A stretch of 54,530 nt of DNA, taken from the NCBI GenBank assembly GCA_964578175.1, contig CAZOBH010000006.1, positions 1 to 54,530 of the forward strand. Direction: 5' to 3'. The notes below the pieces were generated by a model. That model was not told the origin of the DNA. It saw nothing but the letters and a program-made list of their open reading frames with translations, and did no database searches. The stretch is from an uncultured Clostridium sp. GTDB lineage: Bacteria > Bacillota_I > Bacilli_A > RF39 > UBA660. The position numbers and the translations under genes are program-made. Positions 1-54,530 of the stretch are shown here, in pieces (positions within the stretch are counted from its first letter, which is position 1; each line of letters starts with the position of its first letter).

Positions 1-1
1 T

Positions 2-619
2 AGTAATATCACTAACTTCTACTTGGTAACCACCATTATTAGCTATTTCCTTAAATTTACTAGGAATATCTTTTACATAAGTCTTACTATTACCAATAAA
101 AACAACTTTCTTCTTTTCATTTTTATCTAGTGATATATTAGATTTCTTTGCTTTTTTTGATTCTTCTTCATTTTTCTTTCTAGCTTCTTCTCTTTTTTTA
201 GCTACTTCTTCTCGTTCTTTCTTTGCTTTTTCAAGTTCAGCTTTTTCTTTAGCGTCTATAGTGGCTTGTTCTTCTTCTTCTTTATTTTTTAATTCCTTTA
301 TATAACTAGGTGTAGCTTTTTCCATACATGTTTTATATGTTGTTGCGAATCCTATTCCAGCTGATGATAACATATTAAAAAATAATGACACTATTAATGG
401 AACGAAATATACTATACTAATTGCGACGATTCTTCCAGCGATTGTCTTTATTTGTTTCTTTGATTCAGCATCAGGACTTGTAACAATAGTAAATAACGTA
501 TAAGCATTCATTATTATAAAAATACTTGGTACCACAAACAAAATTATTAAAATTACTGTTTTAATAAATAATATTGTTGATAAAAAATTTGAATCTCCAC
601 ATACCGTTGATAAAAACAT
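2..619 (-). CDS. Partial (3' end beyond window) membrane protein: two-TM pilin-like hairpin, K/E coiled coil, start of an SGNH-like domain
   Basis: Not in the ORF track; manual translation MFLSTVCGDSNFLSTILFIKTVILIILFVVPSIFII...RIVAISIVYFVPLIV...KEREEVAKKREEARKK...KKVVFIGNSKTY; GGTAGTGA SD-like sequence upstream on the minus strand; open to the window edge. Confidence 0.8.
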   Translation of the reverse strand, partial: MFLSTVCGDSNFLSTILFIKTVILIILFVVPSIFIIMNAYTLFTIVTSPDAESKKQIKTIAGRIVAISIVYFVPLIVSLFFNMLSSAGIGFATTYKTCMEKATPSYIKELKNKEEEEQATIDAKEKAELEKAKKEREEVAKKREEARKKNEEESKKAKKSNISLDKNEKKKVVFIGNSKTYVKDIPSKFKEIANNGGYQVEVSDIT

Positions 620-762
620 ATTATCACTACCTTTATTTAATTATATAATAAGAAAATATTAAAAAAAATATTATTACATTTTTAAGTGTAAAGTTAATAA
701 GATAATAAATAAATTATGTTATAATGATGTCTATAGAGTTTAAAATACACGAGGAGAGATAT

Positions 763-1425
763 ATGTACGAAGAAATACCAGATATAGATATAAAAGAAGA
801 AAAATTAAAATATGAATTTATAGATTCATCATTAGTAGAAGTAACTGATATAGAATATGAACCATATTATTATAATTTAGGTTTAAAATATTCTAATAAT
901 AAGTGCTTTTTAAGAAAAGAAGTATATGATATGTTAAAAGAAGCAAGAAAATTATTGCCTGATGGATATGATTTTAAAATATTAGATGGGTATAGACCAA
1001 TTGAACTACAAGAAGAATTATATTATTACTACTACAATATTATAGTTAAAGAATTTAAATTGGATAATTTAAGTAAAGAAGAAAAAGATAAATTTATTAA
1101 TCAATATGTAGCTTTACCAAAGAAAAATAATATATATGCACCAGCTCATACAACTGGTGGAGCAGTTGATTTAGTTTTAACATATAAAGGTAAAACAATA
1201 GACTTTGGAGTTAAATTTGATGAGTTTACTGATAAAACTAAAACTAATTACTATGAGATAAATGATATATCAGATGAGATAAAGAATAATAGAAGAATAT
1301 TATATAATGTAATGACTAAAGTAGGTTTTACTAATCTTCCATCTGAGTGTTGGCATTATGATTATGGAAATATGAATTGGGCTTATTTAAAGAAAGAAAA
1401 AATAAAATATAAAGGAATTTTCTAG
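763..1425 (+). CDS. D-alanyl-D-alanine dipeptidase (VanX/DdpX-like, peptidase M15D)
   Basis: Motifs DGYRP, HTTGGAVDL and ECWHYDYG; start moved from 724 to 763 because GAGGAG at 751-756 precedes that ATG. Confidence 0.85.
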   Translation: MYEEIPDIDIKEEKLKYEFIDSSLVEVTDIEYEPYYYNLGLKYSNNKCFLRKEVYDMLKEARKLLPDGYDFKILDGYRPIELQEELYYYYYNIIVKEFKLDNLSKEEKDKFINQYVALPKKNNIYAPAHTTGGAVDLVLTYKGKTIDFGVKFDEFTDKTKTNYYEINDISDEIKNNRRILYNVMTKVGFTNLPSECWHYDYGNMNWAYLKKEKIKYKGIF

Positions 1426-1433
1426 GAGGAAAT

Positions 1434-2228
1434 ATGATAATTAAAGGAGCAAATTTAGAAGATACTGAAGTAGAATTCAGTAATTTAGGTGATATCAACT
1501 ATTTTGATGATAAAAGACAAAATGATTTAGTTAGATATATACAAGATATCTACTATAGTTTAAGTGAACAAGTAGGGGATGTAAGTGAATTCCCAAGAGA
1601 AGGTAATAAAGTAGTAATTAATCCAGGTATGTTAAATCATAGATGTTCAGGGGACTTAGATTCATTAAGAAATATATCTAAATATGGAGTACTTGCTTCT
1701 GAATGGTTTGGAGTATTAGAAAGTGAAATGGAAGGAAGATTCTGTGTATTTATATCTCGTATGAAAGGAGATAATTATCCATATAAAGGAGATCTTGCAG
1801 AAGATGACAGAAGCAGATTAAATATTGGACAAAACATATTATTATTTTTTGATGAAAATAATCCTGTAATGCAACAATTATTACATTTAGATTATTTTGA
1901 ATATGAAAATATAAAAAATAATAATCCAGAATGTTTAAGTAATTATACTGATGAAGAAAGATTATTATTTGACCATTTAATAGAACCATTATCCCCAGCA
2001 GGGACTGATATGAGAAATAATTATAATTCAAAAACTAATTATTGGTCTGCAATACCAGGTGGTATTCCATCAAGATTAGTAAATGGATTATGTATAAAAA
2101 AGAATGATTATAGTGAAGAAGAATTAGAAGAATTAAGTAGTTTATTTCCAAACGCAACAATATTTAATAATAATTTAGAAATAGTACATGAAAGAAAAAA
2201 AGATAAAGAAGAGGGATTAAAAATATAA
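1434..2228 (+). CDS. Hypothetical protein, possible ADP-ribosyltransferase-like fold
   Basis: AGGAGG RBS; 264 aa; LNHRC..SLRNISKYGVLAS, VFIS and GGIPSRLV resemble ART strand motifs (by eye only). Confidence 0.7.
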   Translation: MIIKGANLEDTEVEFSNLGDINYFDDKRQNDLVRYIQDIYYSLSEQVGDVSEFPREGNKVVINPGMLNHRCSGDLDSLRNISKYGVLASEWFGVLESEMEGRFCVFISRMKGDNYPYKGDLAEDDRSRLNIGQNILLFFDENNPVMQQLLHLDYFEYENIKNNNPECLSNYTDEERLLFDHLIEPLSPAGTDMRNNYNSKTNYWSAIPGGIPSRLVNGLCIKKNDYSEEELEELSSLFPNATIFNNNLEIVHERKKDKEEGLKI

Positions 2229-2315
2229 TCTCTTTTTCATTGGGGTTTTACAAAATTGTTTATATTTGTTATAGTTTTAGTAGTGCAATAGTGATTAAAA
2301 CAAGGAGGAATATAT

Positions 2316-5300
2316 ATGAAAGAATCAATATACAAGAAAACAATGGTTTTAATACCTTCAGCTTTTAATAGTAAAGCAATGGGTGATATAGAAAATTTTA
2401 TTATTTTTTATAAAGATATCTTTGATTTATATATTATATGGGATAAAAAGAGTGAAATTATAAATGGAGTAAAATATATATCAAAATTTGATTCAAAAGC
2501 ACAATATTTAATAACAACTGCAGATTACATTATTGATGCCGGTACTATTAATGGAACAACTAAGATTAATAATAACCAAACAAGAATTAGCGTCTGGCAT
2601 GGTACTCCTTATAAAAAAATGTTTGTGGATTTAGATCCTACTAATATAAGCGAAGCTTTAAAATATGATTACGGTGTTGATTTAATGATTTCTCCTTCAA
2701 AATTTTATACAGAAGAGTTTCTAAGAAAATCAATGTTATATGACGGAAAAATTTTAGAAACTGCAATTTCACGAACAGATAGTTTGTATATTACAGATGA
2801 AGAGAAGAGATTGTTAAAAAAATCATTTCATATTGATGAAAATAAGAAAATTTTATTATATGCACCAACATATAGGAATCCTGGAAAAGTAAGACTACAT
2901 TTTGATGCTGGTAAATTAAAAAAATCACTAGAAAAAGATGGTAGTGAATGGGTAATTGTAACAAAACTACATTATCTAAATAAATTAATAAATAAGAGAG
3001 ACGTTATAGATTGTACATCATATCCAAATATAAATAATCTTTTAGCTATATCGGATGTTGTAGTAACAGATTATTCTAGTTTATTTATAGACTATTCTAT
3101 CTTAGATAAACCGGTTATTTTTTATCAATATGATAAAAAAGATTATGATAGTGATAGAGGATTTATGTTCTCGTTAGAAAAATACGTTGATAAAAAGTAT
3201 ATTATAGAAAATGAAAATGAATTATATGAATTAGCATCAAAAATAGAAAAAAAGCCTAATTTAAAAAAAGTAAGAAGTGAGTTTTATCCTTATCAAAAAG
3301 AGAATTCTACAAAAGATTTGGTAAAAAAACTTGACTTAAATGCTGATTCTAGAAAAACAAAAGAGATTATTTTTCTTATAAATGAAGTAAATCAATTAGG
3401 CGGGGTAAATAATTTTGTTATGAATTTTTCTAGGTATTTCAAGAAAAATTATAATTCCAAAATTATAATTGTCGGAATCAAGGAATTTAATAAAAATAAT
3501 AATGAAAATTATATTTTAGATGAAGATAATTTAGTTGATATTAAAGTTTCCTATGAAAATCATCCAAAATTAGTTAAATCCATTTTAGAAAATACAGATG
3601 GTTATATAATAACATGTCAGTTTTCAGCACAAAAAAAATTCCAATCTTTCCTAAAAAATAAAAATGTATTTTTAATGTTCCATGGTAATGGATATGATTT
3701 TGTTAATAGAAATTATTATACGTGGCATTTAGATGCTATAAATAAGAAAAAATTATATAATTACAAGAAATTTTTATTATTAACTGAAGATTATTGTAAT
3801 GCTATTAAAGAAGCGGTTATCCCACAACTAAAAGATAGAATTGGGTATATAGAAAATTCTTATGATTTTAATAATAGAAAAAATTATTATAAGAAATCGA
3901 ATGAATTTGCAGTATTGTCTAGACTTGATGATGACAAGAATATTTTTGATATTATAAAAATATTTTCAAATAAAAATTTAGATGAAAATTTTAAAGTTCA
4001 TGTTTATGGTGATGGAAAATTAAAAGAAAAATTTATTGAGGAAATCAAAAGTAATAAATTAGAAAAAAAGGTAATAGTTCATGGATATGTAGAAGATAAA
4101 AATCAAATGTATAAAGATAAACAAGGACTAATAATGACAACTTTGAGTGAAGGCTTTGGCCTTATAATACTTGAAGCAGCTAGTTATGGAATACCTACTT
4201 ATATTTATGAGTCTGCAGTTGCAGTTAGAGAATTTAAAAAATCTAATGTAATAAATGTAGTTGAAACATCTAATATTGAGGATTATGTAAACAAACTTAA
4301 TAATCCTAAAAAGTTTAGAAAAGAAGATTTTGATAATATCGTATCAATGTTTTCAAATGAGAAGATTTTTGATAGATGGATTGATTTATTTAGTGAAATT
4401 GAAAATGAAAATTGTGTAAACCCTCATTTAAAACAAGTAATTAAAAAAAATATAAAGTCCTTTATTTCAAATATAAAAACAAGCCTAAAAACAAACATTA
4501 AAAAAATATTAAATAAAGACACGAAACAAAAAGATAGAAAGAATAGAATAAAAACATATTTAAAATATATTTATGATAGATATAAATACTATATATTTAA
4601 ACTAAAACGTTTAACAATTAATCGTTATAAAGAACCATTAGTATCTATAATTGTTCCATTTTATAATTGTAATGATACAATAGAAGCTTTGTTAAAATCT
4701 ATAAAAAAATCTGGATATAAAAATTATGAAGTCATAGTTATTAATGATGGTTCATCTGATGATCCAAGAGATATTATAAAAAAATATAAAAAAGTAAGAT
4801 ATTATTATAAGAAAAACGAGGGAGTAGGGTTAGCGAGAAATTATGGATTAGAAAAAATGAAAGGAAAATATTTTTGCTTTTTTGATGCAGATGACACTAT
4901 GTATAAGGGGGCTTTAAATTATTTAGTAGATTATGCAATAAAGAATAATTTACCATTAGTTGCTGGTCAAACTCAAAGAATTATATTGAGTACAAAAAAA
5001 AGATCTTATTGGTTTAGAAAAATTTACAAAAAAAATTATGTTAATAAAATGAGTGATAGAACTTTGCTATTAGATGATTCATTATCAACGAATAAATTAT
5101 ATGAAACTTCGGCTTATAAAAAGAGTGGAATAAAATTTGATTCTGGTTTATATGAAGATAAATTATTTAGTTTTGAATTATATTCATATTATGATAAAAT
5201 CGGAATTATTAATAATATAGTTTATAATTGGTTGGTTTATGGTAATAATTCAAGTATTACAACAATTGCATCATTTGATAATATAAAAGAAAGAATAAAG

Positions 5301-5606
5301 CGAATAGAACAAATATATAATATGTGCGATAATAACTTTAAAAGAGGATATGTAAATTTATTTGTTAAACATGACTTATCAGTATTTATAAATGATTATA
5401 ATAGATATTCTAATAATGATAAGAAAAAAATATTTGACATGTATAGGGAATTTTTTATAAAAACTAAGAAATATATTTATTTCAATAATATTTTAAATGT
5501 TCAAAAAAGGGTTTTATTCCAACTTTTATTAAAAAATGATTTCTCTAGATTTGATTTACTTTCAACATATCTTTCTACTGCATTTCAAAAGAAAAAGTAT
5601 AATTAG
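2316..5606 (+). CDS. Three-domain protein: CDP-glycerol glycerophosphotransferase (TagF-like), GT4-like and GT2 glycosyltransferase
   Basis: WHGTP, YAPTYR and TDYSS (TagF family); SRLDDDKN and EGFGLIILEA (GT-B/GT4); VSIIVPFYN, NDGS and FFDADD (GT2). Confidence 0.85.
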   Translation: MKESIYKKTMVLIPSAFNSKAMGDIENFIIFYKDIFDLYIIWDKKSEIINGVKYISKFDSKAQYLITTADYIIDAGTINGTTKINNNQTRISVWHGTPYKKMFVDLDPTNISEALKYDYGVDLMISPSKFYTEEFLRKSMLYDGKILETAISRTDSLYITDEEKRLLKKSFHIDENKKILLYAPTYRNPGKVRLHFDAGKLKKSLEKDGSEWVIVTKLHYLNKLINKRDVIDCTSYPNINNLLAISDVVVTDYSSLFIDYSILDKPVIFYQYDKKDYDSDRGFMFSLEKYVDKKYIIENENELYELASKIEKKPNLKKVRSEFYPYQKENSTKDLVKKLDLNADSRKTKEIIFLINEVNQLGGVNNFVMNFSRYFKKNYNSKIIIVGIKEFNKNNNENYILDEDNLVDIKVSYENHPKLVKSILENTDGYIITCQFSAQKKFQSFLKNKNVFLMFHGNGYDFVNRNYYTWHLDAINKKKLYNYKKFLLLTEDYCNAIKEAVIPQLKDRIGYIENSYDFNNRKNYYKKSNEFAVLSRLDDDKNIFDIIKIFSNKNLDENFKVHVYGDGKLKEKFIEEIKSNKLEKKVIVHGYVEDKNQMYKDKQGLIMTTLSEGFGLIILEAASYGIPTYIYESAVAVREFKKSNVINVVETSNIEDYVNKLNNPKKFRKEDFDNIVSMFSNEKIFDRWIDLFSEIENENCVNPHLKQVIKKNIKSFISNIKTSLKTNIKKILNKDTKQKDRKNRIKTYLKYIYDRYKYYIFKLKRLTINRYKEPLVSIIVPFYNCNDTIEALLKSIKKSGYKNYEVIVINDGSSDDPRDIIKKYKKVRYYYKKNEGVGLARNYGLEKMKGKYFCFFDADDTMYKGALNYLVDYAIKNNLPLVAGQTQRIILSTKKRSYWFRKIYKKNYVNKMSDRTLLLDDSLSTNKLYETSAYKKSGIKFDSGLYEDKLFSFELYSYYDKIGIINNIVYNWLVYGNNSSITTIASFDNIKERIKRIEQIYNMCDNNFKRGYVNLFVKHDLSVFINDYNRYSNNDKKKIFDMYREFFIKTKKYIYFNNILNVQKRVLFQLLLKNDFSRFDLLSTYLSTAFQKKKYN

Positions 5607-5656
5607 ATTAGTTATATATGAGAAAACATCAAAAATAAACAAAAATAATATAAAGA

Positions 5657-5680
5657 TTGAACTATCAATCTTTTTTATTA
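5657..5680 (+). terminator. Intrinsic terminator (coordinates approximate)
   Basis: AAAGATTGA-ACTA-TCAATCTTT followed by a T-run, after the 5606 stop. Confidence 0.55.
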
Positions 5681-5697
5681 TATAATGTTTATAGGAT

Positions 5698-6831
5698 GTG
5701 AAAGAAATGGTATTTTTATTAACAATATATAAATACATTTTAAAATTTGTTTATTTCTTTTTAAAGTTATTACCAACTAGAAAAAAACAAATATTATTTC
5801 TTAGTAGACAAACTAATGAACCATCACTTGATTTTAAATATTTAATTGATGATATTCATAAAAGATATCCTGATTATAAAGTTATTGTTAAAACCAAAAG
5901 GTTAGAAAAAAATAATCCAATTCAAATAATTAGTTATTTATTTCATCCTTTTGCTCAAATGTATTATTTAGCTACTTCAAGTGTATGTGTTATTGATACT
6001 TTTATTATCCCAGTATCCTGCTTAAAACATAAAAAAAGTCTTAGAATTATTCAAATTTGGCATTCTTTGGCAGCTATTAAAAAGTTTGGATATCAAACAT
6101 TAAATACTGATAAAGATAAAAAAATAGCTAAAGTTATGTGTATGCATAAGAATTATGACGCAATTGTATCTGGATCAGATGAAATGACTAAACACTTTTC
6201 TAAAGCATTTAATTATCCAGAATCTAAATTTATTACTTGTGGTCTTCCTAGAATTGATTATTTGCTAGATACTGAAAAAGATAATAAGAAAAAAGTATAT
6301 AAAGAATATCCAGAACTTAAAAACAAAAAAATAGTTTTATATGTTCCTACTTTTAGAACTTATGATGAATATAAATTTGATGAAATTATAGATACTTATA
6401 AAGATTCTGATTATACTTTAATTATAAAAAAACATGAAAGATCTAAAGTAGATATAGATGAAAAGTATACTTATCCTAAAGTATCATCACTTGAATTATT
6501 GTCAGTTGCTGATTATGTAATAACTGATTATTCCGCAATAGCAGTTGAAGCATCAATTTTAAATAAACCATTATATTTATATATTTATGATTTGGATTTA
6601 TATAATAAATATGAAGGAGTAAATATTGATCTATATAAAGAATTACCTGGATATGTTTTTGATGATATTAAAGATATAAAAAAATCTATGGATAAAAATA
6701 ATTACGATATGAAGAAACTTGATAAATATAGAAAGAAATATGTTACTAATATAGATGGAACTTCAACTAAGAAACTTGTTGATTATATCATTGGAGGAAA
6801 ATATGAGTATAAAGAAAAAAATAAAAAGTAA
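5698..6831 (+). CDS. CDP-glycerol glycerophosphotransferase family protein (TagB/TagF-like)
   Basis: QIWHSLAAIKKFG, GLPRID, YVPTFR and TDYSA motifs; start is either GTG 5698 or ATG 5707. Confidence 0.85.
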   Translation: MKEMVFLLTIYKYILKFVYFFLKLLPTRKKQILFLSRQTNEPSLDFKYLIDDIHKRYPDYKVIVKTKRLEKNNPIQIISYLFHPFAQMYYLATSSVCVIDTFIIPVSCLKHKKSLRIIQIWHSLAAIKKFGYQTLNTDKDKKIAKVMCMHKNYDAIVSGSDEMTKHFSKAFNYPESKFITCGLPRIDYLLDTEKDNKKKVYKEYPELKNKKIVLYVPTFRTYDEYKFDEIIDTYKDSDYTLIIKKHERSKVDIDEKYTYPKVSSLELLSVADYVITDYSAIAVEASILNKPLYLYIYDLDLYNKYEGVNIDLYKELPGYVFDDIKDIKKSMDKNNYDMKKLDKYRKKYVTNIDGTSTKKLVDYIIGGKYEYKEKNKK

Positions 6832-8053
6832 AATAGTAGATATGACTAAGAAAAACGAAACTTTTAGAAAAGTAGTTAGAAAAGGAATATATGAAAAAAA
6901 TAGAGTTAAATATTTAAAATATAAGAATAAACCTATCGATGAAAAAAGAGTTTTATTTGAATCATTTATGGGAAGAAAATATGTAGATAGTCCTAAAGCT
7001 ATATATGAATATATGTTAAATAGTGAAGAGTATAAAGATTATAAATTCGTATGGTTCTTTAAAAATCCTGAAGAACATAAAAATGTTGCTGATAATCCTA
7101 GAACTAAAGTATATAAATATGGATCAGCTGATTATTATAGATTATATGCTACTAGTAAATATTGGATTACTAATAGTAGAGTACCAGATACTATTAGTAA
7201 AAGAAAAGGACAAGTCTATGTACAATGTTGGCATGGAACTCCTCTTAAGAAACTTGGATTTGATATAGAAGTTAAGGGAGGAAATGCAATGAACTCTCTT
7301 AAAGATATTAGATATAAATATGAAGTAGATTCAAAAAAATATACTTATATGGTTTCTCCATCTAGATTTTGTACAGAAAAGTATATATCTGCATTTAACT
7401 TAAAAGCAGTTGGTAAAGAAGACATTGTTATTGAACAAGGATATCCAAGAAATGACTTTTTAATTAATTATACCGAAAAAGATGTTAAAGATATTAAAAA
7501 GAAACTTAAATTACCAAAAGATAAAAAGATAATATTATATGCTCCAACTTGGAGAGATAATCAACATACATCAGGTGTTGGATATACTTATAAAACAGAA
7601 GTGGATTTTGATAAATTAAGAGAAAAACTAGAAGATGAATATATAATATTATTTAGAGCTCATTATTTTGTTGCTAATAGTTTTGATTTTGAAAAATATA
7701 AAGGATTTATCTATAACGTAAGTGATTACGATGATATTAATCATTTATATGTAATTAGTGATATATTAATAACAGATTATTCATCTGTATTCTTTGATTA
7801 TAGTATTTTAAAAAGACCAATATTATTCTATATGTATGATTTAGATGAATATCAACATAATCTTAGAGATTTCTATTTTGGACTTGATGAATTACCTGGA
7901 CCAATTGTTGAAAAAGAAGATGAATTAATTAAAGAAATTGAAAAAACTAAGAAATTTAAGTATGATAATAAATATAAAAAGTTTAATGAAAAGTTTACAT
8001 ATCTTGATGATGGAAAAGCATCTGAAAGGGTCGTTAAGGAAATATTTAAATAG
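6803..8053 (+). CDS. tagF: CDP-glycerol:poly(glycerophosphate) glycerophosphotransferase
   Basis: FESFMGRKYVDSPK, QCWHGTPLK, GYPRND, YAPTWRD, TDYSSVFFD and DDGKAS; GGAGG precedes ATG 6803 (track start 6755 is upstream). Confidence 0.88.
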   Translation: MSIKKKIKSKIVDMTKKNETFRKVVRKGIYEKNRVKYLKYKNKPIDEKRVLFESFMGRKYVDSPKAIYEYMLNSEEYKDYKFVWFFKNPEEHKNVADNPRTKVYKYGSADYYRLYATSKYWITNSRVPDTISKRKGQVYVQCWHGTPLKKLGFDIEVKGGNAMNSLKDIRYKYEVDSKKYTYMVSPSRFCTEKYISAFNLKAVGKEDIVIEQGYPRNDFLINYTEKDVKDIKKKLKLPKDKKIILYAPTWRDNQHTSGVGYTYKTEVDFDKLREKLEDEYIILFRAHYFVANSFDFEKYKGFIYNVSDYDDINHLYVISDILITDYSSVFFDYSILKRPILFYMYDLDEYQHNLRDFYFGLDELPGPIVEKEDELIKEIEKTKKFKYDNKYKKFNEKFTYLDDGKASERVVKEIFK

Positions 8054-8062
8054 GAGGTTTTT

Positions 8063-8566
8063 ATGAAAAGAATATTAACTTATGGAACTTATGATTTATT
8101 ACATTATGGTCATATTAGACTACTTAAAAGAGCTAAAGAAATGGGAGATTATTTAATAGTTGCTATTTCAACTGATGAATTTAATGCTATTAAAGGAAAG
8201 AAAGCGTATCATTCATATGAAACTAGAAAGAAAATGTTAGAAGCAATTAGATATGTTGATCTTGTTATTCCAGAAGAGACTTGGGAACAAAAAAGAGATG
8301 ATGTAATTAATTACAAAGTTGATTGTGTGGTTATGGGAAGTGACTGGGAAGGTAGTGAAAAATTTGAATGTCTAAGAGATTTATGTGATGTTCAATACTT
8401 ACCAAGAACAAAAGGTATATCTACATCTAAAATTAAAAAAGATTTAGGTTTAATGGAACCAAATAATAATCCAAAAGATAATGAATATCCTGAACCAACA
8501 GATGAAAAAGTAGAAACATATACTGGTGGTAGACAAAAAAAGTTAGGGGCTAGAAAAGGAAAGTAA
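8063..8566 (+). CDS. tagD: Glycerol-3-phosphate cytidylyltransferase
   Basis: TYGTYDLLHYGH (HxGH), MGSDW and RTKGISTS; roughly 35-aa C-terminal extension. Confidence 0.93.
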   Translation: MKRILTYGTYDLLHYGHIRLLKRAKEMGDYLIVAISTDEFNAIKGKKAYHSYETRKKMLEAIRYVDLVIPEETWEQKRDDVINYKVDCVVMGSDWEGSEKFECLRDLCDVQYLPRTKGISTSKIKKDLGLMEPNNNPKDNEYPEPTDEKVETYTGGRQKKLGARKGK

Positions 8567-8587
8567 TTTTCCTTTTTAATTTATATA

Positions 8588-9661
8588 ATGCGTAAATATG
8601 GATTAGATTTATTAAAAATTTATTCAATGTTTTTAATTGTTGTACTTCATTTTTGTGCATCAATTATAAGATATAACACTTTAAATCCAGCTAGTTTAAA
8701 ATCAGAAGTATATTATTTAATTTTTACAATTACATATTGTTGTGTTGATTGTTATGTATTAATTACTGGTTATTTTTATAAAAATAATACCGGTAAATTA
8801 AATAAATATTTAAAACTTTGGTTAATGGTATTCTTTTGGTCATCATTGTTAGGTTGTTTTGGATATTTCTCAGGGTATATTAATAAAAAAGAATTGTTTC
8901 AGTATTTCTTACCATTAACATATAATAAGTATTGGTATTTTACTGCTTATACAATTTTATATTTTACCTGTCCATACTTAAATAAGTTAATTGAGTCTTT
9001 AAATAGAAAAGAATTTAAAAGATTATTAATAATTGGATTAATATTCTTGTGTATTATTGATTTACCATTTGAAACATTTAGAATAGATAGAGGACTTCAT
9101 TTTAGTTGGCTTTTCTTTTTATATTTATTTGGTGCATATATTAGAATTTATGAACCTATGAAAAATATAAAGAATATTAATTTAATAAAAATATCTATTT
9201 TTTGTATAGGATCAGCTTTTCTATCTAAATACTTAATTGATTATATAGCTAAATATCAATTAACTATTGCAAATACTATTTTCTTAGATAGAAATAATTC
9301 AATATTTATAGTTATTTATGCTTTATGTATGTTTGAATTATTTAAAAGAATTAGAATAAATAAAAAGATTATAAGTAATATCATACTTACCGTTTCTAAA
9401 ACTACTTTTGGAATATTCTTAATACATTATAATTACGTTATTTTGAGTATGTTCTTAAGAGAAAAACTATGGTATGTATATAAAGAAAGAATTCTATATA
9501 GTTTAGAAGATACATTATTCTTTTGTATATTAATATTTATTATTTGTATGATACTTGAATATATTAGACAAAAACTGTTTAAACTATTTAAGATAGATAA
9601 TTTAGTAGATAAATTTGTAGATAAAATTAAATCTATAAAAGTACTTGTTTTGACAAATTGA
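8588..9661 (+). CDS. Acyltransferase-3 family membrane O-acyltransferase
   Basis: DLLKIYSMFLIVVLH, VDCYVLITGYF, YWYFTAY and TFGIFLIH; multiple TM segments. Confidence 0.85.
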   Translation: MRKYGLDLLKIYSMFLIVVLHFCASIIRYNTLNPASLKSEVYYLIFTITYCCVDCYVLITGYFYKNNTGKLNKYLKLWLMVFFWSSLLGCFGYFSGYINKKELFQYFLPLTYNKYWYFTAYTILYFTCPYLNKLIESLNRKEFKRLLIIGLIFLCIIDLPFETFRIDRGLHFSWLFFLYLFGAYIRIYEPMKNIKNINLIKISIFCIGSAFLSKYLIDYIAKYQLTIANTIFLDRNNSIFIVIYALCMFELFKRIRINKKIISNIILTVSKTTFGIFLIHYNYVILSMFLREKLWYVYKERILYSLEDTLFFCILIFIICMILEYIRQKLFKLFKIDNLVDKFVDKIKSIKVLVLTN

Positions 9662-9678
9662 TATTTTTTTGATATTAT
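9650..9678 (+). promoter_or_regulatory. Sigma-A promoter for the Arg-leader operon
   Basis: TTGACA (9650-9655), 17-nt spacer, TATTAT (9673-9678). Confidence 0.75.
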
Positions 9679-9702
9679 TAGACCACTTGAAAGGAAAAGG
9701 AT

Positions 9703-9762
9703 ATGAGTAATATAGTTAATACAATAGCTAGAAGACGTAGAACTCATACACTTGTGAAATAG
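9703..9762 (+). CDS. Leader peptide 1 (MSNIVNTIARRRRTHTLVK)
   Basis: AAGGAAAAGG upstream; four consecutive Arg codons AGA AGA CGT AGA at 9730-9741. Confidence 0.75.
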   Translation: MSNIVNTIARRRRTHTLVK

Positions 9763-9826
9763 TATTTATACTAGGACACAGGTGATTTAATGGTGCTTGT
9801 GTCTTATAGTTGTTATATAAATAAAT

Positions 9827-9861
9827 AACCTATGTGATATAAGCACATAGGTTTTTGTTTT
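9827..9861 (+). terminator. Attenuator terminator after leader 1
   Basis: AACCTATGTG-ATATAAG-CACATAGGTT perfect 10-bp stem followed by TTTGTTTT. Confidence 0.8.
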
Positions 9862-9871
9862 GGAGGTAACT

Positions 9872-9913
9872 ATGGAAAATATTTTAATTATAAGACGAAG
9901 ATTATTACGGTAA
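9872..9913 (+). CDS. Leader peptide 2 (MENILIIRRRLLR)
   Basis: GGAGG at 9862-9866; Arg codons AGA CGA AGA and a final CGG. Confidence 0.75.
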   Translation: MENILIIRRRLLR

Positions 9914-10009
9914 CTTGTACTTTTATTAGTACAAGTATTTTGACATGCCTGTACTAATCCTAGAAATTGTTTATTAGTACAGGTTAATAGATAATTTTTA
10001 GGAGGATAT
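9913..10009 (+). promoter_or_regulatory. Alternative hairpins, including an SD-sequestering stem (translational attenuator)
   Basis: 9913-9920:9929-9936; 9925-9933:9950-9958; 9948-9958:9973-9983; 9958-9977:9984-10003, the last covering part of the AGGAGG RBS. Confidence 0.65.
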
Positions 10010-11062
10010 ATGAAAGAAGAAATAATAAAAACATTAAAAGATTTATTAAGTTTTAAAACTTATAAAGATAATAAATTAGAATTTGATAAATTATTTAATT
10101 ATATAAAAAAAGAATATAAAAGTTTAAATATAGAAGAATATGTATTTGATAATAAAAAGTGTTTAGTACTTAGTAATAGTAAGTCTCATGATTTAGATAT
10201 AATATTTTGTTGTCATATAGATGTTGTATATGCAGATGATTATAGTATTAAAGAAGATAATGATAATCTATATGGAAGAGGAACTATCGATATGAAAGGT
10301 AGTACTGCAGTGTGTCTTAATATTATGAAAAATCTAAATACTGATAAAAAAATAGCATTATTTATTACAAGTGATGAAGAAGTAGATGGTTATACTGCTT
10401 CATGTCTTGTTAAAGAATATAATAGTAAGTTTGCAATAGTACCAGATGGAGGATCTAATTTTGAACTTATTAGTGAAGAAAAAGGATTAATGCAATTAAA
10501 ACTTAGTGTTAATACTAAATCATGTCATGCAGCTCAATTATTTAATGGAGAAAACGCTATTGTTAAACTATTTGATGTTTATAAAAAAATAATAGAGAAG
10601 TATCCATTACCTAAATCAAGTAATGATTATATTACTAGTATTAATTTATCTAAATTAAATGGAGGAACATCTAATAATCAAGTTCCTGGTTATGCTGAAA
10701 TGATCTTAGATATTAGAAATATTAAATCAGATAGTTTAGATAAAATATTTAAATTTATTAAAAATATAGATAAAGATGTAAAAGTAGAAACAATTATAAT
10801 TGGACCTACTTTTAGTACTAATTTAAATAATAAGTATGTAAAACAATATATTAGCTCTTGTGAAAAAATACTAAATAAAGATATTAAAATAATTGGATGT
10901 GAATCAACTAGTGATGCTATTTTCTTTAGTGAGAAGAATATACCTACTGTTATTATGAATCCTTGTGGATATTATGCCCATTCTCCACAAGAATATGTCA
11001 ATAAAAATAGTTTATTAGATTTATATAATATTTATTATGATTTTATTAAGGAGTTTAAATAA
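10010..11062 (+). CDS. M20 family metallohydrolase (ArgE/DapE-like)
   Basis: CHIDVV, GRGTIDMKG, DEE, HAA, SDA and HSPQE metal-ligand motifs. Confidence 0.88.
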   Translation: MKEEIIKTLKDLLSFKTYKDNKLEFDKLFNYIKKEYKSLNIEEYVFDNKKCLVLSNSKSHDLDIIFCCHIDVVYADDYSIKEDNDNLYGRGTIDMKGSTAVCLNIMKNLNTDKKIALFITSDEEVDGYTASCLVKEYNSKFAIVPDGGSNFELISEEKGLMQLKLSVNTKSCHAAQLFNGENAIVKLFDVYKKIIEKYPLPKSSNDYITSINLSKLNGGTSNNQVPGYAEMILDIRNIKSDSLDKIFKFIKNIDKDVKVETIIIGPTFSTNLNNKYVKQYISSCEKILNKDIKIIGCESTSDAIFFSEKNIPTVIMNPCGYYAHSPQEYVNKNSLLDLYNIYYDFIKEFK

Positions 11063-11814
11063 TGGAAGCTCTTAATAAAAAAACAGTAAATATCGATTTA
11101 AACTATTTATATTATAGAGCAATATTTTTAGACGATTCAGAGTTTAGAGTATGGAAAAAATTAGAAAATGGTTGTTCTATTGCAACTATGGGTTATTCTG
11201 AAGAAAATGTTTTAGTACTTATGAAATTATTAGAGTCTTTTGCCGAACAATACGGAGAAGAAATAACTTATGAATCAGCAAGTGATGAATTAAAATTATA
11301 TCAAGATAATGGTAAATTATTTATTTATCTTGATGAAAATAATAATCCAGTATCTATGAATGGAGTTACTTATAATGAAGATAATATTAGCGTAGGTTTT
11401 GGAAGTTCTGATGATAGAGATATTTCATCTTTATATTTTTATGGATTATCAACAGTTCATGAATATAGGGGGAAAGGTGCTTGTAGAACATTGATTGATT
11501 TCGCTATTCAATATGCTTATTACAATAATTTTGATTTAGTATATGCAAGAACTGATTTAATTAATTCTAATTCCGAATGGATTATGCAAAACGCTGGTTT
11601 AGAAGTATGTAAAAATGATAATGATATTATAGCTGAATGGGTACCTGTAACTGAGTCTAAAGGTGATTATAGACTTCATATGTGGTTACCTTTAAAAGAA
11701 GATATTTATATATATCCAAAGGAAGATGCAATTATGGCTGATGGTATTACAAGAGAAATAAAAGTTAAAAAAGATAAAGTAAAAAAGAAGGATTTTGTTT
11801 ATGAAGAAATTTAA
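11062..11814 (+). CDS. GNAT family N-acetyltransferase
   Basis: Motif A STVHEYRGKGACRTLI and N..S..IMQNAG; translationally coupled to the upstream gene. Confidence 0.75.
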   Translation: MEALNKKTVNIDLNYLYYRAIFLDDSEFRVWKKLENGCSIATMGYSEENVLVLMKLLESFAEQYGEEITYESASDELKLYQDNGKLFIYLDENNNPVSMNGVTYNEDNISVGFGSSDDRDISSLYFYGLSTVHEYRGKGACRTLIDFAIQYAYYNNFDLVYARTDLINSNSEWIMQNAGLEVCKNDNDIIAEWVPVTESKGDYRLHMWLPLKEDIYIYPKEDAIMADGITREIKVKKDKVKKKDFVYEEI

Positions 11815-12529
11815 AATTAATGATGAAGTATTTGATATTTTAGGAGATATATCAGTAGGTGTATTAGTTCTTAAAAATGTTAATGAGAATAAAAAGTTAA
11901 GTGATATAGAATCAAAAGAAATAAAAGAGTTACTTGAAAATAGTAATAATTATTCTAAAAAGTATTTAACAAGTGATGTTATATCTGAAAATGATGTTGT
12001 TAAAGTATGGAGAGAAATATATCAAAAGTTTCCGACTAAAAAAGGAGTTCGTTGTTCTTTAGAAAATTTACTTAAAAGAGTATTACATGATAATCCAGTT
12101 GGAAGTATTTTACCATCTATAGATATTACTAATTCTATTTCCTTAAAATATGCTTTACCAATAGGTGCAGAAGATTTAGATAAAATAGATGGTGATTTGT
12201 TTTTAGGAGTTATGGAAGGATCTGAACATTTTCTACCTATTGGAAGTGAAGAAGAAGATAAACCATTAAAAGGTGAAATAGCATATTGTGATAATTATGG
12301 AGTTGTATGTAGATGTCTTAATTGGAGAGATGGAGTAAGAACTGAAATAACAGATGATACAACGTTAGAATTTATCGCAATGGAATGTGTTGAAAAAGAT
12401 AAACTTGATGATCTAAATAATGCTCTTCTAGAACTAGCTAATTTGATGAGTAAATACTTAGATTGTGAAGTAGTATTGAAAACAATAGTTGATAAAAATA
12501 ATAAAGAAGTTGTTTTAATTGAAGGATAG
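11801..12529 (+). CDS. Stand-alone B3/4 (PheRS-beta editing-like) domain protein
   Basis: WREIY..F.TKKGVRCSLENLLKR, DITNSISLKYALPIGAEDLDKIDG and CRCLNWR are typical of the family; ATG 11801 follows AAGAAGGA. Confidence 0.85.
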   Translation: MKKFKINDEVFDILGDISVGVLVLKNVNENKKLSDIESKEIKELLENSNNYSKKYLTSDVISENDVVKVWREIYQKFPTKKGVRCSLENLLKRVLHDNPVGSILPSIDITNSISLKYALPIGAEDLDKIDGDLFLGVMEGSEHFLPIGSEEEDKPLKGEIAYCDNYGVVCRCLNWRDGVRTEITDDTTLEFIAMECVEKDKLDDLNNALLELANLMSKYLDCEVVLKTIVDKNNKEVVLIEG

Positions 12530-12550
12530 TTTAAATATCCTTTTTTTTAT
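12522..12550 (+). terminator. Intrinsic terminator (copy 1 of a direct repeat)
   Basis: AAGGATA-GTTTAAA-TATCCTT plus T-run. Confidence 0.75.
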
Positions 12551-12619
12551 AATTTACATTAATAATATTTGTTTAGTATACTTTAATTGAAAAAATAAGT
12601 ATATGAAGGAGTGTTATTA

Positions 12620-13498
12620 ATGGAAGAAGTATCACAAGAATTTTTAGACTTTTTTTGTGTAAGATTAGATCAAATACCAATTCAGGGAAATATAGGTGAT
12701 TGTTTACATTGGGAATTTAATTCAAGCAAATCTCCTTCACTAAATGAAAGTGAATTTATTTATTATGAGGGAACCATTAATTTTACATATAATGGTGTAA
12801 CTTATATAAGTCGTGATGGAGACGATGTTAGAGCATATTTAAGTAGTAAAGGATTTAAGGATTGTAAACATGGTAAAAGAGCAGATACAATTTTAGCAGC
12901 TTGGTATAGTATTACTAGTACGATGATTTATAAATATCATGTTGATGATCCTGTTTTTAGAAAATATGCAGCTATTGCTCTTCCCCATCACCTAAGTCCT
13001 ACTTTAACTAGTAAAAATATTGGAAGAACAGATGAAGAAATACATAGAACTATTGAAAGAGTTAGAGAAGAAGAAGCTATTTTTTCTGATGATGCTAGTA
13101 AGTGGTTAGAAAGTGAATGGGGAAAATATTTACAAGTTGAAAGAGATAGATTATTATTTGATGTTGCTGTTAATCATATGCAATCTAGCTTAGATAGATT
13201 AGGTTATGGTAATGTACATTTAAAGACTGATGATATTAGTATTGAAGCTAGAGAGAGAATAATTAATTATTGGCTAAAATCTAATGGAATTGATGAGCAA
13301 TATAGTTTATCTGGTCCATATAAAGATCTGATAAATGGTAAGAATTTTGATAATAACAATCCGATTATTATTGATACTGAATATGAACAAAATCCTTTAA
13401 TGAGACCCAAACCAATTGCTATATCTGTAGATGAAGTTGTTAATGCTTTGGATAGTTTAATTAACTCTAAAAATAATACGAATAAAATGAAAATATAA
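12620..13498 (+). CDS. Hypothetical protein (orphan)
   Basis: GAAGGAG RBS before ATG 12620; about 292 aa; no motif recognised. Confidence 0.7.
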   Translation: MEEVSQEFLDFFCVRLDQIPIQGNIGDCLHWEFNSSKSPSLNESEFIYYEGTINFTYNGVTYISRDGDDVRAYLSSKGFKDCKHGKRADTILAAWYSITSTMIYKYHVDDPVFRKYAAIALPHHLSPTLTSKNIGRTDEEIHRTIERVREEEAIFSDDASKWLESEWGKYLQVERDRLLFDVAVNHMQSSLDRLGYGNVHLKTDDISIEARERIINYWLKSNGIDEQYSLSGPYKDLINGKNFDNNNPIIIDTEYEQNPLMRPKPIAISVDEVVNALDSLINSKNNTNKMKI

Positions 13499-13518
13499 TA
13501 AATAAATAAATTTTATTC

Positions 13519-13546
13519 AAGGATAGATTAAATATCCTTTTTTTAT
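13519..13546 (+). terminator. Intrinsic terminator (copy 2 of a direct repeat)
   Basis: AAGGATA-GATTAAA-TATCCTT plus T-run; nearly identical to 12522-12550. Confidence 0.75.
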
Positions 13547-13591
13547 TTATAAAAAAAGCGTATACTAATTATGAGAGTTATAGGTGAGAAT

Positions 13592-15082
13592 ATGAAAAAC
13601 AACATAGTTGAATATTTGGATGAAGTTATAAAAAATAATCCAAGAAAAAATATTTTTATTGAAAAGAATAGAAAGATTACTTATAAAGAATTTGGTAATC
13701 AATCTAAAAAAATAGCATCTAATATTTTAGATAAATATGATTTAAAAAATAAACCAATTGCTATATTTATAGATAAATCTATTAATTGTTTATTATCTAT
13801 GTTTGGTACATTATATAGTAGAAATTTTTATTGTGTAATAGATGTTAATTCACCCAAGAATAGAATAGATACTATTATTAATACTTTAGAACCTAGTTTG
13901 ATTATTACTGATAATAAGAATATAGATAAAATTAAAAATTATTCTTATTCTATAAATATATTAAATATAGATGAACTAGATGATATTAAGTTTTCTAATT
14001 TTAAAATTAATTATTGCCTTACAGATCCAGCATATGTTTTATTTACTAGTGGATCTACTGGAGTACCTAAAGGTAGTGTAATACTTGAGAGTTCTTTAAT
14101 TAGTTATATAGATTGGTTTAAAGAAGAATTTAATATTAATAAAGAAACTGTTTTTGGTAGTCAAACGCCATTTTATTTTAGTATGTCAGTATCTGATATT
14201 TTTGCAACTGTTGTTAGTGGAGCGACATTTGTAATAATACCTAAAGTTAATTTTTCATTTCCTTTAAAACTTATAGAATTTTTAAATGAATATAAAATAA
14301 ATACTATTTATTGGGTCCCATCAGCACTAGCAATAGTAGCTAATTTAAAAACATTTGATTATATAAAACCAAAGTATTTAGAAAAAGTATTATTTGCAGG
14401 TGAAGTTATGCCAATGCCTGTACTAAATATTTGGAGAAAACATTTACCAAAATGTTTATATGCAAACTTGTTTGGACCTACAGAAACAACTGATATATTT
14501 GCTTTCTATAAAGTTAATAGAAAGTTTAAAGACAATGAAACATTACCTATGGGAGTTCCTTGTAAAAATGTAGATATTATTATGATTGATTCTGATAATA
14601 AAGAATCAAATGAAGGAGAAATATATGTAAGGAGTCCTTTTGTAGGAAACGGATATTATAATAATAAAGAAAAAACAGATGTTAGTTTCATTCAAAATCC
14701 TACTCATAATAATTATATAGATATAGTTTATAAAACAGGAGATCTTGGTAAATATAATAAATATGGAGAAATAGAATATCTTGGTAGAAAAGACTTTCAA
14801 ATTAAACATATGGGATATAGAATAGAACTTGGTGAAATTGAAAGTAATATTAATTCTTTAGATGGAATAAATATTTGTGCTTGTATTTATCAAGATGATA
14901 AGATAATACTATATTATGAATCAAATAATCTAGATGATGATGATGTAGTAGATTTTTCTAATAAACATTTACTAAATTATATGAGACCTAATGTTATTAA
15001 AAAGATTATTAAAATGCCATATAATGCAAATGGTAAAATAGATAGAGTTAAATTAAAAGAAATGTATAAAGAAGGAGAATAG
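13592..15082 (+). CDS. Stand-alone adenylation domain, DltA-like
   Basis: YVLFTSGSTGVPKG, NLFGPTETT, YKTGDLG, GRKDFQIKHMGYRIELGEIE and NGKIDR; GGTGAG before ATG 13592. Confidence 0.9.
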   Translation: MKNNIVEYLDEVIKNNPRKNIFIEKNRKITYKEFGNQSKKIASNILDKYDLKNKPIAIFIDKSINCLLSMFGTLYSRNFYCVIDVNSPKNRIDTIINTLEPSLIITDNKNIDKIKNYSYSINILNIDELDDIKFSNFKINYCLTDPAYVLFTSGSTGVPKGSVILESSLISYIDWFKEEFNINKETVFGSQTPFYFSMSVSDIFATVVSGATFVIIPKVNFSFPLKLIEFLNEYKINTIYWVPSALAIVANLKTFDYIKPKYLEKVLFAGEVMPMPVLNIWRKHLPKCLYANLFGPTETTDIFAFYKVNRKFKDNETLPMGVPCKNVDIIMIDSDNKESNEGEIYVRSPFVGNGYYNNKEKTDVSFIQNPTHNNYIDIVYKTGDLGKYNKYGEIEYLGRKDFQIKHMGYRIELGEIESNINSLDGINICACIYQDDKIILYYESNNLDDDDVVDFSNKHLLNYMRPNVIKKIIKMPYNANGKIDRVKLKEMYKEGE

Positions 15083-15084
15083 AT

Positions 15085-15306
15085 ATGAAAGAAATAATTG
15101 AAATTTTAAATGAAGTTAAACCAGGAGAAGATTATGAACATGAAGAAGAATTAGTTAGTAATGGAATATTAACATCTTTTGATATAGTAACTTTAATATC
15201 TTTATTAAATACTAAATTTGATATATCAATTACAGTTACTGATTTAGTTCCTGAAAACTTTGAATCAGCAAAAACTATAAAAGAATTAGTTGATAGATTA
15301 AAATAA
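15085..15306 (+). CDS. Acyl/aminoacyl carrier protein (DltC-like)
   Basis: 73-aa acidic protein with GILTSFDIV (phosphopantetheine Ser) and PENF. Confidence 0.85.
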   Translation: MKEIIEILNEVKPGEDYEHEEELVSNGILTSFDIVTLISLLNTKFDISITVTDLVPENFESAKTIKELVDRLK

Positions 15307-15325
15307 TTAGAAACTGGTGGGAGAT

Positions 15326-16813
15326 ATGAATTATACGTCATTAAACTTTTTACTATTTATATCAGTAATAGTACTTATATATTATTTGTTCCCTAAAAAG
15401 TATAGATGGACTGTATTACTAGTAAGTAGTATTATTTGTTATTACTTAATGAGTGGTTGGTTATTACTTTTTGTTATACTTGGAACACTTATATCTTATA
15501 TAGGTGCTAAAATATTAGAAAAAGAGAAGAAAAGAAAAAAGAAAATATTTATATTAACTCTTATATTAGTATTAGGATTCTTACTTGTACTTAAATATAA
15601 TAATTTTATTAGTTCTTTATTAAATCCTATTTTAAACTTAGTTAATTTAAATATTCCATTTAAGAAGTTTATATTACCGGTAGGTATATCTTACTATACA
15701 TTAGAGATGATATCTTATATATCTGATGTATATTTAAAAAAGATAAAAGCAGAAAAGAACTTTTTTAAATTATTAACATTCTTTACTTATTTTCCAAAAG
15801 TATTAGAAGGACCAATTTCTAAATATAGGGAAATATCTAAAGATATGTTTTCTATTCATAAATTCAATTATGATAGTTTTAGAAAAGCTTGGATATTAAT
15901 TGGAATAGGATTTATAAAAAAATTAGTTATAGCTGATAGAGCTGGAATATTTGTTAATAATTTCTTTAGTGATGGACACACTGGTCTTTTAACTATAGTT
16001 GCAGTCATTATGTATACGATCCAATTATATTTTGATTTTAGTGGATGTATAGATATTATTTCAGGAGTATCTGAATTATTTGGAATTAAGTTACCTGAAA
16101 ACTTTAGACAACCATTCTTTAGTAAATCAATTGAAGAGTTTTGGAGAAGATGGCATATTACTTTAGGTCTTTGGTTAAAAGAATATATATTCTTTCCAAT
16201 ATCATTATCTAAAATGAATATGAATTTAAATAAGAAAATGAGAAATGTTAAATTCAAACATTTATCTAGGTTTATAATAATAGCTTTCCCATTATTCTTT
16301 GTTTGGTTCTTTAATGGTTTATGGCATGGACCTACAATAAAATATGTATTATATGGATTATATTATTATATATTGATGATGTTAGGAGTGTTATTTAAAC
16401 CTATTTTAGATAAACTTGTTAAATTATTAAGAATTAATACTAAAGTGTTTAGTTATAGATTATTTCAAATATTAAGAACAACAATAATAGTATGTTTTGG
16501 AATGCTTATATTTAGAACTGAAACTATACCTGAAGTATTTGAAATAATTAAAAATATTAAAATAAGTGACCCAGTTAATTTCTTTGATTTAGGAATTAAC
16601 ATAAAAGAATTTGTACCTTTCTTAATATCATTATTTGCAATGTTCTTTATTAGTTTAGCTAAAGAGTTAAAAATAAATGTAAGAGAAAAATTAGAAGAAC
16701 AAAATCTAGTATTTAGATGGTGTGTATATTGGATAATAATATTTACAGTTATAATATTTGGTGTATACGGAAAAGGTTATGATGCAGCTAGTTTTATCTA
16801 TGGAGGCTTCTAA
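15326..16813 (+). CDS. MBOAT family O-acyltransferase (DltB/AlgI-like)
   Basis: LPVGISYYT, FDFSGC, ENFRQPFFS, EFWRRWHITL and LWHG. Confidence 0.92.
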   Translation: MNYTSLNFLLFISVIVLIYYLFPKKYRWTVLLVSSIICYYLMSGWLLLFVILGTLISYIGAKILEKEKKRKKKIFILTLILVLGFLLVLKYNNFISSLLNPILNLVNLNIPFKKFILPVGISYYTLEMISYISDVYLKKIKAEKNFFKLLTFFTYFPKVLEGPISKYREISKDMFSIHKFNYDSFRKAWILIGIGFIKKLVIADRAGIFVNNFFSDGHTGLLTIVAVIMYTIQLYFDFSGCIDIISGVSELFGIKLPENFRQPFFSKSIEEFWRRWHITLGLWLKEYIFFPISLSKMNMNLNKKMRNVKFKHLSRFIIIAFPLFFVWFFNGLWHGPTIKYVLYGLYYYILMMLGVLFKPILDKLVKLLRINTKVFSYRLFQILRTTIIVCFGMLIFRTETIPEVFEIIKNIKISDPVNFFDLGINIKEFVPFLISLFAMFFISLAKELKINVREKLEEQNLVFRWCVYWIIIFTVIIFGVYGKGYDAASFIYGGF

Positions 16814-17907
16814 TGAAAAAGTTTAAGAATTTATTACAATTTACGATATTTATAGGTTTAACTATTTATTTACTTTATGTAGCTGGATTTATTATAGCGC
16901 CAAAAGGAACTGATTATGATGATCAAGGAGGATCTTACACAGTTAATGGATTATATCAATTAAAGAAGAATCAATTAGATATATTATTTTTAGGAGATAG
17001 TAGTATGTCTAGATCTGTTTCACCTATGCAAATATATGAAGAAACAGGTATAACATCATATAATTATAGTATTAATTCATCACGTGTATATATGTCTTAT
17101 TATCTACTTAAAGATGCTTTAATTACTCAAAAACCAAAAGTAGTATTCATTGATACCATTACTTTATTCTATGAATATAGAGAAAAGGAAGCAGAACAAA
17201 GACCATCTTTTGATTATATGAGATGGAGTAAAGAAAAAGTAAATGTAGTTAATGATAAATTATTTAGTGAAAATTATTTTGATAAATTATCATTTATATT
17301 CCCAGTATTAAGATATCATGATAGATGGCAACATCTAGGAATGAAAGATATAAAACCATATTTTAGTAGTAGAAATTCTATTTCTAGAGGTTTCTATTTA
17401 AGTAGTAAATATAAACCAAATAAAAAAGCTAAAACATATATGGATAAAAATGACAAAGAAGTTCATATGTTAAAAGAAACAGAAGAGTATTTATATAAAT
17501 TAATCGATTTATGTAAGGAAGAAGATATAGATTTAATTTTCTTAGGTATTCCTGATACTAAAGTTTGGAATTATTCCTCATCAAAGAAAATGGAAGAGAT
17601 TGCAAAAGAGACAGATACTGTATTCCTAGATTTAAATGATAGTAAAAAATATAAATATGATTGGGATACAGATTCAGAAAATGGATCAACTCACTTTAAT
17701 ATCTATGGAGCTAAAAAAACAACAGAATATGTAACTGATTATATTTTAGATAACTATCATTTCAAAAGTCATAAAGATGATTCATATTATGATAATTGGA
17801 ATAAAGATTTAAAGAAATATAAGAAAAAGGAAAAAGCAACTATTGAGAAATTAGAATATAATATAGATCATAAAATAATGTATAAAAGTAAAAATAAAAA
17901 AAGATAA
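16813..17907 (+). CDS. SGNH-fold periplasmic-side acyltransferase (DltD/AlgJ-like role)
   Basis: N-terminal TM helix, FLGDSS (block I), D...H(F)N..GA (block V); coupled to the MBOAT gene. Confidence 0.7.
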   Translation: MKKFKNLLQFTIFIGLTIYLLYVAGFIIAPKGTDYDDQGGSYTVNGLYQLKKNQLDILFLGDSSMSRSVSPMQIYEETGITSYNYSINSSRVYMSYYLLKDALITQKPKVVFIDTITLFYEYREKEAEQRPSFDYMRWSKEKVNVVNDKLFSENYFDKLSFIFPVLRYHDRWQHLGMKDIKPYFSSRNSISRGFYLSSKYKPNKKAKTYMDKNDKEVHMLKETEEYLYKLIDLCKEEDIDLIFLGIPDTKVWNYSSSKKMEEIAKETDTVFLDLNDSKKYKYDWDTDSENGSTHFNIYGAKKTTEYVTDYILDNYHFKSHKDDSYYDNWNKDLKKYKKKEKATIEKLEYNIDHKIMYKSKNKKR

Positions 17908-17940
17908 AAAGTTAAGATGAAAAACTCTTAACTTTTTCTT
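17907..17940 (+). terminator. Intrinsic terminator
   Basis: AAAAGTTAAGA-N8-TCTTAACTTTT plus T-rich tail. Confidence 0.7.
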
Positions 17941-18010
17941 TTTATTTTCCTTGCAATTTATAATTAGTATCGTTATAATAGAAAACATATTTTTGCTGAG
18001 GTGATGAACT

Positions 18011-20338
18011 ATGATTAAAACTAATTTACCTGTACTTTTGATAAGAAACATGGTTCTTTTTCCTAATAGTGAAATTAGACTTGAAATAGATAGTGAAATT
18101 GATAAAAAAATAGTAGCATTATCAGAAGATTATTATAGCAATCAGGTATTAGTTGTTAATCCTAAAGATGTATTTGAAGAAGATCCTGATATAACAGAAC
18201 TTCCTAAAGTTGGTATAGTTGGAAATATTAAAATGAAAATAGATATGCCAAATAATAAGACTAGGATAATAGTTTCTGGTGTTCATAGAGCAATAGTTCA
18301 TACTTATACTAAAGAAGAAGGCATAATTGATGCAGTAGTTAGTAGTGTTGAAGAAGAAGTTCTTAATATGAAAGAAGAACTTGCTTATGCTCGTAGTTTA
18401 GTTAAACATATTGAAGTTTATGTTAAAGAAGTTCCTTATATGTCTAATACAGTTTTATCTCAAATTACTGGTATCACAGATATAAGTCAACTAACAGATA
18501 TAGTTGCTTTATTTTTGCCTATAGATTTAGAAAGAAAATTAGAATATATTTCTGAGTTCTCATCTACTAAAAGAGTTAAAATGATTCTTGATGATATAAA
18601 TAGAGATATGGAAATTATTAAACTTGAAAAAGAAATAGATGATGAAGTTACAAAGAACTTGGATAAAAGTCAAAAAGAGTTTGTACTACGTGAAAAAATT
18701 AGAGTTATTAAAGAAGAACTTGGAGACTTACATGATCATGATTATGAAGTAGATAGGTTAAGAGAAAAAGCTAATAATTTAAAATGCCCTGAAAAGATTA
18801 AAACTAGACTTGATAATGAAATAAATAGATATGAATCATGTAATGTTAATTCACCAGAAATTGGAATCTTAAGTACATATATAGATTGGTTATTAGATTT
18901 ACCTTGGAATAAATTTACTAAAGATGAGACTAATTTAAATAAAGTTAAAGAAAGCCTTGATGAATCACATTATGCATTAGATACAGTTAAAGATAGAATA
19001 ATAGAATTTTTAGCAGTTAAAGAAAAGAAAAATAGTTTAAGAAGTCCAATTATTTGTTTAGTTGGTCCCCCAGGAGTTGGTAAAACAACACTTGCTCAAA
19101 GTATAGCTAATAGCTTAAATCGTAAATCAACAAAGATCTCTGTTGGTGGAGTTAATGATGAAGCAGAGATAGTTGGACATAGAAGGACATATGTTGGGGC
19201 AGCACCTGGATTAATTATTCAAGGAATGAAAAAAGCTGGAACATCTAATCCTGTATTTATAATTGATGAAATAGATAAAATGACAAAAGATATTAAAGGA
19301 GATCCAGCTAGTGCTCTTCTTGAAGTATTAGATAAAGAACAAAATCAAAGGTTCCAAGATCATTATATAGAAGAAGAATTTGATTTATCATCAGTTATGT
19401 TTATAGCAACTGCAAATTATATAGATCAAATTCCAACTGAATTAAGAGATAGATTAGAGATAGTAGAATTATCTAGTTATACTGAATATGAAAAGTTAGA
19501 TATAGCTAAAATATATTTAGTTCCTAATCAATTAGAAGAACATGGAGTAGATGATAAGAAAATTAAATTTGAAGAAGAAGCAATACTTTCAATTATTAGA
19601 AATTATACTAAAGAAAGTGGAGTAAGAGAATTAGAAAGATTAATAGCAACTATTATTAGAAAAATTGTTAAAGAGATAGTTGTAGATAAATCTAAAAAAG
19701 ATTATGTAATTACATCTACTAATTTAAAAGAATATTTAGGTAATCAAAAATATTTCTATCATGATAAAGATGATGATGGACATGTCGGAGTAGTTAATGG
19801 ACTTTGTTATACAGAGTTTGGTGGAGATATATTACCTATTGAAACTACTATGTATCAAGGAAAAGGAGAATTAATTCTTACAGGTTCCTTAGGTGATGTT
19901 ATGAAAGAATCTGCTCAAATTGCTTTTAGTTATATTAAAGCAAATTGTGATTTATTTAATCTTGATATAAATGAAATTGAAAATAAAAATATTCATATTC
20001 ATGTACCTGAAGGTAGTGTTCCAAAAGAAGGACCTAGTGCAGGGACTGCTTTAACAACAGCTATGTTAAGTTTATTTAGGAATATGAAAATACCTAGTAA
20101 TATAGCAATGACTGGAGAAATGACTTTGAGAGGAAGAATACTTCCAATTGGTGGTCTAAAAGAAAAAGTAATAGGTGCACATAGAGCAAACGTTAAAACA
20201 ATATTTTTACCTAAAGAAAATGAAAGAGACTTAGAAGAAATACCTGAAGATATTAAAAATGAAATAAAATTTATCTTTGTAGAAAGATATGGAGAAATTT
20301 ACAAGGAATTAAATAAGAATAAGAAAAATAAAAAATAA
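18011..20338 (+). CDS. lon: ATP-dependent protease La
   Basis: LON N-domain, GPPGVGKT, IDEIDK, GPSAG catalytic Ser and GGLKEK; TTGCAA-17-TATAAT at 17951-17979. Confidence 0.97.
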   Translation: MIKTNLPVLLIRNMVLFPNSEIRLEIDSEIDKKIVALSEDYYSNQVLVVNPKDVFEEDPDITELPKVGIVGNIKMKIDMPNNKTRIIVSGVHRAIVHTYTKEEGIIDAVVSSVEEEVLNMKEELAYARSLVKHIEVYVKEVPYMSNTVLSQITGITDISQLTDIVALFLPIDLERKLEYISEFSSTKRVKMILDDINRDMEIIKLEKEIDDEVTKNLDKSQKEFVLREKIRVIKEELGDLHDHDYEVDRLREKANNLKCPEKIKTRLDNEINRYESCNVNSPEIGILSTYIDWLLDLPWNKFTKDETNLNKVKESLDESHYALDTVKDRIIEFLAVKEKKNSLRSPIICLVGPPGVGKTTLAQSIANSLNRKSTKISVGGVNDEAEIVGHRRTYVGAAPGLIIQGMKKAGTSNPVFIIDEIDKMTKDIKGDPASALLEVLDKEQNQRFQDHYIEEEFDLSSVMFIATANYIDQIPTELRDRLEIVELSSYTEYEKLDIAKIYLVPNQLEEHGVDDKKIKFEEEAILSIIRNYTKESGVRELERLIATIIRKIVKEIVVDKSKKDYVITSTNLKEYLGNQKYFYHDKDDDGHVGVVNGLCYTEFGGDILPIETTMYQGKGELILTGSLGDVMKESAQIAFSYIKANCDLFNLDINEIENKNIHIHVPEGSVPKEGPSAGTALTTAMLSLFRNMKIPSNIAMTGEMTLRGRILPIGGLKEKVIGAHRANVKTIFLPKENERDLEEIPEDIKNEIKFIFVERYGEIYKELNKNKKNKK

Positions 20339-20351
20339 GGAGGAATAAAAA

Positions 20352-21074
20352 ATGGATAGAGTAAGAGAAAAAAGAGAAATTAAGGACTTTTTGGAAGTTC
20401 AAAGAGATATGTTTATATTAGATGAGGAGGAATTAACTGAAAAATATGTTCCTGATATACATCAATATAAAAAGTTTTTAAGTGGAGTTAAAAGAACACT
20501 TGGTCCAATGTCATATAATTATTACTTAGATTATTCTAGAGGAGATAAAATACACAGTGTAGTAGTAAGAGGTGCAGATGCCCATGAGGAGAGTATTCCA
20601 TTAATATATCCAAATGGAGAAATAGTAGAAGATTTATCAATAGTTCTAGGTTATTATGATCTTGAAAGAAAAGATAGAAAGTATAATTACGATCTTAGAG
20701 AAGATGCTATGGGAACTTATGAATATACACTAAATTGTAGATATAATATTCCTGGTAGATCTTTTAAAGATATGCTTATAGATATGCCAGAACAATTTGA
20801 AAGAGTTTTAAGTACTTCTAGTGTTACTAAAATAGATGCTAAATATGCATCTGCAGTTGCTTATTTATTTGGAACTTTTCCTGAATTTATGAGTAGTTTA
20901 GATAACTGTGATACAATTATAGATTCTATTTCTAAAACTAATGTTAGAGATTCTCGTACTGGAGATTTTAAAGAAGATAGAATGTTTAGAAGGACAGCTA
21001 AGAGAGCAAGAAGTGCAGTAGAAAATTATACTAAACAATTAGAAAAAGGTACAGCTAAAAAAATTGAAAAATAA
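20352..21074 (+). CDS. Hypothetical protein (orphan)
   Basis: AGGAGG RBS; 240 aa; no motif recognised. Confidence 0.7.
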   Translation: MDRVREKREIKDFLEVQRDMFILDEEELTEKYVPDIHQYKKFLSGVKRTLGPMSYNYYLDYSRGDKIHSVVVRGADAHEESIPLIYPNGEIVEDLSIVLGYYDLERKDRKYNYDLREDAMGTYEYTLNCRYNIPGRSFKDMLIDMPEQFERVLSTSSVTKIDAKYASAVAYLFGTFPEFMSSLDNCDTIIDSISKTNVRDSRTGDFKEDRMFRRTAKRARSAVENYTKQLEKGTAKKIEK

Positions 21075-21119
21075 TTAATATAATGATAATATTAAATAGT
21101 CATAAATAGAGGTGAGTAT

Positions 21120-21923
21120 ATGTTATCAGTTATTATATTAGGATTTATTCAAGGAATTGCAGAATTTTTGCCTATTTCATCATCAGCTCATTTAATTATT
21201 TTTAGAGATGTTTTTGGAATTGGATCTAGTCTTATTACAGAAGAAATATCTATGTCTTTTGATATAGCATTACATTTAGGTACTTTAGGAGCAATAGGTA
21301 TATATTTCTTTAAAGATTTTTGGAATATGATTATAAAAGGATTAAGTAAACCAAAATCTAAAGATGGAAAATTATTCTGGTATGTAGTTGTTGGTACAAT
21401 TCCAGCAGCTATATTTGGAGTTTTATTTGAAGATGTAATAGAAAACTTTTTTAGAAAACAATATATATTAATAGCTATTGCTTTAATAGTAATGGGTATA
21501 ATTATATTTGTATTAGATAAGACTAATAAACAAGAAAAAGATGTCAAAGAGATGAGTTTAAAAGATGCTATTATAATAGGTTGTAGTCAAGTATTTGCAT
21601 TAGTTCCAGGTTTTTCTAGAAGTGGTACGACTATTGCTGCTGCAAGAGCTTTAAAATTAAAAAGAGAAGATGCTGCTAAATTTTCATTTTATTTATCAGC
21701 ACCTGTAGTTTTAGGATCAGTTGTATTATTTCTTTTGAAAGAAGATTTAAATGTAATTAAAGCTCACCTAGATATATTTATAATGGGAGTATTAATCTCG
21801 TTTACAGTAGGACTTTTATGTATTAAATACTTCTTAAAGTATTTACGTAAGAATGATTTTGAAATATTTATGTTCTATCGTATTATACTTGGTGTAATTG
21901 TAATATTATGTGTGGTATTTTAA
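21120..21923 (+). CDS. uppP: Undecaprenyl-diphosphate phosphatase (BacA family)
   Basis: QGIAEFLPISSSAH, HLGT and PGFSRSGTT. Confidence 0.95.
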   Translation: MLSVIILGFIQGIAEFLPISSSAHLIIFRDVFGIGSSLITEEISMSFDIALHLGTLGAIGIYFFKDFWNMIIKGLSKPKSKDGKLFWYVVVGTIPAAIFGVLFEDVIENFFRKQYILIAIALIVMGIIIFVLDKTNKQEKDVKEMSLKDAIIIGCSQVFALVPGFSRSGTTIAAARALKLKREDAAKFSFYLSAPVVLGSVVLFLLKEDLNVIKAHLDIFIMGVLISFTVGLLCIKYFLKYLRKNDFEIFMFYRIILGVIVILCVVF

Positions 21924-22208
21924 AATATCACCTTTTTTTATGTCTTTAACAAAGTTATTAGGATATTCAAAAGTATAATAAACTTTTTTCTTAGGTAGTA
22001 TGATTCTATTCTTTTTCATATTTTTTTTAATATATAGCACTTTAAGATTTTTATCAGTCATTACAACATCTATTTCTTCTTTCATAAAAAAGGTATGAAT
22101 ACTATTACATTTTGGAAATACCAAACAATAATCTATATTCTTTTTACCCATTAATCCAATAAATCTATCTTTAAAAGATATAGCTTCAACATAATTTATT
22201 TTATTCAT
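21906..22208 (-). CDS. DUF192 family protein
   Basis: A.SFKDRFIGLM, IHTFFMKEEIDVV and ...E(Y)P are typical; divergent from an Flp pilin. Confidence 0.8.
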   Translation of the reverse strand: MNKINYVEAISFKDRFIGLMGKKNIDYCLVFPKCNSIHTFFMKEEIDVVMTDKNLKVLYIKKNMKKNRIILPKKKVYYTFEYPNNFVKDIKKGDILKYHT

Positions 22209-22240
22209 ACTATCACCATTATTTTTAATATATCATATTA

Positions 22241-22269
22241 TTGACAAAAAAAACTCTTCATTATAAAAT
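22241..22269 (+). promoter_or_regulatory. Sigma-A promoter for the Flp pilin
   Basis: TTGACA-17-TAAAAT. Confidence 0.6.
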
Positions 22270-22286
22270 TATATTGATTAAAGGGT

Positions 22287-22496
22287 ATGGTGGTAAAAGT
22301 GAAAAAAGTAGAGAATAATAAAGGACAAGCATTAGTAGAATATGTTCTTATTATCGCCCTTATTTCGGTTATTGTTATTGGTGTAATAAATACATTTGGT
22401 GGTTATATAAAAGATAGTATAACAAAAACTTCTTGTTCTATAGCTGATAAAAATTATGTAGAAGGAGAAGAACCAGGAGATGGTTATTGTAAATAG
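22287..22496 (+). CDS. Flp/Fap family (Tad-type) pilin
   Basis: KG|QALVEYVLIIALISVIVIG cleavage site and EY motif, then a short tail with two Cys. Confidence 0.8.
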   Translation: MVVKVKKVENNKGQALVEYVLIIALISVIVIGVINTFGGYIKDSITKTSCSIADKNYVEGEEPGDGYCK

Positions 22497-22589
22497 TGCT
22501 TAGGCACTTTTTTTGTTAACAAAAATATATTGACAACCTGTAATGCTTGTGATAATATTTAACATGAATTTGAAGAAAGGAGTGAGAAT

Positions 22590-22667
22590 ATGATTTTTGA
22601 TGTATTATATAATTTGTTTTTAGATATGAGTAAAATGACGAAGCGAGAGTATTCTCACTTAGTTTAA
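22590..22667 (+). CDS. Putative leader peptide (MIFDVLYNLFLDMSKMTKREYSHLV)
   Basis: AAAGGAG RBS; TTGACA at 22530; lies in the 5' UTR of an ABC exporter and is followed by a terminator-like hairpin. Confidence 0.6.
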   Translation: MIFDVLYNLFLDMSKMTKREYSHLV

Positions 22668-22683
22668 CTATTTTTTGTAAGTT

Positions 22684-22708
22684 AAAAGTCATTTTATATG
22701 GCTTTTTT
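22684..22708 (+). terminator. Terminator-like hairpin in the ABC transporter leader
   Basis: AAAAGTCAT-TTTAT-ATGGCTTTT-TT; the 5' arm is complementary to 22631-22639. Confidence 0.5.
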
Positions 22709-22733
22709 ATATTTTAGAAAGGAAGATGATTTT

Positions 22734-24470
22734 ATGGAGAAATTAAAAAACTTTAAGTTATTATTTCACTATTTAAGAAATGATAAATTAAAAGTATTTA
22801 TATACGTAATATTAGTTTTAATGTCTTATCTACCAGCTTTAATTTCTGCATATTTCTGGGGTAAAGCATTAGAATTCTTATTATTAAAAGATGCAACTAA
22901 ATTCCTTTTATATTTAATAATTTGGGAAGGAATATATATTTTTTGTTATTCAATTTTACAAGTACCTAGAGATAAAATATATAATTATCTAGAACTCAAA
23001 TTCATGAGAGAAGTATCAAATGATTTATATAAGAAAATTGATAACTTACCAGCTATAGCGTTTGAAGATATTGGTGTAGGTGAGTTTATTAATAGATTGT
23101 ATAATGATATTGATAGAGTAATGTCTTTATTAAATAGTATGATTAGACTTATATGTAAGTCCTTTGTACTAGTAGTAGTTATTGTTTTAGCGTTTAAAGT
23201 ATCCCTATTAATTGGAATAGAAATAATTATATTTGGTGTAGTAATGGGATTTATTTCTGCTAAATTCTTTCCAAAGATTAAAAAGACTCAAGAAAATATT
23301 AAAAAAGAAACAGATGGATATGTTAAAAGAGCAACTGAAAATATTACAGGTATAAGAGAAATTAAAGCTCTTGGAATTAAAGAAAATGTTGAAAAAGATA
23401 TAGACAATACTTTAGATAGAATGTTTAAGCATTCTAAAGATATAAGAAATTACCAAGTTATTTATTATGCTTTAAATAATTTAACTTATTTTATCTTACA
23501 ATTTATAATTCTATATTCAGTAGGAGTTTTCTTTATAAGAGGTCAAATAGTTTATGCTGTATTTATGATGTTTGAAACATATATTTGGAGAATAGATGAG
23601 GTAGTTGAATCTTTATCAGACTTTGGAGTTAACTTTAATAAAGTATCTGTTTCATTAAAAAGAATTGATGAAATTGTTAATAATAGACTTTATGAAGATG
23701 AAAAATTTGGTGATATTGAATTAAAAGACTGTAAGGGAATTATTGAATTTAAAGATATTCATTTCAAATATAGAGAAGATGAAGAAAATACTTTAAATGG
23801 ATTAAGTCTTAAAATAGAACCAAATAAAAAGACTGCAATAGTAGGTAAATCTGGTAATGGTAAATCAACAATATTTAATCTATTATTAAGATTCTTTGAT
23901 GTACATGAAGGAAGTTTAACTATAGATGGAATAGATATTAAAGATTTAACTGAAGAGTCTCTTCGTAAGAATATTTCAATTATAAGACAAGCACCATTCT
24001 TATTTAATTTATCCATATTTGATAATTTTAAATTTGTTAAAGAAGATGTAACATTAGAAGAAGTAAAAGAAGTTTGTAAAAAAGCTTATATAGATGAGTA
24101 TATAGAAAGCTTACCTCATAAATATGATACGATAATTGGTGAGGGTGGAGTAAACTTATCTGGCGGACAAAAGCAAAGAATTGCGATTGCTAGAACTTTA
24201 CTTTTAGATACTAAGATAATTCTATTCGATGAAGCAACAAGTGCACTTGATAATGAATCACAAGAATATATTAAGAAAACAATTGATTCATTAGTTAAAG
24301 ATCACACTATAATAATAGTTGCACATAGATTATCAACAATTATAGATGCAGACATTATAAATGTCATCGATAAAGGTAAGTGTAGTGCAAGTGGCACTCA
24401 TAAGAAATTGATGAAAGAATCTAAGACATATCAAAAATTATATTTATCAGAAAATTCAGATTCAGAATAA
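22734..24470 (+). CDS. ABC exporter, fused permease and ATPase (MsbA/multidrug type)
   Basis: N-terminal TM domain; GKSGNGKST, LSGGQKQR, DEATS and AHRLST; ATG 22734 follows GGAAG. Confidence 0.93.
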   Translation: MEKLKNFKLLFHYLRNDKLKVFIYVILVLMSYLPALISAYFWGKALEFLLLKDATKFLLYLIIWEGIYIFCYSILQVPRDKIYNYLELKFMREVSNDLYKKIDNLPAIAFEDIGVGEFINRLYNDIDRVMSLLNSMIRLICKSFVLVVVIVLAFKVSLLIGIEIIIFGVVMGFISAKFFPKIKKTQENIKKETDGYVKRATENITGIREIKALGIKENVEKDIDNTLDRMFKHSKDIRNYQVIYYALNNLTYFILQFIILYSVGVFFIRGQIVYAVFMMFETYIWRIDEVVESLSDFGVNFNKVSVSLKRIDEIVNNRLYEDEKFGDIELKDCKGIIEFKDIHFKYREDEENTLNGLSLKIEPNKKTAIVGKSGNGKSTIFNLLLRFFDVHEGSLTIDGIDIKDLTEESLRKNISIIRQAPFLFNLSIFDNFKFVKEDVTLEEVKEVCKKAYIDEYIESLPHKYDTIIGEGGVNLSGGQKQRIAIARTLLLDTKIILFDEATSALDNESQEYIKKTIDSLVKDHTIIIVAHRLSTIIDADIINVIDKGKCSASGTHKKLMKESKTYQKLYLSENSDSE

Positions 24471-24479
24471 TAAAAGGAC

Positions 24480-24507
24480 TTGAAAACTTTATAAATTATG
24501 TTATAAT
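24480..24507 (+). promoter_or_regulatory. tRNA operon promoter
   Basis: TTGAAA-16-TATAAT with TG extension. Confidence 0.6.
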
Positions 24508-24531
24508 TTAAAAGTAATCAAGTTTTTTTAT

Positions 24532-24607
24532 GACTCCTTAGCTCAGTTGGTAGAGCAACTGACTCTTAATCAGTGGGTCTAGGGTTCGAATCCCTAAGGG
24601 GTCACCA
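24532..24607 (+). tRNA. tRNA-Lys(CTT)
   Basis: Cloverleaf GACTCCT...AGGGGTC-A-CCA; anticodon arm ACTGA-CT-CTT-AA-TCAGT; GTTCGAAT. Confidence 0.95.
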
Positions 24608-24640
24608 TTTTATAGTGATAAACGCGTAGCGTTTTGATAT

Positions 24641-24731
24641 GGAGACATACTCAAGAGGCTGAAGAGGCGCCCCTGCTAAGGGTGTAGATCGGGTAACCGG
24701 TGCGAGAGTTCAAATCTCTCTGTCTCCGCCA
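24641..24731 (+). tRNA. tRNA-Ser(GCT)
   Basis: GGAGACA...TGTCTCC-G-CCA; anticodon CT-GCT-AA; long variable arm; GTTCAAAT. Confidence 0.95.
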
Positions 24732-24741
24732 TTTTAAAAAT

Positions 24742-24765
24742 AAGACCAATTGATGGTCTTTTTTT
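24742..24765 (+). terminator. Terminator after the tRNA pair
   Basis: AAGACCA-ATTGA-TGGTCTT plus T-run. Confidence 0.75.
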
Positions 24766-24771
24766 GTTTTA

Positions 24772-24820
24772 AAGAATTTGCCTCAGATAAAAGATATCAA
24801 AAACCAACAGAACTAATGTA
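24772..24820 (+). repeat. Intergenic 49-bp fragment of the pilin-like genes
   Basis: 46/49 identical to 27548-27596 and 30187-30235, including 38 contiguous identical bases (24783-24820). Confidence 0.9.
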
Positions 24821-24899
24821 GATGTTAAATATCTAAATTTTTTATAAAAAAATAATTTTTTTTAAATGAATTATGTTATTATTGATAATAGGTGATAGT

Positions 24900-25937
24900 A
24901 TGAGTACATCTTATATAATTGCTCAAGTCTTTGGTATATGTGCATGGTTCTTCTTTTTACTTAGTTATCATGCTAAAAGAGAAAATAAAGCAATTGGATT
25001 TCACATCATATCAAGTTTGTTTTATATCGTTAACTATTTTATACTTGACGCTACAGCTGGATTTTTAATTAGTGCATTTGAACTTGTAAAAGATGTTGGT
25101 TATTATAAAACAGATAAAGATAAATATATTTATTTATTCAGTCTTCCAGTTTATGTTTTTATTGGACTTTATGCTGGTAATAATTTATTTATTTTGGTTC
25201 CGATTATTGCAAGTCTTATTGATGGATATGTTGCTTTGAAAGATAAAAAGACTATGGTAATAGGTGGAATAATATCTAATTCAATATGGATCATATATGA
25301 TTTTGCATTTGCTAACTATTCAGCATGTTTTTCTGATGTATTCTTAGTTTTATCTAATGCAACAATATTATTATATGGATTTAGTAAGTATTATCATCGA
25401 AATTATGTATATGCAACTCGTGTACAATATATATCTAAAAGTACATTTAGAAGAATATCAAAACTTGATAAACAATTACTTGATAAACAATATGTATGGG
25501 TACTTGATGATATTGTAAATATTTATAATAAAGAAAAAAGAAGTTATATACTTATAAAATATAAAAATGTAGTTATTGGTTATGTAAATCTTTTAAGTCT
25601 TACTAAAGAATATTATGATGAATTAATTAATTCTAATACAATGTATAAAAATATAGATATAGATAGAATTAAAAGTTTTAAAAAGAATGAAAACCTACAT
25701 TTAATTATGAATAGTATTATTCTAAAAAATGAATATCAAAATAAAGATTCAATTAATAAAATATCTAATTCTATTGATAAATTTGTAAGAAAAATGAAAA
25801 AAGATGGTTATCATATTAAAGAGATATCAATGTTTGCGATAACTCCATTTGAAAATAAAGTAGCTATAGCTAATGATTTTGTTAAAGAAAGAGATATTAC
25901 TAACGAATGTATATTATATAAAAAGACAATTAAATAA
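24900..25937 (+). CDS. YgjV-like membrane domain fused to a soluble GNAT-like domain
   Basis: About six TM helices starting IIAQVFGICAWFFFLLSY with a W..YD motif; C-terminal ILIKYKNVVIGYVNLL GNAT-like strand; AGGTGA before ATG 24900. Confidence 0.6.
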   Translation: MSTSYIIAQVFGICAWFFFLLSYHAKRENKAIGFHIISSLFYIVNYFILDATAGFLISAFELVKDVGYYKTDKDKYIYLFSLPVYVFIGLYAGNNLFILVPIIASLIDGYVALKDKKTMVIGGIISNSIWIIYDFAFANYSACFSDVFLVLSNATILLYGFSKYYHRNYVYATRVQYISKSTFRRISKLDKQLLDKQYVWVLDDIVNIYNKEKRSYILIKYKNVVIGYVNLLSLTKEYYDELINSNTMYKNIDIDRIKSFKKNENLHLIMNSIILKNEYQNKDSINKISNSIDKFVRKMKKDGYHIKEISMFAITPFENKVAIANDFVKERDITNECILYKKTIK

Positions 25938-25971
25938 ATTTGTGATATAATGAAATAGAATAGGTGATTAT

Positions 25972-26493
25972 ATGAAGATTAAATCAAATCTTTCAGGTAA
26001 TTTTATGTCTATTTATAGTGAAGCAAAAGGGGTTGCTAGAAATAAAAAGTATATATTAAAGAATAAGAAAGTTTTTTCTATTAACTATTTTTTAGAACTA
26101 GCACTTAGATACATTATTTCTCTATATATAGAATTTTATTATCTAGATTATACGAGTGGAACAATTCAAATAGTATTTTTATTCTTGATACTATATACTT
26201 TGGTATTTATTATATTGGATATATTTAGATTAACTTTTATGTTTGAAAATATATGTAAAAAAGAATTTGTAACAAGTATAACAGTTACTGATAAAGGTAT
26301 AATAGATGAATCATTTTATGGAATAAAAATGTTATTTAAATGGAATAAAATTAAAGCAGTAGTTGTTAAAAATAAAAGTGTTGTTATACTTACTGATACT
26401 CCTTGTTATTTTTATTTCAGTAGTAGAGATGAAAAAAATATTATTAAGAAGTTAAAAGAATATAATAAAAATATTTTAGTAATTAGAAAATAA
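25972..26493 (+). CDS. Membrane protein with a YcxB-like C-terminal domain
   Basis: Two TM helices, then ITVTDKGII...KWNKIKAV pattern. Confidence 0.55.
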   Translation: MKIKSNLSGNFMSIYSEAKGVARNKKYILKNKKVFSINYFLELALRYIISLYIEFYYLDYTSGTIQIVFLFLILYTLVFIILDIFRLTFMFENICKKEFVTSITVTDKGIIDESFYGIKMLFKWNKIKAVVVKNKSVVILTDTPCYFYFSSRDEKNIIKKLKEYNKNILVIRK

Positions 26494-26550
26494 GGATAAC
26501 TAACTAGTTATTCTTTTTATTTTAAGTTATAATTAAAAAGAAGTGATATT

Positions 26551-27285
26551 ATGAAGAAATTTATTAAATTATTATTGATGATAATTGTTATTAGTATACC
26601 TATAGTTAACGCTAAGTCTTTTAAAAGTTGTGATGATAAAGTAGAATTTAATACTCCAGACGGATGGTATACTTTTACTAGAGAGAATTATAAAGGAAAT
26701 GATTCTTTAATTCATAGTGGAAGAAGTGAAAGTGAAATAACTAAGTTGTTTGAAACAAATAATGTTTATTTGTATTCATTTACTAGTAATAGTAAAAAAG
26801 AGTTTTTAATAAAAAGAATAGAATATCAAAATAAAGATTTTAATCAAATGACAGAAGATGAATTAACTAGAATAGAAGATAAATTTGTAGATGGACTTGA
26901 TATAAATGAACATGAAAAATATGAAAAAGATAATTATATATTTATTAGATTAGAATTTAATAATAGTCAAAATAATAAAAATTTTTTTGTAGATGAATAC
27001 TTAATAGCTGTTGATAATTATTTATATTCTTTTATACTTCAAAGTACAGAAGAATTATCTGCAAGTGATAAAGTAGATTTTAAATCTAGAATTGATAGTT
27101 TAAATATAGATGGTATAAAAGATATAGCTATAGAAGAAGAACAAACTGTTTCTAATGAAGAAAATGAAGTAGTAATTGAGAATGAAGATAATTCATTAAA
27201 AATTATTATAATATTAATAGGAGTTGTCATAGTAATACTATCAATAATATTCCTTGCAATTTTACTTAAAGAAAGAAAAAAATAA
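26551..27285 (+). CDS. Hypothetical exported protein with a C-terminal membrane anchor
   Basis: Signal peptide MKKFIKLLLMIIVISIPIVNA; C-terminal hydrophobic helix and basic tail. Confidence 0.75.
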   Translation: MKKFIKLLLMIIVISIPIVNAKSFKSCDDKVEFNTPDGWYTFTRENYKGNDSLIHSGRSESEITKLFETNNVYLYSFTSNSKKEFLIKRIEYQNKDFNQMTEDELTRIEDKFVDGLDINEHEKYEKDNYIFIRLEFNNSQNNKNFFVDEYLIAVDNYLYSFILQSTEELSASDKVDFKSRIDSLNIDGIKDIAIEEEQTVSNEENEVVIENEDNSLKIIIILIGVVIVILSIIFLAILLKERKK

Positions 27286-27357
27286 TAATAATTATTTTAC
27301 AAGTAGATGATGAATCTACTTTTTTTTGTTTAAAAATTTATGTTATAATGACAATTG

Positions 27358-29027
27358 TAGAATAGTAGGATTATATGATAGGGTGATTATATGAATAAAA
27401 AAGGATTTACAATGATAGAGTTGCTAGCGGTAATAGTAATACTAGGACTTTTACTAGGAGTTGGAATACCAGCAGTAAATAAAGTGCTAGCTAATTTTAG
27501 AATTGATTATTATAAGAAGTTAGAAGGAACCCTAGCAACAGCAGGTCAAGAATTTATATCAGATAAAAGATATCAAAAACCAACAGAACTAATGTATTCA
27601 AGAGTAATAACAAAGGAAGAATTAGTAGGTGGAAAATATATAGATGAGATATTAGATTATAAAGAGAATGAATGTGCAGGAAGTTATGTAGTGGTAGCAA
27701 AAATAGGAGATAAACACTACGAGTATCAAGCATGCTTAAAATGTGAAACAGACGAATATGAAACAGATACAAGTAATAAAGAATATGATCTATGTAATAT
27801 AGCATGGCAAGATAATGAAAACATTGATTATGGAGCAGTAAACGATAAAGAAAAATTATGGGTATATTATGGAACACCAGCAAATGAGATAAAGAACGAG
27901 CTAGGTCTATCTTACGGAATAACAAAGAAAGATAGTGAAGGAAAAGTAATAGCACAAGCAGAAGGAATGGAAAATAAAATTGTATATCCAAATAACATAA
28001 ATGAATTAGTAAGTGCAAATCTAGATAAAGAAGTAACATTAAGATATGAATTACCAACAGGAGAAAGTGTAAATAGAAAAGCAGAGATGTATAGATTTAG
28101 TGTACCAACAGTAAGTCTAAAATATGGAGCAAATAATGTAGCAACAGGAAAACATACAGGAGATACATACACTCAAGGAGAATGGACGAGTAGTTTAAAT
28201 GTAACAATCGGATATAATGAGAAAGATAAAGAAAAATATAGAGACTTTATAGAACAAAGCACGAAATTCACGGTAGAGTGGTATAACCAAACAACAAAGA
28301 AGTGGGAGATAGGAGCAACATGTAATACGAAAGGACTAACTAGTTGTACATGGAATATAAATAGAGACTTTAATGCAGTAACAAAATTTAGAATAAAAGA
28401 TTATAAAGGACATCCATCAATGGAAACTGGAAACTATAAGTTACAAGTAGATGTACAAAAACCAAGTGTAACATTAACAAGACAAACATATAATACATAT
28501 AATTGGACAGCAACAGAGAAAGGTGAATCAGGATTAAGAGGATATAGGTATTCAACAAGTAATACAGTACCAACAAGTTACACAACAAGTGGAACAATAA
28601 ATTCAGGAAGTAAAACAATAAGTAGTGAAGCAACAAACTATGTATGGGTAGTAGATAGAGCAGGAAATGCGAATAGTGCATCAATTGCATCATATACAGT
28701 AAAAAGAAGTCAAGGAGCAGGAACGAGTTTAACAACAAAATATGAAACATCAAGTGGAACAACATTTACAAGTAATTTAGTAGTATTAAATGGAACAAAG
28801 ATATATGTATCAGGAACATCAAGTGCAGGATACAGTGGAATAGTAGTAAAGAAAAATGGAACAGCAATAACAAATAATGCACAAACAACAATAAGTGCGA
28901 ACTCGACAATCAGTAGTGAAGCAACAATATGTGCAGCTGGAAGTTATAGTGGAGCAGGAGCAGCATCATGTACAAAATGTCCAGTTGGAACTTATTCGTC
29001 AGGTACAGGATCAACTTCATGTACAAA
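27358..29027 (+). repeat. 1670-bp direct repeat, copy A
   Basis: Matches 29997-31666 at offset 2639; protein and alternate-frame translations are identical. Confidence 0.92.
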
Positions 29028-29886
29028 CTGTGCAACAGGTTATGAAAGTGGTGAAGGCGCAACTACTTGTACAAAGAAAACATTTACTATTACATATAAT
29101 GGAAATGGAAGTACTGGAGGATCAACTGCTAGTACAAGTTGTAAATATAATGAAACATGTACTTTAAGAAATAATGGATTTAAAAGAACAGGGTATTTCT
29201 TTACAGGATGGTATACTAGTGCATCTGGAGGAACTAAATATGGTTCAACTACTAAACTTACAAGTAATATAACAGTTTATGCACAATGGACAAAAATAAC
29301 TATGAGTATCTCTAATCCAACTAATGGAAATTGGACAAATCGAGATATAGTATTATCATTAAGTACAAGTTTACCAGCAGAAAAAGTAAAATCTTGGTAT
29401 TATAGTTATGCTAATATTACTCCAAGTTTAAGTAATGTTGGAAGTGACGATACTAGAAATTGGGTTAAACATGATAATTCATCTGGTAAAAAATCATTTA
29501 ATACAACACCATATAGTGCAGAGAGAAATCAACTATCATACATAATGGTGTGTAGTACTGATAATGAATGTATTAAAGAATCAACACGTATTAGAATTGA
29601 CAAAACTGCACCTTATTATTCATCAAGCGAATCAAGAGACTGTGATCATATATATTATGGATATTATCATTGTTATATGCCTATAATAAGAGATAATTTA
29701 TCTGGTGTAAACAGTCGTTGTATTTCAACTTCTGGTGGAGAAAATCATTGTGATAATTATGGTGGAATTATGGCTGTGTCTGATGAGTTAAATACAACAT
29801 CATATTCTATTTGGTGGGATTACAGCAGTGCATGTGACATAGCTGGAAATTGTAGAAATCTTGGAAGACATTATCATAGTTGGTAA
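27391..29886 (+). CDS. Type IV prepilin-like surface protein A: three Cys-rich repeats, InlB B-repeat-like domain, unique C-terminus
   Basis: G|FTMIELLAVIVILGLL methylation motif; TITYNGNG...TGYFFTGWYT...VYAQW (about 29080-29295). Confidence 0.85.
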   Translation: MNKKGFTMIELLAVIVILGLLLGVGIPAVNKVLANFRIDYYKKLEGTLATAGQEFISDKRYQKPTELMYSRVITKEELVGGKYIDEILDYKENECAGSYVVVAKIGDKHYEYQACLKCETDEYETDTSNKEYDLCNIAWQDNENIDYGAVNDKEKLWVYYGTPANEIKNELGLSYGITKKDSEGKVIAQAEGMENKIVYPNNINELVSANLDKEVTLRYELPTGESVNRKAEMYRFSVPTVSLKYGANNVATGKHTGDTYTQGEWTSSLNVTIGYNEKDKEKYRDFIEQSTKFTVEWYNQTTKKWEIGATCNTKGLTSCTWNINRDFNAVTKFRIKDYKGHPSMETGNYKLQVDVQKPSVTLTRQTYNTYNWTATEKGESGLRGYRYSTSNTVPTSYTTSGTINSGSKTISSEATNYVWVVDRAGNANSASIASYTVKRSQGAGTSLTTKYETSSGTTFTSNLVVLNGTKIYVSGTSSAGYSGIVVKKNGTAITNNAQTTISANSTISSEATICAAGSYSGAGAASCTKCPVGTYSSGTGSTSCTNCATGYESGEGATTCTKKTFTITYNGNGSTGGSTASTSCKYNETCTLRNNGFKRTGYFFTGWYTSASGGTKYGSTTKLTSNITVYAQWTKITMSISNPTNGNWTNRDIVLSLSTSLPAEKVKSWYYSYANITPSLSNVGSDDTRNWVKHDNSSGKKSFNTTPYSAERNQLSYIMVCSTDNECIKESTRIRIDKTAPYYSSSESRDCDHIYYGYYHCYMPIIRDNLSGVNSRCISTSGGENHCDNYGGIMAVSDELNTTSYSIWWDYSSACDIAGNCRNLGRHYHSW

Positions 29887-29996
29887 TAAATAATATGAAA
29901 AAAAGAATGAAATATATATAAATATTTCATCCTTTTTTATTTATTTATAATTTTAATATAAATTTTCACATTATTTTTTAATATCCTATGGTATAC

Positions 29997-31666
29997 TAGA
30001 ATAGTAGGATTATATGATAGGGTGATTATATGAATAAAAAAGGATTTACAATGATAGAGTTGCTAGCGGTAATAGTAATACTAGGACTTTTACTAGGAGT
30101 TGGAATACCAGCAGTAAATAAAGTGCTAGCTAATTTTAGAATTGATTATTATAAGAAGTTAGAAGGAACCCTAGCAACAGCAGGTCAAGAATTTATATCA
30201 GATAAAAGATATCAAAAACCAACAGAACTAATGTATTCAAGAGTAATAACAAAGGAAGAATTAGTAGGTGGAAAATATATAGATGAGATATTAGATTATA
30301 AAGAGAATGAATGTGCAGGAAGTTATGTAGTGGTAGCAAAAATAGGAGATAAACACTACGAGTATCAAGCATGCTTAAAATGTGAAACAGACGAATATGA
30401 AACAGATACAAGTAATAAAGAATATGATCTATGTAATATAGCATGGCAAGATAATGAAAACATTGATTATGGAGCAGTAAACGATAAAGAAAAATTATGG
30501 GTATATTATGGAACACCAGCAAATGAGATAAAGAACGAGCTAGGTCTATCTTACGGAATAACAAAGAAAGATAGTGAAGGAAAAGTAATAGCACAAGCAG
30601 AAGGAATGGAAAATAAAATTGTATATCCAAATAACATAAATGAATTAGTAAGTGCAAATCTAGATAAAGAAGTAACATTAAGATATGAATTACCAACAGG
30701 AGAAAGTGTAAATAGAAAAGCAGAGATGTATAGATTTAGTGTACCAACAGTAAGTCTAAAATATGGAGCAAATAATGTAGCAACAGGAAAACATACAGGA
30801 GATACATACACTCAAGGAGAATGGACGAGTAGTTTAAATGTAACAATCGGATATAATGAGAAAGATAAAGAAAAATATAGAGACTTTATAGAACAAAGCA
30901 CGAAATTCACGGTAGAGTGGTATAACCAAACAACAAAGAAGTGGGAGATAGGAGCAACATGTAATACGAAAGGACTAACTAGTTGTACATGGAATATAAA
31001 TAGAGACTTTAATGCAGTAACAAAATTTAGAATAAAAGATTATAAAGGACATCCATCAATGGAAACTGGAAACTATAAGTTACAAGTAGATGTACAAAAA
31101 CCAAGTGTAACATTAACAAGACAAACATATAATACATATAATTGGACAGCAACAGAGAAAGGTGAATCAGGATTAAGAGGATATAGGTATTCAACAAGTA
31201 ATACAGTACCAACAAGTTACACAACAAGTGGAACAATAAATTCAGGAAGTAAAACAATAAGTAGTGAAGCAACAAACTATGTATGGGTAGTAGATAGAGC
31301 AGGAAATGCGAATAGTGCATCAATTGCATCATATACAGTAAAAAGAAGTCAAGGAGCAGGAACGAGTTTAACAACAAAATATGAAACATCAAGTGGAACA
31401 ACATTTACAAGTAATTTAGTAGTATTAAATGGAACAAAGATATATGTATCAGGAACATCAAGTGCAGGATACAGTGGAATAGTAGTAAAGAAAAATGGAA
31501 CAGCAATAACAAATAATGCACAAACAACAATAAGTGCGAACTCGACAATCAGTAGTGAAGCAACAATATGTGCAGCTGGAAGTTATAGTGGAGCAGGAGC
31601 AGCATCATGTACAAAATGTCCAGTTGGAACTTATTCGTCAGGTACAGGATCAACTTCATGTACAAA
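29997..31666 (+). repeat. 1670-bp direct repeat, copy B
   Basis: See copy A; the copies diverge immediately after TCAACTTCATGTACAAA. Confidence 0.92.
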
Positions 31667-33314
31667 ATGTGCCAAAGGAACTTATGCAGCAAGTACTGGA
31701 TCATCAAGTTGTGCAAAAGCAAGCTGTGGGCATTACGTAGATACAGAAGGAGCGAGTTCACAAAAAACATGTGCCGCAGGAACATATAGTTCAGAAGGAG
31801 CAGCAACATGTACAAGTGCAACAGCAGGACATTATGTAGCAAGTGCTGGAGCATGTAGTCAAACAGCATGTGCGAAAGGAACATATCAATCAGGAACAGG
31901 AAAGACAAGCTGTACACAAGCAACATGTGGACATTATGTAAGTTCAACAGGAGCAACATCACAAGCAACATGTGCAGCTGGAACGTATAGTGCAGCAGGA
32001 GCAGCAACATGTACAAGTGCAACAGCTGGACATTATGTTGCAAGTGCTGGAGCATGTAGTCAAACAGCATGTGCGAAAGGAACATATCAATCAGGAACAG
32101 GAAAGACAAGCTGTACACAAGCAACATGTGGACATTATGTAAGTTCAACAGGAGCAACATCACAAGCAACATGTGCAGCTGGAACGTATAGTGCAGCAGG
32201 GGCAGCATCATGTACAAGTGCAACAGCTGGTCACTATGTAGCAAGTGCTGGAGCATGTAGCCAAACAGCATGTGCTAAAGGAACATATCAATCGGGAACA
32301 GGGAAAACAAGTTGTTCAAGTTGTGCAGCCGGAACTTATGCATCTAGTACTGGTTCAAGTAGTTGTACAAATGCAAGTTGTGGACATTATGTAGCAAGTG
32401 CTGGAGCAAGTTCACAAACAGCATGTGCAGCCGGGACATATCAAGATGGAACAGGGAAAACAAGTTGTAAAAGTGCAACAGCTGGTCACTACGTAGCAAG
32501 TGCTGGAGCATGCAGTCAAGCTGCTTGTGCTAAAGGAACATATCAATCAGGAACAGGAAAAACAAGTTGTTCAAATTGTGCAGCCGGAACTTATGCATCT
32601 AGTACTGGATCAAGTAGTTGTACAAATGCAAGTTGTGGACATTATGTAGCAAGTGCTGGAGCAAGTTCACAAACAGCATGTGCAGCCGGAACATATCAAT
32701 CAGGAACAGGAAAAACAAGTTGTACAAATGCTAGTAAAGGATATTATGTAGCAAGTGCCGGGTCATGTAGTCAAACAAAATGTCCAGCGAATAAATATCA
32801 AAATGAAACAGGAAAGTCTAGTTGTAAAAACTGTCCTGCTGGTACTGAAAGTAGTGCTGGAGCAAGTTCATGTACATCTACATGTACTCTTACATTTACA
32901 AATGCTACTTATGTTGAAAGTGGAAATAACGGTGGTAGATGTTGGAACACTTGTAAAGGTACTGAGTGTCAAAGTTCTCATCTTCACTGGGAACATAATT
33001 GTAGTACTCCTTCAACTGGTGGAAGTAGAAAGTCTATCTCACATAGTGGATATAGTTGGAACTGGGGAGGACAAGGATCTAGAATGTGTTACTATAACCC
33101 AGATTCTAGTCCATACTTCAGCGATTTATGGGAAAGATGTGATACATCTGAAGCATATTATAATAATTCTGCTAAAACTGCTGGTGGAACATTCTGTTTT
33201 AACTCAGCACAAAAATGGGATTATTATAGGTCATCAGAATATGGAATTGCTACCGTATGTTATGGTACTCAATGTGGCCAAAGAATAATTTGTACAGGAA
33301 GTAATTGTAATTAA
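30030..33314 (+). CDS. Type IV prepilin-like surface protein B with a long Cys-rich repeat stalk and unique C-terminus
   Basis: Same N-terminal ~546 aa as protein A; 26 units of 16-17 aa; Cys/aromatic-rich tip of about 145 aa. Confidence 0.85.
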   Translation: MNKKGFTMIELLAVIVILGLLLGVGIPAVNKVLANFRIDYYKKLEGTLATAGQEFISDKRYQKPTELMYSRVITKEELVGGKYIDEILDYKENECAGSYVVVAKIGDKHYEYQACLKCETDEYETDTSNKEYDLCNIAWQDNENIDYGAVNDKEKLWVYYGTPANEIKNELGLSYGITKKDSEGKVIAQAEGMENKIVYPNNINELVSANLDKEVTLRYELPTGESVNRKAEMYRFSVPTVSLKYGANNVATGKHTGDTYTQGEWTSSLNVTIGYNEKDKEKYRDFIEQSTKFTVEWYNQTTKKWEIGATCNTKGLTSCTWNINRDFNAVTKFRIKDYKGHPSMETGNYKLQVDVQKPSVTLTRQTYNTYNWTATEKGESGLRGYRYSTSNTVPTSYTTSGTINSGSKTISSEATNYVWVVDRAGNANSASIASYTVKRSQGAGTSLTTKYETSSGTTFTSNLVVLNGTKIYVSGTSSAGYSGIVVKKNGTAITNNAQTTISANSTISSEATICAAGSYSGAGAASCTKCPVGTYSSGTGSTSCTKCAKGTYAASTGSSSCAKASCGHYVDTEGASSQKTCAAGTYSSEGAATCTSATAGHYVASAGACSQTACAKGTYQSGTGKTSCTQATCGHYVSSTGATSQATCAAGTYSAAGAATCTSATAGHYVASAGACSQTACAKGTYQSGTGKTSCTQATCGHYVSSTGATSQATCAAGTYSAAGAASCTSATAGHYVASAGACSQTACAKGTYQSGTGKTSCSSCAAGTYASSTGSSSCTNASCGHYVASAGASSQTACAAGTYQDGTGKTSCKSATAGHYVASAGACSQAACAKGTYQSGTGKTSCSNCAAGTYASSTGSSSCTNASCGHYVASAGASSQTACAAGTYQSGTGKTSCTNASKGYYVASAGSCSQTKCPANKYQNETGKSSCKNCPAGTESSAGASSCTSTCTLTFTNATYVESGNNGGRCWNTCKGTECQSSHLHWEHNCSTPSTGGSRKSISHSGYSWNWGGQGSRMCYYNPDSSPYFSDLWERCDTSEAYYNNSAKTAGGTFCFNSAQKWDYYRSSEYGIATVCYGTQCGQRIICTGSNCN
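31569..32879 (+). repeat. Intragenic tandem Cys-rich repeats (CxxGTY / xxxGHY units; 201-bp higher-order period)
   Basis: Near-identical blocks start at 31801, 32002 and 32203. Confidence 0.9.
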
Positions 33315-33330
33315 TATTTGAGGTGGTTAG

Positions 33331-34119
33331 ATGAAGAAAAAAAATAAATTTAATCTAAAATTATTAATTGGAATAGTATTATTAATATTTATTATTATAT
33401 GTGTCTTATTCTTTGCTAATTATAAAAATGATGATAAAAAATTAACGCAAGAGGAAGAAGTATTAGAAAATATAGATAAAGTATTCTTAAATAAAGATAC
33501 AAATTCAGAAGCTATTTTTAAACTTATGGAAACAAAAGTTGCTACAACATATATAATGATGGGAAAAGGATCATTCTTAAGAAGTACACCAAAAGTACCT
33601 GAGAATTTAAACTCTTATAAAAAGGTACAAAATAAATATGTTGATAAAATAGAGAATATTATTTTAGAAAATTCAAAATATGAAATAACAGATACAAGAG
33701 ATGGAAATATATATTTTGATATAACACCATGGTATTATGATATGTATGCTAGTGATGTTATGCATTTATCAAGTAGACTTATGAAAATGAATGGTGTTAG
33801 CAATGATCCAGAAAAAAATACAAATTATTCAGTAGACGAATATAAATCAAGAGTAAAAGCAATGCAAATAATAGATAGGAAATTGGATAATTATTACAAT
33901 ACTGAAAATGAAGTTCTACATTTTAAAATGTTTTTTGTAGATGGAAAACCATATGAAAATCAATATTTGAGCTTATACTTTAATTTAGCAGGAGTAACAT
34001 CAAAAACAGCAATAATGAATCAAGCAGCATATGAAAAACAAACTAAAAGAATAGATGGTTATATAGATGAAGCAATTAAAAACGGAATACTTGATAAAAA
34101 TAATCCATTTGAATTATAA
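33331..34119 (+). CDS. Hypothetical membrane-anchored protein
   Basis: GAGGTG RBS; single N-terminal TM helix; directly downstream of pilin-like gene B. Confidence 0.75.
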   Translation: MKKKNKFNLKLLIGIVLLIFIIICVLFFANYKNDDKKLTQEEEVLENIDKVFLNKDTNSEAIFKLMETKVATTYIMMGKGSFLRSTPKVPENLNSYKKVQNKYVDKIENIILENSKYEITDTRDGNIYFDITPWYYDMYASDVMHLSSRLMKMNGVSNDPEKNTNYSVDEYKSRVKAMQIIDRKLDNYYNTENEVLHFKMFFVDGKPYENQYLSLYFNLAGVTSKTAIMNQAAYEKQTKRIDGYIDEAIKNGILDKNNPFEL

Positions 34120-34216
34120 GATTAACATTTGTTAATCTTTTTTTGTGTAAAGTTTATTTATTTGAATATATGTTTATGTTATATTTTTATTAGTGGTAGA
34201 ATTCTTGGAGGTATAT

Positions 34217-36793
34217 ATGAATTATTATGATAAAGATATTAGTGAAATATATAAAGAATTTGATAGTTCAAGTCATGGTTTAAAACAAGACCAAATTGAT
34301 AATAAACTACAAAAATATGGGTATAACAAGTTAGTTGAAGGTAAAAAGAAATCTAAACTTAGTAAATTTTTAAATCAATTTAATGATATGATGATTATTA
34401 TTTTACTAATTGTTATGTTATTAACTTTTTTCTATGCTTTGTTTTCCACACATGATTATACCGATAGTATTGTTATTTTTGTTGTAGTAATTCTTAATGC
34501 TATTATGGGATTTATTCAAGAAGAAAAAGCTGAAGTTACTTTAGATGGATTAAAAAAGTATTCTGCAACAAGTTGTACTGTAAAAAGAAATGGTGAAGAG
34601 ACAACAATAAGTACTGAGTATTTAGTTCCAGGAGATATTATTATTTTAAATCCAGGAGATAAAGTACCAGCTGATGCTAGAATAATAGAGGCATATAATC
34701 TTCAAGTAGATGAGTCTCCTCTTACAGGGGAATCTGCTCCAGTAAGAAAAAATATTGATAAATTAAAAGGAAAATTACTTTTACAAGAACAAACTAACAT
34801 GATTTTTTCAGGTACTAATATTACTGATGGTAAATGTATAGCTATAGTTTGTAAAACTGGTATGAAAACAGAGATAGGTTCTATAGCAGTATCTCTTAAT
34901 ACTCCATATGAAGTAAAAACTCCACTTCAAGTTAAAATAGAGGAATTATCAAAGAAAATTACTTTTATAGTATTAATAATTATTTGTATAGTATTTTTAT
35001 ATAGTATGATAAATAATTATAGTTTAATTGAATCTATTTCATTATGTATTGCTTTAGCTGTAGGAGCTATTCCTGAAGGGCTTCCAGCAGTAATAACTAT
35101 TACTTTATCAATAGGAGTTGGAAACTTAGCTAAAAAGAAGACTGTCGTTAAACAAATGAACGCTATTGAAACATTAGGTTCAACAGATATTATATGTTCA
35201 GATAAAACAGGTACTATTACTCAAAATAAGATGATAGTTGAAAAAGATATAATTTATAATCAAGAAATGGTTAATTTAATTTGTGCTTTAGATAATGAAG
35301 GAGTAATAGATAAAGATAAATATATTGGAGATCCAACTGAAACATGTTTATATGACTATTTAAAGAAACAAAAGATTGATCCGATAAAAATTAGAAAGAG
35401 TAATAAAAGATTATTTGAAATACCTTTTGATAGTAAGCGTAAAATGTCATCTTCTATTAATGAAGTAAATAATAAAAGATATATATTTACTAAAGGTAGT
35501 GTAGAAAACTTAATAGAAGTTTGTAATAGAATAGATGATGGTAAAGTATCTAAATTAACCAGTGAAAAGAAAAAAGAAATTACTAACTTAGATAAAGATA
35601 TGGCAAAAGATGCTTTAAGAGTATTAGGTTTTGCTTATAAAGAACTTGATAAAATAAATGAGAAATCTATATCTTCAGAAGAAAAAGATCTTATTTTTGT
35701 TGGTTTAGTTGGAATAATAGATCCAGCAAGGCCTGATGCTGAAGAAGCAGTTAAGAAATGTATTAGTGCTGGTATTAAACCTATTATGATTACAGGAGAT
35801 TCTTTATCTACTGCAACCGCAATTGCTAAACAAATTGGAATAGTTAATTCTGAAAAAGAAGGAGTTCTAGGAAGTGAATTAGATAAATATACTGATGAAC
35901 AATTAATAGATTTTGTAACTCACTATAGTGTTTATGCTAGAGTAAATCCAAATCATAAAAGAAGAATTATAGCCGCTTTTCAAAGTGCAGGAAAAGTAGT
36001 TGCAATGACTGGTGATGGAGTAAATGATGCTCCTGCTATAAAAGATGCTCATGTAGGAGTAGGAATGGGAATTACTGGAACAGATGTAACAAAAAGTGTT
36101 GCAGATATAATAATACTTGATGATTCATTCTCTACTATTGTTACAGCAGTTGAAGAGGGAAGAAGAATATTTTCTAATATTAGGAATAATATAGTTTATG
36201 CCTTATCAAGTAATTTTGCTGAAATATTTTCAGTATTTATTGGTATGTTAACTGGAAATACAATTTTACTTCCAATTCAAATATTATTTATTGATCTAGT
36301 AACAGATTCTATACCTAGTATTTGTTTATCGTTTGAAAAAAGCGAAAAAGGAATAATGGATAAACCTCCTAGAGGAATAAATAAAACAATATTTACACCA
36401 TTTATCATCTTTTGTATAGCATCATCTTCAATTATTGAAACATTATTTGTTTTATATACATATTTTGTAATAGGACATGGATTGTCTCCAGAACAATGTA
36501 TAACACTTGCCTTACTTGCGATGGTTATGCAAGAAATAGTTTATGCTGTAAGTACACGTAATTTAAAAGACCTTATAATATATCAAGGATTATTTAGTAA
36601 TAAAGCTATGAATATTGGATTACTTGCGATTATACTAGTTGAATTAATAGTATTCTTAACTCCAGTAGGAAGTTTTGTTGGAGTAGTTGCGATAGAATCT
36701 AGTATTCTTATAAAGGCAATCATAGTTAACTTGTTTGCATTCTTTATATATGAAGTAATTAAACCAATTGCAAGAAAAGTATTTAATGATTAG
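34217..36793 (+). CDS. Cation-transporting P-type ATPase (type II, Ca2+-like)
   Basis: TGES, PEGL, DKTGT, TGD and GDGVND; GGAGG before ATG 34217. Confidence 0.95.
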
Positions 36794-36803
36794 GAGGATT
36801 AAT

Positions 36804-38021
36804 ATGGATAAAGTACTTGAAAAAGCATTAAGAAATGAAAGGAATAGACAAAGGGATAATATAGAACTCATTGCTAGTGAAAACTATGTATCTAAGGATG
36901 TTTTAAAATTACAAGGTAGTATTTTAACTAATAAATATGCTGAAGGATATCCTGGTAAAAGATATTATGGTGGATGCGAATATATTGATATATTTGAAAA
37001 TAGAGCAATAGAAAATGCAACAAAGTTATTTGATTGTAAATACGCTAATGTCCAACCACATTCTGGAAGTGCTGCTAATATGGCTGTATATAGAGCTCTT
37101 CTTGAAAAAGGAGATACAGTAATGGGTATGAATCTTTCTCAAGGTGGACATTTAACTCATGGACATTCTATGTCATTTAGTGGACAAGATTATAAAATAA
37201 TTGAATATAGTGTTGATAAAGAAACTGAAACAATTGATTATGACGAAGTATTAAAACTAGCTCTTTTAAATAAACCTAAAATGATTATAGCTGGTGCATC
37301 AGCTTATTCTAGAATTATTGATTTTAAAAAGTTTAGAGAAATAGCTGATAAAGTAGGTGCTTATCTAATGGTAGATATGGCACATATTGCTGGAATAGTT
37401 GCAGTAGGACTTCATCCATCACCACTTCCTTATGCTGATGTAGTTACAACTACTACTCATAAAACATTACGTGGACCTAGAGGTGGAATGATTCTTACTA
37501 ATAACGAAGAAATTATTACTAAAATTAATAAAACAGTATTCCCAGGTATTCAAGGTGGACCATTAATGCATGTAATAGGAGCTAAAGCTCAATGTTTCTA
37601 TGAAGATTTACAACCTGATTTTAAAGAATATATTAGTCAAGTCTTAAAAAATGCTAAAATTCTTGCTAAGACTTTAGAAGATAATGGATTAAGAATAGTT
37701 TCAGGTGGAACAGATAATCATTTAATGTTAGTAGATGTAAAATCAATTGGTTTAACTGGAAAACAAGCAGAAAAACTATTAGATAATATTCATATTACAG
37801 TTAATAAAAATACTATTCCATATGATACTGAAAAACCATTTGTAACTAGTGGAATTAGACTTGGTACTCCAGCTATGACTACTCGTGGATTTAAAGAAAA
37901 AGATTTTATTAAAGTAGGTAATATAATAGTTGAATCTTTAAAGAATCCAGATAATTTAGAAATACAAGAAAAATTAAAAGAAGAAGTATTAGAATTAACA
38001 AGATCTCATCCTGTTAAGTAA
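36804..38021 (+). CDS. glyA: Serine hydroxymethyltransferase
   Basis: [19 protein letters not shown] and [19 protein letters not shown] before ATG 36804. Confidence 0.97.
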
Positions 38022-38102
38022 ATATATGTAAAAAATAACAATATGAAATTGTTATTTTTCTTTTTATTTGGTATTTTTATAATATGAATAGGTGGTGTTT
38101 CT

Positions 38103-38360
38103 ATGGCAGATATGGCATTAAAACCTTATAGTATTGATATAGAAAGTATAAGAATTGGTAAAACAGATATTAAAACTTATGTTGATCATGAAACTAAAAA
38201 AGAAAATAAATATGTAATAGATTTAAGTGAAGCTTTTAAAGAACCTTTAAAATTAAAAGAAAAAAAATATGTAATGGATTTATCTGGAGTATTTCCTAGT
38301 TTTGATAATATTAACAGTGATTATAATCCATATATAGATGAATTAAATGATAATTATTAA
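38103..38360 (+). CDS. Small hypothetical protein with an internal repeat
   Basis: AGGTGG RBS; KYVIDLSEAF / KYVMDLSGVF. Confidence 0.6.
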   Translation: MADMALKPYSIDIESIRIGKTDIKTYVDHETKKENKYVIDLSEAFKEPLKLKEKKYVMDLSGVFPSFDNINSDYNPYIDELNDNY

Positions 38361-38387
38361 AGTTTTAAAGAATAGAAGGGAACTATT

Positions 38388-40073
38388 ATGAAGAAAGTAT
38401 TTAGATTTATTTTAGTTGTTTTATTATGCCCAACAATAATTTTTGCTGAGTCTAGAATAGCTTGTGGTGATGCTGGTAATATTCCTTTAGCTTTGCCTGA
38501 GTTTGTAAGAACTATTTTAACTCTTGTTAAATTTTTAGTGCCACTTGGTTTAATTTTATATGGTGGTGTAGACTTATTAAAAGCGGTTTATAGTAATGAT
38601 AAAAGAGGTTTAGATATAGCAACAAAACACTTTATAACAAGAGCAGTTGCTGGTGTTTCTATTTTCTTTTTTATATACATAGTTCAAATTTTTGTTAAAG
38701 GAACAGAGGATAATACAGTACTTGAATGTTTAAATTGTTTTACTACTGATGAAAATGCATGTGTTGTTTATAATGTAGAAGTTGATGATGGAAAGAAAGA
38801 AAAAGAAGAAGCTGATAAGAAACGTGAGGCTTTAAATAAAAAACGTGAAGAAGAAAGAAAGAAACAAGAAGAAGAAGCTAGAAGAGCTAAAGAAATAGCT
38901 AGTAGAGATAAAGATGATGATTCAATTCTTAATGGAACAAGAACTCCAGGAGAAACAACTGGTTCATGTAATCCAGGAAGTAAAAATATCTTTTTAGGTG
39001 ACTCTAGAACTGTTCAAATGTGTATTTATAAAACAGGAGCTAGTTGGGTAAACAATCCTTGTGAATATACAACTCATGGAACATATCAAAAAGGAAATGA
39101 CTACTATGTTGCTGCTGGAGGATTAGGATATGATTGGATGGTATCAAGTGGAGCAGCTGGAGTTAATGCTATTTTAAATGCAAATCCAGGAACTACATTT
39201 AATATCATAAGTTTATTAGGTATAAATGGACTTGGTGCAGAAAGATATGTTGCCAAATACAAAGAATATGCAAGTGGTCCATGGAAAGGTCATAATTTAG
39301 TATTTGTTAGTGGTAATCCAATTGATGAAAGTAGATATTCTGGATTTAAGAATAGTGATATTGAAAGTTTTAATAGAACATTAAAAAATGGAGTAAGTGG
39401 AATAGGTATGTATTGTGATACTTATAGTAAGTTACCCAAGAACTTTGGTGGAGATGGACTTCATTATAATCAACAAATGTATGAAAAAATATATACTGAG
39501 TCATTGAAATGTGCAAATACAATAGATCCTAATTGTAATAATGGGGTATCAGGAGAAACTCATTCAGCAGGACTTAATCATAGTCAAAAATTACAAAAAG
39601 TATTCCCTAATGGTATTCCAGCATCAGATGCTGAAGTACGTAAATATTTAGTTGATTTAGAAGTTCCAATTACTAAAAAAGATGGAACTAAGACAACCAC
39701 TACTGTTCAAGTACATAAAGTAATTGCTGGTGATGTTAAAGCGGCTTTAGTAGCAGCACAAAATTCAGGATTTAAAGTTTATGAAATAGGTGGATATAGA
39801 ACTTATGGGTCTGATTCAGCAGGATCAATTACAAGTATCGGATTAGTTCAAAGTCAACACTGTTATGGATTAGCAGTTGATATAAATGTTGATGAAAACT
39901 GTCATAGACCGAGCAATGGGCCATGTGTTACAGGAAGTACTTATTTAACTGGACCTTATGCAATAACACCAGATACAGCTCTTTATAAATCATTCATTGG
40001 TAATGGATGGGGATGGGGAGGAGAATGGAGTAGTTCAAAAGACTATATGCATTTCTCTTACTTTGGTTATTAG
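38388..40073 (+). CDS. Pilin-like two-TM hairpin, coiled coil, SGNH esterase and M15 peptidoglycan peptidase
   Basis: Signal peptide; ACGD..IP hairpin; IFLGDSRT/LGIN/DGLHY (SGNH); GGYR, SQHCYGLAVD and WGWGGEW..DYMHF (M15). Confidence 0.82.
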   Translation: MKKVFRFILVVLLCPTIIFAESRIACGDAGNIPLALPEFVRTILTLVKFLVPLGLILYGGVDLLKAVYSNDKRGLDIATKHFITRAVAGVSIFFFIYIVQIFVKGTEDNTVLECLNCFTTDENACVVYNVEVDDGKKEKEEADKKREALNKKREEERKKQEEEARRAKEIASRDKDDDSILNGTRTPGETTGSCNPGSKNIFLGDSRTVQMCIYKTGASWVNNPCEYTTHGTYQKGNDYYVAAGGLGYDWMVSSGAAGVNAILNANPGTTFNIISLLGINGLGAERYVAKYKEYASGPWKGHNLVFVSGNPIDESRYSGFKNSDIESFNRTLKNGVSGIGMYCDTYSKLPKNFGGDGLHYNQQMYEKIYTESLKCANTIDPNCNNGVSGETHSAGLNHSQKLQKVFPNGIPASDAEVRKYLVDLEVPITKKDGTKTTTTVQVHKVIAGDVKAALVAAQNSGFKVYEIGGYRTYGSDSAGSITSIGLVQSQHCYGLAVDINVDENCHRPSNGPCVTGSTYLTGPYAITPDTALYKSFIGNGWGWGGEWSSSKDYMHFSYFGY

Positions 40074-40082
40074 GCGTTAATT

Positions 40083-41516
40083 ATGAAAAAGAAATTACTA
40101 TTACTAAACATAATTAACATTTTATATTCACCATTAGTATTAGCTGATACTAGAGCAGCATGTGGAAATACTGATAATATTCCAGCTGCTCTTCCTGAAT
40201 TTGTTAGACTTATATTTCTATTAATAAAATATTTGATACCAGTTGCTTTGATACTATATGGATCAATTGACTTTTTAAAAGTATTATTTTCTGGTAGTAA
40301 TGTAGGACTAGATAGAGTAGTAAAGAAAATGATTACAAGAGTAATAGCAGGTGTATCAGTATTTTTCATAGTGTTTTTGATTCAATTTTTCGTAAAAGAA
40401 GCAACAGAAGATGATGGAATTGTAGAGTGTATAAGTTGTTTTACTACAAATGAGGATTCATGTAGATTATATGTAGCAGAAGAAGATGATGGATCAAGTG
40501 AAAAAACTGAAGCTGATAAAAAAAGAGAGTCTTTAAATAAAAAGCGAGAAGAAGAAAGAAAGAAACAGGAAGAAGAAGCTAAAAAAGCAAAAGAGATTGC
40601 TAAAAAAGATAAAGATGATGATTCAATACTTAATGGAAGAATGGTACAAACTTGTCTAGATTATTCATATGCTGGAAATGGAAAAGTAAAATCTAGATTT
40701 TCAAGTCATACTCTAGAAATTGTTGAGAAACATTTAAATGATTTTGATTATAGTAATTTTGTATCTAGAACAGATGATTTTAAAGTATATATGAATAGTC
40801 TTGGTGGAGTATTTTCTAGTTACTATGGGAAAAAAATGCATGTTACATCAGCCAAAGAATTACAACTTGTCAGTGAATATGTTTTTGGAATGATGTATAT
40901 GTATGGATTTGATTATTATAATGGACCAACTCGTAAATATTGCAAATGGGGTGGAAGTTGTAAAGATATGGATAAAATAAGAATGGGAGAACTACCACAA
41001 GCTGCATCAAGTGATGCATTTTATCCAGGAACTATAATTCATTCTGAAGATGGATTATCTGGACCATTAAGTGATTTTGATAAATTAATTAGTAATCAAG
41101 GTGAGATTAACATGACTACTAACTGTAACTGGACTGTTGATATGATCTATTATAAAGCTGGATTATTTGGTGGAAAAGGTCAACCTGGTGGTTCAGCAGA
41201 TGCTGCAGCTATGGGTAGAAAATATAAAATAATAAGTGATCCTAATGATCTACAAGTAGGAGATATTGTTCATTTTTTTGAAAATGGAATTGATAAGACT
41301 AATCCTGATACTTGGAATGGATGGTATCATGTTGCCTTTATTGGAGAAGTTGATAGTTATAATAAAAAAGTAGTAGGTTATGATGGAGGTAGTTATTTTA
41401 CTAATAATCGTAACTTTAAATGGGAAGCTAAAATAGAAGGTAGTGAAACAAAATTACATGGAACTAAAAACTGGGCTGCAGTAAGAATTGCAGATTTAGA
41501 TCAAAGTTGTATTTAA
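40083..41516 (+). CDS. Paralogous pilin-like hairpin and coiled coil with a CHAP/NlpC-P60-like C-terminal domain
   Basis: N-terminal ~185 aa clearly homologous to 38388; TNCNWTV...LQVGDIVHF...HVAFI gives a Cys-His pattern. Confidence 0.72.
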   Translation: MKKKLLLLNIINILYSPLVLADTRAACGNTDNIPAALPEFVRLIFLLIKYLIPVALILYGSIDFLKVLFSGSNVGLDRVVKKMITRVIAGVSVFFIVFLIQFFVKEATEDDGIVECISCFTTNEDSCRLYVAEEDDGSSEKTEADKKRESLNKKREEERKKQEEEAKKAKEIAKKDKDDDSILNGRMVQTCLDYSYAGNGKVKSRFSSHTLEIVEKHLNDFDYSNFVSRTDDFKVYMNSLGGVFSSYYGKKMHVTSAKELQLVSEYVFGMMYMYGFDYYNGPTRKYCKWGGSCKDMDKIRMGELPQAASSDAFYPGTIIHSEDGLSGPLSDFDKLISNQGEINMTTNCNWTVDMIYYKAGLFGGKGQPGGSADAAAMGRKYKIISDPNDLQVGDIVHFFENGIDKTNPDTWNGWYHVAFIGEVDSYNKKVVGYDGGSYFTNNRNFKWEAKIEGSETKLHGTKNWAAVRIADLDQSCI

Positions 41517-41526
41517 GGAGGTTATT

Positions 41527-42252
41527 ATGAAACCACAAAATAGACCACTTCATATTATATGTAATAAAGAAGATATTGGAGAAGTTGTCCTTATGTCAGG
41601 AGATCCTTTAAGAGCTAAATATATTGCTGAAAAATATCTTAGTCTTCATAAAAGAGTAAATGAACTTAGGAATATGTATGCTTATACGGGATTTTATAAA
41701 GGTAAAAAAATAACGGTAATGGGACATGGAATGGGTGTACCATCAATAGGAATATATACATTTGAATTATTCTATTATTTTGATGTTAAAAAAATAATTA
41801 GAATAGGTACTGGTGGAGCTGGATTAGTACCAATAGATTTAAATGAAGTAGTACTTGCAGATTCTGCATATAATGAATCCAATTATGCTTTAGAGTTTAT
41901 AGGAGAAGAAGCACATATTTCATATCCTAGTAAAGAACTTAATGATAAGATTATAGAAATATCTAAAAAACAAAATATTAAACTTAATATTGGACCTGTT
42001 TTAACTACTGATGTGTTTACTCCATATGGAAATGTTGATGAAACTATAAAAAGACTTCCAAAAGACTTTAAATATATTGCAGAAGAAATGGAAAGTTTTG
42101 CTTTATTTTATAATGCAAAAGTATTTAAAAGAGAAGCAGCATGTTTAATTACAATAGTAGATTCAAAGTTTACTGATAAAATAGTAACACCAGAAGATAG
42201 AGAAAAAGCATTAGATAATATGATTCTTTTAGGTCTGGAATCATTAATTTAG
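41527..42252 (+). CDS. deoD: Purine nucleoside phosphorylase, DeoD type
   Basis: GDPLRAKYIA, GHGMGVPS, IRIGT and EMES. Confidence 0.92.
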   Translation: MKPQNRPLHIICNKEDIGEVVLMSGDPLRAKYIAEKYLSLHKRVNELRNMYAYTGFYKGKKITVMGHGMGVPSIGIYTFELFYYFDVKKIIRIGTGGAGLVPIDLNEVVLADSAYNESNYALEFIGEEAHISYPSKELNDKIIEISKKQNIKLNIGPVLTTDVFTPYGNVDETIKRLPKDFKYIAEEMESFALFYNAKVFKREAACLITIVDSKFTDKIVTPEDREKALDNMILLGLESLI

Positions 42253-42368
42253 ATAAAAAAACTTTACTTTTTAGCAAAAATAGTATAAATTATACGTGCA
42301 TTGTTAAAAAAACTTTGTCTAAATAGAGTTTGTTTGATATAATACAAAGAGAAACGAGGAGGGATACT

Positions 42369-42533
42369 ATGGCAAAAGTAGGAAATAGACAACTTAAAAC
42401 ATTAGTATGTACTGAATGTAATAGTGAAAATTATCGTGTTGAAAAGAATGTAAAAAATACTACTGAACGTTTAGAATTAAAAAAATATTGTTCTAAATGT
42501 CAAAAACATACAACACATAGAGAAAAAAAATAA
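42369..42533 (+). CDS. rpmG: 50S ribosomal protein L33 (Zn-binding form)
   Basis: CTEC...CSKC; LELKKYC; GAGGAGGG before ATG 42369. Confidence 0.95.
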
Positions 42534-42546
42534 TTAGGGGGATATT

Positions 42547-43104
42547 ATGATTAATGTTAATGATTTTAAAAATGGTTTAACTATTAAAATGGATGGAAAA
42601 ATATATACTGTTATTGAATTCCAACATGTTAAACCTGGTAAAGGATCAGCTTTTGTACGTTGTAAATTAAAAAATATTATTGATGGTACAACTATTGAAA
42701 CAACATTTAATGCTGGAGTTAAAGTAGAAGCTGCTCGTATAGAAAGAAGAGAAATGCAATATTTATATTCACAAGATGATACTTATTATTTTATGAATAT
42801 GCAAACTTATGATCAAATAGGAGTTGATAAAGCATCTATTGGTGACGATATAAAATATCTAAAAGAAAATATTACTTTATATCTAACTATGTATGAAGGA
42901 AATGTTATTGGTGTAGTTTTACCTGATAAAGTAGAATATACTGTTACTCATACAGAACCAGCTGTTAAGGGAAATACAACAAGTAGTGCTATGAAAGATG
43001 CAACTCTAGAAAATGGTTTAGTTGTTAAAGTTCCTTTATTTATTAACGAAGGAGAAAGTGTAGTAATAACAACTGCAGATGGTAAATATTCATCAAGAGC
43101 TTAA
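42547..43104 (+). CDS. efp: Elongation factor P
   Basis: HVKPGKGSAFVR, VKGNT and VPLFINEGE. Confidence 0.97.
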   Translation: MINVNDFKNGLTIKMDGKIYTVIEFQHVKPGKGSAFVRCKLKNIIDGTTIETTFNAGVKVEAARIERREMQYLYSQDDTYYFMNMQTYDQIGVDKASIGDDIKYLKENITLYLTMYEGNVIGVVLPDKVEYTVTHTEPAVKGNTTSSAMKDATLENGLVVKVPLFINEGESVVITTADGKYSSRA

Positions 43105-43130
43105 ATGCTCTTTTTTTGTAGGAGGAATAT

Positions 43131-43871
43131 ATGAATAAAACTGTTTTAGTTACTGGTAGTAGCAAAGGAATAGGTGCGTCTATTATAAAAAAGTTTGCAA
43201 GCAATAATTATGATGTAGTAATAACTTATAATAATGATTTAGAAAGTGCTTTAAAAGTACAAGAAGAAGTTAACAAGTTAAATGTAAAATCATTAGTAAT
43301 TAAATGTGATATAAGTAATGAATTAGAAGTAAAGAATATGATAGATGAAATAATAAATAAATATGGGCATATTGATGTCTTAATTAATAATGCAAGCATT
43401 GAAGAATCATCTAGTATAGAAGAGAAAAATATAGATTCATTTAATAGAATATTATCAGTTAATCTAATTGGTTCTTTTTTAGTAACAAAAGAAGTATCTA
43501 AATATATGTTAAAAGAAAAATATGGATCAATTATAAATATTTCATCTAATAATAGTATTAATGCAGGAGATATTAATACTTTAGAATATGATGTATCTAA
43601 AGGAGGAATTAATGTATTAACTAAAGATTTTTCTAAATTTCTAGCTCCATATATTACAGTTAATGCCGTAGCTCCTGGTTGGATTAAATCAGAAAAAGTA
43701 GTAGACCTTAATAATAGTTTAGATAACAAATTAGAAATAGAAGAGTCTAAAAAAATATTAATGGGTAGATTTGGTGAATGTGAAGAAGTTGCAGATTTAG
43801 TTTATAGTATTGCAAATAATAAATATATTACTGGAGAAATTATTAAAATAGATGGCGGATATATTGATTAA
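43131..43871 (+). CDS. SDR family oxidoreductase (FabG-like)
   Basis: TGSSKGIG, NNAS, YDVSK (YxxxK) and VNAVAPG. Confidence 0.9.
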   Translation: MNKTVLVTGSSKGIGASIIKKFASNNYDVVITYNNDLESALKVQEEVNKLNVKSLVIKCDISNELEVKNMIDEIINKYGHIDVLINNASIEESSSIEEKNIDSFNRILSVNLIGSFLVTKEVSKYMLKEKYGSIINISSNNSINAGDINTLEYDVSKGGINVLTKDFSKFLAPYITVNAVAPGWIKSEKVVDLNNSLDNKLEIEESKKILMGRFGECEEVADLVYSIANNKYITGEIIKIDGGYID

Positions 43872-43886
43872 GAAAGAGGTTATATA

Positions 43887-45122
43887 ATGAAAATAAGTGA
43901 TAAAGCAGTAGAAATAGTAGAAAAAGCAGAACAAGAATTAGAACCAATTTATAAGGAAATAACTAAAGTATGTAATAGTAATAGTTTAAAAGTATTAAAT
44001 GCATTTCATAATCATAATTTATCAGAAATACATTTAGGAAGTACTACTGGATATGGATATAACGATATAGGAAGAGATACTATAGAAAAAATATTTGCAG
44101 AAGTATTAGGTGCTGAAAAAGCAGTAGTAAGAAATCAATTTATATCAGGTTCTCATGCATTAAATGTAACTTTATTTGGCTTATTAAGACCAGGGGATAC
44201 TATGCTTAGTATTTCAGGACTTCCATATGATACATTACATGAAGTAATTGGTATTAAAGATAATCCTAGTTCTTTAAAATCATTTGGTATTAATTATAAA
44301 CAAATAGATTTAATAGATAATGATTTTGATTATGATAAGATAAAAAATACTTTAGAAAATGATAATATTAAATTAATAGAAATACAAAGATCTAAAGGTT
44401 ATTCTACTAGAAAGAGTATAACTATAGATAAGTTAGAAAAAGTAATTAAATTTATTAAAGATATTAATAAAGATATTATTGTTATGGTAGATAATTGTTA
44501 TTGTGAATTTGTTAGTTCAAAAGAACCAACTGAAGTAGGTGCTGATATAATGGTTGGTTCACTAATAAAAAATTTAGGTGGTGGAATTGCTTTAAATGGG
44601 GCATATGTTGCTGGAAAAGCTAATTTAATAGATTTAGTAGGTGAAAGATTAACTCTTCCAGGAGAGGGATTAGAAGTAGGACCTTCTCTTGGTGCTAATA
44701 GAAATATAATCCAAGGTTTATTCTTTGCTCCATCAGTTGTATCTAGTGCTTTAAAAACAGCCGTTTTAACAAGTAAAGTATTAGAAGATTTAGGTTATGA
44801 TGTTGAACCTAAATATAATGAGAAGAGAGCAGATATTGTTCAAAATATAGTATTTAACGATAAAGATAAATTAATTAAATATTGTCAAAGTATTCAAAGT
44901 GCATCACCTGTAGATTCTCAAGCATTACCAATTCCTGGAGATATGCCTGGATATGATGATCAAGTAATTATGGCAGCAGGTTGTTTTACTCAAGGAAGTT
45001 CAATAGAGTTATCTTGTGATGGCCCTTTAAGAAGTCCATATATTGCATATCAACAAGGTGGATTAACTTATGAATATGGTCGTCTTGCAGTAATAAAAGC
45101 AATATCTGATTTAGAAAATTAA
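43887..45122 (+). CDS. Methionine gamma-lyase family PLP protein (YnbB / aluminium-resistance type)
   Basis: GYGYNDIGRD, SGSHA, VDNCYCEF, GSLIKNLGGG and YQQGGL. Confidence 0.88.
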   Translation: MKISDKAVEIVEKAEQELEPIYKEITKVCNSNSLKVLNAFHNHNLSEIHLGSTTGYGYNDIGRDTIEKIFAEVLGAEKAVVRNQFISGSHALNVTLFGLLRPGDTMLSISGLPYDTLHEVIGIKDNPSSLKSFGINYKQIDLIDNDFDYDKIKNTLENDNIKLIEIQRSKGYSTRKSITIDKLEKVIKFIKDINKDIIVMVDNCYCEFVSSKEPTEVGADIMVGSLIKNLGGGIALNGAYVAGKANLIDLVGERLTLPGEGLEVGPSLGANRNIIQGLFFAPSVVSSALKTAVLTSKVLEDLGYDVEPKYNEKRADIVQNIVFNDKDKLIKYCQSIQSASPVDSQALPIPGDMPGYDDQVIMAAGCFTQGSSIELSCDGPLRSPYIAYQQGGLTYEYGRLAVIKAISDLEN

Positions 45123-45131
45123 AAATAGATG

Positions 45132-45160
45132 TTGAAAAATAATAATAAATGATGTATAAT
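45132..45160 (+). promoter_or_regulatory. tRNA-Arg promoter
   Basis: TTGAAA-17-TATAAT. Confidence 0.65.
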
Positions 45161-45184
45161 TCAATATGTATCTGAGTTATACAT

Positions 45185-45261
45185 GTCTCGTTAGCTCAGC
45201 TGGATAGAGCACCGCCCTTCTAAGGCGGGTGTCGAGAGTTCGAATCTCCCACGGGACACCA
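45185..45261 (+). tRNA. tRNA-Arg(TCT)
   Basis: GTCTCGT...ACGGGAC-A-CCA; anticodon arm CCGCC-CT-TCT-AA-GGCGG; GTTCGAAT. Confidence 0.93.
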
Positions 45262-45265
45262 TATA

Positions 45266-45300
45266 AAAATAAAACCCTTTATTTTAAAGGGTTTTTATTT
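45266..45300. terminator. Bidirectional terminator
   Basis: AAAACCCTTT-ATTTT-AAAGGGTTTT with A- and T-rich flanks, between convergent genes. Confidence 0.75.
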
Positions 45301-45320
45301 TGTAATTTTAAAACAAATTT

Positions 45321-46091
45321 TTAGTTTTTAGTTGCTGGTATAGTTTTAGTGCATTTGTTATTAGATAAGGTATATCCAGAATCACATGTATAGATTTTTT
45401 TATGTAATGGTAGACATTTATAACTATCTGGTCCACCCAAACTAATCATTTTTATTATTCCATATCCACTAGGACAAGATTCGTCTGTTGTTTCATATCC
45501 TTCACTTAAATTAACGCAATATGTATCGCTTGGTATTCCTGAATTTGAGTAATCATAAGTATTAGAAGGACATACATGTTTTGCATCAATTGTAATGGTA
45601 CATGTAGTTCCATTTAATTTATATCCATTTGGACATGAATAAGTTACTTTTGGTTTAGGAGTTTCAGTTTGATTATTATTATTTGATCCTGTATTTGTTG
45701 TTGTTCCTGAACTAGAACTTGTATTTGTATTAGTTTTTGTATTTTTATTTGTATTTGTCTTTTTATTAGTTGTATTTTTACTTGATGTAGACTTTTTTGT
45801 TTTTGTACTTGTACTTGTAGTATTTTTTGTACTAGTTTTAGGATTAGTAACTTTATTATCAGTTTTATTAGTATTGTTAGTATTAGTTTGTTCTTTGGTT
45901 TGTTCTTTAGTTTGCTCTTTATTTTCTTCTATAGTTGATTCGATTACAGGTGTTTCTTCTTTTGTTTCAATTTTACTAGTTTCACTTGTCTTATTATTTT
46001 TATATGTATTAGTTTTTAAGAGAAAGAAACAAACACATATTAAAGTGATTATAAAAATGATTAAAAATACTTTTTTTCTATCCATAAACAT
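45321..46091 (-). CDS. Membrane-anchored protein with a T/N/K-rich stalk and a Cys-rich CPxGY C-terminal domain
   Basis: N-terminal TM helix; low-complexity linker; CPNGY, CPSGY and CDSGY; eight Cys in the C-domain. Confidence 0.8.
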   Translation of the reverse strand: MFMDRKKVFLIIFIITLICVCFFLLKTNTYKNNKTSETSKIETKEETPVIESTIEENKEQTKEQTKEQTNTNNTNKTDNKVTNPKTSTKNTTSTSTKTKKSTSSKNTTNKKTNTNKNTKTNTNTSSSSGTTTNTGSNNNNQTETPKPKVTYSCPNGYKLNGTTCTITIDAKHVCPSNTYDYSNSGIPSDTYCVNLSEGYETTDESCPSGYGIIKMISLGGPDSYKCLPLHKKIYTCDSGYTLSNNKCTKTIPATKN

Positions 46092-46266
46092 AACCTTCTA
46101 TCATAAAAAGTATATCATATTAACATAATAGAAATATAATTATATTCTGCTTTATATGTAAAGTGTTCATATCTTTTTTGTAAAACAAGTTAATTTAATG
46201 TCAAGTTACTTCTAGTTTATTTTTTGATAATTAAAACTGTGCTAATATTAAAATAGAGGTGTGGTA

Positions 46267-46716
46267 ATGGGTAGAAAAGATGGTAGAAGAAGAGAAGTAA
46301 CTAATTTAATGATTAGAGATTTTAACCTACTGAGATTAGGATATGATTTTATGGGTTATAGAATTAGAAGAGTTGATAGCTTATCTTTTCATCATCTTAT
46401 AATACCTCATAAAGATTGCAAAGAACAAGGAATAGAAAGTCAAGGATATGTTAGATGGAATGGTGCAATTTTAGTAAGAGATACAGCACATGACTATTTA
46501 CATACTATAGAACGGGTAGATAGAGATAGTTTTTTATATATTACAGATCAAATGGAAACTATGAATAAACACGGTAGTTTAAGTAGAAAGAATTTAGCAA
46601 ATATAGATAGATGTTTAACTGATTTTGAAATGAAACATTATAATGATGGAATAGGTAATGGTAAAAGACTAATTAAAAAGAAATGGATTAGTGATAGGAT
46701 TCACTTTGGAGAATAA
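46267..46716 (+). CDS. Hypothetical protein, HNH-like nuclease motif
   Basis: SFHHLIIPH...NGAILVRDTAHDYLH; GAGGT before ATG 46267. Confidence 0.55.
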   Translation: MGRKDGRRREVTNLMIRDFNLLRLGYDFMGYRIRRVDSLSFHHLIIPHKDCKEQGIESQGYVRWNGAILVRDTAHDYLHTIERVDRDSFLYITDQMETMNKHGSLSRKNLANIDRCLTDFEMKHYNDGIGNGKRLIKKKWISDRIHFGE

Positions 46717-46776
46717 TAAATGATTGCATAAATCATTTATTTTTAGTATTATAAATAACTACAAGGTGATGATATT

Positions 46777-47553
46777 ATGGAAAAAATAGCAATACTTTCA
46801 GATATTCATGGTAATTTAGAAGCATTAAAATCAGTATTAGAAGATTCAAAAAAACTTGAAGTTACTAGATATTATTGTTTAGGAGACACTATAGGAAAAG
46901 GAGAACATAGCCATGAATGTCTTGAATTAATAAAAGAGACATGTAATGAAAACTCTGTTTTAGGTAATTATGAAGAAGAATATAAACTTGGATTTAGTAA
47001 AGTTTCTGGATTAACCAAAGAAGATCAAGAATATATATCTAATCTTAATTTTTCAATAGATTTTTTCTTAAGTGGAAGAAGAGTTAGATTATTTCATTCT
47101 ACGCCTTATAATACTTTTGAATATTTTTTACCTACAGATGATATTAAAGCAACTGCTCAAATGTTTGCTCCTAGTATTAGAGTTAATAATATGGAAATGC
47201 CTGATATAGTAGTTTGTGGACATACACATATGCCATATAGTAAAAGACTTCTTGCAAGAGATTTAATTGGTGTAGGAAGTGTTGGTGAATCAGTTGAATT
47301 ATTTCAAGATGAATTTTTCATGGGTGATGTAAGAAATGTTGCTTGCGCAAATTACTTATTACTAGATGGAGAGTTTGGAGATTCTGAAAACTTTGGAGCA
47401 ATTTCTTATACACATAGAAGGGTACCTTATGATATAGATAAAGAATTAGGTAATAATCCTCGTGAAGAAAGAGTTAAAGTTTTAAAATATGGAATTACAC
47501 CTAAACAAAGTATTTATTTAGACATAGCAAGAGATAAAGGAATTAAAATATAA
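46777..47553 (+). CDS. Calcineurin-like metallophosphoesterase (YfcE-like)
   Basis: SDIHGN, LGD, GNYE, LFHS and CGHTH. Confidence 0.88.
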   Translation: MEKIAILSDIHGNLEALKSVLEDSKKLEVTRYYCLGDTIGKGEHSHECLELIKETCNENSVLGNYEEEYKLGFSKVSGLTKEDQEYISNLNFSIDFFLSGRRVRLFHSTPYNTFEYFLPTDDIKATAQMFAPSIRVNNMEMPDIVVCGHTHMPYSKRLLARDLIGVGSVGESVELFQDEFFMGDVRNVACANYLLLDGEFGDSENFGAISYTHRRVPYDIDKELGNNPREERVKVLKYGITPKQSIYLDIARDKGIKI

Positions 47554-47562
47554 AAAAAGACA

Positions 47563-48471
47563 TTAAATGTCTTTTTCTTTTGGTTTGGTTTCGCCTTCTA
47601 GATTTAAATTAGCTGTGTGTTTTGGATGTCTTTTTTCAACAGGTAATGTTTCTACCCATTTCTTGCCATCCCATTTTTTTAAACAGTTAGGACCGTACCA
47701 TTCTTTTAATATTTTTTCAATGTTATTATATGAATAAAATTGTCTTCCTTCAAATTCATATAATTTAAAAGGATATACATCTTCTTTTTTAAATACAGGT
47801 TCATGTAAGAATTTTTCCCATGGTACACTTATTGGTTGAGAAACTAATGAACTATTTTCATGACGTCTAGAATATTTATAAGCATACCATCTTATAAATC
47901 TAGATAATAGAGTATGAGGTATTCTTAAATTATCAAGAAGTACATAAATTAACATTAATATTTTTATAAAAGTATAATTTAATTCAAAACCTAATTTATT
48001 TTCTCCAATATTATCATAAATAATTACATCTACAAAAATCCCATTACCTGATTTACATCTATTTTTTAATAAAAAGTTTTCTTCTTCTATCCATGTACCT
48101 CTTTTTCTTACTTTCATAGTAGGTCCATTTATAACATTAAATAGTTTATCATTTTCAAAACATTGGAAATAATATTTATCTGATAAATCTTTATTCATTG
48201 CATCTATAAACTTGTTCCAATCTTCTCTAGGAACTATAACATCTATATCATCATCCCATGGAATAAAACCTTTATAGTTAACTATTCCTAGAGCTGAACC
48301 AGCCATAAGTCCATATTTAACATCGTTTTTAACACAAACTCTATGTATTTCATCCATTATATCTAAGACTTCTAATTGTAAATCTCTTACTGTTATATCT
48401 TTATCTTTAGTATGTTTTAGAATATAAGTATCTTTTTCTCTTATACATCCATTTTTCTTTTCGTTATCCAT
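47563..48471 (-). CDS. LicD family phosphotransferase
   Basis: GSALG..YKGFIPWDDDIDV and FVDVIIYD; AGGTGA precedes ATG 48471 (track start 48480). Confidence 0.88.
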   Translation of the reverse strand: MDNEKKNGCIREKDTYILKHTKDKDITVRDLQLEVLDIMDEIHRVCVKNDVKYGLMAGSALGIVNYKGFIPWDDDIDVIVPREDWNKFIDAMNKDLSDKYYFQCFENDKLFNVINGPTMKVRKRGTWIEEENFLLKNRCKSGNGIFVDVIIYDNIGENKLGFELNYTFIKILMLIYVLLDNLRIPHTLLSRFIRWYAYKYSRRHENSSLVSQPISVPWEKFLHEPVFKKEDVYPFKLYEFEGRQFYSYNNIEKILKEWYGPNCLKKWDGKKWVETLPVEKRHPKHTANLNLEGETKPKEKDI

Positions 48472-48564
48472 TATTTTCACCTAGTATTAATTTAGCATAA
48501 TCCATATAAAAATAAAATATTTATTTATTTTAATTAAAGTAGTATAATAACGTCGGTGAGTTAA

Positions 48565-51453
48565 GTGAAAAGGGAAAAATTAGTTGATATTATTAATATA
48601 TTATTCTTAATTTTATTGTTCTTTATTATGTTTATAATATTAACAAGAAACACGAATGTTTTTGGAGCAGTAAAAGATTGGAATCATCAACACTGGGTAT
48701 TCCCAGAATATTTTAGAAATTTATTTTATAAAAATCATGATTTGTTACCTGATTTTGCTTTTAATATAGGTAGTGGTCAAAATATATATAATTTTGCATA
48801 TTTTGGATTATTAAATCCAATTATTTTATTTTCATATTTATTACCATTTATATCTATGAGAGATTATATTATTGGTTCAGCTATTTTTATGTTATTACTT
48901 GGTGTTATATTTATGTATTTCTTTATAAAAAAGAAAAGTAATAGTAAGGTTGCATTCTTAACTAGTTTCTTTTTTATGATGGCAACTCCATTAATATTTC
49001 ATACTCATAGACATATTATGTTTGTTGATTATATGCCATTTCTTATTATGGCTTATTTTGGAGTAGATAGGTTTTTTGAGAAGAATAAAAAAATTTTATT
49101 ATCTATAAGCGTATTCTTAATGATAATGACGAGTTTCTATTACAGTGTATCTGGAATATTTTCTATTATTATTTATGGTATATTTGTTTATCTAAATAAA
49201 ATAGACAGATTTAAATTTAAAAGTTTTGTTATCGATGGCATTAAATTCGTAATTCCAATACTTATAGGTGTATTATTATCTGGGGTATTAATAGTTCCTA
49301 CTATGTATGGATTGCTAGCTGGAAGAAGTGGAGATAAATCTAGTATAGATTTATTAAGTCTATTTATACCTAATCTTAAAATAAATAACTTTTTATATAG
49401 TTCTTATTCATTAGGTCTATCATTTATTGGATTCTTTAGTTTAATTAGATCATATTTTGATAATGATAAATCATATAAATTTTTATCAATAATTTTAACA
49501 GTATTATTATCATTTCCGTTATTTGCATATATTTTAAATGGTACTCTTTATACAGAACTTAAAGTATTTATTCCATTTATTCCATTATTTATGATTTTAA
49601 TTAGTAAGACTTTATCTAATATTAATAAACATGATTTTAAATATTTTAGATTATCTGTATTTTTTATTTCTATTGTATCTATATTTGACTTTCAATATTT
49701 TATACCATTAGTTTTAGATATATTCTTCTTATATATATGTCTATATTTGGTTATAACTAATAAAAAAATATTATATCTTTTATTTGAAATACCAGTAATA
49801 TTTATATTTGCTTGTTGTTTTAATTTTGGAGAGAAATATGTAAAACTAGATAAACATGATGATTTTGCTAATTATCTAGAAAAAATAGATGATGATTCAT
49901 TCTATAGAGTAAATATTATTAATGATAATCTAGATTCAGTTAATAGAATATATAAATCTCAATATTATCAAGGGTATATTTATTCATCAGCCTCAAATTA
50001 TAATTATAAAGACTTTTATTATAAAATAGGTAATAATATTAGACATCGTAGCTATGGTATGCTTAATGACTCAGAAAACATTTTCTATAACATCTATATG
50101 GGAAATAAATATATTATTAAAAAAGATGGATTAGATTCTAGTTTTTACAAAAAGATTAATAACGGTATATATGAATATGATAATGTTTTACCTATTGCGT
50201 ATTTAAATTATGATTTAATGAGTAAAAATGATTATTCTAAATTAGAATTCCCTGATAATAGTTATGCTCTTTTAAAATATACAATAGTGGATGAAGATGT
50301 TAAATCAAACTATGAATCAGTATTTGAAAAGATAGATCTTGATTATGATGTTATTTATAATAGTTCTAATATAAATAGTTATAAATTTAATAATAAAAAA
50401 GAATCAACTATAATACTTAAAATAAATAATAATATTAAAGATAAAGTATTAATAATAGATTTTGATATGAATAAACAAGAATCTTGTTCTTTAGGTGATA
50501 CTAGTATTAGTATTAATGGAATAGTTAATAAGTTAACTTGTAAAGATTGGAAATATCAAAATAAGAATAATAATTTTAAATATGTAATATCTGATAATAA
50601 AAATGAATTAATAATCAAATTATCTAAAGGACATTTCGATATAGATAATATCAATGTATATACTTTAGATAATAAATATTTAAAAGATATTAACTCTAGT
50701 ATTGATGAATTAGTAATAGATAAAAATAAAACAAAAGGAGATTTTATCTATGGAAGTATTAATGCATCAAGGAATGGTATTGTAAGTACTAGTATTACTT
50801 ATGATAAAGGATTTAATATTTATGTAGATGGTGATAAAATAGATGCACTTGAAGTTGATTCTGACTTCTTGGGATTTAAAATTGATAAAGGAACACATCA
50901 AATCAAGATAGAGTATAAGTCTCCATATAAAAATATTGGTATTATTATATCTATTATTGGTCTTATTCTTTTAGGAGGGTATTTTATGATATTTATAATA
51001 GACTTTATAGGTCTATGTTTACAAGAATTAAAAGAACCTAAAACTAAGTTAGGTAAATTATATTTTAAATATAAAGAAATTATTAATTATTTAATAGTTG
51101 GTGGATTAACAACAGTAGTTAGTTTATTATCTTATTATTTATTTAGAGTATTTATAAGCAATTATCAAATATGTACTGTTTTATCATGGATTTGTGCTGT
51201 ATTATTTGCATATATAACTAATAGAATATTCGTATTTGAAAGTAAAAATAAAAATATTATAAAAGAAATGAGCAAGTTCTTTAGTGCAAGAATATTAACA
51301 CTTTTATTTGAAATGTTATTTATGTTTATTACTGTTAGTTTAATTCATATAAATGATAGAATAGCTAAATTAGTTGTACAAGTTTTTATAGTTATATTTA
51401 ATTATATAATTAGTAAGTTTATAGTATTTACAAAAAATAAAGAGAAGAATTAA
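48565..51453 (+). CDS. YfhO family GT-C glycosyltransferase fused in frame to a GtrA-like flippase domain
   Basis: DWNHQH..F...SGQN (YfhO N-terminus), SITYDKGFNIYVDG (YfhO C-terminus); EIINYLIVGGLTTVVS...FAYITNRIFVF...NYIISKFIVF (GtrA). Confidence 0.85.
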   Translation: MKREKLVDIINILFLILLFFIMFIILTRNTNVFGAVKDWNHQHWVFPEYFRNLFYKNHDLLPDFAFNIGSGQNIYNFAYFGLLNPIILFSYLLPFISMRDYIIGSAIFMLLLGVIFMYFFIKKKSNSKVAFLTSFFFMMATPLIFHTHRHIMFVDYMPFLIMAYFGVDRFFEKNKKILLSISVFLMIMTSFYYSVSGIFSIIIYGIFVYLNKIDRFKFKSFVIDGIKFVIPILIGVLLSGVLIVPTMYGLLAGRSGDKSSIDLLSLFIPNLKINNFLYSSYSLGLSFIGFFSLIRSYFDNDKSYKFLSIILTVLLSFPLFAYILNGTLYTELKVFIPFIPLFMILISKTLSNINKHDFKYFRLSVFFISIVSIFDFQYFIPLVLDIFFLYICLYLVITNKKILYLLFEIPVIFIFACCFNFGEKYVKLDKHDDFANYLEKIDDDSFYRVNIINDNLDSVNRIYKSQYYQGYIYSSASNYNYKDFYYKIGNNIRHRSYGMLNDSENIFYNIYMGNKYIIKKDGLDSSFYKKINNGIYEYDNVLPIAYLNYDLMSKNDYSKLEFPDNSYALLKYTIVDEDVKSNYESVFEKIDLDYDVIYNSSNINSYKFNNKKESTIILKINNNIKDKVLIIDFDMNKQESCSLGDTSISINGIVNKLTCKDWKYQNKNNNFKYVISDNKNELIIKLSKGHFDIDNINVYTLDNKYLKDINSSIDELVIDKNKTKGDFIYGSINASRNGIVSTSITYDKGFNIYVDGDKIDALEVDSDFLGFKIDKGTHQIKIEYKSPYKNIGIIISIIGLILLGGYFMIFIIDFIGLCLQELKEPKTKLGKLYFKYKEIINYLIVGGLTTVVSLLSYYLFRVFISNYQICTVLSWICAVLFAYITNRIFVFESKNKNIIKEMSKFFSARILTLLFEMLFMFITVSLIHINDRIAKLVVQVFIVIFNYIISKFIVFTKNKEKN

Positions 51454-51471
51454 AATTTCTTCTCTTTATTT
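51435..51471. terminator. Bidirectional terminator containing both convergent stop codons
   Basis: AAATAAAGAGAAGAA-TTAAAAT-TTCTTCTCTTTATTT. Confidence 0.75.
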
Positions 51472-52316
51472 TTATTCTCTGATTCAGTATTTACTTCATC
51501 TAATCTTATTTTTTTATATGAGTCGTTAACTAATCCATTAAATGAACTATCAGTAGGATTATCCATTCTATTTAAAGTTCTATAAAAGAAGTTATTACTA
51601 TTTAAGAATAAGTTAAGACCAGGAATATTTCCATTTAATTCACTTGTTACATATGTAAGTAAATCTCTAGATCTTTTATGTGATAACAATTGTTCCATTA
51701 AAGAGTCGTATTCACCTTTTTTTATAAAATCTCTAGATAAGTAATCATGTAACATTCCAGAATAGGCAACTACTACTAACTCTCCATCTTCGTTTGGAGT
51801 TTGAGTTAAATTTATATAATTACTTTTTTTACCAAATCTTTCAAGAGATGAAAATCTTTTAATTGTATATGGTCTAACCCCAACATAAGATTGATCTTCA
51901 AAATCTATAAATCTAAATACTTCTTGGTCATCTTTCTTTCTTCTTATGTAATATCCGATACTATAATCAGATAGTTGCAATGATACTTCACCATATTCTG
52001 AATCTGTACTTTTAATTCTAAATATATAATTGCTTACTCCGTAAGAGTTACTCGATTCAATTGTTTTAGAAACAATAGTTCCATCAAATGTTCTTTCTTC
52101 TTTTGTTAAACTTATTCCTTCAGTTCTATCATTTTTTACAAATTTAAAAGAAAAAGATCCATCACTAGTTCTATAATTAGTTCCATTATTATATAAAGGA
52201 ATCATGTTACCTTCGTTATCAACAACAAAAGTTTCATCATTATTACTTTTTATTGAATAACCTAGTAATGTAAATAGATCTTCATAACTATAATAAATAT
52301 CTTCTATTTTTTTCAT
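51450..52316 (-). CDS. Hypothetical protein (orphan)
   Basis: GGGGAGA before ATG 52316 (track start 52340); no motif recognised. Confidence 0.7.
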   Translation of the reverse strand: MKKIEDIYYSYEDLFTLLGYSIKSNNDETFVVDNEGNMIPLYNNGTNYRTSDGSFSFKFVKNDRTEGISLTKEERTFDGTIVSKTIESSNSYGVSNYIFRIKSTDSEYGEVSLQLSDYSIGYYIRRKKDDQEVFRFIDFEDQSYVGVRPYTIKRFSSLERFGKKSNYINLTQTPNEDGELVVVAYSGMLHDYLSRDFIKKGEYDSLMEQLLSHKRSRDLLTYVTSELNGNIPGLNLFLNSNNFFYRTLNRMDNPTDSSFNGLVNDSYKKIRLDEVNTESENKNKEKKF

Positions 52317-52438
52317 ATAATCTCCCCAATACAAGACCATATAATATTACTAAGTTTAGGTAAAGTCAATTTACAATTAACTTCAAATTTGATTTAATAG
52401 AGTTATAAAGCATTTTTTATAATTATAGGGAGGTTGTA

Positions 52439-53035
52439 ATGAGAGAAATTAAAATTCCAGCAGATTTTACTTTTGAACAAATGGTTGAAAAATTAAAAGA
52501 AAGTGGTCCGGGGTGTTATGCTCATTTTAATGGAGTAGATATTCATTCTGATAATATAACACTTGATAGTGCTGCAATGACTTTATCTGGATTTAATTAT
52601 TCAGATTTTAAAAAAATAATGAGTGAATTAGATTCGATAAAAGGTCACGAAGTAGAAGTAATTGATAATCTTTCTAAAATGGCAGAAAAAGTAGTTATAC
52701 CTGAAAAATTAGAAATGTTTAAAACTGATTTAAAAGATATAGTTATGGATGACCCATTTAATGCTATTATTTCTAAAAAGGCATTAGATATTATTGCTGT
52801 ATTAAATGATGATTTGAATAGTGGTGTTGAAGCATTTAATAGCGACTCTTTTTCTAAAAATAGAGTTGCAAGTTCTGTTATTAGGAGTTTGGTTTTAGAT
52901 TATTCTATTAATGGAGCAGATTTCTATGAAATTACAACTTCACAAGAATTAACTGATTATGAAAAAAAGAAAATAGATAGTTTAAGAGATAATAATAAAT
53001 TATTAGGAGGAGAAAATGAAGGAAAGAGGATTTGA
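52439..53035 (+). CDS. Hypothetical protein (orphan)
   Basis: GGGAGG RBS; 198 aa; overlaps the dut start. Confidence 0.7.
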   Translation: MREIKIPADFTFEQMVEKLKESGPGCYAHFNGVDIHSDNITLDSAAMTLSGFNYSDFKKIMSELDSIKGHEVEVIDNLSKMAEKVVIPEKLEMFKTDLKDIVMDDPFNAIISKKALDIIAVLNDDLNSGVEAFNSDSFSKNRVASSVIRSLVLDYSINGADFYEITTSQELTDYEKKKIDSLRDNNKLLGGENEGKRI

Positions 53036-53471
53036 AATAGCTAAAGGATATGAAGATAAGGATATACATATTCCTGAAAGAAAAACAGCTCATTCTGCAG
53101 GATATGATGTAGAAGCAGCTGAAGATATAACTATTCCTATGTATAAACCCGGAATTAAACCTACTTTAATTCCAACTGGATTAAAAGCATATTGTATGGA
53201 AGATGAGTGCTACTTATTACTTAATAGAAGTAGTGGACCTAAAAAAGGATTTTTAATGGCTAATAGTGTTGGTTTAATTGATAGTGATTACTATGGTAAT
53301 GAAGATAATGATGGACATTTTTATTTTTCTTATTTTAACTGTAGTGATCATGATATAGAAGTTAAAAAAGGAGATATTATTGGTCAAGTAGTATTTATGA
53401 AATACTTGGTTTGTGATGGAGACAATGCAACTGGAGTACGTAAGGGTGGATTTGGATCAACTGATAAATAA
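53016..53471 (+). CDS. dut: dUTP diphosphatase (trimeric)
   Basis: AGYDV, NRSS, GLIDSDYYG and RKGGFGST. Confidence 0.93.
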   Translation: MKERGFEIAKGYEDKDIHIPERKTAHSAGYDVEAAEDITIPMYKPGIKPTLIPTGLKAYCMEDECYLLLNRSSGPKKGFLMANSVGLIDSDYYGNEDNDGHFYFSYFNCSDHDIEVKKGDIIGQVVFMKYLVCDGDNATGVRKGGFGSTDK

Positions 53472-53476
53472 AAGAA

Positions 53477-54118
53477 TCACTTGTATAAAATAGTGATTCT
53501 TTTTCCTTTTATTTCTATTAATCCTTCTTCTTTCATATATGATAATTCACGAGATAAAGCACTTCTATCTGTTGCTAAATATAAAGCTAGATCATTATAA
53601 GTAGAAGGTATATAAATATTTCTTGAATGATTCTTTCCATATTCAATATTAAAATATTCTAGTAATTTGTTTCTTATTGTTTTTTTTGAAAGTATTCTTA
53701 TTCTTTCGTTTTTTTCTTTTACTCTTTCATTTACTATATCAAATATATTCATTAAGAATGTATTAAAATATCTATAATTTGTATTCTCATAGTTAAATAA
53801 ACGATCATAGTCAATTATAATAACCTCATTATCTTCAGTTGCTATTATTTCATGATCATAATTGTCAATAGATGACAATATTGATCCGAAAATTGAACCT
53901 TTTTCTAATTCTTCAATTTTATTCTTTTCACCGTTGTAATTTATACGAATTATTTCAGCATAACCACTTGAAATAATGCCAATTATATTGTCAAATTTAA
54001 TTGTCGATAACATAGTTTGACCTTTTTTATATTTGTAAATATGAACTTCTAATAACTGTAAAATTTTTTTTCTTTCTTTTTCAGAAATGCCTAAAAATGG
54101 GTCTTTCACATTCATCAC
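53477..54118 (-). CDS. Crp/Fnr family transcriptional regulator
   Basis: cNMP-like beta-barrel (SGYAEI, GSIFG) and HTH LALYLATDRSALSREL; exact start uncertain (54118, 54115 or 54109). Confidence 0.88.
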   Translation of the reverse strand: MMNVKDPFLGISEKERKKILQLLEVHIYKYKKGQTMLSTIKFDNIIGIISSGYAEIIRINYNGEKNKIEELEKGSIFGSILSSIDNYDHEIIATEDNEVIIIDYDRLFNYENTNYRYFNTFLMNIFDIVNERVKEKNERIRILSKKTIRNKLLEYFNIEYGKNHSRNIYIPSTYNDLALYLATDRSALSRELSYMKEEGLIEIKGKRITILYK

Positions 54119-54144
54119 CTAAAAAAATTTTAACATAAGATGTA

Positions 54145-54166
54145 AAATGTTGCAAATGCAACATTT
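54145..54166. promoter_or_regulatory. Perfect palindrome, candidate Crp/Fnr-family operator
   Basis: AAATGTTGCA-AA-TGCAACATTT, i.e. TGTTG-N6-CAACA, between the divergent regulator and nrdD. Confidence 0.65.
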
Positions 54167-54226
54167 ATTTTTATTTTTGATGTGCTATACTCAATTCGTA
54201 ATAGAAAAAATTGGAGGTAGTCATTT

Positions 54227-54529
54227 ATGAAAATAATTAAGAGGGATGGGCATGTAGTTGACTATATGCCAGAGAAAATTGAGAATGCTATTCAAAAAGC
54301 AAACTTAGAAGTACTTGAAGAAGATAGAGTCTCAGATGTACAAATTAAAAATATAATCAAATATATTGAAAATTTGCACAAAAAAAGAATGTTAGTTGAA
54401 GATATTCAAGACATAATCGAAATGAGATTAATGTCACTTGGAAAATACGCTTTAGCTAAACAATATATTACTTACAGATATACTAGAGAATTAGTAAGAA
54501 AAAGTAATACTACAGATTTAACTATTAAA
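54227..54529 (+). CDS. nrdD: Partial ATP-cone protein, most likely the N-terminus of anaerobic ribonucleoside-triphosphate reductase
   Basis: Not in the ORF track; GGAGG RBS; MKIIKRDGHVVDYMPEKIENAIQKA...VEDIQDIIEMRLM...AKQYITYRYTRELVR; runs off the window, so identity as NrdD rather than another ATP-cone protein is not proven. Confidence 0.7.
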   Translation, partial: MKIIKRDGHVVDYMPEKIENAIQKANLEVLEEDRVSDVQIKNIIKYIENLHKKRMLVEDIQDIIEMRLMSLGKYALAKQYITYRYTRELVRKSNTTDLTIK

Positions 54530-54530
54530 G

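Follow-up and report, generated by a model that had tools for sequence, protein, structure and literature searches.

We found that the three-gene operon starting at 10010 is preceded by a leader that is best read as a transcription attenuator of the leader-peptide type, mediated by the ribosome, keyed to arginine codons and controlling the operon, an interpretation of the sequence to which we assign a probability of about 0.7. The window, that is, the whole stretch of DNA that was analysed, is 54,530 nucleotides long; all positions given here are positions in the window and all features lie on its forward (+) strand. The elements named in an earlier note on this DNA, which had proposed two Arg-codon attenuators in series, were all found where it had placed them, and they are far from chance: the fold of the whole leader has a z of -6.3 and none of 100 shuffles was equally stable. 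The first stage of that scheme, a transcription attenuator in which a stalled ribosome would give the ON state and full translation the OFF state, is strongly supported by the conservation of the upstream open reading frame (uORF), by covarying pairs and by a footprint geometry that holds in 35 of 35 leaders.

Layout of the leader and its competing helices

The leader begins with a sigma-70-type promoter (9650-9678) made of a -35 TTGACA (9650-9655), a 17-nt spacer and a TG-extended -10 TATTAT (9673-9678). With 11 of 12 matches and the TG present, it was the top-ranked site of the promoter scan, which thus recovered the TTGACA-17-TATTAT promoter at its claimed site, and a TTGACA promoter is also present at an equal distance 5′ of the uORF in homologous loci. 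The first uORF (uORF1, 9703-9762) encodes the leader peptide MSNIVNTIARRRRTHTLVK, ends with a TAG stop codon at 9760-9762 and is immediately preceded, at 9691-9701, by the Shine-Dalgarno sequence (SD) AAGGAAAAGGA. It therefore has its own SD and start between the promoter and the structural genes, a layout that is kept in every homologous locus. The second predicted uORF (9872-9913) was verified as well, together with its SD. When Rfam 15 was searched over the whole window at gathering thresholds, three tRNAs and nothing else were returned, and within 9500-10150, searched at E up to 10, only miRNA, sRNA and snoRNA models matched, all at chance level (E 0.24-8); the amino-acid leader, T-box and guanidine riboswitch models of Rfam 15 had no match to the leader.

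Segment A (9749-9756, CACTTGTG) lies within the 3′ end of uORF1 and has as its partner the 3′ half of segment B (9774-9784, GGACACAGGTG). In the RNAfold output the A:B helix is lengthened by a small inner hairpin (9760-9773, TAGTA-TTTA-TACTA) which holds the uORF1 stop codon, and equivalent stop-codon-spanning hairpins with different sequences occur in other leaders. Segment B can pair with either A or C, while segment C (9793-9809) makes an anti-antiterminator with B and an antiterminator with segment D (9830-9846), the latter running from the terminator's 5′ arm across the loop into the first part of the 3′ arm. The intrinsic terminator itself (9827-9861; stem 9827-9836 / 9844-9853, T-run 9854-9861) stands upstream of the first structural gene, and its hairpin at 9827-9853, followed by TTTTGTTTT, was verified along with the T-run by the terminator scan. 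The three mutually exclusive pairings that had been proposed for this module, 9749-9756:9777-9784, 9773-9783:9795-9805 and 9793-9803:9836-9846, are each contained in the RNAfold output.

In the mechanism that we propose, RNA synthesis would begin at the 9650-9678 promoter and a ribosome would translate uORF1. With ample charged tRNA-Arg, the ribosome would clear the AGA/CGN run, arrive at the stop codon and cover A; B:C would then pair, D would be left free, and the terminator hairpin with its T-run would form, giving the OFF state. With slow Arg decoding, the ribosome would be held on the run, 5′ of A, and A would remain exposed; A:B and then C:D, which takes up the terminator's 5′ arm and its loop, would form and RNA polymerase would read into the operon, giving the ON state. 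The default of an untranslated leader would be A:B with C:D, and hence read-through. We infer stalling at the Arg codons, as we do the identity of the signal and the substrates of the enzymes.

The pairings of the five segments (A:B, B:C, C:D and D:E, the last being the terminator) are present in 25 of 25 orthologous loci and in 18 of 18 metagenome matches among those listed. In the B:C and terminator helices 94% of positions are paired and 14 of 21 pairs show compensatory changes, which 0 of 500 shuffles reach, and the C:D duplexes have a mean of -9.8 kcal/mol when cognate vs -7.2 when non-cognate, a mean that 0 of 5000 permutations reach; such counts are not probabilities, since the structure was used in part to make the alignments and the sequences are related to one another. 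Taken alone, the terminator helix is 97.8% paired, with compensatory changes in 7 of its 10 pairs. For A:B, 85% of cells are paired (column 34/70, for instance, is UA in 14, UG in 6 and CG in 4), one position of B covaries with both A and C, and C:D has a mean z of -3.2 against shuffles. When the leaders were folded from alignment column 18, just past the Arg run and 5′ of A, to the terminator loop, A:B and C:D formed in 26 of 29, and when segment A was left out, B:C and the terminator formed in all 29. The minimum-energy fold of most full-length leaders is A:B together with the terminator, indicating that read-through would rely on co-transcriptional kinetics, as it does in classical attenuators. 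The position of the ribosome fits this scheme: with a footprint edge assumed at +12 nt, 0% of A is masked in 35 of 35 leaders while the ribosome is on the first Arg codon; with the ribosome at the stop codon, the masked share averages 87% and is 100% in 25 of the 35. In the short-uORF subgroup (L013-L017) the same assumption leaves the terminating ribosome masking just 33-78% of A.

The B:C hairpin and the terminator are each stable unaided in full-length RNA, as would also be expected of a protein- or RNA-dependent attenuator with incidental uORFs, such as one under an RNA-binding regulator, or of a terminator merely ending the upstream gene; indeed, the upstream acyltransferase gene ends at 9661 and has no other terminator. 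We consider this most improbable. The promoter separates the upstream gene from the uORF, no Rfam family matches, and the uORF, its SD, the Arg run and the stop codon's place relative to A and B are all kept through synonymous and length variation. Moreover, the leader stays with M20/GNAT or CtdA-like genes while its upstream neighbours differ between loci, being a tRNA-Leu in L003, an opposite-strand DUF285 gene in L200, a Mur ligase in L202 and an opposite-strand Fic gene in L203.

A family of leaders with a conserved arginine run

The proposed Arg-codon attenuator can be followed well beyond the window. An Arg-run, SD-bearing uORF was found upstream in 25 of 25 orthologous M20/GNAT loci from genome assemblies, whichever of the genes comes first. 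The pattern with which we scanned metagenomes left the uORF out; most of its rows were chance matches and at least 18 were true matches among those listed, and all 18 of these terminator-palindrome matches carry an RRR-type uORF. For the first stage, the comparison of homologous leaders called for by the earlier note thus came out in its favour, the Arg-run uORF being conserved and the helix pairs compensatory. On sequence criteria, these leaders define a conserved family of more than 35 distinct members in uncultured gut Bacilli, in which full tandem duplicates of the leader also occur (L020/L131 and L090).

The regulatory Arg run of the window leader is located at 9730-9741 within uORF1 and reads AGA AGA CGT AGA. 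Among 29 unique leader peptides, which vary in length from 11 to 24 residues, conservation is confined to this run of 2-5 Arg; the flanking residues are variable, and Lys never occurs in the run. A recurrent TL after the Arg run is explained by the RNA, since segment A reads ACACTTG. The Arg codons of the 29 peptides comprise 57 AGA, 66 CGN and 5 AGG, so that CGN makes up 52% vs a background of 8-17%. That such codons are unusual in this AT-rich DNA, as had been noticed from the window alone, holds true: in its long ORFs CGN accounts for 8% of the codons for Arg, and among 15,619 codons there is no RRR.

Stalling on the run from any cause would give the ON state, and polybasic runs intrinsically slow ribosomes. 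The nascent chain itself could then be the sensor, an Arg-rich peptide that arrests the ribosome when free arginine, ornithine, canavanine or a polyamine is also in the exit tunnel, as in SpeFL, TnaC or the fungal AAP; an excess of the metabolite, and not a lack of charged tRNA, would then induce the operon. The RRRRTH of uORF1 loosely resembles the SpeFL motif, which is reportedly HIRRxxH. However, known sensing peptides are conserved over their full length, whereas here only the Arg run is kept, with 2 to 5 residues and free flanks. As judged from codon usage, the interleaving of rare CGN with AGA suggests that selection acts on decoding and not on the peptide, and the probable Arg T-box over a homologous gene in L208 favours a tRNA charging signal. 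We therefore regard a metabolite-sensing arrest peptide as unlikely.

An even smaller chance is given to the fallback of the earlier note, a leader in which a macrolide- or ketolide-type antibiotic stalls the ribosome on RRR as on a +x+ (R/K-x-R/K) motif, in the manner of erm and ABC-F leaders. RRR and RRRR do formally fit that arrest motif, there is a resemblance to attenuators of the erm/ABC-F type in the alternative hairpins, which involve a terminator or a stem that hides the SD, and the GNAT encoded downstream could in principle modify a drug. Nevertheless, Lys never replaces Arg in the 29 unique leaders even though Lys codons are favoured in the genomes that carry them, whose GC is about 26%, and no methyltransferase, ABC-F or efflux gene lies behind the leader. 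The regulon instead includes a homologue of a tRNA-Arg deacylase whose own homologues adjoin arginine metabolism genes, one of them behind the probable Arg T-box. In addition, the stalled ribosome of an erm-type leader occupies segment 1, whereas the stall position here would be 5′ of segment A. The drug-sensing leader is thus disfavoured and, in our opinion, very improbable.

The second uORF and the stem over the Shine-Dalgarno sequence

Straight after the T-run of the terminator, a GGAGG at 9862-9866 serves as SD for the second uORF (uORF2, 9872-9913), which encodes MENILIIRRRLLR and whose Arg codons read AGA CGA AGA ... CGG. Second uORFs with rare CGG or CGA codons are found in the same place in L203, L011, L007 and L175/L177. 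The switch of this second module (9913-10003) consists of segments A′ (9913-9921), B′ (9926-9936), C′ (9948-9958) and D′ (9973-9983), followed by a 20-bp stem, 9958-9977:9984-10003, which covers the AGGA of the gene 1 SD (10000-10005). The helices of module 2 and the stem of about 20 bp that had been described were both recovered by RNAfold. A full-length match to R1, our model, is weak (24.9 bits, E 0.03) and suggests that module 2 is a diverged duplicate of module 1.

Module 2 is plausible as a translational attenuator, but on modelled folds the case is weaker than for module 1. Its ON fold has -23.9 kcal/mol vs -30.4 for A′:B′ with the SD stem, making the ON state 6.5 kcal/mol less stable even when A′:B′ is formed, so that module 2 could work only as a co-transcriptional kinetic trap. 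A pattern search of the fetched loci found the full switch in two lineages only, one being the window together with the near-identical L103 and the other L011, and the second-uORF regions of L203, L175 and L007 gave folds no better than those of shuffles. Of the two-stage scheme, then, the first stage stands on comparative evidence and the second is weaker, its ON fold being thermodynamically disfavoured and its occurrence limited to those two lineages. If it operates, the 20-bp stem over the gene 1 SD would take the place of the terminator and may add a second, kinetic, translational check. The family would then offer a case of attenuator duplication in which one copy exchanged its terminator for an SD-hiding stem as expression platform.

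The operon, its likely signal and known systems

The content of the operon behind the leader, which the first reading of the sequence had not seen, is a deacylase, a GNAT and a homologue of the tRNA-Arg deacylase CtdA. Gene 1 (10010-11062) encodes an M20 metallohydrolase that belongs to the ArgE/DapE family of N-acyl-amino-acid deacylases. Gene 2 (11062-11814) encodes a GNAT-fold N-acetyltransferase of a narrow, lineage-specific family, for which the AlphaFold2 model has a pLDDT of 91.7. Its structural neighbours in Foldseek are generic GNATs, among them phosphinothricin, arsinothricin and methionine-sulfoximine acetyltransferases and SpeG, and given these neighbours and no match among all solved protein chains (E up to 1), it was not retained as kin of the canavanine-acetylating LcGNAT. 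Gene 3 (11795-12529, start probably ATG 11801) encodes a standalone B3/4 domain (PF03483, E 1.4e-21) which matches CtdA in the PDB (9f7e, E 1.4e-21; 9mkl, E 1.9e-20). The pocket of S. enterica CtdA is lined by N105, G116, E118, C166, Q173 and I189 (PMC12449066). Gene 3 keeps N105, G116, E118 and the strictly conserved C166, has Asp at the position of Q173, and aligns I189 with an Ala beside an Ile. The active C. perfringens CtdA has Glu at the position of Q173, and by analogy the Asp of gene 3 may be tolerated. Gene 3 is likely, on this sequence conservation, to be a proofreader of canavanine-charged tRNA-Arg, i.e. a canavanyl-tRNA(Arg) deacylase. The operon is closed by a terminator-like hairpin (12522-12548, AAGGATA-N7-TATCCTT and a T-run) read from the sequence, which the terminator scan passed over because its stem has fewer than three G-C pairs. 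The ORF at 12611-13498 was rejected as a member: the hairpin intervenes, the ORF matches no Pfam or NCBIfam family, and it bears no relation to the ORF behind B3_4 in L203.

The three-gene operon has no arginine biosynthesis gene, nor does an arg biosynthesis operon follow the leader, which, with the deacylase, GNAT and CtdA-like genes present instead, changes the likely physiological meaning of the element. The M20-GNAT-B3_4 order recurs with the leader in L203 and is also seen, as gene order alone, on contig P0002, and in L175/L177 the same leader lies directly 5′ of a lone CtdA-like gene. In L208 a probable Arg T-box, its specifier read as AGA, stands 5′ of argH and a CtdA-like B3_4 gene, and in L204 the B3_4 gene comes after arginine deiminase pathway genes; model R1 had no match upstream of the B3_4 genes in L204-L208, where the intergenic gaps are 13-131 nt. 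A CtdA-like gene behind the leader and, in the related lineage L208, a probable Arg T-box on argH and a CtdA-like gene make tRNA-Arg charging the most likely signal, and on this genomic context the physiological cue would most likely be too little usable aminoacyl-tRNA-Arg. Such a shortage could be caused by arginine starvation or by an arginine antimetabolite such as canavanine, a competitor for ArgRS that yields labile canavanyl-tRNA.

How cells sense canavanine, a compound so similar to arginine, is a question raised in the CtdA literature. The family offers a directly testable answer, in that it ties the decoding of Arg codons to a protein homologous to the canavanyl-tRNA(Arg) deacylase, a recently discovered enzyme. 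We tentatively suggest, as an idea that is possible though on balance doubtful, that the leader acts as an antimetabolite alarm: it would detect canavanine or another Arg mimic through the decoding of a mixed AGA/CGN run, with no binding of the compound, and trigger acetylation of the mimic by the GNAT, the companion M20 deacylase and tRNA-Arg proofreading by the CtdA-like protein. If this is true, translational quality control would for the first time be shown to be under a leader-peptide attenuator, which, beside the guanidine riboswitches, would be a second independent solution for sensing an Arg look-alike.

Leader-peptide attenuation is a textbook mechanism for Trp, His, Leu, Thr, Phe and Ile/Val in Proteobacteria, while the Bacillota are thought to depend on T-boxes and ArgR/AhrC. 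The window leader resembles the trp, his, leu, thr and pheA attenuators in its SD-bearing uORF, its run of codons for a single amino acid, its mutually exclusive hairpins, its intrinsic terminator and a fold that would be set by ribosome position; the his leader, with six segments, has a similar multi-segment cascade. It differs from them in that Arg would be sensed, the hosts are AT-rich uncultured gut Bacilli and the genes are non-biosynthetic. The wiring is also unusual. In the classical attenuators the stalled ribosome sits on the first segment, whereas here it would be 5′ of A, and the terminating ribosome would mask A and act as the repressor; with five segments, the ribosome-free state would be read-through and not super-attenuation as in the classical case. 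We did not find an Arg-run leader acting on an intrinsic terminator described in the literature, where our coverage is incomplete and the lack of any description of an Arg-run leader is absence of evidence only, and we rate the window leader, from its sequence, as a previously undescribed form of ribosome-mediated attenuation.

The Salmonella speF leader, with orf34 encoding SpeFL, is alike in having consecutive Arg codons at which pausing alters the downstream fold and the expression of arginine/ornithine-related genes. There, two Arg codons in a conserved 34-codon peptide act through Rho termination, SD unmasking and RNase G sensitivity (PMC6386406), in contrast to the run of 3-5 Arg, the short variable peptide and the intrinsic-terminator switch found here, and the two share no sequence similarity. 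The guanidine-I and guanidine-IV riboswitches precede ctdA and a canavanine-acetylating GNAT in gut and rhizosphere bacteria exposed to canavanine (PMC10018355, PMC10416765). They therefore have the same kind of target genes, a CtdA tRNA-Arg deacylase and a GNAT, but they sense guanidine or hydroxyguanidine as an indirect indicator, whereas the window leader would read Arg decoding directly. Arg T-boxes also respond to tRNA-Arg charging, as is predicted for the window leader, but a T-box binds uncharged tRNA and has no uORF, and no T-box match was found in the window. As in erm-type translational attenuation, module 2 hides an SD in a stem, and the uORF upstream could open that stem, but no drug-resistance gene is present and the ON fold is thermodynamically disfavoured. 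Finally, the leader recalls tandem riboswitches in having two predicted sensors in series, with the difference that the second appears to be a duplicate of the first with another expression platform.

Leader elements and downstream genes

The elements that the earlier note had claimed for this leader were all found at the coordinates it gave. The promoter TTGACA-17-TATTAT (9650-9678), which has a TG extended -10, obtained the top score among the sites of the region in a promoter scan. It is followed by two uORFs, each with its own Shine-Dalgarno sequence: uORF1 (9703-9762), encoding MSNIVNTIARRRRTHTLVK, and uORF2 (9872-9913), encoding MENILIIRRRLLR. The terminator of module 1 (9703-9861) is a 10-bp hairpin (9827-9853) followed by TTTTGTTTT. 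RNAfold recovered the pairings proposed for both modules, and folding of the whole leader (341 nt) gives z = -6.3 relative to dinucleotide shuffles. An Rfam search gave no family matching the leader. The note was also right that CGN codons are rare: they represent 8% of the Arg codons in the long ORFs of the window (25.9% G+C), where CGC does not occur and RRR is absent from 15,619 codons. The window carries a tRNA-Arg(UCU) gene (45185-45261), the decoder of the leader's AGA codons, and no CGN-decoding tRNA was found in it.

Three genes that overlap or abut one another follow the leader: an M20 hydrolase from the ArgE/DapE family of N-acyl-amino-acid deacylases (10010-11062), a GNAT acetyltransferase of a narrow family (11062-11814) and a B3/4-domain protein (11795-12529). 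A terminator-like hairpin recognized in the sequence (12522-12548) closes the operon. A near-identical hairpin (AAGGATAG-T/A-TTAAATATCCTTTTTTT) is found at 13519-13546, on the other side of an ORF (12611-13498) that matches no family and shows no conservation in the related locus L203; this ORF may be an inserted cassette. Further downstream, a dlt-like set (13571-16813) comprises an adenylating enzyme, a carrier protein and a 498-aa MBOAT protein, and adjoins TagF-like and TagD teichoic acid genes (5698-8566). Since its scores are far under the DltA, DltC and DltB equivalog cut-offs (e.g. 264 bits vs 560 for DltA), this set may load something other than D-alanine.

Conservation and alternative pairing of module 1

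When an M20 alignment was used as query with one genome per species, 25 orthologous loci (53-70% identity) were returned from uncultured gut Bacilli, among them Candidatus Coprovivens and Clostridium sp. CAG:1193. Their conserved core is M20 and GNAT, in either order, and all 25 harbor an SD-bearing Arg-run uORF 160-300 nt 5′ of the first gene, the five GNAT-first loci included. We scanned metagenome contigs with a pattern made of segments B, C and the terminator only, leaving out the uORF, and an RRR-type uORF was present in 18 of 18 matches with a terminator palindrome, among the matches listed, which is an independent check of uORF conservation. The idea that the uORF is incidental, or that the terminator merely ends the upstream gene, is excluded by the conservation of the leader across differing neighbourhoods. 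Among 29 unique leader peptides, the run consists of two to five Arg and no Lys and the residues beside it are variable; the Arg codons of these leaders are AGA 57, CGN 66 and AGG 5. RNA segment A (ACACTTG) accounts for the Thr-Leu that recurs after the run.

Some loci depart from this pattern. In L137, a typical Arg-run leader (MKIFMTNIIRRRRLRRHLRTR; 1544-1690, minus strand) precedes, in place of M20/GNAT, a 298-aa Gln/Glu-rich ORF without a Pfam family and then a second unknown ORF; the leader may here control a gene of a third type, or the locus may have been rearranged. In the GNAT-first loci L013 (4200-4290) and L014-L017 (same region), two or three terminator-like hairpins, each with a T-run, stand in tandem behind the leader. 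In L134 (176-315; contig coverage 1.5), the uORF frame is lost and an M20 start, a stop and a GNAT fragment follow, so that the locus is either decayed or an assembly artefact.

Five segments are common to all leaders: A, in the last part of the uORF or immediately 3′ of it; B, which pairs with A or C; C, which pairs with B or D; D, made up of the terminator's 5′ arm and loop; and E, the terminator's 3′ arm. In a MAFFT alignment of 29 leaders, pairing in B:C and the terminator reaches 93.8%; both sides are changed in 12 of 21 pairs, and none of 500 shuffles is as good. A covariance-model alignment (47 matches, 37 distinct) gives 94.2% pairing and 14 of 21 such pairs. Shuffle counts of this kind are not probabilities, given that the leaders are related and that the model alignment is biased towards its own structure. 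Pairing falls to 23-55% in slid-partner controls. A:B is 85% paired, and one B position (A/G) covaries with both its A partner and its C partner. As the register of C:D varies by subgroup (loop TACAAGC in one, GCAGATAC in another), it was tested by duplex energy: cognate duplexes average -9.8 kcal/mol, a value reached in none of 5000 permutations, vs -7.2 for non-cognate ones. With shuffled D as the reference, z averages -3.2.

When folding began immediately 3′ of the Arg run (alignment column 18, 5′ of A) and stopped at the terminator loop, A:B and C:D formed in 26 of 29 leaders, while folding without segment A gave B:C and the terminator in all 29. If a ribosome protects about 12 nt downstream from the first base of the A-site codon, one placed on the first Arg codon leaves A fully exposed (0% masked) in 35 of 35 leaders, whereas one on the last Arg codon masks a mean of 17% of A, and one at the stop codon a mean of 87% (100% in 25 of 35). 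This geometry and the switching folds bear out, for module 1, the note's logic that stalling is ON and full translation OFF. A ribosome held on the Arg run would allow A:B, then C:D and read-through; completed translation would lead to B:C and the terminator; and the untranslated leader is predicted to be ON. Because the minimum-energy fold of the full-length RNA retains the terminator in most leaders, we infer that the choice of fold must be co-transcriptional. We regard module 1 as a probable Arg-codon ribosome-mediated transcription attenuator (probability of roughly 0.7), its functions being predicted.

A possible second sensor in series

The segment 9913-10003 forms a well-formed second switch, with pairings A':B', B':C' and C':D' (11 bp) and a 20-bp stem covering the AGGA of the Shine-Dalgarno sequence. 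The module 1 covariance model matches the whole of it, albeit weakly (24.9 bits, E 0.03); judging from sequence, module 2 therefore looks like a diverged duplicate in which the terminator became an SD-hiding stem. A homologue of this switch is found in the locus L011, where C':D' and the SD stem have changed in a compensatory manner; L103 is nearly identical to the window. These features favour the translational attenuator claimed in the earlier note, but two others count against it. A':B' with C':D' (-23.9 kcal/mol) is less stable than A':B' with the SD stem (-30.4), and C':D' is the best fold only before RNA polymerase has made the 3′ arm, which means that an ON state could exist only as a kinetic trap; moreover, the uORF of L011 spans A' and B', a geometry unlike that of the window.

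More widespread is a second uORF containing rare CGG/CGA codons, which lies just after the terminator in the window and in the loci L203, L011, L007 and L175/L177, its region being unstructured in L203, L007 and L175/L177. In L020/L131 and L090 the duplication is complete: the two copies stand in tandem, and each has an Arg-run uORF and a terminator of its own. Serial sensors are therefore recurrent, and the translational version is a local variant.

The sensed signal and known systems

Several lines point to tRNA-Arg charging, over a drug or a free metabolite, as the sensed signal: the run tolerates Arg only, though the genomes are Lys-codon-rich; AGA and rare CGN codons are intermixed, so that two isoacceptors are sampled; and homologues of the third gene stand behind an Arg-run leader, behind a probable Arg T-box and next to arginine genes. 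The third gene of the operon matches solved structures of CtdA, a canavanyl-tRNA(Arg) deacylase, with E about 1e-21, and retains the S. enterica residues N105, G116, E118 and the strictly conserved C166; Q173 is replaced by Asp, a position where the active C. perfringens enzyme has Glu (PMC12449066). The AlphaFold2 model of the GNAT protein is confident, and its predicted structure resembles generic small-molecule GNATs, several antimetabolite acetyltransferases among them. In L175/L177, an Arg-run leader (uORF MYTNITNNLRRRFSNTSVE) stands directly 5′ of a lone CtdA-like gene with 72% identity to that of the window. The order M20-GNAT-B3/4 recurs behind an Arg-run leader in L203; on the contig P0002 the three genes are arranged in this order as well. 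In L208, a T-box (105 bits; 887-1071) precedes argH (argininosuccinate lyase; 1111-2487) and a CtdA-like B3/4 gene (2501-3226); its specifier, read back from the lower helix, is most probably AGA (Arg), less probably AAG (Lys). In L204 (1-3223), a CtdA-like gene is located 75 nt 3′ of arginine deiminase pathway genes (ADI/OTCase product, carbamate kinase, DcuC-family transporter). In L205/L206, the B3/4 homologue comes after a RelA/SpoT-family gene.

The gene content, the lack of Lys in the runs and the ribosome/segment geometry speak against a leader at which a drug stalls the ribosome, and the variable peptide sequence and the codon bias make a metabolite-sensing arrest peptide less likely. 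If tRNA-Arg charging is the signal, the leader would react to a shortage of arginine. CtdA clears tRNA-Arg of canavanine, an arginine mimic from plants (PMC10018355), and guanidine riboswitches control ctdA and a canavanine-acetylating GNAT, canavanine itself having been argued to be hard to sense directly owing to its resemblance to arginine (PMC10018355, PMC10416765). Canavanyl-tRNA is chemically labile (PMC12449066). The leader would plausibly respond to canavanine as well, since canavanine would compete at ArgRS and usable aminoacyl-tRNA would be lost.

In a literature search of incomplete coverage, no paper on this leader turned up. The nearest published case is orf34 of Salmonella speF, a leader ORF with two Arg codons whose action is mediated by Rho and RNase G (PMC6386406). 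The co-transcriptional choice of fold would be shared with classical attenuators. However, in trp and his the stalled ribosome sits on segment A, whereas here it would stall upstream of A, and the wiring differs in that the untranslated state of the Arg-run leader is predicted to be ON.

Follow-up and report, generated by a model that had tools for sequence, protein, structure and literature searches.

An arginine-codon attenuator ahead of M20 hydrolase, GNAT and CtdA-family genes in uncultured gut Bacilli

What would lead a metallo-hydrolase, an acyltransferase and a putative tRNA-editing protein to share one transcript under the control of arginine codons? The question is raised by an operon in a 54,530-nucleotide stretch of DNA (hereafter, the window) from an uncultured Clostridium sp. 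A preliminary description of the locus proposed three overlapping, translationally coupled genes behind an arginine-sensing leader, closed by a terminator, and suggested that they might form a module dealing with arginine analogues such as canavanine. The architecture is as described, and each of these elements is present. All lie on the forward strand (+):

9650-9678, +, sigma-70-type promoter: TTGACA, a 17-nt spacer and a TG-extended TATTAT (11/12 consensus positions)
9703-9762, +, leader peptide 1, MSNIVNTIARRRRTHTLVK: Shine-Dalgarno GAAAGGAAAAGG; arginine codons AGA AGA CGT AGA at 9730-9741
9748-9804, +, alternative pairing segments of attenuator 1, from covariation, RNAalifold and ribosome-masked folding: segment 1, 9748-9756; segment 2, 9774-9784; segment 3, 9795-9804; inner helix, 9760-9764 paired with 9769-9773
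9827-9862, +, intrinsic terminator of attenuator 1: 10-bp stem (hairpin 9827-9853), then TTTTGTTTT
9872-9913, +, leader peptide 2, MENILIIRRRLLR: AGA CGA AGA at 9893-9901 and a terminal CGG at 9908-9910
9914-9942, +, candidate second terminator hairpin CTTGTACT/AGTACAAG, then TATTTTG (predicted -9.0 kcal/mol)
10010-11062, +, M20 hydrolase gene, 350 aa (Pfam Peptidase_M20 and M20_dimer)
11062-11814, +, GNAT acyl-CoA N-acyltransferase gene, 250 aa (GNAT fold in the AlphaFold model)
11801-12529, +, stand-alone B3/4 gene, 242 aa (Pfam B3_4, CtdA homologue)
12521-12549, +, AU-rich hairpin and U-run, plausibly closing the operon (RNAfold: 8-bp stem at 12521-12543, then U7)

Arginine-codon attenuation ahead of three overlapping genes

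The stop codon of the M20 gene and the ATG of the GNAT gene have one base in common (TAATG). Because homologues begin MKKF, the B3/4 start is placed at ATG 11801 and not at TTG 11795; the gene, which is preceded by an AAGGA Shine-Dalgarno, therefore overlaps the GNAT gene by 14 nt. These overlaps of stop and start codons point to translational coupling. The closing hairpin overlaps the B3/4 stop codon and, being too GC-poor, was not called by a terminator scan of the window; it is nonetheless a plausible operon terminator. Beyond it lie a promoter-like site for the next gene (12553-12582) and an ORF (12611-13498) that is not conserved relative to the gene at the same position in the related locus L010. 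At the other end, the site at 9650-9678 is a strong promoter, and comparable TTGACA promoters lie 5' of the leaders in the related loci L010, L011 and L021.

The operon was also said to be gated by arginine-codon decoding rather than by a guanidine riboswitch, and this proposal is borne out. Rfam models detect no riboswitch in the window, nor 5' of B3/4 homologues in 10 related loci, and attenuation at arginine codons is real, conserved and backed by covariation. Runs of three to five arginines (RRR to RRRRR) occur in the leaders of 31/32 species-representative loci, while the other leader residues vary, and all 10/10 leader-bearing metagenome hits carry an arginine-run leader 5' of the M20 and GNAT genes. 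The leader-plus-operon architecture is thus found again in 31 of the 32 species-representative genomes and on 10 metagenome contigs, a recurrence far beyond chance. Arginine accounts for 25% of leader codons versus 1.8% of those in genes, and the rarest codons, CGG and CGA, are enriched in leaders; among the 16,452 codons of the window's genes CGA occurs five times and CGG once. Arginine codon reassignment is known among uncultured gut Bacilli, in the order RFN20. Second, tandem leaders like that of the window are present in related loci L010, L023, L035 and L044.

Comparison across loci gives the attenuator its structure. The helix between segments 1 and 2 (helix 1:2) is paired in 86% of cells and has a covariation score of 0.379, whereas controls with a slid partner reach 24-45% and 0.04-0.09; compensatory changes occur in 5/5 of the helix's inner pairs. 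The competing helix 2:3 is predicted by RNAalifold and shows two-sided changes in 6/13 pairs. Segment 3 is also complementary to the loop and 3' arm of the terminator hairpin, and would therefore act as an antiterminator. Folding with a ribosome-masked region flips antiterminator and terminator as expected, both in the window and in five other loci. The terminator scan returned 2 sites versus 0.3 expected from shuffles; both are the palindromic hairpin of attenuator 1, once on each strand. Leader 1 has its stop codon within the loop of helix 1:2; the hairpin of leader 2 begins right after that leader's stop codon and is a candidate second terminator. A like hairpin follows leader 2 in L010.

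A switch that responds to the level of charged tRNA-Arg is strongly supported for attenuator 1 by these comparisons and folding models. RNA polymerase starting at the strong promoter would meet the two leader-peptide attenuators in succession. With ample Arg-tRNA, the ribosome is expected to pass the arginine run and reach the leader stop codon, melting helix 1:2; segment 2 would then pair with segment 3, the terminator would form and transcription would stop. When Arg-tRNA is scarce, the ribosome would stall at the first arginine codons and helix 1:2 would be kept, leaving segment 3 to pair with terminator sequence and RNA polymerase free to continue into the genes.

In common with attenuators of the trp, his, leu and pheST type, this arrangement places a brief translated ORF with consecutive regulatory codons, helices that exclude one another and an intrinsic terminator ahead of the genes. 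It differs from them in several respects: the leader mixes codons of different tRNA-Arg isoacceptors, CGG and CGA are enriched, the leader stop codon lies in the helix 1:2 loop, the terminator is a hairpin of its own whose loop and 3' arm pair with segment 3, and the attenuator is sometimes duplicated in tandem. To our knowledge, arginine is not one of the classical amino-acid targets of attenuation. Arginine-sensing leaders have been described under other types of control, for instance rbfL in S. aureus, which works by occlusion of the ribosome-binding site (PMC13009471), and speF in Salmonella (PMC6386406). Whatever the substrate of the downstream enzymes, the leader described here belongs to a rare class, of which it is a clear example with covariation support.

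A free-standing B3/4 protein of the CtdA family

The assignment of the third gene to the CtdA family withstood scrutiny by sequence search, structure and key residues alike. The protein matches Pfam B3_4 at 77 bits, and a PDB sequence search retrieves CtdA (9f7e, E 1.4e-21; 9mkl, E 1.9e-20) and no PheRS chain at E <= 1. Its AF2 model (pLDDT 93.4) superposes over its full length on 9f7e and 9mkl with TM-scores of 0.79-0.84 (231-233 aligned columns), whereas the query-normalised TM-score to PheRS beta is about 0.55; the Foldseek E-values are 4e-18 for CtdA and 2e-9 for PheRS. The equivalents of N105, G116 and C166, which are functionally required in S. enterica CtdA and of which C166 separates CtdA-1 from CtdA-2 (PMC12449066), are invariant in 120 homologues, the window protein included. 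Identity to the catalytic core of Pseudomonas and Salmonella CtdA is 35%, the same figure as between the assayed P. canavaninivorans and C. perfringens enzymes (PMC10018355). Homology and modeling thus strongly support a free-standing editing enzyme of the CtdA family and CtdA-1 type.

Like the CtdA-1 proteins of P. canavaninivorans, S. enterica and C. perfringens, it stands alone, at about 230-240 aa, with a B3/B4 fold. At the pocket position of Q173 an acidic residue is present, as in the active C. perfringens CtdA, where it is Glu (PMC12449066, PMC10018355), although here it is Asp (119/120 homologues) and not Gln or Glu, and the pocket position of I189 is Ala in most members (Ala 76, Ile 31, Val 12 of 120). 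The genomic setting also departs from that of described CtdAs, as the gene neither adjoins canavanine-degradation genes nor follows a guanidine riboswitch; it is under arginine-codon attenuation in the window, and its relatives lie under an arginine T-box or beside arcABCD. Mostly monocistronic elsewhere, with its own promoter, the gene adjoins arginine genes in several independent arrangements: T-box(AGA)-argH-B3/4, arcAB-arcC-arcD-B3/4, B3/4-arcABCD, and near arcBCD. The background on which the canavanine proposal drew—CtdA itself, the linkage of B3/4 and GNAT genes to guanidine riboswitches, and a canavanine-acetylating GNAT—was accurately cited (PMC10018355, PMC10416765, PMC12449066).

A CtdA homologue under arginine gating speaks for the proposed link to arginine analogues. 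We tentatively favor, with a little less than even confidence, a reading in which the operon, as an arginine-limitation module, guards the pool of tRNA-Arg from look-alikes of arginine.

The conserved M20 and GNAT pair

Where the preliminary description went wrong was in taking the trio as the unit. It had named an absence of the three genes together from other genomes as grounds for giving up the idea, and that absence is largely what the synteny survey found: the B3/4 gene is in the operon in 0/32 species representatives, making the three-gene unit an exception among relatives. The M20 and GNAT genes, in contrast, are adjacent in 31/31 representatives that allowed a judgement, whichever came first, and usually overlap. 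The conserved unit is therefore the M20 and GNAT pair with its arginine leader, to which B3/4 has been added in one small clade, and any functional link between pair and B3/4 rests on that clade. It is even conceivable that M20, GNAT and B3/4 are unrelated and co-transcribed by chance, as the usual monocistronic state of B3/4 and its rarity in the operon would allow. The constant adjacency of M20 and GNAT in both gene orders, the stop and start codons whose overlap suggests translational coupling, and an overlap of 14-20 nt between the B3/4 and GNAT genes in three loci make this unlikely; we consider it the most improbable of the explanations discussed here. The CtdA homologue is the sole gene seen recruited into the M20 and GNAT operon.

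The statement that no arginine biosynthesis genes adjoin the operon also holds. No arg or dap gene is found among neighbors that recur across 34 loci of the pair, or in the scan of window ORFs from 724 to 38021, and no third conserved gene stands beside the pair in any of the 34 loci, where flanks vary. These results bear on a salvage route in which an N-acyl group protects the substrate: the GNAT would acylate a modified or D-form compound of the arginine family, an enzyme encoded elsewhere would convert it, and the M20 enzyme would deacylate the product to L-arginine. There are known routes of amino-acid salvage that open with a GNAT and close with an M20 deacylase, induction upon arginine limitation would suit salvage, and the hosts are probably auxotrophs (PMC13155120). 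In B. subtilis, YxeL, YxeK and YxeP convert 2SC to cysteine, and a Geobacillus GNAT/NSAR/M20 route converts D- to L-amino acids (PMC9706529; bioRxiv 10.1101/2022.03.03.481873). These routes acylate, transform and deacylate, and recover an amino acid by means of a GNAT together with a deacetylase or a desuccinylase, of the M20 family in Geobacillus, a logic that the present pair may share; however, both precedents encode the middle enzyme within the cluster, whereas none is found in or near the operon here. With no third conserved gene in the 34 loci and no candidate substrate, we regard the salvage route as unlikely.

The GNAT itself offers few leads. Its Pfam match to Acetyltransf_1 is weak (22.7 bits), phmmer finds no match among all PDB chains at E <= 10, and no NCBIfam model is matched at E <= 0.01, those for NAGS and other amino-acid N-acetyltransferases included; remote relatives match generic GNAT models alone, and weakly. 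Among 1.84 billion representatives the family makes up one cluster at 50% identity, and by these sequence comparisons it is a new, isolated one. The AF2 model nevertheless has a confident GNAT fold (pLDDT 90.5), with 679 PDB matches at E <= 0.001, those listed being GNATs, although the Foldseek matches are generic (TMq about 0.5), SpeG-type enzymes included. The acyl-CoA pyrophosphate loop pattern R/Q-x-x-G-x-G/A is satisfied by the P-loop R136-G-K-G-A-C141, of which all residues except K138 and A140 are invariant.

An obvious comparison is LcGNAT of Lactobacillus curiae, a guanidine-riboswitch-linked canavanine N-acetyltransferase that spares arginine and is co-regulated with CtdA in other Firmicutes (PMC10416765). 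Both proteins have a GNAT fold, share regulation with a CtdA-type gene and come from Firmicutes of animal guts. LcGNAT, however, is of the PaiA/SSAT subclass, with a reported crystal structure, and has no detectable sequence similarity to the window GNAT, which has 250 aa and extra strands against roughly 170 aligned aa, is always partnered by an M20 protein and answers to a different sensor. The canavanine proposal accordingly stands in part: the CtdA homologue and arginine gating uphold it, while the missing three-gene conservation and the unrelated GNAT do not.

The best structural matches of the GNAT model include peptide N-terminal acetyltransferases such as RimI and Nat, which would fit an analogy with MccE and MccF. 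Here, the operon would provide inducible immunity to an antibiotic directed at ArgRS: once ArgRS is inhibited, tRNA-Arg would lose its charge and the leader would be tripped, whereupon the GNAT would acetylate a toxic arginyl-adenylate mimic and the M20 enzyme would cleave it. The sensor does report tRNA-Arg charging and not arginine itself, and a pair that is self-contained and works whichever gene comes first would be in keeping with two independent detoxifying enzymes. MccE is an acetyltransferase, but MccF is a serine peptidase and not an M20 enzyme; no transporter or biosynthetic genes lie nearby; and we know of no arginine-directed compound of the kind that MccE and MccF act upon. Such immunity appears very improbable.

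The M20 protein is easier to place in general terms than in particular ones. Pfam detects both M20 domains (Peptidase_M20, 81 bits; M20_dimer, 49 bits), and the complete set of metal and catalytic residues is present, with H69, D71, D94, E123, E124, D146, H173 and H324 conserved in at least 97% of 121 sequences. Its nearest PDB entries are 2rb7, which is uncharacterized, DapE and ArgE. The protein is thus a predicted M20A metallo-hydrolase resembling ArgE and DapE; by NCBIfam cut-offs, however, it is assignable to neither ArgE, DapE nor a dipeptidase. It scores 140 bits with the DapE-ArgE subfamily model (cut-off 218) and falls below every equivalog cut-off, with 83-128 bits for DapE models (284-381) and 89 bits for the best ArgE models (298-460).

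The main rival to the arginine-guard reading is a biosynthetic pair of the ArgA/ArgE type. On this view a new, short N-acetylglutamate synthase (the GNAT) and an acetylornithine deacetylase (the M20 protein) would take over from ArgJ at both the entry to and the exit from the acetylated ornithine pathway; argB, argC and argD would be encoded elsewhere, and the CtdA homologue merely co-expressed. This would account for both enzymes, their obligate pairing and a classical biosynthetic type of control, and the top family matches of the M20 protein are ArgE/DapE deacylases. Leader-peptide attenuators classically control biosynthetic operons, which favors such a pair. In relatives, B3/4 rides with the biosynthetic argH under an arginine T-box and, since this argH stands without argG, arg genes appear to be scattered in the group. 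The resemblance extends to a GNAT acetyltransferase and M20A deacylase under arginine regulation; against it, the pair lies under all curated cut-offs, lacks a NAGS signature and does not adjoin argB, argC, argD, argF or argG in any of the 34 loci. The carriers, furthermore, are genome-reduced gut Bacilli with many reported auxotrophies and expressed arginine degradation (PMC13155120), and relatives carry arcABCD. On balance we think a biosynthetic pair doubtful, albeit worthy of serious consideration.

A proposed guard of the tRNA-Arg pool

Under the arginine-guard reading, B3/4 would hydrolyze tRNA-Arg that carries an arginine look-alike, canavanine being the known case, and such mischarging would be likeliest when arginine is scarce relative to its analogues. 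The M20 and GNAT pair would constitute a self-contained two-enzyme device acting on the free amino-acid pool. In this scheme the GNAT may N-acetylate the look-alike at its alpha-amino group, and inevitably some arginine with it, rendering both unusable by ArgRS; the ArgE/DapE-like M20 enzyme could then deacetylate N-acetyl-arginine, restoring arginine to the pool. Overall, arginine would be sorted from its analogues at the expense of acetyl-CoA, and in the window's clade a proofreader at the level of tRNA would have been joined to a device at the level of amino acids under one sensor.

Several considerations temper this picture. We know of no direct precedent for an M20 enzyme deacetylating N-acetyl-arginine as the partner of a detoxifying GNAT, and the reading is weakened by a GNAT that is unrelated in sequence to LcGNAT and has generic structural matches. 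Hosts of the pair-carrying bacteria include humans, mice, chickens and ruminants, so steady exposure to canavanine is not obvious for all of them. With a trio that is not conserved, a GNAT unrelated to the known canavanine acetyltransferase and an M20 protein that is not assignable, detoxification of canavanine in particular becomes one hypothesis among several.

Were the arginine-guard reading correct, a single sensor that reads tRNA-Arg charging directly would govern two lines of defense for the fidelity of arginine translation, one in the free amino-acid pool and one on the charged tRNA. The widespread CtdA family would gain a physiological setting beyond legume-associated bacteria, a question raised by Maldonado et al. 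2025, and a role would be found for a conserved, unannotated gene pair that many uncultured gut Bacilli with reduced genomes carry in humans and livestock.

A more specific version, which we hold to be possible though rather doubtful, is a hitherto undescribed two-enzyme sorter that acetylates look-alikes and deacetylates mis-caught arginine, is induced when the charging of tRNA-Arg falls and is linked to a CtdA-type enzyme in the one clade. The look-alike may in that case be endogenous—for example, citrulline from the deiminase pathway—and not canavanine. An endogenous look-alike in arginine-fermenting gut Bacilli would explain why CtdA homologues are found beside arcABCD and argH.

The operon and its arginine-codon leaders

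The three genes that the preliminary description placed behind an Arg-sensing leader, and closed with a terminator, are present as described, in the layout below.

Features of the operon and its leader region in the window
9650-9678, + strand: near-consensus promoter with an extended -10, upstream of the operon
9703-9762, + strand: leader ORF 1, with a Shine-Dalgarno sequence; product MSNIVNTIARRRRTHTLVK
9827-9853, + strand: clear intrinsic terminator, 3' of leader ORF 1
9872-9913, + strand: leader ORF 2, with a Shine-Dalgarno sequence; product MENILIIRRRLLR; followed by a hairpin and UAUUUUG
10010-11062, + strand: M20 metallo-hydrolase (Pfam Peptidase_M20 and M20_dimer)
11062-11814, + strand: GNAT-like protein (weak Pfam Acetyltransf_1 match)
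11801-12529, + strand: stand-alone B3/4 protein (Pfam B3_4)

The M20 stop codon and the GNAT ATG overlap within TAATG. The MKKF... start of homologues sets the B3/4 start codon at ATG 11801, and this gene therefore overlaps that of the GNAT by 14 nt. An AU-rich hairpin of 8 bp, accompanied by a U7 run, overlaps the B3/4 stop codon. The ORF that follows (12611-13498) carries a promoter-like site of its own and matches no known family; relatives do not conserve it (the related contig L010 was compared).

Window GC content is 25.9%. As first reported, no arginine genes were found around the operon in the window; the neighbourhood comprises teichoic-acid and D-alanylation genes (three TagF-like, TagD-like, DltA-like and MBOAT). 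This cell-envelope cluster encloses the operon (724-9661 and 13571-16813) and also holds a VanX-like M15 dipeptidase; its TagF-like genes correspond to glycerophosphotransferases and its TagD-like gene to a cytidylyltransferase, and the DltA-like ligase scores below the curated cut-off. Farther along, two adjacent large ORFs (27391-29886 and 30030-33314) each contain nested antisense ORFs of 167 and 125 aa, identical in size and relative position. They are probably tandem paralogues for surface proteins, one product bearing an N-terminal methylation motif and a Listeria-Bacteroides repeat.

Comparison of 32 species-representative loci encoding a GNAT relative, all from MAGs of uncultured gut Bacilli or 'Tenericutes' (humans, mice, chickens, ruminants), revealed a short ORF with 3-5 consecutive Arg codons upstream of the operon in 31, the remaining leader peptide residues being variable. 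Arg accounts for 25% of codons in 38 leaders versus 1.8% in the operon genes, and five loci, including that of the window, have tandem double leaders. The sole species locus without an intact leader, L021 (2530-2600), keeps the RRR run and the pairing segments, yet in a frame that differs from that of the ATG: either the attenuator is decaying or the assembly contains an indel.

Downstream of the Arg run of the first leader, three segments can form the mutually exclusive helices 1:2 and 2:3. Helix 1:2 encloses the leader stop codon and is paired in 86% of cells, versus 24-45% in controls with shifted partner columns, with compensatory changes at all five inner pairs. Helix 2:3 was predicted independently by RNAalifold, again with compensatory pairs, and the terminator's loop and 3' arm can pair with segment 3. 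From alignment and folding, these segments would behave as a classical attenuator. Masking a ribosome footprint at the first Arg codon, as in a stall, gave helix 1:2 and an antiterminator on folding, and masking at the stop codon gave helix 2:3 and the terminator. This predicted switch was seen in the window and five other loci; under a simple minimum-energy model it did not appear in other loci, and minimum-energy folds of the second attenuator yielded no clear switch. A long AU-rich hairpin of about 20 bp (9958-10004), predicted in every folding state tried, would sequester the AGGAGG site at which ribosomes bind ahead of M20, a hint of a further, translational layer of control beyond the second leader.

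A search with Rfam for a riboswitch or other known upstream RNA was blank in the window and related loci, save for one T-box and tRNAs. Control by Arg codons, originally proposed in place of a guanidine riboswitch, is well supported because the Arg runs are conserved, the helices covary, folding predicts a switch and no riboswitch was detected.

A conserved leader-M20-GNAT cassette

The M20 gene adjoins that of the GNAT in 31 of the 32 species loci, a contig edge hiding the neighbour in the last. M20 comes first in 26 loci and GNAT in five, and the two genes mostly overlap. Flanking genes are housekeeping and differ between lineages. Not one of the 32 species loci has B3/4 in the operon; the gene was found there solely in the species of the window, in L010 and L048, both related contigs, and possibly in one further short contig. 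This conserved arrangement identifies the leader, M20 and GNAT as an autonomous cassette, to which B3/4 is a clade-specific addition. The initial interpretation is thus supported in part: a CtdA-family B3/4 protein and Arg-codon control stand, but the three genes are not a conserved module.

In one lineage, the cassette interrupts a tsaE-tsaB-rimI-tsaD cluster between rimI and tsaD (L027, L029, L034, L036, L037 and L042; for instance, L029 2860-6600), from which it follows that it moves as a unit. A conserved third gene that might betray the substrate was not found, neighbours varying among tsaE/B/D, rimI, xerC-like, dacA, sortase, MgtC and others.

Metagenome contigs scanned with the exact pattern of segments 2 and 3 returned 66 matches, ten with an Arg-run leader, and M20 or GNAT lay downstream in all ten; the remainder, with no such leader before these genes, are taken to be chance. 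In 52 retrieved loci, RRR leaders that have a Shine-Dalgarno sequence occur almost only before this operon. On the scan and this survey, a wider regulon on the same attenuator was rejected. Nor does the cassette resemble a mobile element, a tblastn search of 72,556 plasmids and 50,697 phages with the GNAT having returned nothing, or an anti-phage defence, PADLOC being blank for all four proteins.

The B3/4 protein and its relationship to CtdA

The proposed kinship of the B3/4 protein with CtdA, the canavanyl-tRNA-Arg deacylase, is borne out by sequence and structure. A PDB sequence search matched only two CtdA entries, 9f7e (E 1.4e-21) and 9mkl (1.9e-20), and no PheRS chain at E up to 1. The AlphaFold model (pLDDT 93.4) superposes on both CtdA structures along their entire length, with TM-scores of 0.79-0.84, and PheRS beta-subunit editing domains rank behind, their query-normalised TM-score being about 0.55. 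In the core, the protein is 35% identical to the CtdAs of Salmonella and Pseudomonas, as far apart as the two assayed CtdAs, from P. canavaninivorans and from C. perfringens, are from each other (PMC10018355). Mutagenesis has established that CtdA requires N105, G116 and C166, the last of which also divides clade CtdA-1 from CtdA-2 (PMC12449066); the equivalents of all three are invariant across 120 B3/4 homologues. At the Q173 position the window protein has Asp, whereas the active C. perfringens CtdA has Glu. We therefore file the protein under the CtdA-1 family, its substrate assignment being putative.

The genomic contexts of B3/4 homologues point to arginine rather than canavanine catabolism.

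Arginine-gene contexts of B3/4 homologues
L004 4387-6726, also L005 and L006: T-box (105 bits), argH (653 bits), B3/4
L046 238-2541 (fusion ORF): arcA/arcB fusion, arcC, arcD, B3/4
L050: B3/4, arcA, arcB, arcC, arcD
One further locus: B3/4 two genes downstream of arcB-arcC-arcD

The T-box controls argH and the gene behind it, and its specifier, read in the register that Rfam's model sets, is AGA; in the L004-type locus the CtdA homologue lies 14 nt after argH, with no adjacent argG. The L046 fusion is a single 767-aa ORF joining arginine deiminase (ArcA) to ornithine carbamoyltransferase (ArcB). In L050, an M20D-type amidohydrolase gene (3820-4908, minus strand) is divergent from the B3/4-arcABCD cluster, an M20 hydrolase and a CtdA homologue being neighbours here a second time, independently; this enzyme was rejected as a cassette-type M20, belonging to the unrelated M20D amidohydrolase family. 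Other B3/4 homologues occupy unrelated sites (after rel, before ffh, near transposases), usually with their own promoter.

Candidate functions and arginine codon usage

The GNAT model (pLDDT 90.5) is confident and adopts the GNAT fold, and its CoA-binding loop is intact. Its structural neighbours are generic, all at a TMq of about 0.5, and include RimI, Nat N-terminal acetyltransferases, SpeG, and phosphinothricin, methionine-sulfoximine and arsinothricin acetyltransferases. Neither PDB sequences, searched at E up to 10, nor NCBIfam models yielded a match. Among 1.84 billion library representatives, the family forms one 50%-identity cluster, the next full-length relatives, at about E 1e-14, being unnamed GNATs. 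In the M20 protein the metal ligands are all kept, as are the catalytic Glu and the His of the dimer domain; it best matches N-acyl-amino-acid deacylases of the ArgE/DapE type, all far below curated cut-offs, and by no test applied is it a plain DapE, ArgE or dipeptidase.

Any explanation is constrained by three points: the M20 and GNAT pair is obligate and self-contained; it is predicted to be induced on falling tRNA-Arg charging; and the sole gene that evolution added to it encodes a candidate tRNA-Arg proofreader, the CtdA homologue. Our tentative preference, held with some reserve, is that the cassette guards the free amino-acid pool and B3/4 clears mischarged tRNA-Arg, all activities being putative. 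The GNAT would acetylate arginine look-alikes, keeping them from ArgRS, the M20 enzyme would recover any acetylated Arg, and B3/4 would clear tRNA-Arg mischarged despite the cassette. A canavanine-specific GNAT co-regulated with CtdA provides a precedent (PMC10416765). The main alternative, which we consider unlikely, is that M20 and GNAT constitute a new ArgA/ArgE pair: this would account for both enzymes and for biosynthetic-style control, and parallels the T-box-argH-B3/4 arrangement, but requires argB, argC and argD elsewhere in seemingly genome-reduced, arginine-fermenting hosts (PMC13155120). By analogy with YxeL/YxeK/YxeP and the Geobacillus D-to-L pathway (PMC9706529; 10.1101/2022.03.03.481873), the pair might instead serve an acylate-transform-deacylate salvage route, an improbable one that lacks its middle enzyme. 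Minor alternatives are that the operon confers immunity against an inhibitor of ArgRS, or that its genes are co-transcribed by chance.

The components are each of a kind described before: a member of the CtdA family, members of the GNAT and M20 superfamilies, and attenuation by leader peptides. We found no description of the arginine attenuator class, of the isolated GNAT family with its obligate M20 partner, of the fusion of a CtdA homologue to a GNAT/M20 cassette, or of the recurrent placement of CtdA homologues beside argH and arcABCD, each of which appears to be new.

Reassignment of AGG to Met and CGG to Trp has been reported in uncultivated Bacilli of the RFN20 order (PMC8629427). An alternative code was rejected for the present loci in a small check: AGG, CGA and CGG occupy columns where Arg is conserved, indicating, on limited data, the standard code. 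The leaders are rich in the rarest Arg codons (window 9703-9762 and 9872-9913; L010-L048), with CGG at 16 of 680 leader codons versus 0 of 19,622 in operon genes, and CGA at 24 of 680 versus 4 of 19,622. Arg is the final sense codon in 19 of 38 leaders, as CGG in 13 of these; across the 16,452 codons of window genes, CGG occurs once and CGC never. The dominant Arg codon of both genome and leaders is AGA, decoded by a tRNA-Arg(UCU) whose gene lies at window 45185-45261.

Follow-up and report, generated by a model that had tools for sequence, protein, structure and literature searches.

Two large genes, A and B, lie in tandem on the forward strand of a 54-kb window, the whole stretch of DNA that was analysed. 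They encode giant surface proteins with a common front half and different stalks and tips. The host is an uncultured low-GC gut bacterium, presumably an anaerobic one. The genes and their modules are the following:

27391..29886, +, gene A (g1), 831 aa: pilin-like module, beta-sandwich domains, three Cys units, Flg_new domain and tip A
30030..33314, +, gene B (g2), 1094 aa: first 545 aa as in gene A, then a 26-unit Cys stalk and the orphan tip B
27391..28095 (gene A) and 30030-30734 (gene B), +, segment S1, aa 1-235: class III signal peptide and small domains
28096..28485 (gene A) and 30735-31124 (gene B), +, segment S2, aa 236-365: beta-sandwich domain of g2 type
28486..28929 (gene A) and 31125-31568 (gene B), +, segment S3, aa 366-513
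28930..29079, +, Cys units of gene A (n=3); unit 2 lies before and unit 3 after the end of the identical tract (29027)
29083..29286, +, Flg_new / Listeria-Bacteroides repeat (InlB B-repeat type) domain of gene A
29311..29883, +, tip A, first half divergent
31569..32882, +, gene B stalk, rich in Cys, with 26 units of ~17 aa each
32883..33311, +, tip B, 143 aa, Cys-rich, orphan
33331..34119, +, 262-aa ORF starting 16 nt past the gene B stop, with an N-terminal hydrophobic stretch

Segment S1 consists of the signal peptide MNKKG/FTMIELL, a small beta domain together with a long helix predicted at aa 8-58, and another domain. The type IV pilin-like N-terminus, already proposed in a first-pass annotation, was supported by two profiles, since both proteins score above the cut-offs of N_methyl (25.7 bits versus 21.2) and TIGR02532 (26.7 bits versus 16.3), and G-1, F+1 and E+5 of the class III prepilin signal are in place. 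The AF2 model contains the helix of aa 8-58 plus strands, with a pLDDT of 70-85 for aa 10-120. As a whole the model is poor (pLDDT 49.6), and with it Foldseek returned only generic Ig/FN3 strings and no pilin fold. Stand-alone pilins of 130-160 aa align to aa 1-118 with 33-37% identity. The model of S2 is all beta (pLDDT 75-88); for S3, a search for a homologue outside the window found none. A and B are probably modular type IV pilin-like surface proteins of the adhesin kind, which would be processed as prepilins and displayed on a pilus, and a function in adhesion is suggested.

In gene A, the three Cys units (aa 514-563) are followed by the Flg_new/List_Bact_rpt domain (aa 565-632; 49.9 bits versus a Pfam cut-off of 27, 3.5e-13) and a 191-aa tip. 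This domain gave a weak match to InlB 2y5p and shares 67% identity with one repeat in P0013; we take IPR013378 to be the Listeria-Bacteroides / InlB B-repeat entry. The 26 units of ~17 aa in gene B (aa 514-951) match Pfam Ephrin_rec_like (97 bits versus 23.1) and precede the 143-aa Cys-rich tip. The unit counts of 3 and 26 and the InlB B-repeat-like domain, read earlier from the sequence, hold, and the Pfam scores of both domains lie above the cut-offs. The gene B stalk shows higher-order periods, of 201 and 255 nt, and contains exact repeats that are 161 and 80 nt long. For tip B, one search gave no hit and another, among 1.84e9 representatives, only two spurious repeat hits; its AF2 model has a pLDDT of 33. 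Both stalks end in the same variant unit, CxxGxESxxGAxxCT, as had been noticed, though the two units are 67% identical in DNA. This low identity implies that they are old homologues which lie outside the recent exchange.

The exact repeat and its borders

The repeat and the signals around it are listed below; L001 (ERZ12302817) and L002 (GCA_001684375.1) are independent metagenome contigs of relatives.

24772..24820, +, constant-region relic of 49 nt, matching 27548-27596 (94%, 38 nt exact)
27301..27329, +, terminator of the upstream 244-aa gene, hairpin plus T8, before gene A
27341..27349, +, TGTTATAAT, putative extended -10-like box of gene A, outside the repeat, kept in L002
27358..29027, +, repeat copy 1: 33-nt 5'UTR and gene A codons 1-545, 100% identical to 29997-31666
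29899..29945, +, AT-rich, terminator-like hairpin plus T-run 3' of gene A (-13.2 kcal/mol, z = -3.5), kept in L001 and L002
29989..29997, +, TGGTATACT, putative extended -10-like box of gene B, unlike that of gene A, kept in L001 and L002
29997..31666, +, repeat copy 2: 5'UTR and gene B codons 1-545, 100% identical to copy 1

Base-by-base comparison of 27358-29027 with 29997-31666, at an offset of 2639 nt, revealed identity at 1670 of 1670 nt, in agreement with the first-pass annotation. On both flanks the identity drops at once to background (28-40% per 60 nt). The left end lies 33 nt before each ATG (27391 and 30030), which matches the shared 5' flank described before, and the right end lies 2 nt into codon 546, directly past ...GSTSCT, where a divergence inside the Cys repeat after ...SCT had been reported. 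Chance is not an issue as a source of this identity. The nearest relative differs from the repeat region at 30 of 1074 nt, versus 0 of 1670 between the copies (Fisher p = 5e-13). The alternate-frame ORFs of 167, 86 and 125 aa claimed earlier exist in both copies, on the minus strand and rich in Leu; as genes they were rejected, being mechanical by-products of the copy identity. Ribosome binding sites were located at 27380-27386 for gene A (AGGGTGA) and at 30019-30025 for gene B. The 49-nt relic is situated directly 3' of tRNA-Lys and tRNA-Ser.

Concerted evolution and mosaicism in relatives

Only three close relatives were present in the databases, so that the direction and timing of conversion are judged from few sequences. 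L001 and L002 both contain the g1-spacer-g2 tandem with a matching spacer, and matching, mutually unlike -10-like boxes precede g1 and g2. Since the same layout and spacer occur in two independent contigs, the tandem pair is genuine and old. Both contigs stop within the 5' region that the genes share, which is how short-read assemblies behave at true repeats. Most codon differences to relatives are synonymous (19, versus 8 non-synonymous), showing that this is a real, constrained gene. The 262-aa ORF downstream, which has no Pfam match and is not present 3' of g2 in L001, is probably co-transcribed with gene B.

In L001 and L002, the tract shared by g1 and g2 stops at codon 235 (the split begins at nt 28097), with an amino acid identity of ~98% before and 37% after this point; the counterpart of S2 in g1 of relatives is likewise only 37% identical. 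S1, which is 97.6-98.3% identical in amino acids to the L001 and L002 genes, is the sole part common to g1 and g2 in all strains compared. Within codons 25-235, g1 and g2 of L001 differ at 3 of 633 nt. The orthologous g1 genes of L001 and L002 differ at 14 of 633 nt there and at 5 of 1713 nt in the remaining gene (p = 2.7e-5). In the shared 5' region, the paralogues of one genome resemble each other more closely than orthologues of different genomes do; the site patterns are patchy and vary from genome to genome. The paralogues of L001 and L002, too, evolve in concert.

The 3' modules differ among strains, and the further 3' alleles envisaged earlier were found in relatives, as other modules on the same front end. 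Gene B of the window is 97% identical to P0002 over codons 1-358 and unrelated beyond. Tip A shares 69% amino acid identity with the tip of P0003, with flanking genes only ~1% different; over its last ~290 nt it shares 83-100% nucleotide identity with L001 g1, and the spacer past it (29886-29997) is ~97% identical. In L075 the order is a Flg_new-like domain, Cys units and a tip-A-type domain. The breakpoints are found at codon 235 (g1 versus g2), at ~358-365 (gene B versus P0002) and at ~nt 29600 inside tip A, all at domain borders or within domains.

Origin of the twin genes and rival explanations

We consider it probable that A and B are old tandem paralogues, modular pilin-like carriers with variable effector ends, whose 5' parts are held in concert by RecA-type conversion. 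The carrier would comprise a signal peptide of class III, the pilin-sized module and the beta-sandwich domains, presenting a short Cys stalk, an InlB-B-repeat-type domain and a tip in A, and a long, rigid Cys-rich stalk with an orphan tip in B. The tips would most likely bind ligands, giving two specificities on one carrier. General (RecA-type) homologous recombination or gene conversion between the direct repeats would homogenise the 5' parts. In this genome a very recent tract may have begun at the ancient left border, which lies 33 nt ahead of the ATG, extended through codon 545 and been resolved in homologous Cys-unit DNA; g2 sequence would then have replaced the g1-type middle that gene A had ancestrally, yielding the 1670-nt identity; both pathway and direction are what we infer. 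The ancestor of gene A may have existed with or without a Cys stalk, to judge from the few sequences. In the longer term, paralogues would trade whole modules at domain borders with one another and with imported alleles, and the in-frame 201- and 255-nt repeats could permit changes in the length of the B stalk. Recent duplication and ongoing gene conversion had both been offered for the identity; conversion is favoured over recent duplication, because two other assemblies contain the pair with the same spacer, and in these, too, the paralogues evolve in concert.

An exact 1.67-kb repeat is hard for short reads to span, and the copies might not be truly identical, or the 5' 1.67 kb of A might have been taken from B by repeat resolution, strain mixing or polishing. 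The related short-read contigs end in this region, the L075 scaffold is gapped inside its Cys repeats, neither A nor B was found elsewhere as an exact product, and consensus polishing could sharpen perfect identity. However, independent assemblies confirm the tandem arrangement, the spacer and the upstream region of each gene, and polishing may erase a few mismatches but cannot create g2-type S2 and S3 in gene A. The junction at 29027/29028 leads in frame into a third Cys unit without a counterpart in gene B (at most 67% nucleotide identity); because this unit is nowhere in B, there must be a real gene in which Cys units precede Flg_new. Such an artefact is very improbable. Quite improbable, too, is a programmed variation in which the 5' block and the Cys repeats are kept as a device for frequent stalk and tip swaps, like pilE/pilS or a recombinase-free shufflon. 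The constant-front, variable-back layout described earlier is real, strains carry different 3' modules behind the same front end, the stalk contains long exact in-frame repeats, the constant-region relic lies 2.6 kb upstream, and conversion recurred in all three lineages. Against this, A and B are both complete, each with a -10-like box, an RBS and a flanking terminator of its own, only two copies exist, promoterless cassettes number zero in 54 kb, and exact matches between the unique 3' parts do not exceed 12 nt. A crossover between direct repeats deletes or amplifies DNA and does not swap tips, contrary to the tip variation proposed before, and the breakpoints in relatives lie away from the Cys repeat, which ends only the latest tract of the window and is not a general crossover point. 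The window lacks a dedicated recombinase, as had been stated, and contains no reverse transcriptase, significant inverted repeats or silent cassettes; since recombinase, inverted repeats and silent cassettes were not found, programmed switching is unsupported. The data represent evolutionary mosaicism, not a switching system.

The class III signal peptide could serve solely for export and membrane anchoring of surface proteins, independently of a filament, as in archaeal bindosome-type proteins, and A and B would then not be pilus subunits. The proteins are very large (831-1094 aa), and their genes are orphans: neither the 54-kb window nor the neighbourhood of homologues was found to contain a prepilin peptidase or genes for pilus or Com assembly; archaeal non-pilus proteins with class III signal peptides are documented (PMC3047682). 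This is unlikely, in that the similarity to stand-alone pilins spans the whole pilin-sized module beyond the hydrophobic motif, and type IV pili are known to display large modular pilins (PMC8179133).

Comparison with known systems

Paralogous adhesin genes undergo gene conversion in Helicobacter pylori babA/babB/babC (review PMC5483490), and in yeast, ectopic recombination gives rise to chimeras of FLO adhesins (PMC3512402). As with A and B, these are complete, expressed paralogues with near-identical end segments and divergent binding regions; RecA-type conversion homogenises the shared part and produces chimeric alleles, and internal repeats alter the length. A and B differ in being adjacent direct repeats instead of dispersed genes, in sharing only the 5' part, and in their pilin-like class. 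Neisseria pilE/pilS, with RecA-dependent, non-reciprocal transfer between copies sharing conserved sequence, resembles them in its constant pilin N-terminus and variable C-terminus. The pilS copies are many, promoterless and 5'-truncated, whereas A and B are both full genes, and here the conserved part is copied, not the variable one. PilV of IncI plasmids (R64, TP114) is a minor type IV pilin whose N-terminal part is constant (345 aa in TP114) and whose alternative C-terminal adhesin ends set the binding specificity (PMC9045228). There, Rci tyrosine recombinase inverts cassettes at inverted sfx sites in one pilV gene (PMC9045228), while A and B are two complete genes in direct orientation, without recombinase or inverted repeats.

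Modular type IV pilins are an established class, with 264 architectures in more than 1,200 proteins as surveyed by Raynaud et al. 2021 (PMC8179133), among them PilB and PilC of Streptococcus sanguinis, which have a vWA and a lectin module, respectively. The role proposed there, a binding module displayed on a filament, resembles the one suggested here. The dataset includes architectures with IPR013378, and in the part of its text consulted an ephrin-receptor-like Cys stalk was not found (PMC8179133). A and B are much larger, with many domains, an orphan tip B and no pilus operon nearby. Protein class and mechanism are already known, and the architecture and the twin arrangement constitute a new example, in which an ordinary type of recombination acts in a little-studied protein family.

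The gene B stalk (aa 525-805) matches the Chlamydomonas mastigoneme protein Mst1 (8tx1) with E = 3.4e-17. Mst1 and Ephrin_rec_like (GCC2/GCC3) proteins (PDB 8tx1/8wa2) have the same tandem ~17-aa CxxGxY...C units, which in Mst1 lie within an extended extracellular filament protein. Mst1 is eukaryotic, whereas gene B is bacterial and one Cys is missing from half of its units.

An exact repeat shared by two tandem genes

Positions 27358-29027 and 29997-31666 of the window, which had been described in the first-pass annotation as a twin identical block, were found to match at 1670 of 1670 positions, the second copy being shifted by 2639 nt. On both flanks identity drops at once to 25-40%, as expected of unrelated AT-rich DNA. 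The repeat starts 33 nt 5' of each ATG and ends 2 bases into codon 546, past ...GSTSCT, of the following genes:

27391-29886, + strand, gene A, coding for a protein of 831 aa
30030-33314, + strand, gene B, coding for a protein of 1094 aa

The 167-, 86- and 125-aa alternate-frame ORFs which had also been reported for both copies are present, but they are Leu-rich mechanical ORFs of the minus strand that merely restate the identity. For proteins A and B, exact-product look-ups returned no record; gene A was retrieved as a database protein (P0001), and gene B was retrieved in no search. The DNA coding for the stalk of protein B (window 31500-32999) has a GC content of 39-45%, rising to 43-45%, versus 26% for the window, because of the Cys, Gly, Ala, Thr and Ser codon content of its repeats. 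Since this codon content accounts for the rise, horizontal transfer or another foreign origin was rejected as unneeded.

Transcription signals were identified by direct reading of -10-like boxes and folding of hairpins. Terminators consisting of a hairpin and a T-run are located 3' of the gene upstream of A and 3' of gene A. Immediately outside the repeat, the extended -10-like boxes differ (TGTTATAAT for A vs TGGTATACT for B), and the RBS lies within the repeat. By these signals, A and B look like separate transcription units. A consensus scan gave 37 promoter-like sites vs 35 expected and 0 terminators, and is uninformative in DNA of 26% GC.

A 262-aa ORF (33331-34119) starts 16 nt beyond the gene B stop codon; it has its own RBS, GAGGTGG, and a hydrophobic stretch near the N-terminus. 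It has no Pfam or NCBIfam match and is probably cotranscribed with gene B. In L001, a related contig (ERZ12302817), it is absent 3' of the second pilin-like gene, where the synteny is wholly different. Upstream of A, two genes code for uncharacterised small proteins of 173 aa (25972-26493) and 244 aa (26551-27285), for which the sequence predicts a membrane location or secretion; the C-terminus of the latter is weakly EssA-like, below threshold. In another related contig, L002 (GCA_001684375.1), both are kept upstream of the first pilin-like gene, and the 173-aa gene was also identified near the pilin-like gene of a more distant relative, L003.

Architecture of proteins A and B

Both proteins begin with MNKKG followed by FTMIELLAVIVILGLLLGVGIPAV, which agrees with how a class III (prepilin) signal peptide is defined by sequence, namely by a short, basic leader with Gly as its last residue, Met or an aromatic residue at +1, Glu at +5 and some 20 hydrophobic residues. 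The two proteins scored 25.7 and 25.3 bits with Pfam N_methyl (cut-off 21.2), and 26.7 and 26.2 bits with TIGR02532 (cut-off 16.3). In an AF2 model based on an 11-sequence alignment, aa 8-58 are helical and strands come next (pLDDT 70-85), and aa 230-355 are confidently modelled as a beta-sandwich; the remainder of the model is unreliable. Uncultured gut Bacilli also have stand-alone pilins of 130-160 aa, which align to aa 1-118 with 33-37% identity, and the first ~120 residues are therefore a module of pilin size. Sequence matches of the N-terminus in the PDB covered the helix only, and a Foldseek search with the whole low-confidence model returned only Ig/FN3-like strings (titin, cytokine receptors, the SiiE adhesin) and no pilin match.

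Behind the carrier, the domain content described in the first-pass annotation was reproduced by profile scores and unit parsing. Protein A contains three Cys units of ~17 aa (aa 514-563), a Flg_new or Listeria-Bacteroides repeat domain (aa 565-632) and a 191-aa tip, and protein B contains 26 parsed Cys units (aa 514-951) and a Cys-rich 143-aa tip. The Flg_new domain of A was matched by Pfam over positions 1-65 of 65 with 49.9 bits (cut-off 27), and TIGR02543 gave 24.2 bits (cut-off 20.95); the InlB structure 2y5p matched protein A at E = 0.13 only. Ephrin_rec_like (PF07699) scored 97 bits over six stretches of B (cut-off 23.1), in which the CxxGxY...C spacing is present, and 23.5 bits in A. 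With the solved mastigoneme protein Mst1 of Chlamydomonas (8tx1), the stalk of B gave E = 3.4e-17. This type of Cys-rich stalk is otherwise known chiefly from eukaryotes.

In A and B alike, the last stalk unit reads CxxGxESxxGAxxCT; the DNA of the two units is only 67% identical, and they are therefore old homologues. In half of the units of the B stalk there is one Cys rather than two, so that the disulfide pattern would be irregular, if any forms, the host presumably being an anaerobic gut bacterium. Within the stalk DNA of B, exact repeats of 161 nt at 201-nt spacing and of 80 nt at 255-nt spacing were identified. Both spacings are multiples of three, and in-frame changes of length by unequal recombination would thus be expected. 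The unique 3' parts of A and B have no common exact match longer than 12 nt. For tip B, a word-indexed search gave no homologues, and an exhaustive HMMER search of 1.84 billion representatives gave two spurious, repeat-driven matches only. Structure prediction of the tips had been proposed as a check; the single-sequence AF2 model of tip B reached a pLDDT of 33 and is unusable, its fold being unpredictable by this route.

Both proteins combine a pilin-like module with at least one domain that is not specific for pili, namely Flg_new in A and Ephrin_rec_like in A and B. This architecture is consistent with that of modular pilins, in which effector modules are grafted onto a pilin carrier. Genes for a prepilin peptidase, an assembly ATPase, a platform protein or other components of a pilus or competence pilus were found neither in the 54-kb window nor beside the homologues, and the distant homologues are orphan genes amid housekeeping genes, away from pilus machinery. 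For the class III signal peptide, a role outside of pili is conceivable, and is regarded as unlikely.

Relatives and gene conversion at the twin locus

Close relatives are few, and in the species-representative genome set only distant ones were identified, whose identity over the pilin module does not exceed 37% (uncultured Bacilli, Erysipelotrichaceae, Candidatus Onthousia and Clostridium sp. CAG:451). In L002, two upstream genes ~98-99% identical to those of the window are followed by the first gene of the pair (g1, coding for P0003), the same spacer and the start of the second gene (g2), where the contig ends. L001 begins within g1 and continues with the same spacer and a complete g2, coding for P0002. 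The tandem pair with its spacer, and with two differing upstream regions, was thus found in three independent assemblies, so that neither a recent duplication nor a gross misassembly can have given rise to the layout. In L001 and L002, the part common to g1 and g2 stops at the equivalent of window nt 28096 (codon 235), beyond which the proteins are 37% identical.

Within a genome, g1 and g2 differ at 0 of 1670 nt in the window and at 3 of 633 nt in L001 (codons 25-235), vs 14-30 differences between genomes. Between the orthologous g1 genes of L001 and L002, codons 25-235 contain 14 differences in 633 nt, vs 5 in 1713 nt elsewhere in the gene (Fisher p = 2.7e-5). The borders of the shared tract are sharp and lineage-specific, at nt 28096 in L001 and L002 vs 29027 in the window. 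Variable sites occur in patches: g1 and g2 of L001 have common variants that are missing from the window, g1 and g2 of L002 differ at 13 sites within the first 318 nt and are identical thereafter, and the single shared sequence of the window mixes 'g1-type' and 'g2-type' states. Judged from the sequences, this pattern is the signature of repeated, short and bidirectional interlocus gene conversion. The codon differences to the relatives are mostly synonymous (19 vs 8 non-synonymous), and the region is therefore a constrained coding sequence.

The identity had been attributed to a very recent duplication or to ongoing conversion. The second part of this proposal agrees with the patchy sites and the 3 of 633 nt in L001; a recent duplication was rejected, since the pair with the same spacer already existed before this lineage separated from L001 and L002. 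Through an artefact of assembly or polishing, the identity between A and B could look more perfect than it is, but such an artefact cannot account for the conserved layout or the g2-type middle of gene A. In gene A, the segment for aa 236-365 is g2-type (97% identical to P0002), and this segment, that for aa 366-513, which was found nowhere else, and two Cys units are all identical to gene B. Past nt 29027, gene A has its own third Cys unit, Flg_new domain and tip. The first half of this tip is strongly diverged from the g1 tip of L001 and L002; the last ~290 nt of the gene are 83-100% identical to g1 of these contigs, and the spacer beyond is ~97% identical. Gene A is thus a three-part mosaic. 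Its simplest history would involve two steps, with the direction of conversion and the ancestral state inferred. A g1 allele of this lineage would already have contained Cys units before Flg_new, and a recent conversion, with g2 as the donor or in the opposite direction, would then have started at the fixed left border and been resolved within homologous Cys-unit DNA.

Exchange of modules was also identified in the wider family. Protein B is 97% identical to P0002 through codon 358 and unrelated thereafter, where P0002 has four Cys-containing beta-domain repeats and another end. P0003 and a further relative, P0005, have a tip-A type on a g1-type body, and the first domain of tip A (NPTNGNWTN...WYYSY...IRIDKTxP) is found again in many proteins, of which some, for example P0027, have a pilin N-terminus. 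In a more distant relative, L075 (1-2684), the order is a Flg_new-like domain, at least eight Cys units, a tip-A-type domain and a different end, with a 100-N scaffold gap within the Cys repeats and an IS21-type helper gene (IstB_IS21) just downstream. Several breakpoints lie at or near domain borders, namely at codon 235/236, at a ...VDVxKP motif near codon 365 and at IRIDKxxP.

Two further arrangements were observed. L008 (5286-16451), from a sheep-duodenum Bacilli MAG, contains three giant tandem pilin-like genes for proteins of 1398, 1065 and 1038 aa; the latter two are 75% identical over their full length and are thus ordinary diverging paralogues with no constant/variable split. In L053 (3406-3646), from another organism, a pilin-like gene directly follows pheS and pheT, the contig stopping 70 nt into the gene. 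Its upstream spacer is ~79% and its 5'UTR with the first codons 96% similar, so that the same 5' module is present at a different locus.

Comparison with known systems and surroundings of the locus

Genes A and B are likely to be tandem, separately expressed genes for modular pilin-like surface proteins, one carrier being combined with two tips. The 5' parts that encode the carrier would be homogenised by general homologous recombination, and tips and stalks may evolve modularly, by exchange of modules and expansion of repeats. It had been proposed that the locus is a variation system in which the Cys-repeat DNA provides the crossover point. This proposal is borne out only in part. Conversion and mosaicism with no dedicated recombinase are in line with it, but silent cassettes were not found, and the repeats of A and B are direct, so that a crossover deletes or amplifies and does not swap. 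A search for further 3' alleles joined at the same Cys repeat had been proposed, and the breakpoints of the relatives lie elsewhere. It is considered quite improbable that the twin locus works, with no recombinase, as a device for varying adhesins that gut Bacilli display on pili, with the homogenised 5' block and the in-frame Cys-unit repeats selected as recombination substrates. In that case, clonal populations would keep producing stalk-length variants, deletions or amplifications of A and B, and chimeras with transformed DNA, and both the tip presented, including the orphan Cys-rich one, and its distance from the cell would be tuned.

Three known systems, the shufflon, cassette variation of the pilE/pilS type and diversity-generating retroelements, were rejected on their defining features in the window. 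Among window ORFs of at least 100 aa scanned with Pfam, no recombinase family, including Rci-type tyrosine recombinases, was matched; a 256-aa ORF (45321-46091) was scanned at the stricter E <= 1e-4 only and gave no match. Inverted sfx-type repeats flanking 3' cassettes were not found, the AT-rich inverted repeats near the locus being at chance level, and A and B are both on the + strand. Promoterless, 5'-truncated silent copies are absent from the window; both copies have an ATG, an RBS, a -10-like box and terminators, and the only other constant-region DNA is a 49-nt relic. No reverse transcriptase domain was identified in the scanned window ORFs, and the 1670-nt repeat is 100% identical, not adenine-mutated.

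Modular pilins are thought to account for the way in which simple filaments acquire many functions, but nearly all of the data were obtained with a few cultured species. For paralogous adhesin genes, gene conversion is established in the bab genes of H. pylori and the FLO genes of yeast, and pilins with a constant front and a variable back are known from Neisseria pilE/pilS. A further constant-front, variable-back pilin adhesin is PilV of the shufflon (PMC9045228). Modular pilins were documented for PilB and PilC of S. sanguinis and surveyed across bacteria (PMC8179133); the part of that dataset considered here includes pilin-IPR013378 architectures but, unlike the stalk of B, no ephrin-type repeat architecture. 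These principles are already established, and no new mechanism is revealed by the twin locus. What is new is the example itself: giant pilin-like proteins of uncultured gut Bacilli that form a family for the most part unannotated, with no Pfam match over most of their length; an N-terminus of the prepilin type that bears a long, ephrin-receptor-like Cys stalk; an orphan tip; and a twin locus that records concerted evolution unusually cleanly. Here a Cys stalk, an InlB-B-repeat-type domain, recurring tips and the orphan tip are re-assorted on a conserved carrier, which provides a clean natural example of commensals diversifying putative surface adhesins through ordinary recombination. As a practical warning, short-read assemblies break or collapse at such loci.

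The window itself has the features of an ordinary chromosome of 26% GC and codes for Lon, BacA, a P-type ATPase, SHMT, EF-P and teichoic-acid glycerophosphotransferases. An AMP-binding enzyme adjoins an MBOAT acyltransferase, a pair which we take to be dlt-type. A 1096-aa ORF (2316-5606) joins three transferase domains (Glyphos_transf, GT1 and GT2) and heads a teichoic-acid-type cluster with two further Glyphos_transf genes and a cytidylyltransferase. The 49-nt fragment of the constant region is located in non-coding DNA at 24772-24820, directly 3' of tRNA-Lys (24532-24607), tRNA-Ser (24641-24731) and a terminator hairpin. It matches 27548-27596 (codons 53-68) with 94% identity, 38 nt being exact, and resembles a remnant left by an earlier copy or by some rearrangement at a tRNA site.

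Follow-up and report, generated by a model that had tools for sequence, protein, structure and literature searches.

Predicted cell-wall hydrolases carried on a T4SS-pilin-like membrane hairpin in an uncultured gut bacterium

The coiled-coil wall hydrolases PcsB, CwlO and RipC work under membrane control with FtsEX. As in the two proteins described here, a helical spacer separates a membrane-proximal element from the catalytic domain (CHAP or NlpC/P60) that acts on the cell's own wall; these hydrolases, however, are not integral membrane proteins and bind FtsX through long coiled coils. In the loci of polymorphic toxins (LXG, Rhs, CDI), a constant N-terminal delivery module precedes a variable C-terminal toxin. 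The VirB1-type hydrolases of Gram-positive conjugation, such as PrgK of pCF10, TraG of pIP501, Orf14 of Tn916 and CwlT of ICEBs1, combine an N-terminal membrane anchor with at least one extracellular wall-cutting domain; the classes are mixed and include CHAP, LytM/M23 and glycosidase (PMC12857230). Also among the closest known systems are the Pfam family PF18895 (T4SS_pilin), VirB2-like proteins from type IV secretion system (T4SS) loci of Patescibacteria, and the NCBIfam family Mbov_0395, pilin-like conjugal transfer proteins of Mycoplasma ICEs. According to a recent review, Gram-positive T4SSs lack VirB2-type pilins (PMC12857230), and among monoderms conjugative pili may be built by Patescibacteria alone (PMC12857230; PMC12102498).

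The window, by which we mean the whole stretch of DNA that was analysed, is a single 54.5-kb contig of an uncultured cattle-gut bacterium. It encodes two proteins, A and B, that have in common a signal peptide, a two-helix hairpin with four conserved cysteines and a Glu/Lys-rich helix. The two genes lie on one strand with 9 nt between them, and their neighbours are glyA, an 85-aa ORF, a purine nucleoside phosphorylase family gene (PNP_UDP_1; 10 nt downstream of B), rpmG and efp. The features are as follows.

38388..40073, + strand: gene A, 561 aa (open reading frame); signal peptide, pilin-like hairpin, charged stalk, SGNH esterase, M15 peptidase
38388..38450, + strand: A signal peptide, aa 1-21, MKK plus hydrophobic core (hydrophobic segment 1-22), putative cleavage between IFA and ES
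38451..38780, + strand: A pilin-like module, aa 22-131 (profile search, family invariants, hydropathy)
38781..38936, + strand: A Glu/Lys-rich helical stalk, aa 132-183, ending in KDDDSILNG (composition, nucleotide identity to the B linker)
38943..39542, + strand: A SGNH-type esterase domain, aa 186-385 (invariant blocks, profile match to 2hsj)
39579..40070, + strand: A C-terminal M15 (LAS) metallopeptidase region, aa 398-561 (Pfam Peptidase_M15_4)
40083..41516, + strand: gene B, 477 aa (open reading frame); signal peptide, pilin-like hairpin, charged stalk, CHAP/papain-like domain
40083..40145, + strand: B signal peptide, aa 1-21 (hydrophobic segment 5-23), putative cleavage between VLA and DT
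40146..40481, + strand: B pilin-like module, aa 22-133, with Cys27, Cys116, Cys119 and Cys127 (profile search, AF2)
40482..40637, + strand: B Glu/Lys-rich helical stalk, aa 134-185, ending in KDDDSILNG (AF2, composition)
40650..41513, + strand: B payload, aa 190-477, probable divergent CHAP/papain-like fold (AF2 pLDDT >90, invariant Cys/His, Foldseek)
2..622, - strand: third paralogue, truncated by the contig end (module HMM match E 1.8e-10, translation)

An earlier sequence-only reading of this DNA had described two adjacent genes with a shared N-terminus and complete divergence beyond it, and both observations hold. The open reading frames begin and end exactly where it had placed them, and BLASTP aligned A aa 17-183 with B aa 18-185 at 61% identity (E 2e-52); beyond this N-terminus the same comparison revealed no significant similarity. 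The last shared block is the DDSILNG motif, downstream of which A and B are unrelated. Nucleotide identity reaches 83% in the linker, where it peaks at 93%, against 58-70% in the hairpin and 31% directly past LNG. The stalk is the segment with the highest nucleotide conservation between the two genes, and its region contains a 243-nt direct repeat (38698-38940 and 40399-40641). A junction motif D-x-D-x-(I/V)-L-N-G is present exactly at the end of homology in A, B, the L008 paralogues, P0003, P0004 and P0007. Every motif quoted in the earlier reading was located in A and/or B, including ACG..NIP.ALPEFVR (A aa 25-41, B aa 26-42), E-C-x2-C-F-x6-C (A aa 113-125, B aa 115-127) and KDDDSILNG (A aa 175-183, B aa 177-185).

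Hydropathy segments at 1-22, ~38-65 and ~81-106 correspond to the signal peptide and the two-helix membrane hairpin that characterize PF18895, and A and B share with PF18895 and Mbov_0395 the short basic loop within this hairpin. The A module comprises Cys26-Gly, NIP..LP.F, TM1 (~38-64), the basic loop, TM2 (~81-106) and C114-x2-C117-F-x6-C125. The AF2 model of the B module (pLDDT 86) places a beta-hairpin at 23-34, helices at 36-70, 76-106 and 112-121 and a strand at 128-131, the two hairpin helices (36-70 and 76-106) having a pLDDT of about 90. The stalk of A holds 18 acidic and 17 basic residues among its 52. It had been described as a coiled coil; AF2 instead predicts one long single helix (B aa 141-177). 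Where PcsB, CwlO and RipC have a long coiled coil, A and B have a single short helix of high charge, joined to an integral hairpin, and no FtsEX link of A and B was seen.

The payload of A combines two enzyme classes, both of which had been proposed from the sequence and both of which were recovered. Its SGNH domain contains catalytic blocks I (GDS), II (G), III (GxN) and V (DxxH), with Ser206 in GDSR (204-207), Gly278/Asn280, and Asp356/His359 in DGLHY. The GDSR, G-x-N and DGLHY blocks are invariant in 11 homologues, and a profile matched the SGNH structure 2hsj (E 1.8e-4). Pfam did not detect SGNH in A, its GDSL models matching some relatives only. Pfam did recognize Peptidase_M15_4 at aa 488-558 (E 2.3e-15, 57 bits vs a cut-off of 25). 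The zinc ligands of the H-x6-D ... H pattern are present as His491, Asp498 and His555, the first two within SQHCYGLAVD (aa 489-498), and the region showed a weak match to the Ply500 L-Ala-D-Glu peptidase 2vo9. Residues 400-561 are 40% identical (E 2e-35) to the C-terminus of a 905-aa SpoIID+M15_4 hydrolase encoded downstream of VirB4 at locus L029; no such match was seen for B.

For B, the proposed CHAP/NlpC-like assignment is weakly supported. Cys348 (TTNCNW) and His416 (WYHVAF) are invariant in 114 homologues, and a Foldseek search of BFVD returned two phage CHAP proteins (E 2.4e-3 and 3.5e-3, probability 0.99-1.0), the best PDB fold match being the phi812 CHAP domain (E 0.11). Pfam gave no CHAP, NLPC_P60 or other match at E<=10, and the 114-sequence profile found no match among PDB sequences. 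This weak fold support suggests a CHAP/papain-like domain that is very divergent. The B payload has 152 homologues, nearly all of the same architecture; the 120 listed show 41-64% identity and almost always carry the payload on a pilin-like module.

The hairpin defines a family of 3241 representatives (full profile search), mostly unannotated; a word-indexed profile search gave 1085 proteins at E<=1e-5. The pilin likeness drawn in the sequence-only reading is supported for VirB2-type T4SS_pilin proteins, through relatives of A and B and not through direct matches of the two proteins. PF18895 was matched by 58 of the 150 best family representatives (best E 2.9e-9), and B orthologues match it at 25-35 bits vs the gathering score of 26.6 bits, three of them (P0154, P0161 and P0176) at 30.2-35.4 bits over residues ~15-80. 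These three and the PF18895-matching relatives in turn match the A/B module profile (E 1e-15 to 1e-38), so the sequence relatedness of A and B to PF18895 and Mbov_0395 runs via orthologues and relatives. A, B and their isolated N-termini did not match PF18895 even at E<=10, neither protein reached the Pfam and NCBIfam pilin models, and the TrbC/VirB2 HMM (PF04956) was matched by none of A, B and the 150 relatives. Foldseek comparison of the B module model with the PDB gave no match at E<1, short hairpins carrying little fold information, and no solved VirB2/TraA pilin was among the best 50 of 80 matches; the matches are generic helical hairpins, e.g. ATP-synthase c subunits. The family's Cys, Gly, Pro and Asp signature residues are conserved across the free-standing, N-terminal and C-terminal forms of the family and are fully retained in A and B. 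Unlike PF18895 pilins, A and B bear payloads of 290-380 residues on a charged stalk, possess a conserved four-Cys cap, fall below the Pfam threshold and are encoded among housekeeping genes in a wall-bearing member of the Bacilli, not beside VirB4/VirB6-type genes within the window.

In related low-GC Bacilli, free-standing members of the family are arrayed beside VirB6-VirB3-VirB4(-VirD4) genes. Free-standing and C-terminal-module members adjoin VirB6/VirB3/VirB4/VirD4 at 8 of ~11 informative metagenome loci, plus L013-L016 (the T4SS-adjoining loci are L013-L016, L020, L022-L025, L029, L034 and L035). At L034 an N-terminal-module protein immediately precedes VirB6. L030 encodes a fusion of the pilin module to CHAP, related to a cluster hydrolase of L016 and followed by a similar lipoprotein. 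The T4SS clusters encode hydrolases of the M15_4, M23, CHAP and SpoIID classes, whose anchor differs from the A/B hairpin. PF18895 pilins likewise occur as tandem arrays of divergent copies, with free-standing members next to VirB4/VirB6 (PMC12102498). The VirB4/VirB6-like partners considered in the sequence-only reading thus exist beside free-standing and C-terminal-module relatives; the 54.5-kb window, covering 38 kb upstream and 13 kb downstream of A and B, contains no VirB4, VirB6 or VirD4 gene, and orthologous loci have no T4SS gene within 10 kb. Because relatives match PF18895, because family members lie beside VirB6-VirB3-VirB4(-VirD4), and because the M15 end of A resembles a hydrolase encoded after VirB4, the link of the hairpin to VirB2-type T4SS_pilin proteins is real. 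Set beside the statement of the review, such arrays occur here in low-GC, wall-bearing rumen and gut Bacilli, and the same pilin-type family also carries peptidoglycan hydrolases. We found no description in the literature of wall hydrolases fused to a pilin-like hairpin.

The reading that we favour, at roughly even confidence, is that A and B stay in the membrane and hydrolyse the wall of the very cell that makes them, T4SS pilins having supplied the anchor. Both proteins would be exported by Sec and would stay tethered to the cytoplasmic membrane. Cleavage of the signal peptide would leave a two-helix hairpin with both termini probably extracellular, its outer ends clamped by the four conserved cysteines, possibly as two disulfides or a metal site. 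The stiff Glu/Lys-rich helix (~50 residues, roughly 5-7 nm) would position the enzymes in the inner wall zone. There, the SGNH esterase of A may strip acyl groups, e.g. O-acetyl, off wall glycans, its M15 Zn-peptidase would cleave stem peptides, and B would act as a Cys-His CHAP-like amidase or endopeptidase. Action on the own wall is suggested because no immunity-type ORF adjoins A and B and because the organism encodes its own wall-polymer genes, TagF/TagD (teichoic acids), DltA/B/D and UppP. It is suggested also because the B payload is widely conserved on such modules, its orthologues being single genes in three different, unrelated housekeeping neighbourhoods, and because the known wall hydrolases of Gram-positive T4SSs are likewise membrane-anchored (PMC12857230).

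The hairpin would have been recruited from the VirB2-like pilin proteins of the lineage's T4SSs, and may still dock there, rather than being a generic anchor; the L030 fusion, through its relation to a T4SS-cluster hydrolase, argues for this origin, whereas A and B themselves match no Pfam or NCBIfam pilin model and the fold comparison does not appear to single out VirB2-type pilins. Two further points count against the favoured reading: the strong conservation of the hairpin signature in enzyme-bearing forms suggests a role beyond anchoring, and the conserved DDSILNG junction could be a site at which the enzymes are cut free. That payloads vary on a constant N-terminus, as had been proposed, is evident from the syntenic locus of a rumen MAG, where four paralogues carry other payloads in another order (NlpC/P60-like + C39_2, SGNH alone, and two B-like). 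Because of this locus, and because the stalk is the most conserved segment at the nucleotide level, new enzyme combinations probably arise by recombination at the stalk. Between close relatives the tandem arrays differ in gene number (2 vs 4) and in payload, and the window contains a third copy; this pattern resembles diversifying functions directed outward more than it does housekeeping autolysins, and it speaks against the own-wall reading. Even this modest reading defines a large, unannotated membrane-anchor family, gives hundreds of "hypothetical" proteins a working annotation and presents a secretion-system pilin recruited to place wall enzymes.

Alternatively, A and B could be dedicated accessories of a T4SS or pilus, a reading that we regard as possible and rather unlikely. 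The hydrolases would co-assemble through the hairpin with free-standing pilin-like proteins at a VirB6/VirB4 platform and open the wall where the channel or pilus passes, a VirB1-type function encoded away from the cluster. The T4SS-adjoining family members, the shared hydrolase classes, the M15 identity of A, the arrangements at L030 and L034 and the intact hairpin signature all favour it. As in VirB1-type hydrolases, a membrane anchor carries predicted extracellular peptidoglycan-hydrolase domains, one of them homologous to a hydrolase encoded after VirB4. Unlike in those systems, a pilin-type hairpin that follows a cleavable signal peptide serves as anchor in place of a single TM helix, and the genes lie outside any T4SS cluster; the review names neither SGNH nor M15 payloads for its model systems (PMC12857230). 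The absence of T4SS genes around A, B and the orthologous loci weighs against this reading; moreover, the clusters already have their own, differently anchored hydrolase, and 2-4 paralogues per locus seem more than one apparatus would need.

The sequence-only reading had gone further, to wall-lytic enzymes with swappable payloads that may be displayed on a filament or delivered by contact. Spelled out, a VirB2-type filament would be built from the hairpins, either by themselves or together with free pilins, and would display the enzymes on stalks; or the enzymes would be delivered by contact to breach the walls of other bacteria (antagonistic, predatory or epibiotic), with payloads swapped to fit the targets. 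The homology of the module to pilins, the polymorphic payload arrays at one locus, the three copies in 54.5 kb, a stalk long enough to project a domain radially, and the nearby duplicated type IV-pilin-like giant proteins are consistent with this, and in Patescibacteria the same Pfam family forms variable arrays that epibiotic growth requires (PMC12102498; PMC12857230). Like polymorphic toxins, A and B have a constant N-terminus, a sharp junction motif and unrelated C-terminal domains, and occur as tandem paralogues whose number varies among relatives. Unlike those toxins, they adjoin no immunity gene (the four L008 paralogues, also back to back, leave no slot for one), their payloads are ordinary wall-hydrolase families, they would be exported by Sec and retained in the membrane, and orthologues of the B type are conserved across wide distances. 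Against a filament, the B module model showed no Foldseek similarity to solved conjugative pilins among the best 50 of 80 matches, and a domain of 30-45 kDa on each subunit would be sterically hard to pack. With no T4SS in the window, a normal Gram-positive envelope built by the organism and single, conserved B orthologues in housekeeping contexts, we consider this reading improbable, and we treat display on filaments, delivery by contact and a lifestyle that is epibiotic, predatory or reduced-genome as speculation.

A bolder version would have the VirB2-like proteins of Gram-positive-type T4SSs in wall-bearing uncultured gut Bacilli form a pilus-like polymer, with A, B and their paralogues co-polymerising as enzyme-bearing subunits. 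The resulting filament, with interchangeable wall-cutting heads on charged stalks, would bore through the producer's and possibly a partner's wall. We consider this improbable as well; if true, it would be the first enzyme-carrying pilin and would offer a direct handle on T4SS passage through a thick cell wall. Very unlikely is that A and B are secreted bacteriolysins or autolysins whose hairpin is a transient export or retention pro-region: the exactly placed junction motif could be a cleavage site at which a protease releases the enzymes to the wall or medium, but more distant N-terminal-module relatives have no such motif although they retain the stalk or another spacer, secretion would need no more than a plain signal peptide, and the hairpin is too highly conserved for a disposable pro-region.

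Paralogues beyond the adjacent pair also occur in the window, as the truncated third copy demonstrates. It has the hairpin module, no obvious signal peptide and a Glu/Lys stalk, and its last 30 residues are probably the start of an SGNH-like domain, judging from the motif VVFIGNSKT. Duplicated type IV-pilin-like giant proteins are also encoded near A and B.

Two co-oriented open reading frames were located exactly where an earlier, sequence-only reading of this DNA had placed a pair of cell-wall enzymes. They share a pilin-like two-helix hairpin with four conserved cysteines (the module), followed by a Glu/Lys-rich helix that ends in DDSILNG (the stalk, or linker) and by an enzyme part (the payload). 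The G+C content of the window is 26% (21–35% across 2-kb windows).

Features of the module family in the window
38388..40073, + strand: gene A, open reading frame of 561 aa, co-oriented with gene B
40083..41516, + strand: gene B, open reading frame of 477 aa, co-oriented with gene A
2-622, - strand: third paralogue, with the module, a Glu/Lys stalk and then VVFIGNSKT; cut by the contig end

The gap between A and B is 9 nt. Residues 17-183 of A aligned with residues 18-185 of B at 61% identity (BLASTP, E 2e-52), and BLASTP revealed no similarity beyond this shared N-terminus. At the DNA level, identity was 58–70% over the hairpin and 83% over the charged linker, with a peak of 93%, and dropped to 31% directly 3' of the DDSILNG codons. 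The shared N-terminus and divergent C-terminus, as described in the sequence-only reading, are real and far exceed chance, and all motifs quoted there were found in the two sequences. The scan for promoters and terminators gave no signal above the shuffled background. The third paralogue lacks an obvious signal peptide, and its VVFIGNSKT is probably block I of an SGNH esterase. Short contig ends from three independent public runs joined the linker of A to that of B (38815-38874 to 40569-40581), skipping about 1.7 kb; the shorter side of these joins is only 20-21 letters. Such joins most likely arise in the assembly graph from the words common to the two linkers and do not prove recombinant genes, while it is possible that they mark the linker as a recombination site.

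Both proteins begin with a Sec-type signal peptide and contain two strongly hydrophobic segments (about 38-65 and 81-106). In an AlphaFold2 model of B's module, for which 50 family sequences were used (pLDDT 86), the conserved Cys-Gly lies in an N-terminal beta-hairpin (23-34). A pair of long helices running antiparallel (36-70 and 76-106) comes next, and then a short helix and strand with the C-x2-C-F-x6-C motif. The two long helices are joined by a basic loop. On account of this loop, both ends of the module appear to be extracellular and to be clamped by the four cysteines, either through disulfides or by forming a metal site. The stalk that follows comprises about 50 residues, 18 acidic and 16-17 basic, for which a single unbroken helix is predicted (141-177 in B). 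A lipoprotein role for the conserved cysteine was rejected: the residue is found 5-8 positions past the predicted signal-peptidase I site, it lacks a lipobox, and in proteins with a C-terminal module it sits behind large N-terminal domains.

The word-indexed homologue search with the A module gave no match, and the family was found only by a full HMMER scan with a two-module profile of A and B, which returned 3241 proteins at E≤1e-3, of which 602 reached E≤1e-10. Among the 150 best relatives, the module is N-terminal with a tail in 41, free-standing (about 120-170 aa) in 31, C-terminal behind another ectodomain in 60 and central in 18. Across all forms one cysteine is invariant, and conservation reaches 90% or more at three further cysteines and at Gly, Pro and Asp positions. 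The charged stalk is present in 13 of the 41 N-terminal-module relatives, these being the closest ones. Wall or ester hydrolases (NlpC/P60, M15_4, M23, Amidase_3, C39_2, CHAP, GDSL, phage lysozyme, NAGPA and alpha/beta-hydrolases) make up most of the tails behind an N-terminal module.

The hairpin had been likened to VirB2/TrbC pilins. The pilin likeness stood in one respect: PF18895 (Pfam T4SS_pilin) was matched by 58 of the 150 best relatives, and by orthologues of B over residues ~15-80 at 25-35 bits (cut-off 26.6). For TrbC/VirB2 itself, none of the 150 matched the Pfam profile, and membership of A and B fails at the HMM level. One family member matched the NCBIfam Mycoplasma ICE "pilin-like conjugal transfer protein". 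For A, B and their N-termini, the Pfam and NCBIfam scans for module identity returned noise only (7tm_1, PspA and UPF0242, all composition-driven); the module profile retrieved only GPCR helices among PDB sequences, and Foldseek of the module model against the PDB gave no significant match. The assignment of A and B to PF18895 holds by transitive homology, topology and family neighborhoods; it fails on direct HMM score and on the location of the two genes themselves. For the genome-collection scan 10 module sequences were used, the 50-sequence alignment being too diverse; only one locus was found, and therefore the genome of the window is not among the representatives of that collection. A free-standing family member, P0064 (distinct from the A/B module), had no tblastn match in 72,556 plasmids.

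The payload of A ends in a Peptidase_M15_4 domain (Pfam, E 2.3e-15) with the zinc ligands His491-x6-Asp498...His555 in place, which bears out the proposed M15 peptidase; it matched weakly to Ply500, an L-Ala-D-Glu peptidase. The SGNH esterase proposed for A is supported by motifs and a profile match. Residues 186-385 have no Pfam match, but their GDSR, G-x-N and DGLHY blocks are invariant in 11 homologues and their profile matched the SGNH structure 2hsj (E 1.8e-4). For the CHAP/NlpC-like assignment of B there is weak support from the fold. Its 290-residue payload matched neither Pfam nor PDB sequences, but the model (pLDDT >90) had CHAP domains of phage proteins as best fold matches (E 2.4e-3 and 3.5e-3; phi812 hub CHAP, E 0.11), and Cys348 and His416 are fully conserved across 114 sequences. 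We predict, with moderate confidence, a very divergent CHAP/papain-like hydrolase. Nearly all of the 152 homologues of this payload are 390-480 aa long, and therefore share the architecture of B.

The metagenome scan yielded 18 loci, one of them (L019) from the same species at 98% identity to the window. Free-standing and C-terminal-module members occur in T4SS clusters on contigs of equally low GC. When the loci of the scan were probed with the T4SS proteins of locus L016, VirB6(-VirB3-TraC-VirB4(-VirD4)) was found directly past the module genes in 8 of the ~11 loci with sufficient downstream sequence. The order in L016 is VirB6, VirB3-like, TraC-like, VirB4, a glucosaminidase+CHAP hydrolase, a lipoprotein and VirD4; in L013, four module genes adjoin TrbL_4 (VirB6-like), VirB3-like, TraC-like and VirB4 genes with VanY and M23 hydrolases. 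VirB4 is in every case followed by a gene for a large wall hydrolase. The Pfam census of 76 cluster ORFs counted AAA_10/P-loop_TraG six times, T4SS-DNA_transf three times, TrbL_4 four times and T4SS_pilin five times, along with SpoIID, M23, M15_4, VanY, glucosaminidase and CHAP; no relaxase family is among its 25 most frequent families. The last 164 residues of A share 40% identity (E 2e-35) with the C-terminal end of the post-VirB4 hydrolase of locus L029, L030 encodes a module-CHAP fusion with a CHAP part related to the hydrolase of the L016 cluster, and in L034 an N-terminal-module protein immediately precedes VirB6. Thus, the family core is T4SS-linked, and the nearest detected relatives of both halves of A are in T4SS clusters.

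Loci L013, L016, L020, L024, L025, L029, L034 and L035 are low-GC (24-34%) contigs of uncultured Bacilli type, with clusters of VirB6/TrbL_4, VirB3-like, TraC-like, VirB4, large wall hydrolase and VirD4 genes and with 2-4 PF18895-type pilin-like genes arrayed before or after; some adjoin Tad-like genes (T2SSE, RcpC) and stand between chromosomal genes. Directly past VirD4 in L016, two genes (9956-10582 and 10688-11839) encode near-identical C-terminal hairpin modules behind different, unrelated N-terminal ectodomains, so that their layout mirrors that of A and B. A DUF87 ATPase (583 aa, L007 2695-4443), which adjoins a C-terminal-module member between ylxM and the contig end, was dropped as a VirB4 candidate; among solved structures, its closest relatives are HerA proteins, some of them from Sir2-HerA-type anti-phage defence.

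VirB4- and VirB6-like partners of A and B were looked for, and the 54.5-kb window has no VirB4, VirB6 or VirD4. The pair is preceded by a P-type ATPase gene, glyA and an 85-aa ORF, and followed by PNP_UDP_1 (purine nucleoside phosphorylase family), rpmG, efp and an SDR gene. Elsewhere the window has genes for TagF-like and TagD-like teichoic-acid enzymes, DltA/B/D, a VanX-like dipeptidase, Lon and UppP, among other housekeeping functions. A syntenic locus was found in the sheep-rumen MAG "Bacilli bacterium RGIG6883" (L008; also L002, L009 and L010). There, four paralogues of 462, 483, 554 and 383 aa follow one another directly, ahead of the PNP-family gene that is also downstream of B; two payloads are B-like, one is C39_2 (possibly with an NlpC/P60-like domain) and one is SGNH alone. 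Set and order differ from the window, in agreement with the proposal of variable payloads behind a constant module. No small immunity-type ORFs lie between A and B or between the L008 paralogues. Distant orthologues of B are single genes, between tyrS and rpsD/ezrA or beside thioredoxin genes. The A/B locus is present in at least 20 public runs, the organism-labelled ones being bovine gut metagenomes; in two runs labelled metatranscriptomic the contig depth is flat and DNA-like, and these are therefore uninformative on transcription.

We favor, at about even confidence, a reading in which A and B are membrane-tethered hydrolases acting on the producer's own wall, with an anchor that would have been recruited from the T4SS pilin family of their own lineage and payloads that would be exchanged at the conserved stalk. 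This is argued by the conservation of the B type as an orthologue in housekeeping contexts, the absence of immunity genes, a normal Gram-positive envelope, and the membrane anchoring that is likewise known for Gram-positive T4SS wall hydrolases (PMC12857230). Counted against it are a hairpin signature more strictly conserved than a passive anchor requires, and a copy number and payload that differ among close relatives. A dedicated T4SS wall-opener that docks via the pilin module is rather unlikely; A and B behave like Gram-positive VirB1-type hydrolases, but are encoded outside any T4SS cluster. The filament-displayed or contact-delivered weapon of the sequence-only reading is unlikely. The layout of A and B resembles that of polymorphic toxins, from which they differ in having no immunity genes. 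Enzyme-bearing pilin subunits in the pilus of a wall-bearing Firmicute are similarly improbable. According to reviews, Gram-positive T4SSs are without VirB2 homologues, and VirB2-like arrays in monoderms are described for Patescibacteria only (PMC12857230, PMC12102498); our literature search found use of PF18895 for Patescibacteria only and no description of pilin-hydrolase fusions. Release of the enzymes by cleavage at LNG, the end of the conserved stalk, is very unlikely.

Several other features of the window are of note. The 85-aa ORF between glyA and A (38103-38360, + strand) has Y-x-x-DLS-x-(V/A)F repeats, with no signal peptide and no Pfam match; a 197-aa version with more repeats lies past glyA in the RGIG6883 MAG (L008 4853-5446). 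Two giant type IV-pilin-like proteins (27391-29886 and 30030-33314, + strand; 831 and 1094 aa) carry an N-terminal KGFTMIELLAVIVILG prepilin motif. Their genes are perfectly identical over 33 nt upstream and the first 1637 nt (545 aa) and then differ in Cys/Thr/Ser/Gly-rich repeat regions of the CxxGTYxxxxG type, a second constant-N, variable-C pair in the window that may reflect either very recent duplication or a collapsed assembly. As read from translations, a wall-polymer region (2316-17907, + strand) encodes several TagF-like CDP-glycerol glycerophosphotransferases, including a 1096-aa fusion with glycosyltransferase domains, and also TagD, an acyltransferase, DltA, DltB and a DltD-like protein, and the VanX-like D-Ala-D-Ala dipeptidase is at 724-1425. 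A 256-aa protein (45321-46091, - strand) combines a membrane helix at its N-terminus with a long low-complexity stretch rich in Thr, Asn, Ser and Lys and with C-terminal C-P-x-G-Y / C-x-x-G-Y repeats.
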